The position numbers and the translations under genes were made by a program. A DNA stretch of 64,000 nucleotides from Asterias rubens (taxonomy: Eukaryota): contig NC_047081.1 in assembly GCF_902459465.1 (NCBI RefSeq), forward strand, positions 186,001 to 250,000, written 5' to 3'. Every line of letters begins with the position of its first letter. Positions within the stretch are counted from its first letter, which is position 1. The notes below the pieces were generated by a model that worked only from the letters and a program-made list of their open reading frames with translations, ran no database searches and was not told the origin of the DNA. Positions 1-64,000 of this stretch are shown here, in pieces.

Positions 1-1013
1 GCAGCGAGCTTACCTGCTTTTTTAAGCTTGTAGAATTCTAGAATTTGAAGGGGCGTGACACAACCTTCTGGACTTTCCGCCTCATAAAGTAAAATGCTAC
101 CGTGTGAGTGTGTAGACTCCAACCAACGCAACAAGTGACTGTAAACTGCAACTAGAGTGCTTGAATCCTAACCCATATCACACACACCCTAAAGCTATTG
201 TAGGCCAATAATTGCACTGACCGTATTGATCTACACATACTACTGCTGAACAATGTCCAGCTAATCTGCACCGAAGTGAAGCCATCCATTGCTAGAGATA
301 TCCATAAAAAGAAAGCTGTAAACCCAAGCCATATTTCAAGGCCTTGCCGAAGCTTTGAATTGATTGTTATTTAAATTCGTGCCTTGTGACTGATCAAGAA
401 AGACGACCACACTCGGCCTCGAAATCACATAGCGTTTATTGTACCGAACTGACAATAGGTGTTTTCATGGAGGTATGGTGAGACCATGGAGGTAGATGGA
501 GGTAGAACCTAGAAGTGTTACTGTATAAAGCTGTGTTTATAACTGTATGAACTATGTTGAACCATGGAGTAATGTTGAACTATGGTTTGAACCATACAAA
601 GCGTAGAGCAAGGAACAGACAAAGTGACACCATGGTGACACACCGACTCCAATGTTGAATGAATTCTATTAGAGCTACAACACACGTGCTTATTGTTTAT
701 ATAACTGATAATCCAAAACAAGGTGTGCGGTTGCGTAATATTACGCAACCGCCCTCTACAGGTTGGGGACCTCCACACGCTGAGGTCACCCACGTGGCCC
801 TCCTGCAACGTCTAGTTCTCATTTTAATTAATAATTATAAGCACATGCTGCGCCGCTGCGTAACCCTGTCTGTTCCTTGCTCTATGGTCTATCCAAAGCT
901 TCTCACCAGCAATTATTACATTCTACACTTCCCCCAAGCCCCCTTCCTAAAAAACAAGGTGATACGAGAAACCATGAGAAACCCCCAAAATGTGTTCCAG
1001 CCCGCCAAATGAC

Positions 1014-1641
1014 TAGTCTTGGTTCCAAGACCATTGGTGTTGCGCGGTCACACACAACCAACGTTCCGATCTATGCACGGCAAAAACTGTACACGCTTTG
1101 TAATGACCGAACGCTAGCGGGCGCTCTGTTTCTCTGATTATAGACCTTTTCGCAAATACTGGGGCGCGCGCGTAAAGCTTGGAATTAAGTGCATTGTGGT
1201 CCAGCTGGTATCCAAATTTGATCCATATCGATAAGGTCGCAAATACCAATGTGCAAGCGCACACTGTTGAATGAGGTCGATGTGGGATAGATATGGATCA
1301 AATTTGGATACCAGCTGGACCACAATAGACCTTATCGCAAATACCAATGCGCAAGCGCAGACTGTTGAATGAGGTGCATTGTGGGATAGATATGGATCAA
1401 ATTTTGATACCAGCAAGACCACAATCCACCTAATTCCAAGCTTTACGCGCGCGCCCCGGTATTTGCGATAAGGTCTATGCACCTAATTCCAAGCTTTACG
1501 CGCGCGCCCCAGTATTTGCGAAAAGGTCGTGCCCGCTAGCGTTCGGTCATTACAGAGCGTGTACAGTTTTTGCCGTGCATAGATCGGAACGTTGGTTACG
1601 TGTGTGACCGCGCAACACCAATGGTCTTGGAACCAAGACTA
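1014..1641. mobile_element. Non-autonomous foldback/MITE DNA transposon, Mutator-like (long TIRs, 9-bp TSD)
   Basis: Arms ~1014-1190 and ~1483-1641 are reverse complements (TAGTCTTGGTTCCAAGACCA... / ...TGGTCTTGGAACCAAGACTA). A perfect 9-bp direct repeat CCAAATGAC flanks it at 1005-1013 and 1642-1650. No transposase ORF. Confidence 0.85.
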
Positions 1642-3377
1642 CCAAATGACGGACTCCCTTCTCACCGCAACCAAAGCCCGACTTCCCGACCCCTAGCACA
1701 TACAACGCGCATCGCACTTAACCGCCATTTTGGGAGCCAAATGTACACAAAGAAATTGACTCCCAAAAAGGCAGACGCGCATTGTGCATCAGAGGTGCGT
1801 CTCGCTCTGTTCGAAGAGAGTTTGGCCAACACATGTGGTCTACAAAACAAAGTTCTAAAATGGTGGGAGGCCTAGCCCTTATTATGCAGTCTACTTCTTG
1901 TTGATAAACGAAAAAGGACAAGTTGTTTGTTGTGATGGATATACATGAAGTAATTATTAAAATTGCAGTGCTGACAAAAAATAACCACTCTCCATTGTAT
2001 TTGGAACATTCGTGCAGTTTTTGTTTATTTTTATTTAGTATAGGCAATGTTGAAATAACAATAACAATAGTTAAACTATAAACGGTAGTACAACAACATA
2101 CTGAAATGTTCCAAATTTGATATTTTCTCATAAAACGAAAAGAAAGTGAACGGTTTTTTTCACAGCTAATTAGGCACTTTTACATGACTTTCAAGTCTAA
2201 ATCCCAATACTTTCAAAAAAGAAATAGATCAAGTTTATAGACATGTTCAAATGCTCTTGGCCACAAATTATTGGTGTGCAATGAATTTTGGGTTATTCTG
2301 AGCGAAAACACCTTTTTTTCAACATGACTTCTTTTGAAGTGATGCACCACACAACACGTATAAATACATGGAAGTAACATGAAACTACCGCTTAATTGTC
2401 TATTGTATCAACAGCAGTTTCATAGGTTTTCTTCTTCAAAATGGCACTTGTCCATGTTACTTTGATTTTTAGTGCACTTGAGTCTAACAGTGTAAGAATA
2501 TAAGTTTAATATTAATAAAGTCTTAATGTTAAGAATAATATCTTAGTCCCAAAATTCAACATGGAAAAACTACAGCTTAAAATACAAGGCAAACATAAGG
2601 AGTTATCTAAGGCCGATATTCACATCAGAGTCGACAGACTTTTCAGTTTAATAACACTCACTTTTTCTTTTTCTGTTTTCAAACTTCGGATTTTGTTTGG
2701 ACTAGCGATATCGAAATTAAAGCAGTTCCGGGAAATACGTCACAAGGGGAGTTTTCCCACCATCTTTATACCAAGTTTCTGTGAAACCTGTGAGCATTTT
2801 TATTTCAATCTTACCAATGCCAAGTTTAATAGTGAAATCTGTGAGCATTTACATTTCAATCTTACAATACCAAAGTACACACCAATTTAATACATTTAGA
2901 AATGTCACCAAATCGTTATAATATAAATATAGTAATGACAATTATAAGCCAGCCATGCCATCCTTTGGCAGGGTGCATTTATAAAAATGTGTTTCACTTT
3001 GGTTTGTTTTCGGTACTTTGGCTGTCACCATGAACATGATTTTAGCCAGAGTTTGTCGTTGTTTACAACTGTGAACTTATTGGATAAAATGTTTTTGCCG
3101 TTTCGCATTCTGTAGAGGAAGGCGCTGTTTTTGAACAACGTCATTATCAGCAATACACAATAATTCATCTTAAACACAAAAACATACACATACAAGTCAA
3201 CTTTTGAAATCCAAACACATTTGCTTTGGAAAAACATATAATATAGCAAACCTTATCCTTAAATTAATCAAAGCTGTTTTACTAAGTTCCTTAAAAGACA
3301 TGAAAAAATAACAGTAATGCTAGTACTCTTCTTATACAGCAGTACAAAAGCTGTAATTTTAACTAGAAAACGTGGGC

Positions 3378-5460
3378 TTAGTCGCATCCCACTCCTGCAC
3401 CCAAAATGCCAGTGCGCTGCATCCTGGCTTGTATGACCTTTTTCGGCACTACCTTCCGCTCTGTGGCCTGGCCCAGGGTTGCCATCAGATCTATGAACAT
3501 GGTTGTTATGTTGATCTTCCAGCCGAATTCCCCTGTCTTGTAATCCCATGGGAAGGTATGATGGTAGTTGTGCCAGCCTTCACCAACTGCCAAGGAGGAC
3601 ACGAATCTGTTCTCGGAAGGGTTGATGAAGCGATCGTAAGGCTTGTTCCCCCACAAGTGTGCTGCGCTGTTCACCAACCAGGTACAGTTGAGAGTGAAGC
3701 AGTAGCGTAGCAGCCCAGCTACGTAAAAGGCATTCCAGATGGATTCTCCCCAGCAGATCACCGGTACAGCAGTCGGTAAGATGAAACAGAAGAACAAAAT
3801 CAACGGGAGATAGAACCTGCCATAAAACACCACAACAACATTACGAATTGGAATACAGCTAGTACCTGCCATAAAACACCACAACAACATTATGAATTGG
3901 AATACAGCTGTACCTGCCACAAAACACCACAACATTACGGATTGGAATACAGCTAGTACCTGCCACAAAACACCACAACAACATTACGAATTGGAATGCA
4001 ACATTCATCGTTTAGCACTGACACACATTCAAAAAGTAACTCCTACTCACTTTCTTTGGTATTTCACCACTGGGTCATCCAAGAGGTCACGAAGATCAAT
4101 TCTAGACCCTTTCTCGATCACCTTAGGATGTTTTCGGCAAAGGAGCCAGCCGACGTGAGCGAAGAAGAACCCTCTTGTGGCGTTGTGTGGATCGGCCTCG
4201 GTCTCCGAGTACTTGTGGTGAACCCGGTGGTCTCGTGACCAGTCGTAGATGTCATTCTGCAAATACAAAACGCTGCCTTAGTCACACTTGTTGGATTTAT
4301 CATGGAGGTATTTCTACCTCTATGGATTTATCAATCATGTTCATCATTTGAGCTTTGTCGGTTACAATATTGTAATGGCTAATTGCCTTCAGACAAATGT
4401 CCATTTTGGGGTAGTTTTTTTTAGTTTGATAGACATGATGTTGTGATGTCTCATGTCATTAGATAAATAGAAAGACGGACAAGTGATTTGTAGTTTAGTG
4501 CTGGTTTGTGATCATGCTACGAACTATTAACTTAAACTGCGGAAGCTTTAAACAAGCCACATAAAGTTTAACGGTGGGGTTTTGTGACCGTTATCAAAAA
4601 ACAAAATGTTGACTTTGCTGTGTGCAAGGCGCAATCAAGTGATGTCGACGGTTTGTGTTGTTTTGTTGAGTAATGCATTGTGATTCCACTGGCCCTGAAT
4701 TTGTAGTTTCTGTTATACAAAAAAAAAAACACTGAGGGTGGGATTTTGGGTGTCTATTCACCTGGAGTGCTACGCAGTTGAACATTCCAAGGAGTATCCG
4801 TAGAGGGAGCTTTGCTTTGTATGTGCGATGAGCCCACAGCCGATGTGCTCCTGCTGTTATGCCAATACCACCGCAAAGATAAAGCCCGATAGCTGAAAAG
4901 ACACAAACAATAAAATAACATGTCAATAATGGTTTAGTATTCTCCTTAGGAACGCACGTGTCGTGACCAAGAGATTGGAACACACACTCTGCTGATCGGC
5001 AGCATCAGAGCTAGAGTCCATAAAAGTCATGTTTTGTTCATAGTTTCATTTCATTTAATGTCTGCAATCAATTATTGTCCCACACAAACACGTGCATGTT
5101 TCCTGAATGAGCGTCCTAAAAGATGGATCACTTTTCAGTTTATTGTTGACGTCAGTTGGAGGAAAAAATGCAAATTTAAGAGCAAAGACACTTACCCCAA
5201 AGGAGCGTATTCGCTCGACACTTCCACGTCAGAAACAAGAAAGCATAGACGGACGCGATGTGCAACGCCGCCATAATAACAACGTTACGCCACACAATTC
5301 TTGTCGGGACTTTCACCCCATCTCCTAGCTGACTGTCGGCCATCTCCGCCGACTCTGTCCCCGGCATGTCGGTCTCACCATGCTCCTCTTGTACCTGCTC
5401 TGCGTTGCCTTCATCCGGGGTCAGCTCCACTGAAGAGTAGATGTGATTTCGTGGGGCCAT
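3378..5460 (-). CDS. SCD: Stearoyl-CoA (delta-9-type) desaturase paralog A, 4 coding exons, 346 aa
   Basis: Exons 5460-5196, 4892-4762, 4256-4051, 3816-3378 (265+131+206+439=1041 nt, GT-AG, phases consistent). His boxes HRLWAH, HRVHH and HNYHH, plus NSAAH. Confidence 0.96.
3817..4005 (-). repeat. 46-49 bp tandem repeat in SCD-A intron 3; each unit ends in a copy of the exon-4 acceptor
   Basis: On the minus strand TTTT(A/G)TGGCAG|GT recurs with the AG at plus-strand positions 3817, 3866, 3914 and 3960 (spacings 49, 48, 46). Confidence 0.9.
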
Positions 5461-6544
5461 TTTGAATTAGTGAATTCGCAAGTTATCCTATCGGAGACAA
5501 ATAAAGATGTGCCTTAAATTTCCTCCGAAGAAAATGTATATCACGGAAACCGGGAGAATCTGTTTCTACGATTCGATCTTAGTAAAGTAACCACAATAAT
5601 GGAATCGTTACTTTTCAATTGAAGCTTTGGTTTTAGACTCGATGTGCAGTAACATCCGAGTATGACACATGGGTTCATAGTCTGTCTGCTGATACCCGAC
5701 TTCTGCAATTGGGTTTCATTATCTGGAATGTATTGATACTAATGATACATGCCTATTGGAAAAAGTTTATTCCCATTTATATGACGTCATCGTCGACAGT
5801 TGATTGAACTCGAGTTTCCATAGCAAACTAAGCATTTACTGAAAGAATCTCCGAAATGTATTTTTTAAGCAAAATAGCCATCGGGCATATTATATTGTGT
5901 TTTTCAAGTAAACACTTGAACTCTTCTCGATATGTGTTTCTATTTTGGACTCATATTAATGACGACTCGTGCAAAAAGAAAAAAGTTTAAGGTCAAATAC
6001 ACTCTGTGGTTCATTATTGGCGAATTGATGCGTAATTCATTGAGCGTTTTGTACTTTTTATTCCGAGGCAAAACGATATGTGCATATCAAACGCGTACAG
6101 CAGAAGGCTTATATCGGCATTGCATTACAGTGTCAGCTCTATAATTGCATTTCATCACGAACTTTTCCAGTATTGCATAAATGATCACGCAGATGGACAA
6201 TCTGATGTGTTCCTTGTGCATGTACGGTCAAAACGGTAAATGGAATGCAATGCACGTGGCAGGCAAAGATTATATTTCTTGTGTATTAATAAAAATTTCC
6301 GTCTTGAAAGATGGAAAACCAGAATTTTGCAGATGTTAAACAATATTTCACAAAAATGAATCTTTTTTAAGCTAAAAGAATACAAACTGCTGAGGTGAAA
6401 TTTCACAGGTTAATTTTATTGTGTAGAATTTATACATGTATAATCGAACGGTTCCCGAAACCGAATCATTAGATCTATACTTTGCCTCCGTGGATAAATT
6501 AACATACCTTCGTCTCTCAATTGTCGTTTCAAACTAACCCTGAA

Positions 6545-6927
6545 TTAAAGAAACACGTTGCCTTCGGATCGGTCTATACAAAGCGTTTGTAACCGTTTGT
6601 TATAAACCGCAATGGTTGGATCAAAATGTTGTTAAAGTAGAATACAATGATCCACACAAGTTTGCCTCGAAATTGCGTGGTTTTCATTTTACTTTGCGAA
6701 CTAATACGGTCGGCCATTTATGGGAGTCAAACATTTGACTCCCATGAATGGCCGACATTGGTGGTCGACGAGGTAAAAGGAAAACCGTACAATTTCTAGG
6801 CATGATTTTGTGGATCATTGTATTCTACTTTTACAGCATCTTTCTACCCATATGCATTTTATAGCAAACGGTTACAAACGCCTTTCAAAGGCCAACTCGA
6901 CCAATCCAAGGCAACGTTATCCTTTAA
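6545..6927. mobile_element. TTAA-flanked MITE (Kolobok/piggyBac-like) with internal hairpin
   Basis: TTAA|AGAAACACGTTGCCTT ... AAGGCAACGTTATCCT|TTAA, with sub-terminal inverted AAAGCGTTTGTAACCGTTTG / CAAACGGTTACAAACGCCTTT. A related terminus occurs at ~24590. Confidence 0.75.
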
Positions 6928-9900
6928 ATAAAACTATCGGCATTGGAATCGGTTTAACTCAGACCCTCAGACTATTGGGATCTTTTTGTAACTTCTCTTG
7001 GAAGGTCAGCCTGTATATTCACACTCAACCTTCGCAACCAACAATAGCCCACTCAAAATAATCACTCAACGAATTGTGATTGCTAGTTGCTACTACCCAA
7101 CATTTTAAAGGGGAAAAGTGAGGCAGCACTAACAGTCTCAACAATATTACCAAAATGTTGGCTGGTGACCTATTTCTTTCAATGAGCAACACTAATTATC
7201 TATAAGCTCAAACAATCTTACCGAAATTGGAGAACCTAGAATTGCGTTGAAAGGTCCAATACACCTGCTATTCTCAGAGCGATTGGCAAATTATATCCAC
7301 AACAGTTTTAGGGCTGAGCACAATTGCATGTTTTGTCTATACAGCAATAATTGTTAAGCGAAATTGCCGCATGGGCAGTCACACATCTTACATAACACAC
7401 CTTGGTAAAAAATCAAAGGTAGGGTAATCTATAATGTACGTGTACTTAACAGCTTACAAATAGTTTTGTGCAAGGTTTTCGCGGGAGCCCACATAATTGC
7501 GTCATGCACCATTGCATGATCAGGCACAACCACTAGTATGTGTGTAAGGTCAGTCAACACTTAACAGCTAGGACCCCATTGGATAAGTAACATCGTACGA
7601 CTACTTGTCAATGCCATCGTCTGATAAATATATATAACCTCATTATAACCTTTAGTTTCCCTACTGGTGGTGACGACATTTATTTACTCACTCGATATAA
7701 TTTACGGAAACAAACAACTCAGGTTGAGAAATGTAAATAAAATGTCAAATAGATGCATTTAATGGGTATGCCATGGTATAGCAGATGTTGATAAAAGCGA
7801 AACAAAGTGAATTTATGCTGTAAATTCATCTGTAGGCCTACAGTGACTTTTCTGAAAACGATGGTCCTAAAATGAAACAACATGGGCTGACCTTCATGTA
7901 CTCATGATTATGATAGGTTCAATGGGCATTTCAGGATTTTCAATGCACAATTTTTCTGGGTTTATTTTCAAGGGCAACAAATTACAGGTGGAACTTAAGT
8001 AGATCAAATAATCATGTCTGTAAACTGTCTAGTCTAATGGTAAACAAGTGTTGTCTGGGTCTGTTACCATGGCAACATGACCTTGAGCCCAACTAATTTA
8101 AAGTAGATTTATCATAAAAGAAATTGGTAGTGAACTAAAATAGTAAACACTTAAATACTTAATTTATACTGGCATATAAATGCTCGACACAACGTTTCAA
8201 TGGAATCCCATAATTAAACATTCAAATCTAATTAATAAATGGTCGGACAAGAAATGCATGGACTATAGTAATATAATGTACATTTTAGTAACAGTTATGG
8301 TACAAAGTTAAAAGTACAGAGGCTCTTGACTCTTCTCAAAATTAAGTTTGAGCTTGTCAGTATAAAACTGTACTTTAATTTCACAACAATTCACAAGTTT
8401 ACTTCAATGCCAAGTCAACAGGCAGATAAGCATACATTGCAAAGACTGATGTATTTTTCTTTTAAAACACCATGTGGAAATAATTTTACGACCTCGCCAC
8501 CAACTTCCGGCCTTTTTTTTATTTTTTTTTTTTTCTTCTTTTTTGCACCTGAGGATGTTTTCAATCGATTGGGCTAGGATATAGTATCTAATTTACCTCA
8601 ATGAGATATCCTTTTTTGTAAAAATTATTGAAAAAGTGGTGGTGCCATACGGAATGTTATCCAAAAATAACACTAATTTTTTAAAAACAGTTACAAATAA
8701 TACTAATAATCTCTTTAAAAACAACTACATTTTGTGTTATTTTCACACCCCATAAATGTTGATTCTCTGTTTTAGGTGTGTTTTAATGTGACAACACCTC
8801 GGCCTATATGGTGTACATTTTAATACAGTGTTTTGCAGTATAGTTATATAGTACCCCTTGGAATCCTACCCCTTTTATTTTTTAACTTCCATGTACGATT
8901 ATTATAACCAAACAGAGAAGAATTTAGATAGAACCCTGTAGTCAGAGGACAACAACTGCCCAGGAAATGAAACTCTACACTCCACTATTCTTCCCGACAA
9001 TCCCACCTCCCCGGTCGGTTCTCCATTTCTTATATACCGAAGCACGGAGCTCTGGGCCCCACGAGCAGCAGCACAGTAAACGGTGCAACCAGACCAAGTC
9101 CATAAATGGCGATGTCTTTCTTCTTCATCAAGGTCAATCGAATTGATTAAATCCAGGGCAGTCTAGAAATGGCGGTTGTTGAAACAGCCAGTGTGCGTGA
9201 ACCCCTAGCCTAGCCCTAACCATAGTTAATCCTACAACAAACACTGAATGTACGAGAGTACTTCAAGATTGTGGACATTGAATGTTGAAAACACTGTCCC
9301 GACTGTCAACATTATTATCCATGTATATTTCGCCACGACCTACGAATGTGATGTACATACATGTACATGACCAGTCAAATTTAATTGCTGCAAATAAGTC
9401 ACACCATTTTAGTTAGGTTACATATTGAATATTTACCTTTTTCGATGTCAGTAATGTGGCAGTGCTGGTAATGTAGCATTTATCACCAAAATAAATAAAA
9501 CGAAGCCGCGAAATGTGTGTATCGGATGCAAATCACTGCGCAAGTTCCAGAGTTTTATACTGCTGTTGCCAGCTGACTTTTGCGTCCTAAAATACCATGT
9601 ATAATTTTGTGTAATACAGTGTACATACGATACAGCTGGGGTTGTACAAACCTAATGCATGTACACATGTACATCATGCATGCGCGCACATGATGCACGT
9701 CTTGTCTTTTTTAGCAGGCATCACGTGATTGTGACTATATTTGCATAATATATTAACTACTTTCACAGTGCATAGCTCACAGTGCTGGGCTGGTTCACGG
9801 TCATTCCCATCCTTAACGATGTTTCGTAAACAAGACGCCGGGTGCCAGCTGCAGTATGCTCCACCTACTGGGAATGGCGTGATGCGTGCCCATGAATGGT

Positions 9901-10657
9901 GCAGCGCGTGATGCTGATGTAATAGCTGTAAGCCAATCAGATGTTCCGTCACTGAATAAAAATAATAATAATGAGTTACATGTACAGAAACCGCGTGTGC
10001 ACCGGAGGAAACACTGTCCTCGCCCATTTTATGGGAAATTAACATAAAACTATTCTGGAGGCCTAAGGAGGAGGATTCAAAAGAGGGCGCTCTATCAGAC
10101 GTTTCTAGGCTGGGCTGCTGTCTTTGGACAAAGACAGGTCTCTATCTCTAGGTCCAGTGATTCCATACAATTGGACACATGTTGATATATTGCAGCGACA
10201 TATTTTTTCTATCTGATAAAGTTTACAAAAAGATAAATATTAGTGATATGTGTTTATCTAGCGCTCAATACAGGGTTTCTAAGCATGAATGAAAAAGAAA
10301 GTAATTAAATACACGTACAAAATGACCATAACAAAGTATTAAAGTGGACAATTAACAAAAAATGACATAATTTTAAGTGAGATGAAATACCTGGACTTAA
10401 CAAACTTTGATGGATCTAAATTAATGAGTTTTTCGTTCAGGTCTTAGATTCATTGTTGAATAATTGTTTTTAACTTATTCAAAGACTTCCGAAGTTGCTT
10501 GTAAAGTTCTATATCAATTACGCTCAGTACGAGTTCATTTGAAGTCGTACGTTTTTTCAGTTATTTATTATACCAAGGGTGCTTTTAACCGTGAGAGATA
10601 GTCTTTGAGTCACTTTTTTGTAATAGTACTTTCCATCTGTCTTTGGCTTCTTTAGGG

Positions 10658-12590
10658 AGCCACTTTGAGATTTGTGGCCCCCGGAGGCTGGATATATCCT
10701 CTATGTCCATCCAGGATTGACCTAAAGCATTATTTTGTTAAAAATTGTTTAACGATGGCAGAAATTAGGCAAAGGGATGTTTTCGATACGTAGTTGAAGT
10801 CATGGTGGGCAAGTAGGATATCGGACGTGAAATAAACGTTTTAAAATAATTATTCACTTTATGCAAATCGTTACCAATAAGATTTGCATAAAGTGAATAA
10901 TTATTCCAAAACGTTTACCTCACGCTCGATTTCTGCAATACTTGCACACCATCACTACAACTACATACCCAAAATACCCCCTTCCCAAATTTCGAAAAAG
11001 GTGAATCATTTACAAGAAAACTAATATTTGTGCATGGAAATATCTATATAAGATACACCCATCCCGGGGGCCACGTATCACAAAGTGTCTCCCTAAGGAA
11101 GCTAAAGATAGATGCAAAACGTTAAATACTAATTCGCAAGCAAATGAAAAACTTCTTTATAAGAATAGGCACCCTCGGCTGTTCAGCATGGAAACCGTCA
11201 TATAAACGGGATTCACTGTTTAAGAGAACAGCCGGGAGAAGCAGATTCGGAATGACCTGTATTTCAAGTGTATTGATTGCTGACAATACTAATGGGAAAA
11301 GTGATGACATAAAAAGTTTTTTATACCCAACCATTCATGACTCTACACTATCTTACGCTACATCACAGTAATAACAAAGGGCGCCCTCATGGCAAACCTA
11401 CGCTCCATTGACCTTGCATTCATTTCACGTGGAGATTCGCAGTTTACACGTTTAAAACAAGGTTATGTTTAGGTCAAGTACAGCATTGCAATGTACTGCA
11501 CATCCAATGAAGTCATTGTACCCATGAGATTGTTGTGTATGTAAAACCATTCCTCCCTCAGTGGTTGGTTAAACCAGGGCCATTCTCCATGTGGGGGATG
11601 ACGGGTCAGTCTATAGCCACTTTCAGATTTGTGGCCCCCGGAGGCTGGATATATCCTCTATGTCCATCCAGGATTGACCTAAAGCATTATTTTTGTTAAA
11701 AATTGTTTAACGATGGCAGAATTTAGGCAAAGGGATGTTTTCGATACGTAGTTGAAGTCATGGTGGGCAAGTAGGATATCGGACGTGAAATAAACGTTTT
11801 AAAATAATTATTCACTTTATGCAAATCGTTACCAATAAGATTTGCATAAAGTGAATAATTATTCCAAAACGTTTACCTCACGCTCGATTTCTGCAATACT
11901 TGCACACCATCACTACAACTACGTACCCAAAATACCCCCTTCCCAAATTTCGAAAAAGGTGAATCATTTACAAGAAAACTAATATTTGTGCATGGAAATA
12001 TCTTTATAAGATACATCCATCCCGGGGGCCACGTATCACAAAGTGGCTCCCTAAGGAAGCTAAAGATAGATGCAAACGTTAAATACTAATTCGCAAGCAA
12101 ATGAAAAACTTCTTTATAAGAATAGGCCCCCTCGGCTGTTCAGCATGGAAACCGTCACATAAACGGGATTCACTGTTTATAGAACAGCCGGGAGAAGCAG
12201 ATTCGGAATACTTGTTGTTTAAAATGACCTGTATTTCAAGTGTATTGATTGCTGACAATACTAATGGGAAAAGTGATGACATAAACAGTTTTTTATACCC
12301 AACCATTCATGACTCTACACTATCTTACGCTACATCACAGTAATAACAAAGGGCGCCCTCATGGCAAGCCTACGCTCCATTGACCTTGCATTCATTTCAC
12401 GTGGAGATTCGCAGTTTACACGTATAAAACAAGGTTATGTTTAGGTCAAGTACAGCATTGCAATGTACTGCACATCCAATGAAGTCATTGTACCCATGAG
12501 ATTATTGTGTATGTAAAACCAATTCTCCCTCAGTGGTTGGTGAAACCAGGGCCATTCTCCATGTGGGGGATGACGGGTCAGTCTATAGCC
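10658..12590. repeat. Direct tandem duplication, units of ~957 and ~972 bp
   Basis: 10658-11614 is repeated at 11615-12586 with few substitutions and one ~15-bp indel. AGCC occurs at all three junctions. Each unit contains an old palindromic element (~10773-10980 and its copy). Confidence 0.95.
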
Positions 12591-12642
12591 CAGCCCCCCC
12601 CCCCCACCCCCACCCCCGCCCCCAAGGATCAAATCAGTGACC

Positions 12643-12662
12643 GTGAACTCAATTGAGGTCAC
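12643..12662. promoter_or_regulatory. Near-perfect 20-bp palindrome forming an ER6 nuclear-receptor-type element
   Basis: GTGAACTCAATTGAGGTCAC = TGAACT-n6-AGGTCA, just after a GC-box-rich tract (12591-12622) and ~1.26 kb upstream of the SCD-B ATG. Function not shown. Confidence 0.4.
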
Positions 12663-13373
12663 GGCTAGGCGCTCATAGACCGACTAGTCTCATGTGCAGC
12701 CTTTAAAGGGACGTTATTATAATAAACTATGTTAATATTATTCCATGCAGCTCCCGCTCGCTCTGACGGAAAACCCGTGACTCATAATCAAAGATCGTAT
12801 AGTACGCGGCGCTATATTTTTGTCGTAGCCGGCATTTGGTGCACATTGAAACAGTGGAGTACGTCTAGGAAGTTACTTCATCCAAGTACAAAGTCCTGGT
12901 TTGCTTTCACTATCAACATAGAACAATAGTGTATATTATTGATCTGAGCTGAGTATGAACAGAGGTCAAGGGTTTTGGTGTACAAATGCTTTGGACGGAA
13001 GTGTGATTCTGAAGCTGTTGTTTTGAATTAACTACTGCGTGTTCAGTCTGCTGAAGGTGATTCCGGCGCATGCACAGTCGACGAGTGTCTCAATCTGCTC
13101 ATTCAATAATCACATTACTGGATTCACTGGTCGCGAACATAACGGAGTAAAATTTTAATTTGGGACTGGAGACTGGTGAGTATTTTACATTGAAAGCCAT
13201 GGCTTTTTGTGGTTTCAGTTGATATAAATATGTTTTAGGCCTGAGGTTTTTATGCGTTGAACCATGGTTAAACCATGGAGGGAGGAAATACATTGTTGAA
13301 CATCCATTGTGAAGATCTGATGACTTGAGTCAGAACGTCTAAAAAAATGGATTCTGACTCGAAATCCAACATG

Positions 13374-13736
13374 TTAAAGATGCTATGTCAGATTTGACCC
13401 AAACATTTGATTTAAAATTCAATATATTTTGATGGGGGTCGAGAAAGTTACAAGCTTTCATTTGAGCCATTGCTCGAAAAAGTCCGCCAATTATTAGTAG
13501 CAGTGAAATAAAGTGCTCAAAATAAGTTTTTGTCGGGATCCCGACAATATATCACGTGACCAATTATTATGTGTTTTATAAGAAACGTTTTAAATTTTTG
13601 TCATGGTTCCTGACCATTAAAAGTAAAAGTTAAACTTGTTTTCGATAGAGCGGGTGAAACTCTTTGAAATACCATTCACTCAAAAAAAATCAATTTTTTA
13701 ATGTTTGGGGCCAAAAATCTGACATAGCATCTTTAA
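13374..13736. mobile_element. TTAA-flanked MITE (Kolobok-like)
   Basis: TTAA|AGATGCTATGTCAGATTT ... AAATCTGACATAGCATCT|TTAA: perfect 18-bp TIR. Confidence 0.85.
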
Positions 13737-13919
13737 TTGTGTATAGTTATTTATTGCTACCAATTAAAATATTTCATCAAGGCCTACGGTCTCAATGTTT
13801 CATGTTTTAATTTTCTTTAATGGTGTCCGGTAAAGGCTCTTGCGTTGCACCCTTTTTTCAATAAGAACAAATCCTTTGTCTTACGAATTTTAAATAGGCC
13901 CGGTAGCAATTAATTCAAA

Positions 13920-16425
13920 ATGGCGCCACGAAACCACATCTACTCCGGGATGGGATTGGCCCCAGACGACGGGACTACGGAAGATGTAACCGAGACAGAC
14001 TCCGTTCAGACGGCCGAGCTGCTGGTAGACAAGCAGCCCGTTGAGGAAGACGTCCGGACAATAATAGTGTGGCGTAACGTCTTTATCATGGCCATGCTGC
14101 ACATTGCAGCCGTGTATGCCTTCTTTGCACTGACGTGGAAGTGTATGGCATACACTCTCCTATGGGGTAATGTATACTGATAATGATGAACACTTAATAA
14201 AAGGGAAAGTCTACGTTTGCTAATCACTCGTAAAATTAATTAGTTTTCAGTTCAAAAACTACAGCAGCTTTTTAATACAAACGCATTTTGAGAAACATTT
14301 CACTTTGAAGTAATGTGCTTATGTAAAAAGATATCACCTTTGTTATGCCCCTAAAATTGTATCTGAGAAGTGTTACTGTTAGTTACGTTTCTCAGATTGT
14401 TTATTTACATGGAGAATTATTCTTCATGCGTTGACATTTAACATATTGGATCAAGATTTCGGCAATATCTCAAAAACGCAACTTTTTGAAATTAATATTT
14501 CACAGGTTTTATTAACATTGTATGTAGCATTAAAACAGTCGACCGCTTAAAAAAAGCCAAAGGTATACCTTCCCTTGAATAATATAAACCCAGCATTAAG
14601 ATAATTAAACAGTAAAGACATTTGTAAAGCGCCTAATGCAAGCCTCTAAGGGCATAAAGAGAACAATAAAATATACAATGAGTGAAAGATACAATTACAA
14701 GTAAGCAGATTACTAAGCATCTTCAAACAATAAGTTTTAACAGAGGAGCAAACCCCTCCTTTATAGCAGTAAAGTGCACTATGGGCTATTTTTAATCTGC
14801 ATTACAGAATACGTCATGACAAGTTATAGTTAGGTGTCTTGCTCAAGGGCACAGTTGCCATGACATTATGGAATCATTATTCAATAATTTACTCCAGTAA
14901 TGTTGATACAAAACAACGTCTGGCATTTATAATAGTACTTTCATAATAACTTGTGCATATATATTAATGGTTAAAGTTAATTAATATCATTTATACAAAT
15001 TTATTGTTTTCAGCTATTTGGCTTTATCTGTGCTCCGGCATTGGCATAACAGCAGGGGCACATCGGCTGTGGGCTCATCGCACATACAAAGCAAAGCTCC
15101 CTCTACGGATACTCCTTGGAATGTTTAACTCCATAGCACTCCAGGTGAATAAGACATGAACAAATCCCACACCAAGGTTTACAAGAAAAACCCAAATATT
15201 GGTCTCATACATGACATTTAATGAGTGACACTTTTAAGTTTCACCTTAGAAAATTGAATAACATTGTTTGAAAGACAACTTCACCAAGCCACCAAAAGTT
15301 GTATGGTGTTCCATGCACGATCCCATACAAAAACACAGTTAAGCAACTCAAATTGCGCTCAATCAAATGCCCTAAAGGTAGTAGTCGGTTCATTCACAGA
15401 ATTATGAAAATTGACATCGGAAACACATTTTGTTTCAAAGCAAGCTGGGCTATGTAAAATATCGGTTACTGGGCAACTTGCAAACAGATTATTCTCTCTC
15501 GTCAAGAATCTTAGAAACTAGTTTGGACCTACAATTTAGTAACATCAACAAAAACGTGTCATTGAATATTATTTATTCATGCTGGTTTGCAGAATGACAT
15601 CTACGAGTGGTCACGTGACCACCGGGTTCACCACAAGTACTCGGAGACCGAGGCCGATCCACACAACGCCACAAGAGGGTTCTTCTTCGCTCACGTCGGC
15701 TGGCTCCTTTGCCGAAAACATCCTAAGGTGATCGAAAAAGGGTCTAGAATTGATCTTCGTGACCTCTTGGATGACCCAGTGGTGAAATACCAAAGAAAGT
15801 GAGTAGGAGTTACTTTTTGAATGTGTGTCAGTGCTAAACGATGAATGTTGCATTCCAATTCGTAATGTTGTTGTGGTGTTTTATGGCAGGTACAGCTGTA
15901 TTCCAATTCATAATGTTGTTGTGGTGTTTTGTGGCAGGTACTAGCTGTATTCCAATTCGTAATGTTGTTGTGGTGTTTTGTGGCAGGTTCTATCTCCCGT
16001 TGATTTTGTTCTTCTGTTTCATCTTACCGACCGCTGTACCGGTGATCTGCTGGGGAGAATCCATCTGGAATGCCTTTTACGTAGCTGGGCTGCTACGCTA
16101 CTGCTTCACTCTCAACTGTACTTGGATGGTAAACAGCGCAGCCCACATGTGGGGGAACAAGCCTTATGATCGCTTCATCAACCCCTCAGAGAACATCATG
16201 GTGTCTGCCTTCGCTGGAGGAGAGGGTTGGCACAACTACCATCATACCTTCCCATGGGACTACAAGACCAGTGAGTTCGGTTTGAAGATCAACCTCACTA
16301 CCATGTTCATAGATCTGATGGCAACCTTGGGCCAGGTCACAGAGCGGAAGACAGTGCCAGAGAAAACCATACTAGCCAGGATGCAGCGCACTGGCTCTTT
16401 GGGTGCGGGAGTGGGATGCGACTAA
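13920..16425 (+). CDS. SCD: Stearoyl-CoA (delta-9-type) desaturase paralog B, 4 coding exons, 340 aa
   Basis: Exons 13920-14166, 15014-15144, 15593-15798, 15987-16425 (247+131+206+439=1023 nt). All His boxes intact; same intron positions as paralog A. Confidence 0.96.
15845..15986 (+). repeat. 48-49 bp tandem repeat in SCD-B intron 3 (3 acceptor copies)
   Basis: TGGCAG|GT with the AG ending at 15889, 15937 and 15986; same unit as in SCD-A. Confidence 0.9.
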
Positions 16426-17222
16426 GTCCACAAACTTTGTCCTCTTTAATCTATGTATTGCTGTTTATAAAAAAGCAGTTGCATTTGGATTACTTTCATG
16501 TAAAATTAAAGAACATTATAAGTAATGCGTTGTCTAGTTAATATTTGACCGTATAAAAAATGCACAGTCTCCCGATTGCATAACGTGACGTCATGAAGAT
16601 GTTGCAAACTGCTTCAGTGGTGTCAATTACCAACAATTTGAGAGAACGAACAAGTTTGCCACACACACTCGAGACATTGCACAAAATGAGCAGTTATTGT
16701 AGATTTTTAAAGTTTTTTGAGAATATGGCCAGTAATTCGACAGGCAGAGCCAAAATTTACAATTCCGTATTAAAGAATTGCTGTATATAAGTCAGGAACT
16801 TCTTAAATGTGTCGGAACTTTCACATTCTGTTCTATTTTTCTGTTTAAATTCTGTCTGATAATTTTCAGCGTTCCGGCCGGAGCCATTGCTGAAGTCATC
16901 AATTTAGACACGGCATGTAAGAATGAAAGTCGTCGAAGAAAGTCACCATTTTGATTAAGTTAAATTGTGGCTAGTGGTAGCCTTTACAAATGGGGAAAAA
17001 AATGTATATAGGAGTGCATGTATCTTGTATTGTAAATATTGCTGTATCTGCTATAGCTTCACGCGCTATATTCTCGTAGCTCAAATCGCTATATTAATCA
17101 CGGGAACCTTTTTTTCTGTCAAACCACTTGAGTTGTTCAACACATCGACAATGTAAGTAAAACATGAACTCTTAAAGTAAAACATGCTGAATTGATTTCA
17201 CGTGCTCTTTTAATGTTTGGAG

Positions 17223-17685
17223 CCGGTGTCGCATGCAATTAGGTCCTCTATGCAATACTATTCAGAGGACATTATTGCATATGCAATAATGTCCTCCGGA
17301 CGGTTTGCATATGCAATCGTGTCCGCCCGGACGCTGCTACATAATGCAATTCTGTCCGCCCGGACACATTTGCCTATGCAGTTGTGTCCACCCCCGTGCA
17401 AAACCGTCCTTGAGTTAAATTAAATGCCCTTGGTCGACTGAACACGTTCGCCATTTTTTTTACAAGCTATCATAAAAATAATACGTGAATATTCATGCTG
17501 CATAAAGGCTACGTAGGTTCAGTGCAGGCACGCTCGCTTACGTTACGCGCGCACATACATACAGTCATGTACATGGGATGTCCACCGGACGGTTTTTGCA
17601 TAGTCGTGGACACGATTGCATATGCAAAAGTGTCCGATGAGGACAGTTTTGCATGGCGGACTCAATTGCATCTGACAACGGCCAA
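17223..17685. mobile_element. Non-autonomous TIR element with sub-terminal TGCATATGCAA/GTCC repeats
   Basis: CCGGTGTCGCATGCAATTAGGTCC at the left end is imperfectly inverted at the right end (GGACTCAATTGCATCTGACAACGG). Multiple TTGCATATGCAA units on both arms. No clear TSD. Confidence 0.6.
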
Positions 17686-17758
17686 TGTGTATACAGAGGG
17701 CGTGACCTAAATAAGTTGAGTTGCGAAATTCGTTGTTTTTTGTCTCTAGTGTCTCAAC

Positions 17759-18155
17759 TTAAAAGCACTATTGGTAATTGCTCAAAATATTTGTTAGCAT
17801 AAAAACTTACTTGTTAGCGATCAATGGAGATAAGTTGATTGTATAAAACATTGTGAGAAACGGCTCCCTCTGTAGTAACGTCGTTTTCGAGAAAAAAGTT
17901 ATTTCTCACTAAAATATTTGAACAGGATTTCGAAACCCTAGAATTTAATTTTGAGATCTCGAATTCAAGCATGCTGAAAGCACACAACTTCGTGTGACAA
18001 GGTTTTTCTTCCATTATTATCTCGCAACTTTGACGACCAATTGAGTTAATTTTTTTTCACAGGTTTGTTATTTTGTGCATAAATTATGTTTAGATACACC
18101 AAGTTACTGAGAAGACTGGTCTATGACAATTACCGAAGGTGTCCAGTGTCTTTAA
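17759..18155. mobile_element. TTAA-flanked dispersed MITE; partial second copy at ~25400-25576
   Basis: TTAA at both ends. The right half (AAAGCACACAA...GATACACCAAG...GAGAAGACTGGTCT...GACAATTACC...CTTTAA) recurs between the CYP genes. Confidence 0.7.
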
Positions 18156-19398
18156 ATGTACTTACTTGTTAGTTGTTTACACTTTTTGAGGAGATGTTTT
18201 GTTTTATGTAGCTGGACACGAAAGGAATAAGTCATGTGTTCAATTCGTGGTTGCATTGCAATGATTAAAACAAAGTGATCGGCGTATTATGTAATGTGTC
18301 ATTTGGATTATTCTGATTTGAGAAATAAAATTTAAAAAACTTCCAACTACGAGAAAGATCTGGACACAACGCACCCACCCCGGTTCAATGTACGTGTACT
18401 TGGCTTGCTATATCAATCATTACACTCCTAGTTTCGCCATCCAAGAGATGTCTCCCAAAAACCAATTTGTCAAAATTGTCTTTAAAACAACGTGGTAGGC
18501 CTTTTTTCATTTCAATCCAATGGGGTTCTTGCCCCGTACCTCGTACTTGAACCAACTAACTCTGCCCTACATTTGAAACAAAACAAATAACTGCTCAGTG
18601 GACCACCTATGATGAAGACAGACGACGACACCTTCTCACCATACCTATAAATTGTACCTCAAGTTCCGTTCCATTCAATCAATAATCACCATGATACTCT
18701 TGAACTTGGGAACATCTATTGTTAATTCACTGTTCCCATTGAGTGAAGTATTAGCATATGAATGCGTTGTATATAAAAATAGACTTGTGCAGGTCATTCA
18801 GATCAACCATTAGTAGTCGGGTTGAAAGAAGCATAGATAAGCCTGTGATATTGAACTTCGACCATGGCTCACAGCTCTGCCAATAATAACACTAGTCGTG
18901 GCTTTGCCTGTAAGCCAGGGCCTGTAAGCTAAAGCCATAACCTGTCACCGAGTCGATCTACACATTCCAAGCTGAACGCCGTCGACAAGCTGAACGCAAA
19001 ACGAGGAGCAGTAGACCCAAATCAAAATAATGGTCAGGCCCATCTTGGAAGGGGATACAAGAAACAAAATCACTTTCATAAACCAATCATTCACCAATGA
19101 AAAACATACTTTCCAACTTTAAGAATCATTGATCTCCAAGTTTTTAAAGGGTTTGTGCAGGGGGGGGGGGGGGTTATGGGTGCATTTTGAACGATTCTAA
19201 TCAGACCGTTTGAGGCCCGAAGATGGTTATTACAAAAAAGGAGGTTCGATACAATTGAAAAGATTATGATTTTACAGAATGTGTTATCGAATACTTTGAT
19301 CAGACCAAATTGAGTCCAAAGGTTTAGAGTCGCTTCCAAGTGCGTGACAAAACACAGAGGCCAAGGCTGATATTAAGTAAATATTCAACAAATCCAAA

Positions 19399-22300
19399 AT
19401 GGCTGCTTCTGGAGCCTCCCAACTCGGCCAAACAACAGCCTCCATTTTAATTGCGGTGTTTATTTTGGGTCTTTTTGCTTTCTATAAACGAACCAAGAGG
19501 CCGGCTGGCTTCCCGCCAGGGCCGAGTTCTCTGCCAATCTTTGGAAGCTTTCTGGGTAAATACTTAATTTACACATTTTGTAAAATGTATTTATTATTTA
19601 TAATAATTAATACTAATCTGCAGGGTGTTAGGCTGCCATGGTCTTGTTTTGTGGCATGTTTGAAATCGCAGTGAATCCGTAGTTGATAACATAATTTTAA
19701 CATAATGAGTAATGAAGCTGTCTTTTGCCCTTCTCCGATACTTTTTTTCTCATCATTGTAGTGTCCCAATAATTTAAATAAATAAAAGGAAAACTTGAAA
19801 GTAATAGCTCTGTGGTGGATGTCTATAATAACCGTCACAGTAACATGGTTTGTCAGAATAAAAGCCTATTGTTGTATGTCGACAATGATATTTGCAATTT
19901 TGTGTTGGCTCTTATTTTAGTTACGTTCCAACAAATGTTTAATTAGAATAAAAGAACTTCGATGACAACAATTTTGCGAAAGTGTTATTTGCCGAGAAAT
20001 TGATCAAACAAAACTTTCCTTCCAAAACAGGATTCGGTTTCAACAAATCCCCCCATCAACTCTTTAGAGAACTTCACAAGAAATATGGCGACATTTACTC
20101 ACTGAAGTTTGCGGGACAGAACACTGTGTTACTGAATAGCGCCGAGGTTGTAAAGGAAGCCTATGTGAAACACGCGGTAGAGTTTTCAGGACGAGGAAGG
20201 GCGTACGCTGGTATCAAATAGTTCTTATGGTTTTTATTATTCGGTTCATGTCAGCTTTAAGAAACATTACATAATTGGTTTTGCTCAGTGGCAGATAAGC
20301 ACTTTATGTAATCCACCATATACATAAACTGACAAACCTGGAAAAGTTTGAGATCGATCGGCCATCTGAGTCACGAGAAAAGAGGGAAAAAACGATTAGA
20401 TTTTGCATGACATCGATTTTAAAAGAAAACGAATAAAAAAGGCTCACTGAGCGATAAACTCCAAATAGGAAATTAGTTTTATGAATTTTTAATTAAAAAT
20501 TTGATTTTTAGACAGAAATATTTCAAGGGATGTTTTCTACTATCATCATCATTAGACCGGGTAAGTTTTATGCAGTGATAGACGTTTTCTTTAATTCTCT
20601 GTTACAATCTGTTCAAAGTAAGTTCTTAGATTGGAATGCAATTTATTGATAGTTTGTTTTACTTTGATTTAATACAGTTGGATTGCTCACTGAAGGATTC
20701 AAAGATATAATATTCTCAGATGGGCCACAATGGAAATACCAGCGCAAACTTGCTCACAGCGTGTTCAGGTAAACTTCAATCCTTTAAACAAAGTAGCCTG
20801 TTGTTCTTTGAAGTTTTAAATTCGAAAGCATTTTATTACGTTAGTCGGAAAGGAACACAAACAAGGAGGTTTTTCTGTTCATAATGTTACCTTGAAAACT
20901 CAAAAATACTTGATTTGCAAGCCCTGGGAACTAATTGGGAAAAGCTACCCCTGCGTCGCCGAAGTTTACGGAAAATGTCTTGTATGCAATCGTGGCGGCA
21001 GTATTTGACAATCACTTTCTTGGCAACGCGGTCATTTTGAAAGCGCCATTTTTCGTCACAGAGCATCATTTCTGCCATTACGCGGAGTACTCAGCCAAAA
21101 GAGAGGTATGATCTATACGGCACGCTGCCACGATAGCGAGGCTGGTCGCGCTGCCCATAGCGAGGCTGGAGCTGAAGCCAAATACACCCATTCTATAAAT
21201 CCATAACAGGGCATAGACGTGTTCTTCTAAATTCCAGACAATTCACACAACGTAAGCAGATGGAGAGGCTCGTCCATGATGTCACTCCTAAAATAGCCAG
21301 CGTACTTGATGCCTTTGGAGACAAACCATTCGCTCCAAAGTGGACAGTTTGCAAGATCGTGTATAACATTCTAGCCACATTTACCCTTGGGAAAAAGTAA
21401 GTATGTTCACTGATTTCTCTATTGGCCTATTACTAGGACACGCCCTCTAAACTGCATTTTTTTTTCTTAACCTCCGGAACTCTCAGATCCGTACGCAATG
21501 ATTTTTGATTCATCAACGACTTCACTTTGTTCTTTTGATACCTTATGACGTCATCATTAGGGCGCCCTCTGATGAGCTTAAGAGAAGGTTTGCTTCGGGC
21601 CCATAAAAGCACGTGCGAACATACGTTGTCACTGTTTCGTAGTCGTTTCACTTCAGGTGTGATGACGTCATTGCATAAGGTACACTGTTTGGATTTTGAT
21701 TCCATACGTCGTACATCAATCCTTGAATTTGTTTAGTAGGTGTTATTTGAAATAAGGAGTTTAATTTATTGCTATGCGTGCAAGGGCCAAGTCAAAGATT
21801 GCCACGACACGGTATAAAGGCATTGAAAGTCTCTGCTTAAAGCTAAACCAAATAAAATGCACTTTTATATTAAACAGGTACGAGTTAAACGATCCTGAGA
21901 TTATGACGTACATTGATCTACGGAATACAGTGATGTACCAAGTCGGCAATGGCCAACCGGCTGACTACCTTCCAATCTTAAAATACATACCCATACCTTC
22001 GGTACTTAAATTCAAGAGACTCCTGAAATCGTTCCATCGCTTCTTCTACGATGAGTTCAACAACCACCGCGAAAGATTCGACCCTGGTAAGTCAAGAAAA
22101 CACTAGACTTTACTCAAGTCCAAATCTAGTGAAAGTCCTTTTTATTTTCAGTCCCATCGCCTGACATCAGAAAACTCCCACAACCTATGGTCGGGACCAC
22201 AATAGCTTCATTTTGACGGCGAATATATAGGGACCTCTCACACGAGAACGGGAACTGAATCAAGTCTAAGAAAACACTTGCACTCAGCAATAACACAACA

Positions 22301-24293
22301 TGCCACACACCATTGGCCTACCAATATCGTTTCAAAGAATGAGAGTTGTCAACAAGATGTTTTGTTCCATTCTGCAGAAAACGTCGGTGACTTGTTTGAT
22401 TTGCTGATATTAAAACAAAGTGAAGAGAAAGAAGCTGGAGAGGAACAGGCAGGCAAGCTGACGGATACACACATTGTGCAAATCGTCATGGATCTGTTGA
22501 TTGGTACGGATAATGACGTCATTTTTTTAAAAACTGATTTTGGGTTGGCATAAGCGGGTCAGGGTATGGCTCGTGTGTAAAGCGCTTGTTGCCTCTCACT
22601 CACCACTGTGGCACTGGTTCTATTCCCAGCTACGGCCACAATGTGAGTAGAGTTGTGCGCTGGTTCTCTCACATGCCACAAAGGTTTTCTCCATGCCCTC
22701 CGATTTTCCTTCCTCCAAAAAAAAACACCTCAGACTATTTAGGGACTCTGGCTGATCTCGTTGGTTATGTGTCGACAGTGGCTGATTACCGAAGGCGTCT
22801 AGCTTCCTGCGGTTCGAACACCTGCTTAGCCTTGTCCTTCGTTAATTCGTGATCAAGGTTTTCAGCTGCAAAAGTTAGAGTGATTAGCGTCCCAAAAAGA
22901 TGAATAATCTTTTATTAATATGTTTCGTTCTTTAACAGCTGGGACTGACACAGCCATTCACACTTTACACTGGGCCATAGCAGCCATGACAGAACATCCA
23001 GAAATCCAGGAGAATGTTGCCATGGAGATAGATGAGGTTGTAGGTCGTGATAGGCTGCCCTCTATTGACGATAAAGGCACTTTGCCATACACTGAGGCTA
23101 CCATCTTGGAAGTATTCCGATTTGGTAGCGTGGTACCGATTGGTATACCTCATTCTGTAATGGCGGATACTTCATTGTGTGAGTACGTACAATAGGTATA
23201 CATGTATCACTATGAGTAGGGTACCTAGCCTCCATTACAATTACAAGTTGTGCACAAGACTTCGGGTATCTGACCATTTTGTCATCCAAGTCTAATTCTA
23301 AAACAAAAAAGCCCCATATCAATCGTCAGAACAAACAAATACATATTATTAAATATATATCTAAACAAAAGAACTAAATACCGATCCCGACAGTGACTGG
23401 CACTATCCACCTGTATTCGCTTACATGGATCCACCATGTGCGTATATACTTGACTTCATCTTTGCATTATTGTATATCGATGTGTTTGCAACATTTAAGA
23501 TTATACTATGTGCAATTTCAGGCGGATACAAGATTCCTAAAGGTACTTCAGTAATGATCAATCACCTCGCTTTGCATTACAATCCGACAGACTGGGCTGA
23601 ACCCAACAAGTTCAAACCGGGTAAGCACCAACAACACCAGGCACTACCTGCTCTGAGTCATGGTCGAAGTTCAATCAGTCTTATCTTTTGCTTCTACTTC
23701 TTTCAACCGTAAACCCGTTTACTATAGTATATCCACCAACCACTGCCACTGGTTGGTGAACTCGGATAAAGAATTAGACCCTTTTTTAAAGCTGTAAGCA
23801 GACGTTTTCTGTCTTTTACCAACTTGCGTGACTCAACCAGCCCTGTACATCCGCTGCAGGGCATATGATAGACAAAGTTGTAATGGACGTGACCTGTATA
23901 ACTGTTGTATAGGAATGATGAACATAGGTTTTACTGTTTACCAAATCTGTATTTCCCGCTTTTTTACAAATGCATTTGAATAATACAATTCATTATGTCA
24001 TATAGTGGGTATTATTTCTTGCAATGTCAGAGCATTTCTTGGAAGACAACGGAGAGCTTCTAACCAAACTACCAGAGAGTTTTCTGCCCTTTAGCTGTGG
24101 ACGTCGTTCATGCCTCGGTGAAGACTTCGCTAAGAAGGAGATCTTCCTACTCTTCACGTGGATGTTTAGCAGGTACACCTTCTATAAGGTACCAGGGAAG
24201 GAGTTGACGTCATTGCTTACGGCGACTTCCAACTCAGCGTTCAACCATCAGCCGAGTGATGAGTTACAGGTGTGCGTTAAGCGACGTTTTTAA
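19399..24293 (+). CDS. Cytochrome P450, clan 2, CYP17A1-like paralog 1, 9 exons, 507 aa
   Basis: Exons 19399-19555, 20031-20210, 20678-20768, 21238-21396, 21878-22086, 22378-22503, 22939-23178, 23522-23620, 24031-24293 (1524 nt). N-terminal TM anchor + PPGP, WKYQR, AGTDT, EVFR, PEHF, heme motif FSCGRRSCLG. Confidence 0.95.
20257..20610. mobile_element. Degenerate TTAA-type MITE in CYP-1 intron 2
   Basis: Begins TTTAAGAAACATTACATAATTGG and ends with a decayed inverse (...AATTCTCTGTTACAAT). Family assignment is by recognition only. Confidence 0.45.
22558..22750 (+). mobile_element. Degenerate tRNA-derived SINE in CYP-1 intron 6
   Basis: tRNA-like head with B-box-like GGTTCTATTCCC, followed by a GGTTTTCTCC...CTCCGATTTTCCTTCC core typical of V-SINE-like families and an A-rich tail. 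Confidence 0.5.
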
Positions 24294-25755
24294 AAGCCTG
24301 AACATCTCACGTCACACTTCGAGGGTCGTGAATAACGCCAGAGAGGGGTCTCTCGCCTAGGTCAATCCCCGCCCATCTTCACCTTTCACCTAGATTCATA
24401 TGCAGACGACCGAAAGTGCAGCTGCCAAACGTCACCTCGGACCAATCAAAACACAGATTGAGAAGGCTTACGTCACTGCAAGTTTATCTAGTGAAATCAC
24501 TGGTTCTGAAAAGCACTTGTCTTTTTATCCTTGCGGATAAAGACAGGGTATCACTCTACGTTTTAAAGTGGGTTTTTTTCGGGTTGAATTAAAGGGACAC
24601 GTTGCCATCTGATCAAATTAATGCTATCCAAAACGGGCTGAAGGGGTCGAATAGTCTGGCCCTTTAAATGATTATTGGAAACAGTATAGCTTACTGATGT
24701 TGCACACTGTGTGCCAGATGTTCACAGCTTTCTGATAAAATACAACAATTCACTTCGCATTTTTTAAATATTCAAGTTTTTTTTTTATTGTTACCACAAA
24801 AGCCCATTATGTTTATAACATTATTTTATGATGACTACTAAAAAAATCTATGAAAAAAAATAAATTTGTTTCTGCTTTATAAAGATTTTTATTAAATCAC
24901 AATATTATTATTCTCAGCAGTATTAATTGATTGGTTATATTGCATTACTAAACCCTGTGTTATCACTAATAGCAGCAACTAACTATTAGTAAAATTATGT
25001 CAATCGTAATAAATGCTTATCTAAAGAATTAATATGTATAAATTTTTCAATTGAAATAACATCCACTTCTTAAGGCCACACCATCATATACAATTCCAAA
25101 TTTAAGAATGTTATACATAATGTTAAATTTGATATATTGCCAATTTCTATATGCCACACCAACTTGATAAAAGAAAGCAAACAATTATATTTCTAATAAG
25201 CTAAATTTAAAATAAACCGACAATGATTTCATTAGGTAATTGTGTTTGTTCCTAACTGTCCTCATGCCTATCACTCTATGTGTGCCACCACTGTGTCCCG
25301 TCAACACTTTGTGACTGGTATCCTCCTCATTAATGCGTAGCCAGAAATTTGTTCCCTAATATTTTCTGCTAAAGCATCTCTACGTTTTTATTCCTTCCTG
25401 AAAGCACACAAATTCTTCTAACAAGGGTGTTTTTTGTTTCATCATTTTCTTGCAACTTTGATGACCGATTGATGAGCCCAAATTTTCACAGGCTTGTTAT
25501 TTTATGCTTTTGTTGGGATACACCAAGTGAGAAGACTGGTCTTCGACAATTACCAAACGTGTACCTTCCCTTTAAATGACTATACAAAAACAAATATTGA
25601 TCTTTGCATGTGTTTAGTATGCACTGGCAGTTTTGTACAAAAACAAACCATGATAAACATTGATAAATCACACTTGATATCTTTGTACCAGAACAGTACT
25701 TTTTAAGCACAGTATTTTAGAAAACCGAAATCACACCTCAGAATAACAGGTTACT

Positions 25756-28700
25756 TTATTCAAACTCATAGCGCTTCTTAACACACACCTCCATACCGTC
25801 AAGAGGTTGGTGGACAAAGCCTGAAACAGTAGTCAGCTTCATCAGGGACTCCTCCTCCTTCCCTGGTACCTTGTAGAAGGTGTACCGGCCAAACAGCCAT
25901 GTGAAGATAAGGAAGAGCTCCTTCTTAGCGAAGTCTTCACCAAGACAGACTCGTCGGCCAAGGCCGAACGGGAGGAAATTCTCGGGTAGTTTATCGGGAA
26001 GTTGACCGTTTTCATTCAAAAACCGCTCTGTCGAATAAAATAAGAACAAAATCTCTGAATATTTGTTATGTACCCTATTAGAGACTCTGTTCCCCCAGAG
26101 ATTATGTCCCCCAGTATGGCGAACTGTGTCAGACTTCTTCTGATAGCGCCCCAGCTCATGGTAATTTCCCATATGGGGAACAGAAACTCCGCTAACACTA
26201 GCTATGAGAGCAATATTAATTTGAGGGATGAAACACAAAGCCCAAGGTAATGAATAATCATCCGCCGTGCTCTTTGAACCTGACAGATACAAAGCTATTT
26301 GGTCCAACCAATAATCATGCGCCATGCTTTTTGAACATAACGGATACCAAGCTGGTCCAACCTATAAGTCTATAATACAGGGAGCTCTATTCCTTCACAA
26401 GATATCTCGGGAGAGCATTTGGACTTTCCTGAATCTTTCATTAATTTAAACTGTATAGTCTCTAGACTAATCTAACTGACCTGGTTTAAACTGCTCAGGT
26501 TGGTCCCATTTCTCAGGGTCAAAGTGAAGACCTATGTGGTTGATCATCACCATCGTTCCTTTCTTAATCTTGTAACCATCTAATAAAGAAAAAGACAAGA
26601 ATAATTTAGCTTCACAAAACGTATTAAAACTAACTCCACTTGTTTGTATAACACAAAAGACTAGTTGCTGCCTCAAAGTTGTCTTGTTTACATTGACAAC
26701 TTCAAACTAGAGGGTGCTAATACATAACTAGTGGAACTAAGTGGGGCCCATCCCAAACCTACCCTTTTGAACCCTTGTTTAGGGCGATGGGGAGGGGGGG
26801 GGGGTAGGGCTAATGGGAGGGAAGTGTTAAGGGCGAATGGGAGGGGGTTTTAGGGTGAAGGGGAGGGTGGTGTTTAGGGCGATGGGGAGGGGGGTGTTTA
26901 GGGCTAATGGGAGGGAAGTGTTCAGGGCGAATGGGAGAGGGTGTTTAGGGCTAATGGGAGGGGGGTGTTTGGGTGATGAGGAGGCCGGCGTGTTTGGGGC
27001 AATGAGGTGGCCGGTGGTCTTAAGGGCAATGGGGGAGGGGGGGGGTTTAGGGCAATGGGGAGGGTGGTAATTGGAACGATTGGGGAGGGGGGAGGGGTAA
27101 GAACCAATAGAGAAGCATAATAAGGTTAACTCAAACTCACTCAGTGTAGTATCAACCAGTGTAGAATGTGGAACACCCAGTGGAGCAACTGAACCAAAGC
27201 GGAGAATCTCTAGTAAGGTAGCCTCCACATATGGCAAGTTGCCTTTATCGTCAAGAGAGGGCAGTCTATCACGACCAATGACATCATCAATCTCCTGGGC
27301 AATCCTCTCTTGGATTTTGGGATTCTCTGCCAGTGCAGCGACTGCCCAGTGAAGACTTAAGGTGGTGGTCTCGGTTCCGGCTATTTGACAACAAAATTAT
27401 AATCATTGTAAATGTCAGAATTATTCCGTTTGCTAACTTGAACCCTGTTCCTTGCTCTTTGCTTGAACCTATGCGGAGAGTCTTCTTCTTTGAGAGCCCA
27501 TTATTCCCGTTACTATACACTTTTGCTGACACAGCTAGTGTAAAAATTTCCCACTAACTCTGAAAGCAGAGAATGCTCACCAAGTCTAAAGAATTCTGCA
27601 GCCAGCAGAGCCATGAAATTGGGCCACAATCTCAAGGTGATCGCGATGATTGGAAAGACAATGAATACTTCATGCTTTTTCACTTTTTTTGGGGGTAGTA
27701 GTTTTTTTGTTTGCCTACCTCCAAACAAGTCCATGACAGTCTGAACAATGTGGGTGTCCGTCAGTAGCTTGGCCTCCTCCTCACCGGCCGCTATTGCCTC
27801 CTTCTGGGTCAGGATCAAAGTGTCAAAAAAGTCCTTGACATTTTCTAAAAAAAGGAAACAGGAATTGTTTTTTATAAAAGGATCTTATTATCGGTCAAAT
27901 TTTCAAGCAAAGAAGAGAAAGTGTGTGAATCTGTTCAACTGTTACTTCACAGGCTGTGTATGGTACTACAACTATAATATTCACAGTATACAAACATATA
28001 TTAAATATAGGACTCCATTGGCCATACCTAAAACATTCTATTTATATTACACTGTGACCCTTGACACTACAATGTGACCCTTGACATTACACTCTGACCC
28101 AACAAGAACAACTACTTGTTTGCATACCTGGGTCAAAATTTTCACGGTGCTTTTCAAACTCGCTGTAAAACAGCTTGAAAAACGCTTGGACCAACTTGTT
28201 CACTCGTCTATCAATCGGCAGTTTGACGTACTTCAAGATCGGAAAAAAATCCGAAGGCAGACCGTTGCCAAAAGCTTCAGTAGCTTCAGTATTAGCAGTG
28301 ATGAATGCCATGAGGTCCGGGTCATTAGTTTTATATCTGTAGAAAATTAAGAGTTTTTTTACCGATAGATTATTGTTTTGACTGATCATTTTTTTCAACA
28401 TAAAAAGGAACATTCTTTTTTGTGAAAAACAAAATCAAAATTTGCTTGAACTTACTGTTTTCCGAAGCACATTGTAGCAAGGATATTGTAAACTGCTTGC
28501 CCAATGGTATACTTTGGCGCAAAAGGCTTGTCTCCTTGTTCATCCAGAATTTTACCCACTTTCGGAGTCACTGCAAACACCAGCTTTTCCAATTCTTCCT
28601 TGCGGGTGAAACGTCTGAAATAGAAACATAAACAATGAACTGATAATTCTATCAACAACTTCCTTTATAAGTTTGTACACTGGGCAAGTGGTCACTAGGC

Positions 28701-30368
28701 CTGGGCTAGTGGCCACTAGGCCAAGGGGACTAGTGAAATTTACTACTCAAATAGTCGTGACTACACCACCTGTCGCAGTAGTCACCCAGGCCTAGCGACC
28801 ACCCAATGTTTGTTTGAAAGAGGTAGAATGGCTTACCTAACGGCAGAGTGGGCTAGCTTTCGTTGAAATTTCCACTGTGGACCATAATCAGTGAAAACGA
28901 TATCCTTATACCCCTCTGTGAACAGTTCCACTAAATTATAAAGAAGACAAATCAAAATAATTTATGTCATTAGCATAGTTTGAACAATTCAGTACCTTTT
29001 GTTTCTTTTGGTTTGTTTGTCTCCTTTATCTAGTCATAGGTCAAGTCTCAAGTGCTTACCTTAAAAGGTCAAGTCTCAGTCTTTCAGGTCAAGTGGTCAA
29101 GTCTAAAGTCTTCCAAGTCATGTATGATCTTGGTCCAAGTCCAAGCCCCCCAAGAATCCAACCTTAAAAGTGAGGAGCAAGCCTAAGAGCCATGTCACAT
29201 GGGGCAATTTACGGGCAACAAGTTCCAGGCAATCTCCATGAAGAAAGGGAACTCACATTTGAATGATCGCCTCTTGTTCTCGTGGGTCATAAGATGATAT
29301 ACAAAGAATGACTAATGTGCTACCCAAGTGGTCCTGTAGCATGCAATGCAGTTGGTTGCCTCCAAGTCGCCTACAAAACATGCTCGTTTGATAAGGCCCT
29401 TAGACCCCATGTAACTCAGCTGAGATCAGAAGTAACAGAAAAGTCCAAAGTTTTCAAAGTTTTTAAAAACTATTTAATAAGACAGTGACTAAACCTAAGA
29501 TGGACTTACTGGATTGTATCCGGGGTCGTCCTGCAAACTCTACAGCCTGATTGACCATTGCTTCTCTGATTACTTCAATGGTGTTCAAGACAACAACATT
29601 CCTCGATGCAAACTTCAAGGAAAATATGGTGCCATATTTCTGTCTCAGATCCGAAAAGACGTCAAAGACAGGCGTATTGGTCATGAAGGCTATACAAAGA
29701 TAAAGAAAAGGTGTTACCAAAAGTTCCATTTTAAAGTTCAAGAAATGATCAATATTGAAGACATTTTCATACTGGGTCACCTTTGGGGGAAAGTGGTTTA
29801 TCAGACTTGTTTTAAGTATTTTGTTCTTGGTACCAGTTATTTCTCTATGGTACCAGCATGATACCAGTTGAAGCAATATAGTAACTGTATGATGTTCTGG
29901 CTGGTTAACTACTTTTGCTAAGCAAAACTTTTTTTGTACTAAGCAAGTTTTTGTGCCAACAAATAAATAATACAACAATTTATAATGCGCATATATCCAC
30001 CACAAGGACTGCTCAAGGCACCTAACGAGGTAAATTATTTAATTGATAGTACAAATAAATAAACACAATAAATTGAATACTTACAATGTTAATAACAACT
30101 GATATTAGTACACACCATACCATATAGAGCCTAGAGAGGCGGGTAGAGCATTCATAAAACCCAAGAACAGAATAAGTTAGTATCTGATTCCTCCATGATC
30201 TGATTAATAATAATGCTTACTGGTAATATTTCCCAGGATTGGGAAAGCAGTGGGTCCGGGCGGTGCACCAGCAGGCCTCTGGGTACTCATGTACAGCGCA
30301 ATGACAGCCAGAGTAACCAACCCAACCAAAATGGTGGTTACGTTCAAATAGGCTTCGGTGTCAACCAT
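25756..30368 (-). CDS. Cytochrome P450, clan 2, CYP17A1-like paralog 2, 9 exons, 508 aa
   Basis: Exons 30368-30221, 29689-29510, 28930-28837, 28614-28456, 28336-28128, 27844-27719, 27380-27141, 26579-26481, 26027-25756 (1527 nt). Motifs KDIVFTDYGPQWKFQRKLAHSAVR, DLFGAGTETT, EILR, PERF, FGLGRRVCLG. Intron phases identical to paralog 1. Confidence 0.95.
26777..27098 (+). repeat. G-rich degenerate ~21-23 bp minisatellite in CYP-2 intron 7
   Basis: Units such as GTTTAGGGCTAATGGGAGGGGGGGT, roughly 14 copies, several containing TTAGGG. Confidence 0.85.
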
Positions 30369-30916
30369 CTTTAAAAAAAAACACCGTTCAACGTTCGTTC
30401 CAATTAACCAGCCAGGGGCAGCTGGTAAGGGTTTTATCAAGGGGTAGTGGGAAGCACAGACCACCTGAACCAAGAACTTTACTTTCAGTCAGTGTTGCAC
30501 CTTCAAACTTCTTAAATAGTCGACTGGCAAATGCCCGTATGATGCAATATCTGTGGCTGCTGTGAGTTTCTTACGCAAGAGTACGTTGTATTGGGCTGCG
30601 ATAAGCCCAAGTCTAGAATAATCTTTTGAGGTGACAGCCGATAAGAGCCACACGAAAATAATGTTTGTGGTACTAACACAACAGTGGATTACGTGGTGTA
30701 CGTGTTCCTTCAACGACCACTTCATTGTAGCCTTTAATCGAGGCGCTCGCGGCTTCCTCAATGGAGCTTTGTGTGTTGACTGTAGCTCTATCATCAACAG
30801 ACATGACCGCTGCCAAACCTGAACAAAGACTAATTTCATGTTTATTGGCAAAGGAAGCATAGAGGGCGCTAACGCTTTATTATGCAAATCAGCTTATAAC
30901 AATGGTTGCACAATGG

Positions 30917-31041
30917 AGCCTTTTCGAAACCACAGCTTCGGCTTTAGGCTCCGTTCGTCTGAAGCCCTGAGCGTAGTAACGTCAAAACACGGCTAGCCTG
31001 AGCCGAATCCATAGCCGAAGCCGTGGTTTCGATAAGGGTCT
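30917..31041. mobile_element. Short palindromic MITE upstream of CYP-2
   Basis: AGCCTTTTCGAAACCACAGCTTCGGCT ... AGCCGAAGCCGTGGTTTCGATAAGGGTCT: imperfect TIR. Confidence 0.6.
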
Positions 31042-31826
31042 ATGATCGGCGTAACTGATGAGTGACATAATTTTCTCACAAAGCATGAATGATAAGGAGT
31101 ACAACGAGAGGTTTGCGGAAACACCATGAATAAAACATAACTGATAAAAAAATTAAGTAATACTGCATGCCTTTTTTAAAGAGGCATTTGAAAATATTTA
31201 GGCTTGCTGACTCCCTGATCTCTTAACAGATTCGTTGAGTGGACCTTTGTCTTTATCTGAGTAAAAAAAAAGGGGCACAATTATTTAAAAATTCGTTGAG
31301 CACAAAAAAATAAGTTTGGCGCAGAAAAAAAAATTCTTGCTCAGGTAGCAGAAACGGGTCTCCTGCAAAAAGAATACCATGTAATGCATATTGCTTTTTA
31401 GTGAGTTCCTGCTTATTTCTGCTTAGCAGAACAAGGCTTTAAGAAGTTATGGGCCTGTGACGTCGAGGCCTCGGGGCACGTTGGCACTTCCACGTTGGCA
31501 CTTCCACGTTGGCACTATCACGTTGGCACTGTACTACATTGGCTAATGCAATGTTGGCACTGGCAGTACACCACGTCGGGCACTAGATGACGCAATCAAT
31601 ATGCTCAGAGAAAGGTGTATTTATTCTATCATTTTATTCAAATGAGAATGTTTGACGATAGGATAGAAATATTTTAGATCCAACTGATTATTCAGTAATC
31701 TCTTCTTTTTTCACAGATCAGTTCAGTTCATACTTTTTTTAAAGACAACGATTTTAATTTCTTTGTGTACAAAACATCAATTTTGCTATCTATGTGACCC
31801 GTCGGGTTTCCTTTCATTGCTCAAAA

Positions 31827-32255
31827 CAGGGGCGGATCCAGGATCCAGCTAGGGGGTAACCTTGTAAGGGGGTGACTTTGTAAGGGCTAAGGTGGTGACT
31901 TCGTCGACGACTATAAGGGGGTGACTTTGTAAGGGGGTAACTCTGTGAGTGGTGACTTTGTAAAGGGGGTAACTTTGTCAGGGGGTGACTTTGTAGGGGG
32001 TGACTTTGTAAGGGGGTGACTTTGTAAGGGGGGTGACTTTGTAAGGGTGACCACTTGTGGTCCACAATGAAGCAAAGTGTACAAGGAAGTCGTACTCCGG
32101 GTTATTTTACTGTTTTGATAACAAAATACCCAGTATGTAGTTTATTTTGTGTCGTGTCCCCCCCCCCTCCCCCCTTTCTCTCTTTTCTTTTTTCTCTCCC
32201 TCTCACTGACAGAAAGAGGGGGCTGCGCCCCCACGCCCCCCTGGATCCGCGTCTG
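31827..32255. mobile_element. Harbinger-like non-autonomous element carrying a ~16-bp internal tandem repeat
   Basis: CAGGGGCGGATCCAGG ... CCTGGATCCGCGTCTG TIRs; internal (GGGGGTGACTTTGTAA)n at ~31850-32050. Confidence 0.65.
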
Positions 32256-34506
32256 CAAAATAATTATAGGATTCCAACGTGAGACTTAATTTCTAGTGTC
32301 CCTCTCCTCTCCTCTGATGACCACGCCCCCAGCAATGGTGGCACAACGTGCAGCCTATTAGGAGGACACTGAGACCGCTGCCAAAGGAGGCTTTGGTCGT
32401 GGCCGTTTGAATCGTTGATGAACAGATCGAGGTCATGAAACCAAAATCTGCCCATATAAGGTATCAATAATGAACCACAAGGGGTAGTGACTGATTGGGT
32501 ACAAACACTCTTATATTGTGGGATTGACTCGGCAAAAAAATATGCTGTAAATGGAATTTAAGTTTGTATTTCTTAAAAGACAGAATCTCTCGTGTACACA
32601 CGCGTAGCATGAGGTTCTTGCCGTGCCCCCCCCCCGTAACTCTGCCCCACCCCTCCCACCATACAATGAATTGTGCACCTTTTTTTAAATAGCGCCCTCT
32701 CTTGAATCAACCCCTTACCTTTCAGCCAATGATAATTCCCCAATAATAATAAGGGTGGGCAGAAACAGGCGGTATTTTGAGTGTTGCCGCTATAATGGGG
32801 ACAGAATCTCGTGCCACACCGGGCTACGTACTTTTCATCCCATGGAAAGTTTTGGTCGGCTATGTTGTTTATTTTTTTAACTCAGGGGTTTGGATTACAC
32901 AAATTAAACATTGAGAATAGGGTGGGTGTATCTTGGTCAAAGTGACACCCTCTGAACTTCCAGGCTGTTACATTTTGAAGGTAGTACAAAGTTGTATCCT
33001 GTTCTGTGAAATTAGAGGATTTGGGCGCGAAGTGCTACGAGGAGTGTCTTACGAGTGCTAGTGCGGATGACTCGTGCACAGTAGTCGTACGGGTGGGCGT
33101 TGACAGTGTATACGGATACAGTACAGGTGGGTTTACAGCGTCGTCTTTCGGAGTGAATAATGTGACTGCATTGAGCAAGGCTCATCGGTGTATGGGTAAA
33201 AACCAACATTAATATAATAGTTCAAGTAAATGACAATTACTTCACTTTGCATGCACCACATTGCACTTCATCGTAAATCAAAAGAACACATTAAAATTGA
33301 AGAGTTTTTATTACAGCAAAGCACAACCGACATACGGAATTCCTACAGTTTTTTATTGCTCAATTATTATGACCTATTAAATAGCCATTAACGCATTAAA
33401 ACTAACACCATGTGTGATTAATTCCACACCTTTAAGTGTCATTTTATGAGCACCCTTTAGTCATTTCCAGTATGCGAAAGGTTATGGGGTCATTAGACTA
33501 CACTGTATCTACAACATTGACACATTTGCATTAAGGATTTGTCTGAAGTTTGTGTTGCTTTGATCGATTAGAGCTTGGGATACAACGAGTAAACAAACGC
33601 AGCTTATCTATAGCGCTTGATGGTGGTGGAATCAAATATGCTGGGCACTATTTTATAGAGCTGTTTAAAGCAAAAATGTTGCTGAACAATTGTCTGCTAA
33701 GCAGAAATGAGCACGATACCAGTCACAAATTGTAAATGTGATATGGTAGTTTGGCTGCTAACCGATTTCTGGTAAGCATAATTTTATTATGCTTATACAT
33801 GTAGCTACCTTTCGTGCTTAAGCAGCTCTATGAAATTGGGCACTGGTTTGGATACAGAAAAGTAGTTGAAGCAATTCAACAATTCAACAATAGATTACCA
33901 TGAACAAGTTTGTCCTGAGAACATTGAATTATTAAAGAGCAAGGATTTATTGTAGCTACAAGGATACGAATGTGTTGTTGTTGAACGTAAATCGTGAGAG
34001 CAAACACAGAAAACAATAGATAGGTTTCCATGCCAACAAAGATAAATTGAGTTCAAACACACCGACCTTTGTATTAGGTGGTTTTACAACACTATGCATT
34101 GAGTTTGCTGGTGTGCTCGATGTACAATAACTCAATATTGTTGGCATTTGCTGTTAGTCCAAACTATTTCCTATTTTATGGAGAACAATTTACTATTAAT
34201 GTTCCTATAGACTCATAAGTTAATACTTGATGAAGAAAGAGCTAAACGAACACCCAGTAAATTCAAAGTTCATTACCGAGTATGAAACAGAAAACTCAAA
34301 ACAATGGACCCTGGTATACTTACAAGTGAATGTTAAAAGGGGACAACACAAACATGATCACAAAGTAAAAATAATTTAAACAAATCAGAGCAAACAGTAC
34401 AAAAAAAAGTGATTGTGAATACAAATTTTGAACGCTAGGTGGCAGCAAACTAACCTGGTAAATTTCCCTCGTTTACATCTTGGAGAGAGTTATGAAAGAA
34501 CTTTTA

Positions 34507-36831
34507 TTAAGAGACGCTACCGATCTCTACTGCTTCATAGTCATCACAATCCCCATGTTCACTCAGGGACACCGTATTATCGTAAGCCGAAGATGGGTCT
34601 TCTTCATTGAAGGACGCAGTGTCCTCGTACCCATCCCCTTCATGGTCCTCGTACCCATCCCCTTCATGGTCCTCGTACCCATCTCCTTCATCCCCACCTG
34701 GCTCGACCTCCCCATCATCAACCACAGAATTCACATATCGCGATGAGTCCACAGAATCCATCCTACTCTTACGGTAGTCAATCTTAGCTTTAGAGGTTGT
34801 GATTGTTTGAGATCTTTTCTCAAGACGTTTACGGAGAAAGTAAGCAAGCACCACGGCTAGGAGAGTGAACATGACCGTAAGAAACATCGTTGGTAGGATG
34901 TAAGACGATGGTGAAGCAGGAGAACCAGGTTCTTCAGCTACTGTAAGACGGATCACAGCTTCATCAGTTTCCCCAAGCTCATTCATGACTCTACAAGTAA
35001 ACAACCCTTGGTCTGATTTCTCAACTTTTATAATGTGTAAAGTCATTTCTTGAGTGATGAAATATCTCCCTTTCAGGTTAACATCAATCGGTGTACCGTT
35101 GGGATCCAACCATGAAGTACTGGGTGCTGGTATTCCTGTGGATTTACAAGGTAGAGTTACTGTGTCACAAGCTACCGTTTGGAGCGTTTTGAAGTCTAAA
35201 ACAGCTAGAGGGGGCTCACACGCCAGATCGTGTGTTGCTAGATCTATGAGAGCGCGTCCTTCTAACCCTTGTGGTCCGTGACAAAGAGGGGTAGAGGACG
35301 GTGGATTGTTTTGCAGCCAGTCGCGTATGCTAGCCATTCTGCAGTCACACTGAAGCGGGTTGCCGAACAGCTCCAGCCGGGATAGGGTTGGGCTTCTTCC
35401 GACGATGGAATCTCCCGGTACGATCTCGATCTGATTCGAGCTTAAGTCCACAGTCTCCAGGTGACCACAGTGGCCCAAGATGCTACTGATATCACTGATG
35501 GAATTACGAGCAAGGAGCAAGATTCTCAAACCATCAACAAGTTGACAATCCTCCAAATCAAAGTTCTTAATGTTGTTGTTAGAGAAATTCATTGTGACGA
35601 TCTGTGGTAGAAGGCGGAACATCTCCGAGTGGAGTTGAACCAGCTGATTCCCGGAGAGATCCAAGCGCTCCAGGGAGTCCAGCCCAAGGAAGTACTCTGG
35701 GTGAAGCTCGTTTATATTGCAGTTTGCGAGGGACAGAATCAACAGGTCGCCCTGGTTTCGGAAGACACCTCCAAATAAAGACGTCAAAGGATTCCAATCA
35801 AGGTACAAGTATCTAAGCATATTCAGATCTCTTAATGCAGACTCTGAGATGAAGAGTATCTGGTTGTTGGACACATGGAGCTCCGTTAGACTCAAGAAAC
35901 CTCGAATGCTTTCAGAGGACAGGTTCTTTAGACTGTTTCCATCTGCATTCAGGACCTGGAGCTCTTCTGTCCACGACGGTGCCTGGATTAGGGAGTCGAG
36001 TGAGTTACCACGTATGCTTAGACTTTCCACATACGGGAAGCCATACCGTAAAGCATCTGTCAATACGTCCCAATCACGCAGTTCATTACTCTCTATAATG
36101 AATATGGAGGTGATTAGCATACCATTAGAATTACTAATACTTTGAACTTGATTATGGCTCAAAGAAAGCTTGTGGAACAACTTAGTATTCCCGAAATCAT
36201 TATCGTAATCAAAAGTGCGAATGAAGTTGTTGTCTAGTTCAAGAGTGATATTACAATTTTGGCCACCGTTGAATAAAACTTTGACATTTGTTATTAAATT
36301 GAACTGCAAGCTTATTGACGCAGAGGGTGATACGTACATGCATAGCTCCAGCTTAATGGTACCATAGACTAAGTTTGAGTTCGCTGAGAGCCGTTCCAGA
36401 GAGCTACACCTCGGTACCTCAAGGCTCGTTATCAAGTTGGAGTCAAGTTGGAGGGTCTGCAGGGAGCGTAAGTTACAATCCGCGAGCAGAACCGAAATGG
36501 AGTTGTGTTGAACTGAAACTAGTGTCAGGTTCTCCATCTTCTCTGACGTCATTAGTGACGTGATGTCTGAGATGTTGTTCCAGTCCAAGATCAGTTTGGT
36601 TAATCCGGGGTTGAGATCGTCCGGATCTAAAGTATTGATAGAGTTGTGACGTAGATCCATTACGAGGGAATCCGGGTAGTTGTCAGGAACGCATCCGAGG
36701 TTCCGGTTAGAGCAGTCAGTCATTGCAGTCACGTGATCGTAATCACACTGTGCATGACAGCTTGATGCCTGGCAGAATCCAATAGGGATTTGTAGAAGAA
36801 GCAAAATCAAGATCAATTCCAAATACGGCAT
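34507..36831 (-). CDS. Single-exon LRR + Ig type-I transmembrane receptor, 774 aa, acidic Tyr-rich cytoplasmic tail, no TIR domain
   Basis: Signal peptide; LRRNT (CHAQC..DCSNRNLGCVP); many LxxLxLxxN repeats; LRRCT (NPLQCDC..W..LCHGP..LAC); I-set Ig (LPC..TGIPAP..W..DQGLFTC); TM YILPTMFLTVMFTLLAVVLAYFL. A splice acceptor at 36841-36842 implies a non-coding 5' exon. Confidence 0.93.
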   Translation of the reverse strand: MPYLELILILLLLQIPIGFCQASSCHAQCDYDHVTAMTDCSNRNLGCVPDNYPDSLVMDLRHNSINTLDPDDLNPGLTKLILDWNNISDITSLMTSEKMENLTLVSVQHNSISVLLADCNLRSLQTLQLDSNLITSLEVPRCSSLERLSANSNLVYGTIKLELCMYVSPSASISLQFNLITNVKVLFNGGQNCNITLELDNNFIRTFDYDNDFGNTKLFHKLSLSHNQVQSISNSNGMLITSIFIIESNELRDWDVLTDALRYGFPYVESLSIRGNSLDSLIQAPSWTEELQVLNADGNSLKNLSSESIRGFLSLTELHVSNNQILFISESALRDLNMLRYLYLDWNPLTSLFGGVFRNQGDLLILSLANCNINELHPEYFLGLDSLERLDLSGNQLVQLHSEMFRLLPQIVTMNFSNNNIKNFDLEDCQLVDGLRILLLARNSISDISSILGHCGHLETVDLSSNQIEIVPGDSIVGRSPTLSRLELFGNPLQCDCRMASIRDWLQNNPPSSTPLCHGPQGLEGRALIDLATHDLACEPPLAVLDFKTLQTVACDTVTLPCKSTGIPAPSTSWLDPNGTPIDVNLKGRYFITQEMTLHIIKVEKSDQGLFTCRVMNELGETDEAVIRLTVAEEPGSPASPSSYILPTMFLTVMFTLLAVVLAYFLRKRLEKRSQTITTSKAKIDYRKSRMDSVDSSRYVNSVVDDGEVEPGGDEGDGYEDHEGDGYEDHEGDGYEDTASFNEEDPSSAYDNTVSLSEHGDCDDYEAVEIGSVS

Positions 36832-39543
36832 TTTGGCTTTCTGAAATGAAGCAAAAAAAAATCAATATTTTTACCATTATAAAACTATTTCCATATAGAA
36901 TTAGATATAATTTATACGAATCTTATAGAAGGTAATTTCTGGTACCAAAAAAACCCGTACCACGCCCAACGTGTTACGTTTACCGTGTTTCATCACCATT
37001 TTCTTTTTGAGAGGATTAAGTCCCCCTAAAGAATTGATTAAATACTAAGAAGAAAAAAAAACTAATAAAGAGGTGAAATTTCCCAACACAATAAATGTTC
37101 CCAGAAACATGGTAACAACGCAACTAGGCCTACATTTCTTTGATAATCATAATTATAATATTCAACATATTCGAAAAACAATATAACTTTGTGAAAGGCA
37201 AATACTTACCGTGGTGGTAAAGGTTGACTGGATGAAAACAAGCGTAGCTGGAGTTTAACTTTCGAAGAAAATAATCGCTGGCAGAAAATAAGACAATCCG
37301 AATCGCAAGGACTGGCAAAATCCAGCAGTAGTTGAAGACCAAAGACTTAACTTTCAAGCAGACTATTCTAACGATTCGTTTCTTGTTCCAGAATTGTGCT
37401 TTTATGATGGAAGTCGTGACCCGATCCATTTCTTAACGAAGGACGAAAAACGTTTGTGTTTCTTTTTTGCAAACAAAGGTTTTTGGGAAATGTTGATGTA
37501 CCCCTTTGGTTATGCTTTGATAAACTGGACTAGGATTCTTTTATCAACAAGGTCAATGGCAAATTCATGCACGATAAACTAAATATAACCCAAGTAGTCT
37601 TCAGTTATGATTACTGACCAAGAAACAATATTATTCAACCAGACGTTTGACACCTCTGTAGGGAATACAATATCTACTGGGTTAAATAACTTATGGGGAG
37701 GTATATTGTATGGTAATTTAAAGAAGTTATAATAATACGCCAACATATAGGGAGCTACCGTAAAAAGGTCACCGGCAAAAATAAAATATCTTGTGTACAG
37801 TTTGTGACAGATTTCTTGCTCTTTTTTGCTTGGCAGAAATTTGCGAAGCAATACTGCCAAGTGTGCTAGGGACGCTTTATAACTTTGTACCATGTGAACA
37901 AGAGAGAAATTAAAATGAATGTACTCTTCCCACAACATTTAAAGCACCGGCATTCGATTAATTAAGACGTAATTACTTCTAAAATTAATAACGAATTGAG
38001 TGTCTGCCAGTGATATTTTGACTGCGTACTTTGGCAATGGCTAGCAACATTTACTTCCAGAGCATTTGTTGCTATGGTTTGTGATTAAGTGTTTGAAAAT
38101 GATTTCTTCCAAGATGAATTATGTACTCATCTGATAAACAAAGACACTAAGCCATCACCGTGAAGCTAGGCACTAGGTCAAAGGCCAAGAGCATTTGGTT
38201 GGTTATTTTCTTCCTCCATGGTTATATGCTAAGCTGTGAGTCATCATAGCAGTATCACTATTATAGAGAATTATATAACTGATAACACACAGCGTTGGTG
38301 TTTTGTTTGGCAGAGTAAACCCAGCACGTCGTCTATAGTATTCAACCAAATGCTACAACCCTATAACCACGAATGATATAGAGCATGTGTCAATCCATAA
38401 CTGTATTTTAAAAGTAGGTTTGATATACTTATTTGTATAAAATGAGTGCCAAGATTTTTTTTTAACTCTGGATGTAAGTTTGTTGAATGTGTAAATCTGT
38501 TCAATGTTTTAGTAAACATTAAAAAATAAGCACGGCTCCGTTTTGAAGAAGCACTTTTGTGCAAAATCCTTGATAAATGGAAAATGCAACCTAAAGAGTT
38601 GATGTCAATATAGTTTCAACATGGAGCACTCGAGCTTAATAATGATACGTTCAGACTATCTGTCATGAAAGGCCCCATCCAGCCCTTCCCGTCACCAAAC
38701 ATAATTGTTTCTTTGATTTTAGCAATCGAAACAGGAATTAGACTGCGATAAATTTACACTCCCTGACAAACATCAACCTGATACAAAATGCAAAGCTTTC
38801 GACTAAGAATGTTCGGGAAGTTGTTTTGACTTTAGAGGTTATAATGTTTTTACCAACAGTTACCTTCCAATCCAGTACTCAGACTTTCATTTGCTTCGAA
38901 AGAAACATTAACAAAATTAACACGAAGGAGGCTTTAAAGACAAACTCAAGAGTTGATATTTGGGGACAGATCCAACCAAAAGCTCAAATCTATGCGTAAT
39001 CTGAAGACTAACACAACTCCCATACACAATTTGCAGCAATCAAAACATGAATTAGCCTATGAATAATGTGAGCAAAATTCCTGGTAAACATCAACCATAT
39101 AGTTTTTGTTTTCACTGAATCGCGAACACCTACTCTGATGATCATATATTAACAAATTGGTGTTGTGGTGCGTGTAAAAAGTTAGATATTATGAAAAAAC
39201 ATCTGTTGCAACAAAAAACAGTAATGAGCAGGTTGTTGAGGCAGACATATATTTGTTATCTGTTTGCTGTAACCATTTCAAGAACCAGACTTGAATTGTG
39301 AAGAAAAGCCTCCCTGCAGTTTATTGCCAATAAATGTATAGCAGTGATTTACGATGGTCGTATTTTTAAAAATATACGTTTATTACGTAACACTGTAACA
39401 CATATTGCGAACTTTGTACGTGTATTCAAGAAGGAACTCAGAGTGAAAATACACACACGACAGAGGTCACCGTGTCACTAATAACTGTGTCACCAACAGA
39501 GGGAGGTTAAAGTCATAATGCCATCTCTTATCTTCACCGGTAG

Positions 39544-39707
39544 CCAATCAGAACACGGGGCGTGGTGACATGCTGGGTTCTGATTGGTCGGAAGCTTGAG
39601 GGTGTTGCTTATAAGAAGGAGTAGATTGGGAATTCAGGAGCAGCTCTCTCCAGCTAAACATCTTGAAAGTATCACGTCAACTGACTACTCTTTCTTCCCT
39701 ACGAAAG
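39544..39707 (+). promoter_or_regulatory. Probable FABP core promoter and non-coding exon 1
   Basis: CCAAT at 39544, GGGGCGTGG at 39557, inverted CCAAT at 39583, TATAAGAA at 39610. Strong donor AAG|GTAAG at 39707/8 pairs with the acceptor at 41606-41607 upstream of the ATG. Confidence 0.6.
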
Positions 39708-40864
39708 GTAAGATACCGAACTCTTGATTTGTTGTTTCTTTCTCTGTACACTTTCTAAAGATACAGCCTTTCACATGAGTCATCTTCATCAATTCCTTAT
39801 ACCCTCAGGTTTTCGGCACCAATGCCTCTCTGCCCTCTAGTTAGGCAAACTCTCAGCTCATGTCCACTCTTTGATGGTGTATTTCCCTCGAGCTTCCGTC
39901 CTCCTTTCACTGTGCCTTGTGCAATATTATTTGCTATTTTCCAAGCAAGGTTCTGTTTCTTCTTGTTCTTATTGCATGTTGGATAACCCATGGAGGTAGA
40001 GATAGTAACCCAAACCGTCGAGCTGCAGTTTACCAGTGGTTTGGTTTACCAGTTGGCATGTTTTGTCGTCTTGTTACGTCGTATTGTTTCAAAGTTGAAT
40101 TAAACCATGGAGGTAGAGCAAATGTACATTTGGAGAAGTTCTCATCTGGCAAGATGTGTTGTTTGATAAGCCTACTTGTTAACACTTCCAGTTTAAAGTA
40201 TTTACTGCAGTAAAGTATGGGTGCAATGATATTTGCTACAAGGAAAACTGTTTGAAATAATGCGAGACTTGCGCGATTTATTTCTAAAGAAATTGGATTA
40301 TAAGAGTGAAGACTCTACATCAAGTTTCATTCTCCTGAAATTTATTTTTTGCAAAAAGACATTTTCTTGATGAACCCTTTTCCGTGAAATGTAACACTTC
40401 ATTCGGTTTGTTAAGAGTTTTTAGAAGTTACCAGTTGTTTTATAACTCCAAAACAAAAGCAAAGACGTCGACAAGCCCAAGGGCCAATGGGTAAACAAAC
40501 ACTCCCTGCTCCACTTAGCCCAAAGATACATTTAATCTTGTGCCCGATCTTCGCATTAAAATCACCATAATGACATTATGTTTGTTCTGTCAACTGGCAA
40601 CTTTATAGGGATTACATCCACAAATCCCCTATAGACGGGAAGGCAAACTAATATATCAAAGGTGCGCTGTTTACTTTCAGTCATTATGTCAACATTAAGA
40701 TATGGATAATCTTATAGAATGTGACAATTCATTAGAACATACATGTACATTGCTTGCTTTTGTCTTTTTACCATGGCAACACAAGTTATAGTTTATCATG
40801 AGGCAGTGTTTGTCGACTGGGTGAATCCCTTAATTAATGAATCATGTAATTACTACACTGTATA

Positions 40865-41144
40865 TTAGTTTCCCCTTCTTGCTATTCTAGTTCTGAGTTG
40901 TCGTTTAGTTTCCCCTTCTTGCTATTCTAGTTCTGAGTTGTCGTTTAGTTTCCCCTTCTTGCTATTCTAGTTCTGAGTTGTCGTTTAGTTTCCCCTTCTT
41001 GCTATTCTAGTTCTGAGTTGTCGTTTAGTTTCCCCTTCTTGCTATTCTAGTTCTGAGTTGTCGTTTAGTTTCCCCTTCTTGCTATTCTAGTTCTGAGTTG
41101 TCGTTTAGTTTCCCCTTCTTGCTATTCTAGTTCTGAGTTGTCGT
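40865..41144. repeat. 40-bp minisatellite, 7 identical copies
   Basis: (TTAGTTTCCCCTTCTTGCTATTCTAGTTCTGAGTTGTCGT)7. Confidence 0.97.
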
Positions 41145-41321
41145 TTTTTGTGGATGCTTGGATTCTTCTCTTTCTATATCTAGGTTTCCATCTTGCAATT
41201 ATCGTAAACATCAATCAAAAAGATGATATTCTAACTTATATTCTCTCGTCTTCTGTAAATTGCTTCAAGTGAAATATGAAATGGCTTTCATTCCATTGGA
41301 CTTAAGTCAAATTCGCATCCC

Positions 41322-41590
41322 AAACACAATTTACGGTGATAGTGGTTTTACTGTACTCAAAACAAAACACAATTTACTGTGTGATAGTGGTTTTACTGTA
41401 CTCAAAACAAAACACAATTTACTGTGTGATAGTGGTTTTACTGTACTCAAAACAAAACACAATTTACTGTGTGATAGTGGTTTTACTGTACTCAAAACAA
41501 AACACAATTTACTGTGTGAAACTGGTTTTACTTAACTCAAAACAAAACACAATTTACTGTGTGATAGTGGTTTTACTTAACTCAAAACAA
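41322..41590. repeat. 45-bp minisatellite, ~6 copies, abutting the FABP acceptor
   Basis: GTGATAGTGG recurs every 45 bp from 41336 to 41561 (one variant copy). Confidence 0.95.
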
Positions 41591-41630
41591 TCCTTCCTCT
41601 CTTACAGTTACCTAACTCATCTCAACCAAC

Positions 41631-42654
41631 ATGCCCTGTGACTTGAGCGGAAAGTGGGTGTATGCCAGCGGAGATGGTATGGATGCTCTATTGGACCTTC
41701 TTAAGGTACCGGCTGAGAAGCGTCCCACTGACCCCTCCTCTACCGTAGAGATCACCCAGAGTGGAGATGACTTCACTGTCAAGACAACCGCTGCTGATGG
41801 CAACTGCCGTGAGGCCAAGTTCACAATCGGTGAGTGTAACAATTTATCGTGATTTCCAGATTTATTCTTGTCTTGGGAAAACAAGGAATTGCATAAAGAA
41901 ACTTAATTTAAGTTCATTTAAGTTTACTTCCACCCCCTCGGGCCTCCTTGTTAAACTTCTATTTAGGAGTACCAATACACTACAGTACAATCTTTAAAGG
42001 GCCTTGGCAATCTTTTACGGTCTTTATGAGTTTTGTTATTCTAAAAACAATTTGCAGTGTAACAATTTATTGTTTCAATCAGTTGGCCATGACGTCTCAA
42101 AGACTAAGTATCACCTCAATGCACACAGAGAGATGATTTCCGTAGCAAATCCTACTAAGATGGCATTCCATCAAGCAAAGTTTAAAATCCTACTTTAAAA
42201 TGTTATAATAGTTCTTATGAGAGATCACCTAATATCACAAGGCCACAGGTGAGGGCTGCTTAATTGTCACCAGGGGCACGTTGCTACCTACTCCTTGGGC
42301 TGAAACAGGGTTACCCACTTCCTTCAGATGTTGGCATGGCTATCATCCACAAGAACCTTCCCTGGTAGAGCAGATTGCACTACCTTCACAACAATTAGTA
42401 TTAATGTTACTATTATTCCAATTAATATCTATGATTGCATTTTCTTTTCTTCAGGTGTTGAGTTTTCCGACCCAGACATCAAGGCCCTCCGAGGGGTTGA
42501 GGTTAAAGCCACACCTTCCTGGGAGGGAGATAAGCTCGTCCTCAAAGGGTCTGGTGGAAACGGGACAGCGACCCGTGAGATCGTTGGAGGTCAACTAGTC
42601 ATGAGCTTTGACATTATGGGAACCAAGGCAACAAGATTCTTCAACAAGGCATAA
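41631..42654 (+). CDS. Intracellular lipid-binding protein (FABP/CRABP family), 132 aa, 2 coding exons
   Basis: Exons 41631-41829 and 42455-42654 (399 nt). Motifs LSGKW, VEITQSGDDFTVKT, FTIG|VEF, WEGDKLV, TREIVGGQLV, ATRFFNK. Confidence 0.92.
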
Positions 42655-43367
42655 ACATCATCAACAACTTCAGTCGAACATTTATGATCAGTACAAAATG
42701 AAAATGGTTTTATTCTATTATAAAATCATGTAAAAAATTACACAAGCCCTTTCACTCTATTACTTGTATATCTCATGAAGCTGTATAGCAATTTTGAAAC
42801 GTTGAAATAAATCACACATTTTTGTACATGTATCAATGAATCATGTGTTTTAGTCAAATAATTATTGACTCAGTCGGACGTCTCCCTTTTAACTACTGAC
42901 TAATTATATTTCACATCAAAACTTAGCATTGTCACAACTAGAATTTTGAAAAAAATGAGGGGGGGGGTGCAAACAGGGGCAAGGGCATAGATTTGGGGGC
43001 TTTTCTCCATTGCACTTGGGGGAGGGGGTCTGAAAGGGGGTGCTCTCACCCCCATCCCCAATCCCCACCCCCATCCCCAATGTTGGTTAAGCCACTGCAA
43101 CTTGTTTTAAATACTTGAGTCCTACAACAGTCTTTGTTTAACAGAATGTATTCAATGAGTGACAACTATGGTCATCATAACCACTAATGTTGTAGTCAAG
43201 TTCACGACCTCCAAGGCCAAAGCCAAGTCCAAGTTCTGGGTCTCTGAGGTCAAGACCAATGCCAAGATCAACGCCGACACCACAGCAGTCGATCCAAAGT
43301 CGGCCTTTATACTTGTAACACTTGTTGAGGCAAGCCAAATAACCAAAGCAAGGGCCTGAATGATGTC

Positions 43368-46300
43368 CTAAATAGCAATTTCACCCTGAAGAACAACCGT
43401 AGCTCGTCCAAGTAGATCAACGCGCCCTTCATCCCGTATCCTCATCTCAATATCACCGCCCCTCTTTGAACACTGACGAGCTGTTAAAACACAATCATTG
43501 TACAATCATGACTTGGGTTGTCAGTAGAGGGCGCTCTTGAACAAAAATTTCACCAATTAAGTTGCAGAGTATCAACTTCACACACAAAACATCAGGTAGC
43601 AGTAGTAGACAAATCTGTTCCTATCAACATGGCGAGATCAATTTGATCTCATTGATTGTTTGATACAGAAATGTATCCTTATCAATGACAGTGAGTTCTC
43701 AGTCCTAATCAACTACGGTGAATCTCAAATCTCAATCCTACTCAACCATAAGTTTTTTGTCCTACTCGGCTAAAAATATCAAATCTCAATCCTAATTATC
43801 TGTACTGAGATTCCAAACTAACTCAGATTATGGTGAAAAGCAAATCCTACTCGATGAGTTGATCAGCGGCATCCTAACTTGGTGAGACCCTAATCCTACT
43901 GGGTGTTGGTGAGACCCTAATCCTACTGAGTGTTGGTGAGACCCTAATCCTACTGAGTGTTGGTGAGACCCTAATCCTACTGAGTGTTGGTGAGACCCTA
44001 ATCCTACTGAGTGTTGGTGAGACCCTAATCCTACTGAGTGTTGGTGAGACCCTAATCCTACTGGGTGTTGGTGAGACCCTAATCCTACTGAGTGTTGGTG
44101 AGACCCTAATCCTACTGGGTGTTGGTGAGACCCTAATCCTACTGAGTGTTGGTGAGACCCTAATCCTACTGAGTGTTGGTGAGACCCTAATCCTACCGAG
44201 TGTTGGTGAGACCCTAATCCTACTGAGTGTTGGTGAGACCCTAATCCTACTGAGTGTTGGTGAGACCCTAATCCTACTGGGTGTTGGTGAGACCCTAATC
44301 CTACTGGGTGTTGGTGAGACCCTAATCCTACTGGGTGTTGGTGAGACCCTAATCCTACTGAGTGTTGGTGAGACCCTAATCCTACTGGGTGTTGGTGAGA
44401 CCCTAATCCTACTGAGTGTTGGTGAGACCCTAGACCCTAGTCCCATTTTGTGATAGTGAGATCTTACCCTACACGGCAATCAGTCAGAATTCTACCAAAC
44501 TTAAAGTGAGATCCAAACCCTACGAAACTCAGTGGTGAGTTTTGATCCTACTCAGTATTGTATACAACTAAATGTATCTCAATCATACTCGATGATAATG
44601 AGAACTCAATTCTACTCAGCAATAACAAAATCTGAATCATTTTCAGAGAACAATGTAATCTACGTTTACATTTCACGATGAAAACATTTCTTCATCTCAC
44701 TCATTTGAGATCAACAGTAGCTTACATTTCAATTGTACGCCACTACTACTACCATTTTAAACATTTAGAAAGTATCAAATAAGATCAACATTTGAAATCT
44801 TACCATAAAGTTCTTTCTTGCTCAGTGTCTCTGCCCAGTAACCAGCTAAAACAGTGTGTGCAGAACCTGAACAAAAGATACAGTCAACATCTTTTTAATA
44901 ACGGAATAAAAGAGTAGGTGACGAGGTCTTAAGTCGGCATTTAAAACTGGCAGGGATGTCCGTATGAGAAATGATCGAGCCTTACATATGGTGAGGGTGA
45001 GAGAAGCAAATTATGGTCAAGTTCTTTGTTCAAGGGGATACCATAATGATGACCTCTGTGCACAAGACGGTTCTGTCACAACATTATATTTATACAACAA
45101 GGTTATCTAAACTTTTCCAGTGTCTGGATCAACTAACCTGTAACAGGGTCTTCTGGGATACCATTCCACGGAGAAAAATACCTGGAGATGAAATCATACT
45201 GTCTGTCTGCTGCGCCCACGCCTCCGTTGTCACGGTTACCCTTCAGTGTCACTATAACACCCCGTACGTGAGAAGCATTAGGGGCAGCCATCATGGCTGT
45301 ACAGTCTGGTTTCAGACTCTCCAAAGTGTCTCTGTAGAATAGGATAGAATAGTACATAACTTTGTTTAGACTGGTTGCTCTCTTTTGAAATGAAGGCATT
45401 TTATACCCATCTAGCCTCCCTAAGCAGAATTTGATTTCTATGACTGCTAAGCGACCCCCTTCCAAACCCACAGGCACATTGACATTCCCCTTGTAGCATG
45501 AAAAAACTTCAGTTTATAAGATCATATAGCATACTAATTGCCAACATTTAACGGCAAAAGTAACAATTCTCATTTTAAACACTTACGAATTCTAGTACCT
45601 TGTCTCAGAGTCCGAAAGTCTAAGCAGCAGTTTTTTAGTTGTTTCAGAATAAAAAACTTCTTGGGGTTTATAGTCACCAATGGTTACCTGTAAACAAATT
45701 GAGAAAAGTTGTCATTTTCAAATGTTCAACCACCAGTCCAATTATTAGTAGCACAAATATCCAATAGTATACTTTTGTACGATTCTATTGAACTTGGGGT
45801 TATACTAAACTGATATGTGGATCAGGGGGGGGGGACAATTTAGATTGACCCTAAACTAATTGCTAAGAGAAGTGTGATGTCATAAAATGAAGGTGATACT
45901 GACAACTTGTCCTAAGTGCTTTGTGAATTTTGAGCCAAGGCATCAAAATGGAAGATGAGCTTTTTGTTTATTGAGCAACATTTTAAGTAACTTACTCAAG
46001 GAGTTAGGGTTAAACAAAAGTATAAAAGAAAAATTGGATCAAACAAAATTTCATGATTGATAATTTATTTGAAGGAAACTTACCTGAATTAATTCTGATA
46101 GAGGTGCCTCATCCTAAACAAACCGAGAGAAAATAAAATATATAAATGTTTTTTAGCTCAAACTTTACTATAGGGTCCAACTTTTGCAGGGATTCCATCC
46201 GGTGCAGTTGTGTTTAGTCAGCCGTAGGGCAACAAGGGGCAGAAAAGGATGTTAGTCAAAATTGTTGTGGTTACGCTCTTTACTTGCAAATTTATGGAAA

Positions 46301-47272
46301 AGTATCTGAGAAAGTCTGAATAAATACCTCTTTTGATGGTTTATTTAGAGGGAAATCCAAGCCGATGGACTTCCCTTCTCGACTCGCTATCAGCTCCCCA
46401 CTCTTGGATTGAAACCTGATGGAATCGCACCTGTTACCAACAACGTAAAACAAGGCTGCTGCAGATGCTAGGGTCGCATGGCCACAAAGATTGACCTCAT
46501 TGGTGGGAGTGAACCAACGAATCTTCACCCGACTTACTGTATGAAAGAAAAAGGATGTTAATAGGCAACAGTATCCCATTACGTCAAATAAATGCACATC
46601 TAGTAACACGCCCCAGTACGCAGAGCATTTACACACATGTTTTGGGTTTTTTGTTTATGCAAGTCGCCAGACACACAAAGCCTGAAGGCCACTTCAAGGT
46701 GTGGGCTACAATTCAAGTATTTTTCCGGGGGTAGTTGCCACCTACTCCTGTGGCTGAAAAAGGGTTAACCCCTTTACAGTCCATACGGATGTAGGCTAGG
46801 GTATCATCAATTAGAAGCCTGGCTGGTAGAGCAGAAAGCACTACCTCCCCAACTTTACGAAAGTTACATAAATGATCGACTCTTGTATTTACCATTCTGA
46901 AATGATTCTTCCGGTTCGACCGACTGTAAATAAGCCGTCTCTGATAGATTCATCTCAGCTGCAATTTTCATCTTAGTCTCATCTGGAATATCCTAAGTAG
47001 ACAAAAATCAATAAAAAATGTAAAGACAAAAATAAAATTGCTCCAGTAGTCACAGACAAGTTTATGTGTTCTAGATTAATCGATGTACATCATGAGACAT
47101 GACTCCACATGACGAGTCAGGTCAGAGTGAATTAACAAAAGCTCATGATTTAGCCTTATACTTACAGGCCAACTTGCTTAGGACTACCTAGTACTCCAAA
47201 TTTCCTACATTTTCCCAACAGCAGCAAGTCTCACTCATGCCCCCCCCCCCCAAAAAAAAAAAAAAAAATTAA

Positions 47273-47315
<43 letters not shown>

Positions 47316-47741
47316 ATCATTATTCATTGTCAATTCACTTTCTCTTTCAGTCTTTGCTTTTTGGGAAGTACACCATTTTGATTTCATTCCTCTGTTGTGT
47401 TTACTACCTAAAACTTGTTAATATAATTAAAGTTAAGCTCACAATTTATAAGTCGTGACTTGCTCTATGTATGTAGGATGATAAAGTTTATGCTCGGTGC
47501 TTTGAAAGTTTGATTTAGTCTTGGACTATATCACTATTTTTTCTAAACGCCAACGTTTAGATTCTTTAGTAAAAAGAAAAAACATGACCTCAAACAAACA
47601 CTGCTCCCTTACCTCATTTAGCAGGCAGATAGCAGCTGGGTTTCCAGCAAAAGGTATATCGGTGAATGCATCCACTGTCACCATTGGTAACCGTCCTTCT
47701 TGTCCAGAAACAGCAAAATTTCCAAACTTTTCGGCTGCCAT
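43368..47741 (-). CDS. PBLD: Phenazine biosynthesis-like (PhzF/DAP-epimerase fold) protein, 8 exons, 308 aa
   Basis: Exons 47741-47613, 46992-46893, 46536-46328, 46113-46084, 45687-45599, 45331-45138, 44866-44804, 43480-43368 (927 nt). Motifs VDAFT..FAGNPAA, EMNLSETA, RWFTPTNEVNLCGHAT, EDPVTGSAH, RGG. Confidence 0.94.
43879..44432. repeat. 27-bp minisatellite, ~20.5 copies, PBLD intron 7
   Basis: (TTGGTGAGACCCTAATCCTACTG[A/G]GTG)n; explains the SRIRVSPTL ORF. Confidence 0.97.
47268..47317. repeat. (TAAA)n microsatellite preceded by poly-C/poly-A
   Basis: Read directly from the sequence. Confidence 0.95.
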
Positions 47742-49474
47742 TTTTTCAGACTCAACTTTTTACTTCTAAGCGCCGGGCAAATTTTTGAAGAGCGCGCCCT
47801 CGTCGTCGATCAAGCAGGGCAAATTTTTGAAGAGCGCCCTCAAACTTGAGGGCGGTCTTCACTTTTATTTACTTTTTTTCTGGAGGGGGCGGGTCATACG
47901 TTCATAACTGTTGTTAAAGGGCAGGGTGGTGAGTGGTGTAAACAAATTTCTAAGTTCTATAAAAAATCTTCTCTGAAAATAACAACTTGAACTTTTGTAA
48001 AGCTAATTATCTCTCTCATCCCCTTACCTTAAACATTATTATTATTATTGCTGGAGGGGTTATTGTTGTTGTTTGGGGGAGGGGGGAATATCAATGCTTC
48101 TTTTCTTGTACAAGGTACACATTTTTGATGGTCAATATTTCAATATTTTATTCACAACATGGTATATTACCACAATGAACATTGTAGTTCCTTCAACATA
48201 CACTTAAAACCTCATCATTTTGGTCAAATTTGACAGAAATATTATTACATCAAATTGAAAAAGCTGTTTAATTAATTGTAACTTCATAAGTAGGGCAACA
48301 CAACTGTAATTTTTAAGGATAACAATTAAAATATCCAAGAGTGTATTTTACATAAATAAACCATCGGTAAAATGTATGAATTATTGTGAAATATAAGCAA
48401 GTAAGGTTTGCGGTACTCTGTACAAGTGTAAGCTACCAATATAATCCAAACATATCCTCTATATCAGATCTGGACTTTCATCTTTGAGAGGGCAAGGCCA
48501 TTTCCATTTTGAAAAAGTAAGCAAATCCGAAGAAGAAAAACAATTCCATTCACTGTTTCACCAAAAAGGTACAATTTCAGGAAACTGGTTAAATTGTATG
48601 TTTTTTACATTTTGTAAGTGTTATTTATATGTTTTGTATAGACAATCCTATCCACTAAAAAAAATAACTAACCATGACTTTTGGAGATAAATACAAAAGC
48701 ATAAAGAGACATTGAAAGAAACAACACAAGAAAGTCTTATTTATGAATTAGTTCAATTTATAACTGTCATGACTTTCTAACTGATGATTTTGAGAATATG
48801 ACTGGTTTTTAAAAGTCATATGAGAATGATAAATTAAGATTGAAGTGACAAACAAATACAATTTTCAGTTTAGGTTTCTATTGCAAAATAACTAGTTTAT
48901 TGTAAGTTCCCTTCTACAATTAGTTACCAAGGGCATATCTTGGTGACTCTGACTAGAAACTAGTTAATTTTCACAAGTTCAATGACCAAAATAAAAAACA
49001 GAAAGAGTTTGTGACTTCTCTCTCCGCTTTGTTTTCTAAAATGTACAGCCTTCATTTTCTGATTTCAAAGTACTTTTAATACTGCAAAAAATGGTTAATG
49101 GCCTGATGTTTTAGCCCTAGCAGAGTCTTTCGTGAAGGCTCAATTCTATTAACAATATACTTCAACGTTTTGTTCTTTTTGACTTAATTGTTTTTTTTAC
49201 AACTAAATTCGATGTCATTATTTCCAGAAGCCCCTTGACTCAGTGAGTCAAATCCTAAACTATTATAGTTGGCTTTTTTTTACAGGGTCGTAACACTATT
49301 GCTTAAGGATTTACAATTTACCACCAGATAGCGCCCTCATGTGATTAAGCATAACATCTATTCCAACTGCTGAAGATGGAGTTTCTAGCTTAGCAGCCAC
49401 AGAGAATGCTTTGAGTTAGCTGATGAGCAGTAAAATTCAAGTAAGATAATAAAGAACATTGTAACCAGAATAGA

Positions 49475-52400
49475 CTAGCTCCCAGTACTTGGGAATATCT
49501 GTGTTTTCCTGGCACATTTCCACATTGCATCCAAAATGCGTGAGAGGCCCAGCTCCTTAGACTTGTCCAGTCCTCTCTGTATTCGGTTTTTGACAACTCC
49601 TACGAATTCCTTGTTGCTTAACTTCCCATCATCTAGGAAATAAAAACAAAAAAGTGAAATAAATTGTGTTAGTTCAGAGATTTTGTATATATTGTGTGTT
49701 CATATACACTCTTTCTGAGATACTTAGTCAGGGCTGGTTCTAATCAAACACCTCTTTCAAGTGAGAGTGTTTCTCAACAATGCTACCAAACAATTGTTGT
49801 TTTTAATCAATCAGAAAAGATAGATAGATTCAAGTGGGTGCCTTGTTATGACGTACCAAGAGGAAGGCCTCTGATTGGTCATAAATAAATGTGCAGTTAT
49901 CGTTGGTTAAAAGTAAACGTCAAGGTAATGTATTTCTGAAACGAGACCCTACTCACCATTTTCATCAAAGAGGGTAAATACAATGTCTAGTACCCTGTCT
50001 GTCAGCTGTACATGTGCAACCATGTTCCCAACATGCTTCAAGGTTTCTGTTCAAAGATGGATGGAAGTACCAATAAATGAAAACAGTCTGAATATCGAGA
50101 GCTTGAAGGACAAAAGCTTTGGGTTTTTTAAAGGTTTATTACTTTACTTTTGTATGCAAGTCGCCAGACACACAAGGCCTGAAGGCCATTTCAAGGAGTG
50201 GGCTACAATCAACTATTTTTCCAGGGGCTGTGCCACCTACTCCTGGGGCTGAAACAGGTTTACCCCCTTTACAGTCCATGCGTATGTAGGCTTGGGTATC
50301 ATCCATCGGAAGCCTGGCTGGTAGAGCAGAAAGCACTACCTCCCCAATTTTACAAAGCAATCAACGTTAAATGTCTTGCTGAAGGACACAAGTGTCACAA
50401 CCGGGACTTGAACCCACACTCTGTAGATCAAACACCAGAGCTTGAATCTGGTGCTCTTAGCCATGACACGTCATAAAAGCACAGAAACAGACCATAATTC
50501 CACAGAGTGAGTAGCTTACCTTGATCAATAGCTGCACCAGCCACGTGGTAAAATGATAACGCTGTATCTACATCATGTATGCTACTCAGAAAACGCTGAA
50601 GGTCCATAAACTCCTGCAGTGTGATTCCCTACAGTCAATAATACAAAGATGGTAAATGTGTAAATACCACCTTGCATAAAATACCCACTACTACACTGTT
50701 TGACATTTGGGACAATCTCTTGAATTGGCGCGTGATGACATGCATTGGGTCAATAAAGCCTATAAAAGGGCTTTACTAAAAAAGAAGTCCTAAACAATTA
50801 TGAAATACCGAGTTCCACAAGGCACTCTGCATTTCTGTACAACCATTACCATATCATTGTGTTGATGAAATCCTATCCTATCTTGCATGAGGCATTCCTT
50901 GCAAAAATGTCAGATCTCAACAAATTTTTAGTAAGGCACAATTTTTGGCACTTTCCTGTGTCCATTTTGGGCTTCATAAAGATTTGTTTACAACCCCTTT
51001 AAGCAAATCTGAGAAACGTAGAGGTCAAAGTTGAAAAGTAAAGATACTTACATGTCCCTTTGCATCTTCGGCAAACTTCTTCTTGACCCTCTTCCTCATC
51101 CTTAATTTTCTTGGTTTTGGAATCTGATCGGCGTAGACCAGGAGGAAGTTAGCCAGGTTCAGCTCAGTGATTTTACCATTGATCGGCTCATAGCGTTCAA
51201 ACTGTAAAAGAGAGAAAATGCAGTATGAAGTCCTTTTCTGCTTCCAGGGCCCAATTTCATCAAGCTGTTTAGCAGAAAATTCTACTTAGCAAATTTCTAT
51301 GCTGAGCATAAACTGAGTGGGGCACCAATTTCAACAATGTTAAGTTTATGGAACTTTGGTTGGTAATCGATTTCTGTGCTTACATTTTCTGTGCTTCACC
51401 AGTTGTTATGCTTACAGGCTTCATGAAGTTGGGCCCTGATGTGAGCAAACATCACACCAATCCTGAACGATCTACTTTGGCTACCAACGAAGGACAGAAT
51501 TATTTTCAAGATCCTTGCGTATGTCTATCACTCATCAAAATGCACTGCATCACAATATCTCTCAGAAAGACTCCAACCCTATCTTTTTTACCGCCAGTCT
51601 TTGAGATTTTAACCCCTGACCAAAACATCATGAGGTGAACGAGCGTTTACATCTGCTGCCCCATCATTAGCTTGTCGGATCATGTTTAACTTTCTCTTAG
51701 CTCTGTTCAAAACTTCTCTCAAGACTCATTATAAATGCTCGTTATAATTCTTTCTAGTGAAATTGTTAAATTTTGGCACCACTTTGAAGAAAAGGCACAG
51801 GTTGACCATGGTTTCTACCTCCATGGGTTGACCATGGTTTCTACCTCCACGGGTTGACCATGGTTTCTACCTCCACGGGTTGACCATGGTTTCTACCTCC
51901 ATGGGTTGACCATGGTTTCTACCTCCACGGGTTGACCATGGTTTCTACCTCCACGGGTTGACCATGGTTTCTACCTCCACGGGTTGACCATGGTTTCTAC
52001 CTCCACGGGTTGACCATGGTTTCTACCTCCACGGGTTGACCATGGTTTCTACCTCCACGGGTTGACCTACCTCCATTTTCAGAATCTCTTCCTTCAGATG
52101 TTTGTGAAATTTTCCAAAGGATTCAAAAGTCAACTTCTTGTCCAGGTTTGGGCCAAAGAAGAAAGTGTCGAGAGAGCTGTTGAAGGGTTTGTTCAGAGTG
52201 TTTCCAGTGGTCTTACGATCACGATGTTTCTTGCCTGTTGCTGTTTGAGCTCTGATGACATCCGTCACCTACAAGTGAGAACATTGGGGAAATATGAAGT
52301 TGTTAAATAGAGTGAATGGCTGCCTCTATTGATCTCAGCACTGAGGTGTGTATGCCTGTAATTTCCCACAGGACACGGTGGCAATGACCTCTGTTGCCCC

Positions 52401-55400
52401 TGGTATTGGCCTTGGTGCCCCAATGGACCATTCTTCAAGAACTATCAATTGAAAACTTAACTGTACACACAAGTGCTAAAGACCATGCGGGTGTCTTTAC
52501 AAGACGCTGTAGTTTCATTGATAACAATAATATTTCATTGCTTAAAATGTTTCAGTGGAAATAATCACACAGGAAGTCCCAGTGACTGTTGCAAGAATCC
52601 CAGTGGCTGTTGGTTGAAACAACCTCCATAAATACTTCATGAAGTGTATTTCTAAAATCATGTTATGAAGATTTCCTCACCTGTTGGAATTCATCATAAG
52701 AAACATCGCCATCCCCGTTGATGTCAAAGAGACGAAAAGCTATCTCAAAATGTCTCTCGGGAGCTGTCAAATAAAACATACAAATGGTAAAAAAAAAAAA
52801 ACTGGAAAACAATCTAACGTTTTTTACACACTATATCAAACATTATGTAAAATTACAAGTTTTAGATATTCTGATGTGATTTGTAGCAAGATCCGTAGCC
52901 GAGCTGTCTAGTTCATTGGACTTGAGTTCCAGCAGCCAAGTTGTAAATGTCTTAGGCCTGGTCACATTTCACGCAATTTGCGAAAAGGCAGCAAATTTTG
53001 TGCACAACAGAAAACAATACTGATTGTTGGCATCAATTGTAAAATATAACCACTGCTTTTAAAACAAACTTACTTGACAAGACTGTGATGAGAAACATGT
53101 AGTCAGCAAAGGAGATCAATCCGCACTCGCCCAACATCCCAAATATACTATCCTCTCCAAACTTCTGGTTCTTCAAGTTTAGTTTCTACACAACACAGAA
53201 AAGAATTTAAAGAAAATCAGTTAGTTCTTTCTTCAGTTACAAAGAACTAACTGTGTCAGTACTTCTCTGGAAATATAAGTGGAAAGAAATGCTTATAGAT
53301 GCAGCAGTGTATAGATGCAGCAGTGTGTAGATGCAGCAGTGTATAGATTCAGCAGTGTGTAGATGCAGCAGTGTATAGATGCAGCAGTGTGTAGATGCAG
53401 CAGTGTGTAGATGCAGCAGTGTGTAGATGCAGCAGTGTATAGATGCAGCAGTGTATAGATGCAGCAGTGTGTAGATGCAGCAGTGTATAGATGCAGCAGT
53501 GTGTAGATGCAGCAGTGTATAGATGCAGCAGTGTATAGATGCAGCAGTGTGTAGATGCAGCAGTGTGTAGATGCAGCAGTGTATAGATGCAGCAGTGTAT
53601 AGATGCAGCAGTGTATAGATTCAGCAGTGTATAGATGCAGCAGTGTGTAGATGCAGCAGTGTATAGATGCAGCAGTGTATAGATGCAGCAGTGTGTAGAT
53701 GCAGCAGTGTATAGATGCAGCAGTGTATAGATGCAGCAGTGTGTAGATGCAGCAGTGTGTAGATGCAGCAGTGTGTAGATGCAGCAGTGTATAGATGCAG
53801 CAGTGTGTAGATGCAGCAGTGTGTAGATGCAGCAGTGTGTAGATTCAGCAGTGTATAGATGCAGCAGTGTGTAGATGCAGCAGTGTATAGATGCAGCAGT
53901 GTATAGATGCAGCAGTGTATAGATGCAGCAGTGTATAGATGCAGCAGTGTATAGATGCAGCAGTGTGTAGATGCAGCAGTGTATAGATGCAGCAGTGTGT
54001 AGATGCAGCAGTGTGTAGATGCAGCAGTGTGTAGATGCAGCAGTGTGTAGATGCAGCAGTGTGTAGATGCAGCAGTGTATAGATGCAGCAGTGTATAGAT
54101 GCAGCAGTGTATAGATGCAGCAGTGTATAGATTCAGCAGTGTGTAGATGCAGCAGTGTATAGATGCAGCAGTGTATAGATGCAGCAGTGTGTAGATGCAG
54201 CAGTGTGTAGATGCAGCAGTGTATAGATTCAGCAGTGTGTAGATGCAGCAGTGTATAGATGCAGCAGTGTGTAGATGCAGCAGTGTATAGATGCAGCAGT
54301 GTATAGATGCAGCAGTGTATAGATGCAGCAGTGTATAGATGCAGCAGTGTATAGATGCAGCAGTGTGTAGATGCAGCATTGTGTAGATGCAGCAGTGTAT
54401 AGATGCAGCAGTGTATAGATGCAGCAGTGTGTAGATGCAGCAGTGTATAGATGCAGCAGTGTATAGATGCAGCAGTGTATAGATGCAGCAGTGTGTAGAT
54501 GCAGCAGTGTATAGATGCAGCAGTGTGTAGATGCAGCAGTGTGTAGATGCAGCAGTGTATAGATGCAGCAGTGTATAGATGCAGCAGTGTGTAGATGCAG
54601 CAGTGTATAGATGCAGCAGTGTATAGATGCAGCAGTGTGTAGATGCAGCAGTGTATAGATGCAGCAGTGTATAGATGCAGCAGTGTGTAGATGCAGCAGT
54701 GTATAGATGCAGCAGTGTATAGATGCAGCAGTGTGTAGATGCAGCAGTGTATAGATTCAGCAGTGTGTAGATGCAGCAGTGTATAGATGCAGCAGTGTGT
54801 AGATGCAGCAGTGTGTAGATGCAGCAGTGTGTAGATGCAGCAGTGTGTAGATGCAGCAGTGTATAGATGCAGCAGTGTGTAGATGCAGCAGTGTGTAGAT
54901 GCAGCAGTGTATAGATGCAGCAGTGTGTAGATGCAGCAGTGTATAGATTCAGCAGTGTGTAGATGCAGCAGTGTATAGATGCAGCAGTGTGTAGATGCAG
55001 CAGTGTGTAGATGCAGCATTGTATAGATGCAGCAGTGTGTAGATGCAGCAGTGTATAGATGCAGCAGTGTGTAGATGCAGCAGTGTATAGATGCAGCAGT
55101 GTATAGATGCAGCAGTGTATAGATGCAGCAGTGTGTAGATGCAGCAGTGTATAGATGCAGCAGTGTATAGATGCAGCAGTGTGTAGATGCAGCAGTGTAT
55201 AGATGCAGCAGTGTATAGATGCAGCAGTGTGTAGATGCAGCAGTGTATAGATGCAGCATTGTATAGATGCAGCAGTGTATAGATGCAGCAGTGTATAGAT
55301 GCAGCAGTGTGTAGATGCAGCAGTGTATAGATGCAGCAGTGTATAGATGCAGCAGTGTATAGATGCAGCAGTGTGTAGATGCAGCAGTGTATAGATGCAG

Positions 55401-58400
55401 CAGTGTATAGATGCAGCAGTGTATAGATGCAGCAGTGTATAGATGCAGCAGTGTATAGATGCAGCAGTGTATAGATGCAGCAGTGTGTAGATGCAGCAGT
55501 GTATAGATGCAGCAGTGTGTAGATGCAGCATTGTGTAGATGCAGCATTGTGTAGATGCAGCAGTGTATAGATGCAGCAGTGTATAGATGCAGCAGTGTGT
55601 AGATGCAGCAGTGTATAGATGCAGCAGTGTATAGATTCAGCAGTGTGTAGATGCAGCAGTGTATAGATGCAGCAGTGTGTAGATGCAGCAGTGTGTAGAT
55701 GCAGCAGTGTATAGATGCAGCAGTGTATAGATGCAGCAGTGTATAGATGCAGCAGTGTGTAGATGCAGCAGTGTGTAGATGCAGCAGTGTGTAGATGCAG
55801 CAGTGTATAGATGCAGCAGTGTATAGATGCAGCAGTGTGTAGATGCAGCAGTGTATAGATGCAGCAGTGTATAGATTCAGCAGTGTGTAGATGCAGCAGT
55901 GTATAGATGCAGCAGTGTGTAGATGCAGCAGTGTGTAGATGCAGCAGTGTGTAGATGCAGCAGTGTATAGATGCAGCAGTGTATAAATGCAGCAGTGTAT
56001 AGATGCAGCAGTGTGTAGATGCAGCAGTGTGTAGATGCAGCAGTGTATAGATGCAGCAGTGTGTAGATGCAGCATTGTGTAGATGCAGCAGTGTATAGAT
56101 GCAGCAGTGTATAGATGCATCAGTGTGTAGATGCAGCAGTGTGTAGATGCAGCAGTGTATAGATGCAGCAGTGTGTAGATGCAGCAGTGTGTAGATGCAG
56201 CAGTGTGTAGATGCAGCAGTGTATAGATGCAGCAGTGTGTAGATGCAGCAGTGTGTAGATGCAGCAGTGTATAGATGCAGCAGTGTGTAGATGCAGCATT
56301 GTGTAGATGCAGCAGTGTATAGATGCAGCAGTGTATAGATGCATCAGTGTGTAGATGCAGCAGTGTGTAGATGCAGCAGTGTATAGATGCAGCAGTGTGT
56401 AGATGCAGCAGTGTGTAGATGCAGCAGTGTGTAGATGCAGCAGTGTATAGATGCAGCAGTGTGTAGATGCAGCAGTGTGTAGATGCAGCAGTGTATAGAT
56501 GCAGCAGTGTGTAGATGCAGCAGTGTATAGATGCAGCATTGTGTAGATGCAGCAGTGTATAGATGCAGCAGTGTGTAGATGCAGCAGTGTGTAGATGCAG
56601 CAGTGTGTAGATGCAGCAGTGTGTAGATGCAGCAGTGTGTAGATGCAGCAGTGTGTAGATGCAGCAGTGTATAGATGCAGCAGTGTGTAGATGCAGCATT
56701 GTGTAGATGCAGCAGTGTATAGATGCATCAGTGTGTAGATGCAGCAGTGTATAGATGCAGCATTGTGTAGATGCAGCAGTGTATAGATGCAGCAGTGTGT
56801 AGATGCAGCAGTGTGTAGATGCAGCAGTGTGTAGATGCAGCAGTGTGTAGATGCAGCAGTGTATAGATGCAGCAGTGTATAGATGCAGCAGTGTATAGAT
56901 GCAGCAGTGTGTAGATGCAGCAGTGTATAGATGCAGCAGTGTATAGATGCAGCAGTGTGTAGATGCAGCATTGTGTAGATGCAGCAGTGTATAGATGCAG
57001 CAGTGTATAGATGCATCAGTGTGTAGATGCAGCAGTGTATAGATGCAGCATTGTGTAGATGCAGCAGTGTATAGATGCAGCAGTGTGTAGATGCAGCAGT
57101 GTGTAGATGCAGCAGTGTGTAGATGCAGCAGTGTGTAGATGCAGCAGTGTGTAGATGCAGCAGTGTGTAGATGCAGCAGTGTATAGATGCAGCAGTGTGT
57201 AGATGCAGCATTGTGTAGATGCAGCAGTGTATAGATGCATCAGTGTGTAGATGCAGCAGTGTATAGATGCAGCATTGTGTAGATGCAGCAGTGTATAGAT
57301 GCAGCAGTGTGTAGATGCAGCAGTGTGTAGATGCAGCAGTGTGTAGATGCAGCAGTGTGTAGATGCAGCAGTGTATAGATGCAGCAGTGTGTAGATGCAG
57401 CAGTGTATAGATGCAGCAGTGTATAGATGCAGCAGTGTATAGATGCAGCAGTGTATAGATGCAGCAGTGTATAGATGCAGCAGTGTGTAGATGCAGCAGT
57501 GTATAGATGCAGCAGTGTATAGATGCAGCAGTGTGTAGATGCAGCAGTGTGTAGATGCAGCAGTGTATAGATGCAGCAGTGTGTAGATGCAGCAGTGTAT
57601 AGATGCAGCAGTGTATAGATGCAGCAGTGTGTAGATGCAGCAGTGTATAGATGCAGCAGTGTGTAGATGCAGCAGTGTGTAGATGCAGCAGTGTATAGAT
57701 GCAGCAGTGTGTAGATGCAGCAGTGTGTAGATGCAGCAGTGTATAGATGCAGCAGTGTGTAGATGCAGCAGTGTATAGATGCAGCAGTGTGTAGATGCAG
57801 CAGTGTATAGATGCAGCAGTGTATAGATGCAGCAGTGTATAGATGCAGCAGTGTGTAGATGCAGCAGTGTATAGATGCAGCAGTGTATAGATGCAGCAGT
57901 GTATAGATGCAGCAGTGTATAGATGCAGCAGTGTATAGATGCAGCAGTGTATAGATGCAGCAGTGTATAGATGCAGCAGTGTATAGATGCAGCATTGTGT
58001 AGATGCAGCAGTGTATAGATGCAGCAGTGTGTAGATGCAGCAGTGTGTAGATGCAGCAGTGTATAGATGCAGCAGTGTGTAGATGCAGCAGTGTATAGAT
58101 TCAGCAGTGTGTAGATGCAGCAGTGTATAGATGCAGCAGTGTGTAGATGCAGCAGTGTATAGATGCAGCAGTGTATAGATGCAGCAGTGTATAGATGCAG
58201 CAGTGTATAGATGCATCAGTGTGTAGATGCAGCAGTGTATAGATGCAGCATTGTGTAGATGCAGCAGTGTATAGATGCAGCAGTGTATAGATGCAGCAGT
58301 GTATAGATGCAGCAGTGTATAGATGCAGCAGTGTATAGATGCAGCAGTGTATAGATGCATCAGTGTGTAGATGCAGCAGTGTATAGATGCAGCATTGTGT

Positions 58401-61278
58401 AGATGCAGCAGTGTATAGATGCAGCAGTGTGTAGATGCAGCAGTGTGTAGATGCAGCAGTGTGTAGATGCAGCAGTGTGTAGATGCAGCAGTGTATAGAT
58501 GCAGCAGTGTATAGATGCAGCAGTGTATAGATGCAGCAGTGTATAGATGCAGCAGTGTATAGATGCAGCAGTGTGTAGATGCAGCAGTGTGTAGATGCAG
58601 CAGTGTATAGATGCAGCAGTGTGTAGATGCAGCAGTGTGTAGATGCAGCAGTGTATAGATGCAGCAGTGTATAGATGCAGCAGTGTATAGATGCAGCAGT
58701 GTGTAGATGCAGCAGTGTATAGATGCAGCAGTGTGTAGATGCAGCAGTGTGTAGATGCAGCAGTGTATAGATGCAGCAGTGTATAGATTCAGCATTGTGT
58801 AGATGCAGCAGTGTATAGATGCAGCAGTGTATAGATGCAGCAGTGTATAGATGCAGCAGTGTGTAGATGCAGCAGTGTATAGATGCAGCAGTGTGTAGAT
58901 GCAGCAGTGTGTAGATGCAGCAGTGTATAGATGCAGCAGTGTGTAGATGCAGCAGTGTGTAGATGCAGCAGTGTATAGATGCAGCAGTGTATAGATGCAG
59001 CAGTGTGTAGATGCAGCAGTGTGTAGATGCAGCAGTGTTTAGATGCAGCAGTGTGTAGATGCAGCAGTGTATAGATGCAGCAGTGTGTAGATGCAGCAGT
59101 GTGTAGATGCAGCAGTGTATAGATGCAGCAGTGTGTAGATGCAGCAGTGTATAGATGCAGCAGTGTATAGATGCAGCAGTGTATAGATGCAGCAGTGTGT
59201 AGATGCAGCAGTGTATAGATGCAGCAGTGTGTAGATGCAGCAGTGTGTAGATGCAGCAGTGTATAGATGCAGCAGTGTATAGATGCATCAGTGTGTAGAT
59301 GCAGCAGTGTATAGATGCAGCAGTGTGTAGATGCAGCAGTGTGTAGATGCAGCAGTGTATAGATGCAGCAGTGTATAGATGCATCAGTGTGTAGATGCAG
59401 CAGTGTGTAGATGCAGCATTGTGTAGATGCAGCAGTGTATAGATGCAGCAGTGTATAGATGCATCAGTGTGTAGATGCAGCAGTGTATAGATGCAGCAGT
59501 GTATAGATGCAGCAGTGTATAGATGCAGCAGTGTGTAGATGCAGCAGTGTATAGATGCAGCAGTGTATAGATGCAGCAGTGTATAGATGCAGCAGTGTAT
59601 AGATGCAGCAGTGTATAGATGCAGCAGTGTATAGATGCAGCAGTGTATAGATGCAGCAGTGTATAGATGCAGCAGTGTATAGATGCAGCAGTGTTTAGAT
59701 GCAGCAGTGTGTAGATGCAGCAGTGTATAGATGCAGCAGTGTGTAGATGCAGCAGTGTGTAGATGCAGCAGTGTGTAGATGCAGCAGTGTGTAGATGCAG
59801 CAGTGTATAGATGCAGCAGTGTATAGATGCAGCAGTGTATAGATGCAGCAGTGCATAGATGCATTCACCACAAAACATCATACTACTGGCTGGCTTAGTG
59901 CATCTATCATTCAAAACCACAGTAGATGATATTGAATGGTCAGAAATATGAAATCATATTGCATTAATAGATTATCCCTAGTGAGATCAGATACAGTACT
60001 AAGAATCTTTTACAAACTGAACTTTTACATTCACCAAACAACAATTTCATGGTCTGAAATAAAATTAGAATTCTAGAACTTTCCACATACCTTTGCTTCT
60101 ACTCTCTTGAACTGATCTAGTCCCAGACCTTTTAACAAAAAGAGAACAAAATGGTTATGAGTGAAAGTTATTAGCATTCTTGGCAACAAGCCCCATAAGT
60201 TCAAGCCTAGTAGTGACTGAAGTTTGCAAGAGTTAATCCTTGATTAAGAATTATAAAGCAGTCTCACCTTCTGGTTGTTTCTCGTCTGGAGTGATGCTTC
60301 GTATGAAATCTTCTGCCGTCATAAAGATTTCTGAAATGCCATCATCCGTGAAAACCTTCAACGTTGCAAAGTAACGGAATATCTTGTCTGGAGTTGAGTA
60401 GGCACGAATGCGATTTTCATACTCGATAATCTTCATGACATAAAAAAATAAAAAAATATATTATTGTTCTCTGCTTTACAGATGTGACACATTATTCATA
60501 TTTCTTTTACATCTTTCTGGTAAAAGCGAGATTAAGCTACTTAAAGTTAGGGTTTACCTTTCTATCTCTGAATCCAGGTCCTTTCTTTTTCTTCTCAACT
60601 TCTTCTCCTTCCTCAACACTCTGGTCCTCTGCTGCCATAGCAACATCTTCTTCTGATTTCTGCACCTCTTGGGCATGTATCGTCTGTGCCCTGAGACCAA
60701 AATAGTATTCATCATCAGTACATTAAATAAAATGTTTTAAACCTCAAAGAAAACAGAGATCAATGGAACAGCATTCACAGTATTTGTAAGTATTGCTGAT
60801 TATCTGTCATCTATTCCAAGTTTTTTCCGGGCAAGTCTAAATCTTTCTTGGCAAATCTTTTTTAGAGCAAGTCTTTAGTCCATTTTCGCCAAGTCTTACA
60901 CTCGGGTTACCAACTCTCTGCTCTGTTTTTTTTTTTGGTATAAAAGAATTCTCATCCAGCATGTCCAGTTTTATCGGACGCAACCCCACTCATCACCACC
61001 CCAACCTCGACCCCGCCCCCCTTTTACTGGTATCCTCCCTGACCCTTGAGTCCTTAACTTTCACGAAATCAGTCACAATCATTAGGCACGGCCTAAAGTG
61101 CTAACCTTTCCCACATGATCGCTGCGGTAACCACACCAGCCCCGCCCCCAAAGAGGGACAAGATGTGTTTGATACGAGATGGAGACTGGGTGACGACACT
61201 AGGGGGCGCACTTGACAGGCTCCTCCATCGCTGCTGAACGAGGACTTGAAGGGTCCGTCGTGCTACAGATCTGAACAT
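49475..61278 (-). CDS. MICU1: Mitochondrial calcium uptake protein 1, 11 coding exons, 468 aa
   Basis: Exons 61278-61106, 60690-60558, 60430-60268, 60128-60091, 53185-53074, 52763-52681, 52268-52071, 51201-51052, 50628-50520, 50046-49957, 49632-49475 (1407 nt). Motifs [51 protein letters not shown]-hands [14 protein letters not shown] and [14 protein letters not shown]. Confidence 0.96.
50150..50470 (-). mobile_element. tRNA-derived SINE; partial copies at ~46640-46862, ~42270-42390, ~4945-5020, ~14830-14865
   Basis: Minus-strand head with B-box GGTTCAAGTCC, then GTGTCCTTCAGCAAGACA. The 3' body (AAGTCGCCAGACACACAAGGCCTGAAGGCC...GGCTGGTAGAGCAGA) is shared among copies. Confidence 0.8.
51245..51438. 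mobile_element. MITE with CAGGGCCCAA TIR; related decayed copy at ~33640-33846
   Basis: CAGGGCCCAATTTCAT ... ATGAAGTTGGGCCCTG. Confidence 0.65.
51801..52066. repeat. 26-bp minisatellite, 10 copies, abutting the MICU1 exon 7 donor
   Basis: (GTTGACCATGGTTTCTACCTCCA[C/T]GG)10 from 51801 to 52060. Confidence 0.97.
53294..59863. repeat. 16-bp minisatellite, ~410 copies (6.57 kb), MICU1 coding intron 4
   Basis: (TAGATGCAGCAGTGT[A/G])n. The 16-nt phase is conserved at variant positions checked from 53349 to 59464. Confidence 0.99.
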
Positions 61279-61789
61279 CCTGTTTGGAAACCGTCACTTC
61301 ACCTAATCCATCAATAAAGATTATACGATTGAAACAACATTTAATGATGAGCTAAACAAAATAAAAGTAAATTTTACAACTATATTTTCGGTTACAAAAT
61401 ATCACCATTATAAATAAGCAAGTAAACCATCTACGCACATGAAATACCCTCAGAATACACAATGAAAAACCATCAAACCTACATTGTGTATAACAAACAT
61501 TTCAATTCCGTTGTTAGAGAGTTAAAAGGGTGAATTGTACCTGATCAAAACATCACCACAACCCGTCCAAAGTGTGCATTTCTCTTCTCTGTACTTTGTT
61601 AAATGGTACCCTTTTCAAAATTAAGTTTACTACACATAGTAAATAGGTAATTTTTGTTATTGAATTGGGGTACCAGTCTAAATGGGCAGGGTGTTATGTC
61701 TGGTTCATCTGCCTCTAATTCAGCCACTGTGCATTCTATGCGCTCGAGGTATAGCGGAAGAACCAGACTACAACCAACTTGACAGCAAA

Positions 61790-62680
61790 ATGGCGTTCAG
61801 ATCCATCTTCCGTTTGGACCGCTGCAAACAACAAGCATTTTTTGCTTTTTCTGCTCTCTCAAAAGCTGGCAAAAGGGTAAGAAATAATATTTCTTTAGTC
61901 GGAGATATTATTTACTAGAAATTCTGGTTAATAGAACTGTTCTTTGCAACTAAAAATAAATATATCTGTATCACAAACACACACGAACGACGGATAACGA
62001 TATAAAAAACTTAAAAATGGGAAAGCCGGTGGCCCAGTCATATTGTTTGAAACAGCTAATTCTATTTTCTCAATTATTATTTCTCGTTCTTTTCAGGGAA
62101 AAGTTGCCGTATGGCGCCACCACTTTTTCATTCGATATGAAATAATATAGTAGTATCTAATTTACCTCAATGAATATCCCTTTTTGTTTTTGTAAAATTG
62201 AGTGAAAAAGTGGTGGCGCCATACGGAAAGTTATTCCATGTTCAGTTAAAATTTTCATTTCAATTATAAAAACATTAATATTAGACTTAAATTAAAAATT
62301 AAAAACATACATTTGTTTAAATTAGATAGAATACTATACTACACATTTTTTACTCATCTCTGTAGTCTTCAAAACTGCAATTTACAATGTTCTGTCTTAT
62401 AATTATCATTTGTTGAGCGAGGGACAGGGACACACCCTCTAAATGGGCGGGTGGGCGGGGCTTAGTGGATCCACTCATGAGGTTTGTTACACCATGGAAC
62501 TATTACTTAGCTCCATGGTTACACACTATACAAACCTCATAGTTCTAGGAGTATAGTGGTCCAATCTTGTCTCTGATGCATTTCTTGATTTTTCTTTAAT
62601 TTCTCAGGATGCTCATCGATTCCTACCTGGGAGTTTAAGACTTTGTGCAGCGGCTTACTGTTCAGCACCAAGCGATAATG
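61790..62680 (+). CDS. MCU: First two exons of a mitochondrial-targeted protein, most likely the calcium uniporter pore subunit (rest beyond window)
   Basis: Exon 61790-61876 (AAAATGGCG start; MAFRSIFRLDRCKQQAFFAFSALSKAGKR, donor AGG|GTAAG) and exon 62608-62680 (DAHRFLPGSLRLCAAAYCSAPSDN, phase-1 donor). The basic/hydroxyl-rich presequence, the YCS..PSD motif (recalled from vertebrate MCU exon 2) and the position divergent from MICU1 support the call. The MCU core domain is not in the window. Confidence 0.7.
62107..62226. mobile_element. Short MITE; half copy at ~8576-8652
   Basis: CCGTATGGCGCCACCACTTTTTCA ... TGAAAAAGTGGTGGCGCCATACGG: perfect 24-bp TIR. Confidence 0.8.
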
Positions 62681-63256
62681 GTGAGATACAGTCTGCATTA
62701 TGTAATGTGAAGCAATAGAAGCAATTGCCCCCATGCCCTGCCCCCAATTGCCCTCCATGCCCCCTGCCCTGGTCATTGCCTCAATGCCCCTTGTCATTGC
62801 CTCAATGCCCCTTGTCATTGCCTTTAGATTGTCCTTGAAGGATCTCATTATAGAGGTGCCTGCCCTACAATTGTATACCAAAGGATATACTGTCCTTTTA
62901 TGTAGTTTAGCTCACTAACAACCACTCTTTAATCAACCACTCTGTAATAGCCTTGAATCAGCATTCATAAAAACCTAAGACAGTTCATCCATTCTGATTG
63001 GTCGCATCCACGAGGGGTTGTTTGAACGGATGATATAACAAAAGTAAAAAGCTTGCACCTGTGCTTATAAGACAGTATCTTCATTCCTATTGGTCGAGAG
63101 CAACGGCTGGAACAGTTGTGCCACATCACGCGATACCATTTTATAGCTGGAGGGGTGTTGTGTTGAAATAAAACATTGAACAATACAGTTTTTGCATTAT
63201 TTTACTTTTTGACCAACATTTTTTGATGTTTTTTGACCGAAAAGGTATTTTTGAAT

Positions 63257-63420
63257 GGGAATCAAAGTGTGTTGAATCGATTTTCAACTAGTGGTTTAAA
63301 CCCGCCGAGGCCTGGTCCTTGATAATTTACCTCGACTTCATCTCGGTAAAATTATCAAGCACCAGGCCTCGGCGGGTTTAAACCACTAGTTGAAAACCTC
63401 TTCACCACGCATTGATTCCC
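63257..63420. repeat. Long hairpin/palindromic repeat
   Basis: TTTTCAACTAGTGGTTTAAACCCGCCGAGGCCTGGT ... ACCAGGCCTCGGCGGGTTTAAACCACTAGTTGAAAA is perfect for 36 bp, with imperfect extension both ways. Confidence 0.9.
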
Positions 63421-64000
63421 TTATTAGCAGTCCTACCCTTTGTTGTTTTCCAAAAGCAAACGGTAGAACTATGCATTTCTTTGCGTACTGTACACCGTGT
63501 GCACGTACATGTAGTGTTGTGGTGAATTAATATTTATTACACTGGTCATTAAACTTAATCACCCGTTACGTTCATGGACAGAAACTTTTTGTGGAAGTGA
63601 CTGCATTGGATGCAAATTGCTCATCATAATTTGAAATAACAAAAATTATAATACAGTGCTCGAAATTTACACTAAATGAGTATTGAGTAGATCTCGTAAG
63701 TCCAACATCCACAAATTTGCATTTATGATCGTGCCCAACTCATATATTAACCAGTAGATACTTACTGACAGTGTGTACAAGTCTCCTCTTAAATTATTCA
63801 AAATTGTGCAAATAATATGAATCCAGTTTGCTGGGTCGTGGTTAAATACATCACATGTTGCCAAGGTCTCAAAAAAGTCCTCTTGAAAACTCAAATTTAA
63901 AATTCTAATGAATCAAGAGTTGTTGGGTCTACACAATAGACGCATCCTAGGCACTCTGGCTTCCCTGTCGCTACACCTGCATATTACATAAATGTGTCAA

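What the first reader, a model, noticed from the sequence alone, without database searches (positions are those of the whole stretch)
61106..62680. MICU1 and probable MCU are head-to-head, ~0.5 kb apart, in an invertebrate
Seen: MICU1 ATG at 61278 (-) and a second ATG at 61790 (+), 512 bp apart, with GCGGAAG (ETS-like, ~61754) and AAAATGGCG (YY1-like) between or at them. The plus-strand exons encode a mitochondrial presequence ending AAAYCSAPSDN at a phase-1 intron. Established (recalled): vertebrate MCU and MICU1 are divergent neighbours with a shared promoter region, and human MCU exon 2 ends GAVYCSTVVPSD at a phase-1 junction. Inference: the pore/gatekeeper bidirectional unit predates vertebrates and may enforce stoichiometric co-expression. 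The ORF track misses this gene.
Basis: partly seen in the sequence, partly recalled or inferred. Interest (0 to 1): 0.75.

Follow-up and report, generated by a model that had tools for sequence, protein, structure and literature searches.

The report
Starfish MCU and MICU1 head-to-head
In this starfish the genes for the mitochondrial calcium channel (MCU) and its calcium-sensing gatekeeper (MICU1) start back to back about 0.5 kb apart; a fish shows the same head-to-head layout, so the pairing is old, but both genes are already annotated and any shared control is untested.

Summary
The observation and its main reading hold. The window is identical over the 24,526 bases compared to Asterias rubens LR699111.1. 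MICU1 (468 aa) runs on the minus strand from ATG 61278. On the plus strand, ATG 61790 opens two exons (61790-61876 and 62608-680). Their GT..AG junction is present in RNA contigs of all four runs, on contigs of 3.5-3.7 kb. The public annotation starts a 334-aa product with a Pfam MCU domain at exactly 61790.

An alternative MICU1 leader exon (61541-61611) leaves at most about 175 bp between the ends of the two transcripts. That gap holds a 20-bp block conserved in Patiria at the same distance from the MCU ATG.

The divergent pair is also found in A. amurensis (511 bp), Patiria (1,002 bp) and a pipefish (5,051 bp). It was not seen within 10 kb in a sea cucumber. In a nemertean and a bivalve, PCNA sits upstream of MICU1 instead.

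Co-regulation is inferred, not shown. I found no paper describing the arrangement.

The parts
49475..61278 (-). MICU1 coding range (468 aa, A. rubens XP_033644311.1 = P0464), at least 11 coding exons. The first four are 61105-61278, 60558-60689, 60268-60430 and about 60091-60128.
   Evidence: The annotated CDS range maps to 49475-61278. P0464 matches the window exons, at 100% on the HSPs that stay within an exon. RNA joints are 60689/61105, 60430/60558 and 60128/60268. Homology to MICU1 proteins from many animals.
61279..61302 (-). MICU1 5' UTR directly upstream of the ATG. Position 61302 is the acceptor for the upstream leader exon. Some contigs instead run on unspliced to 61308.
   Evidence: Joint 61300->61539 (true cut 2 places further right), ends CT..AC, which is GT..AG on the minus strand, in runs X1 and X4. 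Contig ends at 61281-61308. Sequence.
61541..61611 (-). Alternative non-coding MICU1 leader exon 1a. The coordinates are its minimum extent.
   Evidence: At the joint, 40 letters (X1) and 71 letters (X4) lie on that side. Depth in bins 61474-61607 and 61608-61741 agrees.
61612..61784 (.). Core divergent promoter interval between the outermost transcript ends seen. It is at most about 173 bp, AT-rich, and not a CpG island.
   Evidence: Contig ends at 61611 (MICU1) and 61785 (MCU). The 511-nt spacer has GC 0.35 and CpG o/e 0.58.
61673..61692 (.). Conserved block CCAGTCTAAATGGGCAGGGT, a candidate shared promoter element.
   Evidence: Identical in A. amurensis and near-identical in Patiria. It lies 110 and 114 nt upstream of the MCU ATG in the two lineages, while the rest of the spacer does not align convincingly. 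The 13-nt exact core was reached by 4 of 300 shuffles.
61754..61760 (+).
   Evidence: Present and conserved in A. amurensis. The aligned Patiria sequence lacks the GGAA core. It occurs 4 times in the window on both strands. A regulatory role is not supported.
61787..61795 (+). AAAATGGCG, a YY1-like site that overlaps the MCU start codon.
   Evidence: Present in Asterias and Patiria (GAAAATGGCGTTC). Six of its nine bases are fixed by the conserved Met-Ala coding, so conservation proves little.
61785..61876 (+). MCU exon 1: a 5' UTR of at least 5 nt, then ATG 61790 and 29 codons (MAFRSIFRLDRCKQQAFFAFSALSKAGKR).
   Evidence: Translation. A 3,700-nt RNA contig ends at 61785. The annotated CDS starts at 61790. 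Exon 1 is 100% conserved in A. amurensis and 60% in Patiria.
61877..62607 (+). MCU intron 1 (731 nt, GT..AG, phase 0). It holds a palindromic MITE-like element at 62096-62237.
   Evidence: The joint is present in all 4 runs. Inverted repeat.
62608..62680 (+). MCU exon 2 (73 nt), the end of the presequence, ...AAAYCSAPSDN plus the first base of a Gly codon.
   Evidence: Translation. RNA joint. It joins exon 3 in frame as G|GT. Conserved in A. amurensis and Patiria.
62681..64000 (+). First 1.3 kb of MCU intron 2, which runs to 67399 beyond the window. Exon 3 is 67400-67570 (L002:3709-3879, minus strand). Exon 4 is 69859-69963 (L002:1316-1420, minus strand).
   Evidence: L002 equals the window over 24,526 of 24,526 bases and extends to window coordinate 71278. 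Exon boundaries. PDB matches to the MCU N-terminal domain.

Best explanation
Shown: the two genes are MICU1 (minus strand) and MCU (plus strand) of Asterias rubens. They are transcribed divergently, with start codons 512 bp apart. The transcript ends seen in RNA contigs lie no more than about 175 bp apart, which is the layout of a compact bidirectional promoter. The same head-to-head pair exists in two other starfish and in a teleost fish.

Inferred: the pair was already present in the common ancestor of echinoderms and chordates (about 85% likely). One short shared control region, including the conserved block 110 nt upstream of the MCU ATG, drives basal co-expression of the pore and its gatekeeper (about 55% likely). 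That would make it hard for a cell to produce the channel without the subunit that keeps it shut at resting calcium.

The confidence given is for the shown part (gene identities, arrangement and its presence in the other species).
For: Identity of the minus-strand gene:
- Its exons match MICU1 proteins.
- They match the annotated A. rubens MICU1, P0464, at 100% on the HSPs that stay within an exon.

Identity of the plus-strand gene:
- The annotated CDS begins at 61790, with a 334-aa product that hits PF04678:MCU.
- Exon 3 matches human MCU 74-130 at E = 3e-18, and exon 4 matches 131-164 at E about 1e-4 to 1e-3.
- The phase-1 junction gives a continuous frame...PSDN-G-VQCEYQNGLPV....

Transcription:
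- The junction 61876/62608 is present in contigs of 4 of 4 runs, on contigs of 3.5-3.7 kb.
- MICU1 contigs of 2.2-2.8 kb are present in the same runs.
- A MICU1 leader exon lies at 61541-61611 (all).

Conservation of the arrangement:
- A. amurensis, 511 bp.
- Patiria miniata, 1,002 bp.
- The pipefish Stigmatopora nigra, 5,051 bp.

Candidate element: a 20-bp block conserved between Asterias and Patiria at the same distance from the MCU ATG.

Rationale for coupling: MCU and MICU1 co-occur across eukaryotes, and MICU1 protects cells from MCU-dependent metal toxicity (bioRxiv 10.1101/371419).
Against: - No functional test of a shared promoter was possible. TSSs are inferred from contig ends, not from CAGE.
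- Contig depths of the two genes do not track each other across the four runs. MICU1/MCU depth is about 0.8, 3.4, 1.5 and 1.0, and this is a poor measure of expression.
- The spacer is AT-rich with no CpG island.
- The conserved block rests on one inter-order comparison, and 4 of 300 shuffles reached its 13-nt core.
- The tight pairing is not universal. No gene is called within 10 kb upstream of MICU1 in Apostichopus, and no MCU N-terminal-domain match is found there. PCNA is the upstream neighbour in Tubulanus and Mactra.
- Mouse tissues set different MICU1:MCU protein ratios (PMC5760244), so fixed stoichiometry is not what vertebrates do.
Confidence: 0.9

Rival explanations
1. The genes are MCU and MICU1, but the adjacency has no regulatory meaning. 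It is inherited microsynteny that has simply not yet been broken. Each gene has its own core promoter, and expression is set independently.
For: The pair is absent within 10 kb in a sea cucumber, a nemertean and a bivalve. The spacing varies about ten-fold, from 511 to 5,051 bp. Contig depth ratios vary between runs. Mouse tissues have different MICU1:MCU ratios (PMC5760244).
Against: Head-to-head orientation is retained between echinoderms and a teleost. The transcript ends are at most about 175 bp apart, which leaves little room for two independent promoters. A conserved block lies inside that interval at a fixed distance from the MCU ATG.
Confidence: 0.3
2. The head-to-head arrangement arose independently in starfish and in vertebrates, by convergence driven by the advantage of co-regulation. 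It was not inherited from a common ancestor.
For: It was not seen in the one holothurian and the two spiralians examined. No sea urchin, hemichordate, amphioxus, tunicate or cnidarian could be examined.
Against: It requires the same two genes to land next to each other in the same orientation twice. Within starfish, the flanking PBLD and FABP genes also keep their order between A. rubens and A. amurensis, showing a stable neighbourhood.
Confidence: 0.1
3. The plus-strand exons are not MCU. They would be a chance ORF, a non-coding transcript, or the start of another mitochondrial protein gene.
For: The 54 residues encoded in the window have no significant match to any solved MCU chain.
Against: The annotated product starting at this ATG has the MCU Pfam domain. 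The in-frame downstream exons match the human MCU N-terminal domain. The junction lies on long RNA contigs. The same exon chain is found in A. amurensis and Patiria.
Confidence: 0.01

Closest known systems
Vertebrate MCU-MICU1 neighbourhood (human 10q22.1; tested here in the pipefish Stigmatopora nigra)
   Same: The same two genes are immediate neighbours and are transcribed divergently. MICU1 maps to 10q22.1 (PMC7158096). That human MCU is its divergent neighbour tens of kb away is my recollection and was not tested here.
   Different: The starfish spacer is 0.5-1 kb, against about 5 kb in a compact fish genome. The starfish presequence is split over two exons, whereas human exon 1 encodes the whole targeting sequence (PMC13458766).
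Conserved bidirectional gene pairs of functional partners (for example COL4A1/COL4A2 and histone H2A/H2B; from general knowledge)
   Same: Two subunits of one complex are transcribed divergently from a spacer under 1 kb, and the arrangement is conserved across phyla.
   Different: Shared promoter activity has been shown experimentally for those pairs and not for this one. The spacer here is AT-rich and not a CpG island.
LIS1-METTL16 head-to-head pair reported earlier in this scan for the same genome (s1-150255)
   Same: A human head-to-head arrangement is found compressed to about 0.4-0.5 kb in A. rubens, with a short conserved non-coding block in the spacer.
   Different: Those two genes are not subunits of one complex, and that spacer was described as CpG-rich.

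Membership tests
MCU (mitochondrial calcium uniporter pore subunit, Pfam PF04678) | MCU domain (coiled coils plus two transmembrane helices) detected by the Pfam model | tested here: met
   The gene whose CDS starts at window 61790 has a 334-aa product with an unmarked (E <= 1e-5) PF04678:MCU hit in the precomputed table. The same holds in A. amurensis (334 aa) and Patiria (337 aa). I did not see the C-terminal sequence myself.
MCU (mitochondrial calcium uniporter pore subunit, Pfam PF04678) | Metazoan N-terminal domain homologous to human MCU residues about 74-165 | tested here: met
   Exon 3 matches human MCU 74-130 at E = 3.3e-18. Exon 4 matches 131-164 at E = 1.7e-4 to 1.2e-3. All significant hits are MCU chains.
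MCU (mitochondrial calcium uniporter pore subunit, Pfam PF04678) | Pore motif WDxxEPxTY between the two transmembrane helices | not testable with these tools
MCU (mitochondrial calcium uniporter pore subunit, Pfam PF04678) | N-terminal mitochondrial targeting presequence | tested here: inconclusive
   The first 40 residues hold 9 Arg/Lys (plus one His) and 2 acidic residues, which fits a presequence. No predictor was run, and there is no sequence similarity to other MCU presequences.
MICU1 (EF-hand gatekeeper of the uniporter) | Full-length homology to MICU1 with its EF-hand domains | tested here: met
   532 database representatives match exon 3 alone. Eight to ten exons align to MICU1 proteins of vertebrates, molluscs and insects. 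The window encodes P0464, annotated as 'calcium uptake protein 1, mitochondrial-like [Asterias rubens]', with EF-hand Pfam hits.
Bidirectional-promoter gene pair | Divergent orientation with less than 1 kb between transcription starts | tested here: met
   The ATGs are 512 bp apart. The outermost contig ends are 61611 (MICU1 leader exon) and 61785 (MCU). These are contig ends, not mapped TSSs.
Bidirectional-promoter gene pair | One regulatory region drives both genes (co-regulation) | not testable with these tools
   This needs reporter assays or expression atlases. The only hints are a conserved 20-bp block and the presence of both mRNAs in all four runs.
Bidirectional-promoter gene pair | Arrangement conserved across lineages | tested here: inconclusive
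   Present in Asterias rubens, A. amurensis, Patiria miniata and Stigmatopora nigra. Not within 10 kb in Apostichopus japonicus, Tubulanus polymorphus or Mactra antiquata. Key outgroups were not sampled.

The most novel reading that the evidence does not exclude
The MCU-MICU1 head-to-head unit is an ancient co-regulatory module, at least as old as deuterostomes and possibly older. Selection holds it together because a pore made without its gatekeeper is harmful. The conserved block about 110 nt upstream of the MCU ATG is its shared control element. Lineages that broke the pair (holothurians, spiralians, and the mammalian expansion to tens of kb) gained the freedom to set tissue-specific MICU1:MCU ratios.
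Probability: 0.25. Interest if true: 0.6.

Novelty: new member of a known kind. Interest (0 to 1): 0.45.

Why it matters

A pairing of the two genes kept from starfish to fish would add a genomic layer to their known co-occurrence. The compact starfish version, with transcript ends at most about 175 bp apart and one conserved block in a 0.5-kb spacer, gives a small and tractable piece of DNA for testing whether pore and gatekeeper are co-transcribed. Patiria embryos can be injected with reporters.

Seven full-text searches found no paper describing the arrangement. The facts themselves can, however, be read from existing annotation.

Tried and rejected
- A PDB sequence search with the 54 residues encoded in the window gave no MCU hit. 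The recalled 'YCS..PSD' likeness cannot identify the gene by itself.
- A scan of JGI metagenome contigs for exon 2 found nothing.
- A look-up of the exon-3 ORF found only two ENA metagenome contigs under 1 kb, without DNA.
- A protein search with a turtle MICU1 representative returned only vertebrates.
- A profile of a bivalve-like scaffold plus five window exons returned only protostomes. A local simulation explained why. A profile with all ten exon fragments then found the Asterias proteins.
- I considered padding the two MCU exons with a satellite-ORF scaffold to pass the length filter. I dropped this because the alignment scattered the exons.
- Look-ups of Lingula, Pecten, Lineus and Rhincodon MICU1 failed because only the longest isoform of a gene is on record.
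- The pipefish locus holds only MCU exon 1, so the recalled vertebrate phase-1 junction after '...PSD' could not be checked.
- Rfam found no RNA family in 60000-64000.
- The ETS-like GCGGAAG is rejected as evidence. It is not enriched and not conserved in Patiria.
Full report
**1. What is at the coordinates**

- On the minus strand, an ATG at 61278 opens [11 protein letters not shown]....
- On the plus strand, an ATG at 61790 opens a 29-codon exon that ends at 61876 before GTAAGA.
- After a TTTCTCAG acceptor, a 73-nt exon (62608-62680) reads DAHRFLPGSLRLCAAAYCSAPSDN plus one base, followed by GTGAGA.
- GCGGAAG is at 61754 and AAAATGGCG at 61787.
- The two ATGs are 512 bp apart, with 511 nt between them.

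**2. The minus-strand gene is MICU1**
- The exon at 60268-60430 alone matches 532 database representatives, 312 of them at E <= 1e-10.
- Full-length MICU1 proteins of vertebrates, molluscs and arthropods align to eight to ten exons between 49.5 kb and 61.3 kb on the minus strand.
- A profile built from a scaffold plus ten window exon translations (A1) recovered the Asterias amurensis MICU1, P0422. Its 90% cluster also holds the Asterias rubens protein P0464, XP_033644311.1.
- P0464 matches the window exons, at 100% on the HSPs that stay within an exon.
- Its genomic locus L002 (A. rubens LR699111.1) is identical to the window over all 24,526 overlapping bases. The window is therefore A. rubens, as earlier notes of this scan had said.

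**3. The plus-strand gene is transcribed and spliced as proposed**

Logan contigs of four runs were laid on 60000-64000.
- All four carry the joint 61876/62608 (GT..AG).
- In run X1 that contig is 3,700 nt long and ends at 61785. In X4 it is 3,522 nt long and ends at 61795.
- The same runs carry MICU1 contigs of 2.2-2.8 kb with joints 60430/60558 and 60689/61105.
- Two runs add a joint from 61302 to 61541. This defines a non-coding MICU1 leader exon of at least 71 nt (61541-61611).
- The outermost transcript ends seen are therefore 61611 and 61785, no more than about 175 bp apart. These are contig ends, not mapped transcription starts.

**4. The plus-strand gene is MCU**

The 54 residues inside the window cannot show this. 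A PDB search with them finds nothing. Three independent lines do show it.
- In the public gene table, the neighbour of MICU1 has a CDS that starts at L002:9489, which is window 61790. Its 334-aa product hits Pfam PF04678:MCU.
- L002 extends 7.3 kb beyond the window. An exon at window coordinates 67400-67570 reads VQCEYQNGLPVLLVPLPSRRERCQFTLKPVTETVGDFINHVKAEDGGVDRAGIYNE. It matches human MCU residues 74-130 at E = 3.3e-18, and eleven MCU chains are the only significant hits. A further exon at 69859-69963 matches residues 131-164 at E about 1e-4 to 1e-3.
This gives ...AAAYCSAPSDN-G-VQCEYQNGLP....

The same four-exon chain is found in A. amurensis and Patiria miniata. The pore motif lies in exons that I could not fetch.

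**5. How widespread the arrangement is**

Present, as divergent immediate neighbours:

| Species | Spacer between the ATGs |
|---|---|
| A. rubens | 511 bp |
| A. amurensis | 511 bp |
| Patiria miniata (a different starfish order) | 1,002 bp |
| Pipefish Stigmatopora nigra | 5,051 bp |

The pipefish confirms by tool that a vertebrate has the divergent pair.

Not seen within 10 kb:
- The sea cucumber Apostichopus japonicus has no called gene upstream of MICU1, and there is no match there to the starfish MCU exons.
- In the nemertean Tubulanus polymorphus and the bivalve Mactra antiquata, the upstream gene is PCNA.

The simplest reading is that the pair existed in the echinoderm-chordate ancestor. 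Whether it is older is open. No sea urchin, hemichordate, amphioxus, tunicate or cnidarian could be sampled, and four further look-ups failed because only the longest isoform of a gene is on record.

**6. The spacer**
- It is AT-rich (GC 0.35) with CpG o/e 0.58, so it is not a CpG island.
- Between Asterias and Patiria it aligns poorly, except for one block, CCAGTCTAAATGGGCAGGGT (61673-61692). The block lies 110 nt upstream of the MCU ATG in Asterias and 114 nt upstream in Patiria, while its distance to the MICU1 ATG differs (about 400 and 890 nt).
- The block sits inside the 175-bp interval between the transcript ends. Its 13-nt exact core was reached by 4 of 300 shuffles, so it is suggestive and not proven.
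- AAAATGGCG is shared by Asterias and Patiria, but most of it is fixed by the conserved Met-Ala codons.
- No Rfam family lies in 60000-64000.

**7. How it most likely works**

Shown: two subunits of one channel complex are transcribed divergently from a spacer under 1 kb, and the arrangement is conserved between starfish orders and present in a fish.

Inferred: a shared compact promoter gives both genes a common basal on/off state. The rationale from the literature is that MCU and MICU1 co-occur across eukaryotes and that MICU1 protects cells from MCU-dependent metal toxicity (bioRxiv 10.1101/371419).

- The depths of the two contigs do not track each other across the four runs, although this is a weak measure.
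- Mouse tissues deliberately differ in MICU1:MCU ratio (PMC5760244).

**8. Novelty**

Both genes are already annotated in the public A. rubens record, so the statement that the ORF track misses the gene only reflects the limits of an ORF list. Conserved bidirectional pairs of functional partners are a known kind of arrangement. Seven full-text searches, and text look-ups of four uniporter papers for terms such as chromosome, locus, promoter or adjacent, found no description of the MCU-MICU1 pair as such a unit. The scan had reported a similar compressed human-like pair, LIS1-METTL16, in the same genome. I therefore rate this a correct, modestly interesting new member of a known kind.

Noticed in passing
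window 53294-59863: A 6.6-kb satellite of a 16-nt unit (TATAGATGCAGCAGTG, about 410 copies, 95% matches) with strong GC skew fills MICU1 intron 4. It is absent from the orthologous A. amurensis locus, where the MICU1 coding range is 5.6 kb instead of 11.8 kb. It creates spurious ORFs of up to 1,116 aa on the minus strand.
   Followed up: partly
window 62096-62237 and 63257-63420: Two palindromic MITE-like elements lie in MCU introns 1 and 2 (arms of 50 nt at 80% and 72 nt at 90% complementarity). Their word depth in RNA contigs runs into the thousands to tens of thousands, so they belong to abundant transcribed repeat families.
   Followed up: partly
window 62441-62455: CTCTAAATGGGCGGG in MCU intron 1 resembles the conserved promoter block CAGTCTAAATGGGCAGGG at 61673-61692. 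A. amurensis has a similar copy at the matching place (L001, about 8427).
   Followed up: no
window 41631-47741; L001 and L002: Downstream of MICU1 lie a PhzF/PBLD-like gene (CDS 43368-47741, minus strand) and a fatty-acid-binding protein (Lipocalin_7) gene (41631-42654, plus strand). The order is the same in A. amurensis.
   Followed up: partly
L005 (Tubulanus polymorphus) 6049-8921; L006 (Mactra antiquata) 2357-6286: In both spiralians examined, the gene immediately upstream of MICU1 is PCNA. It is in tandem orientation in the nemertean and divergent in the bivalve. This may be a conserved spiralian neighbourhood.
   Followed up: no
window 43874-44479 and 41260-41640: Two further minisatellites give repetitive pseudo-ORFs (RVSPTLSRI... 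and a repeat of about 16 aa).
   Followed up: no
L007 (Stigmatopora nigra) 26823-34260: In the pipefish, MICU1 is followed by an unnamed 1,108-aa gene, a Ribosomal_S6 gene and a saposin (PSAP-like) gene.
   Followed up: no
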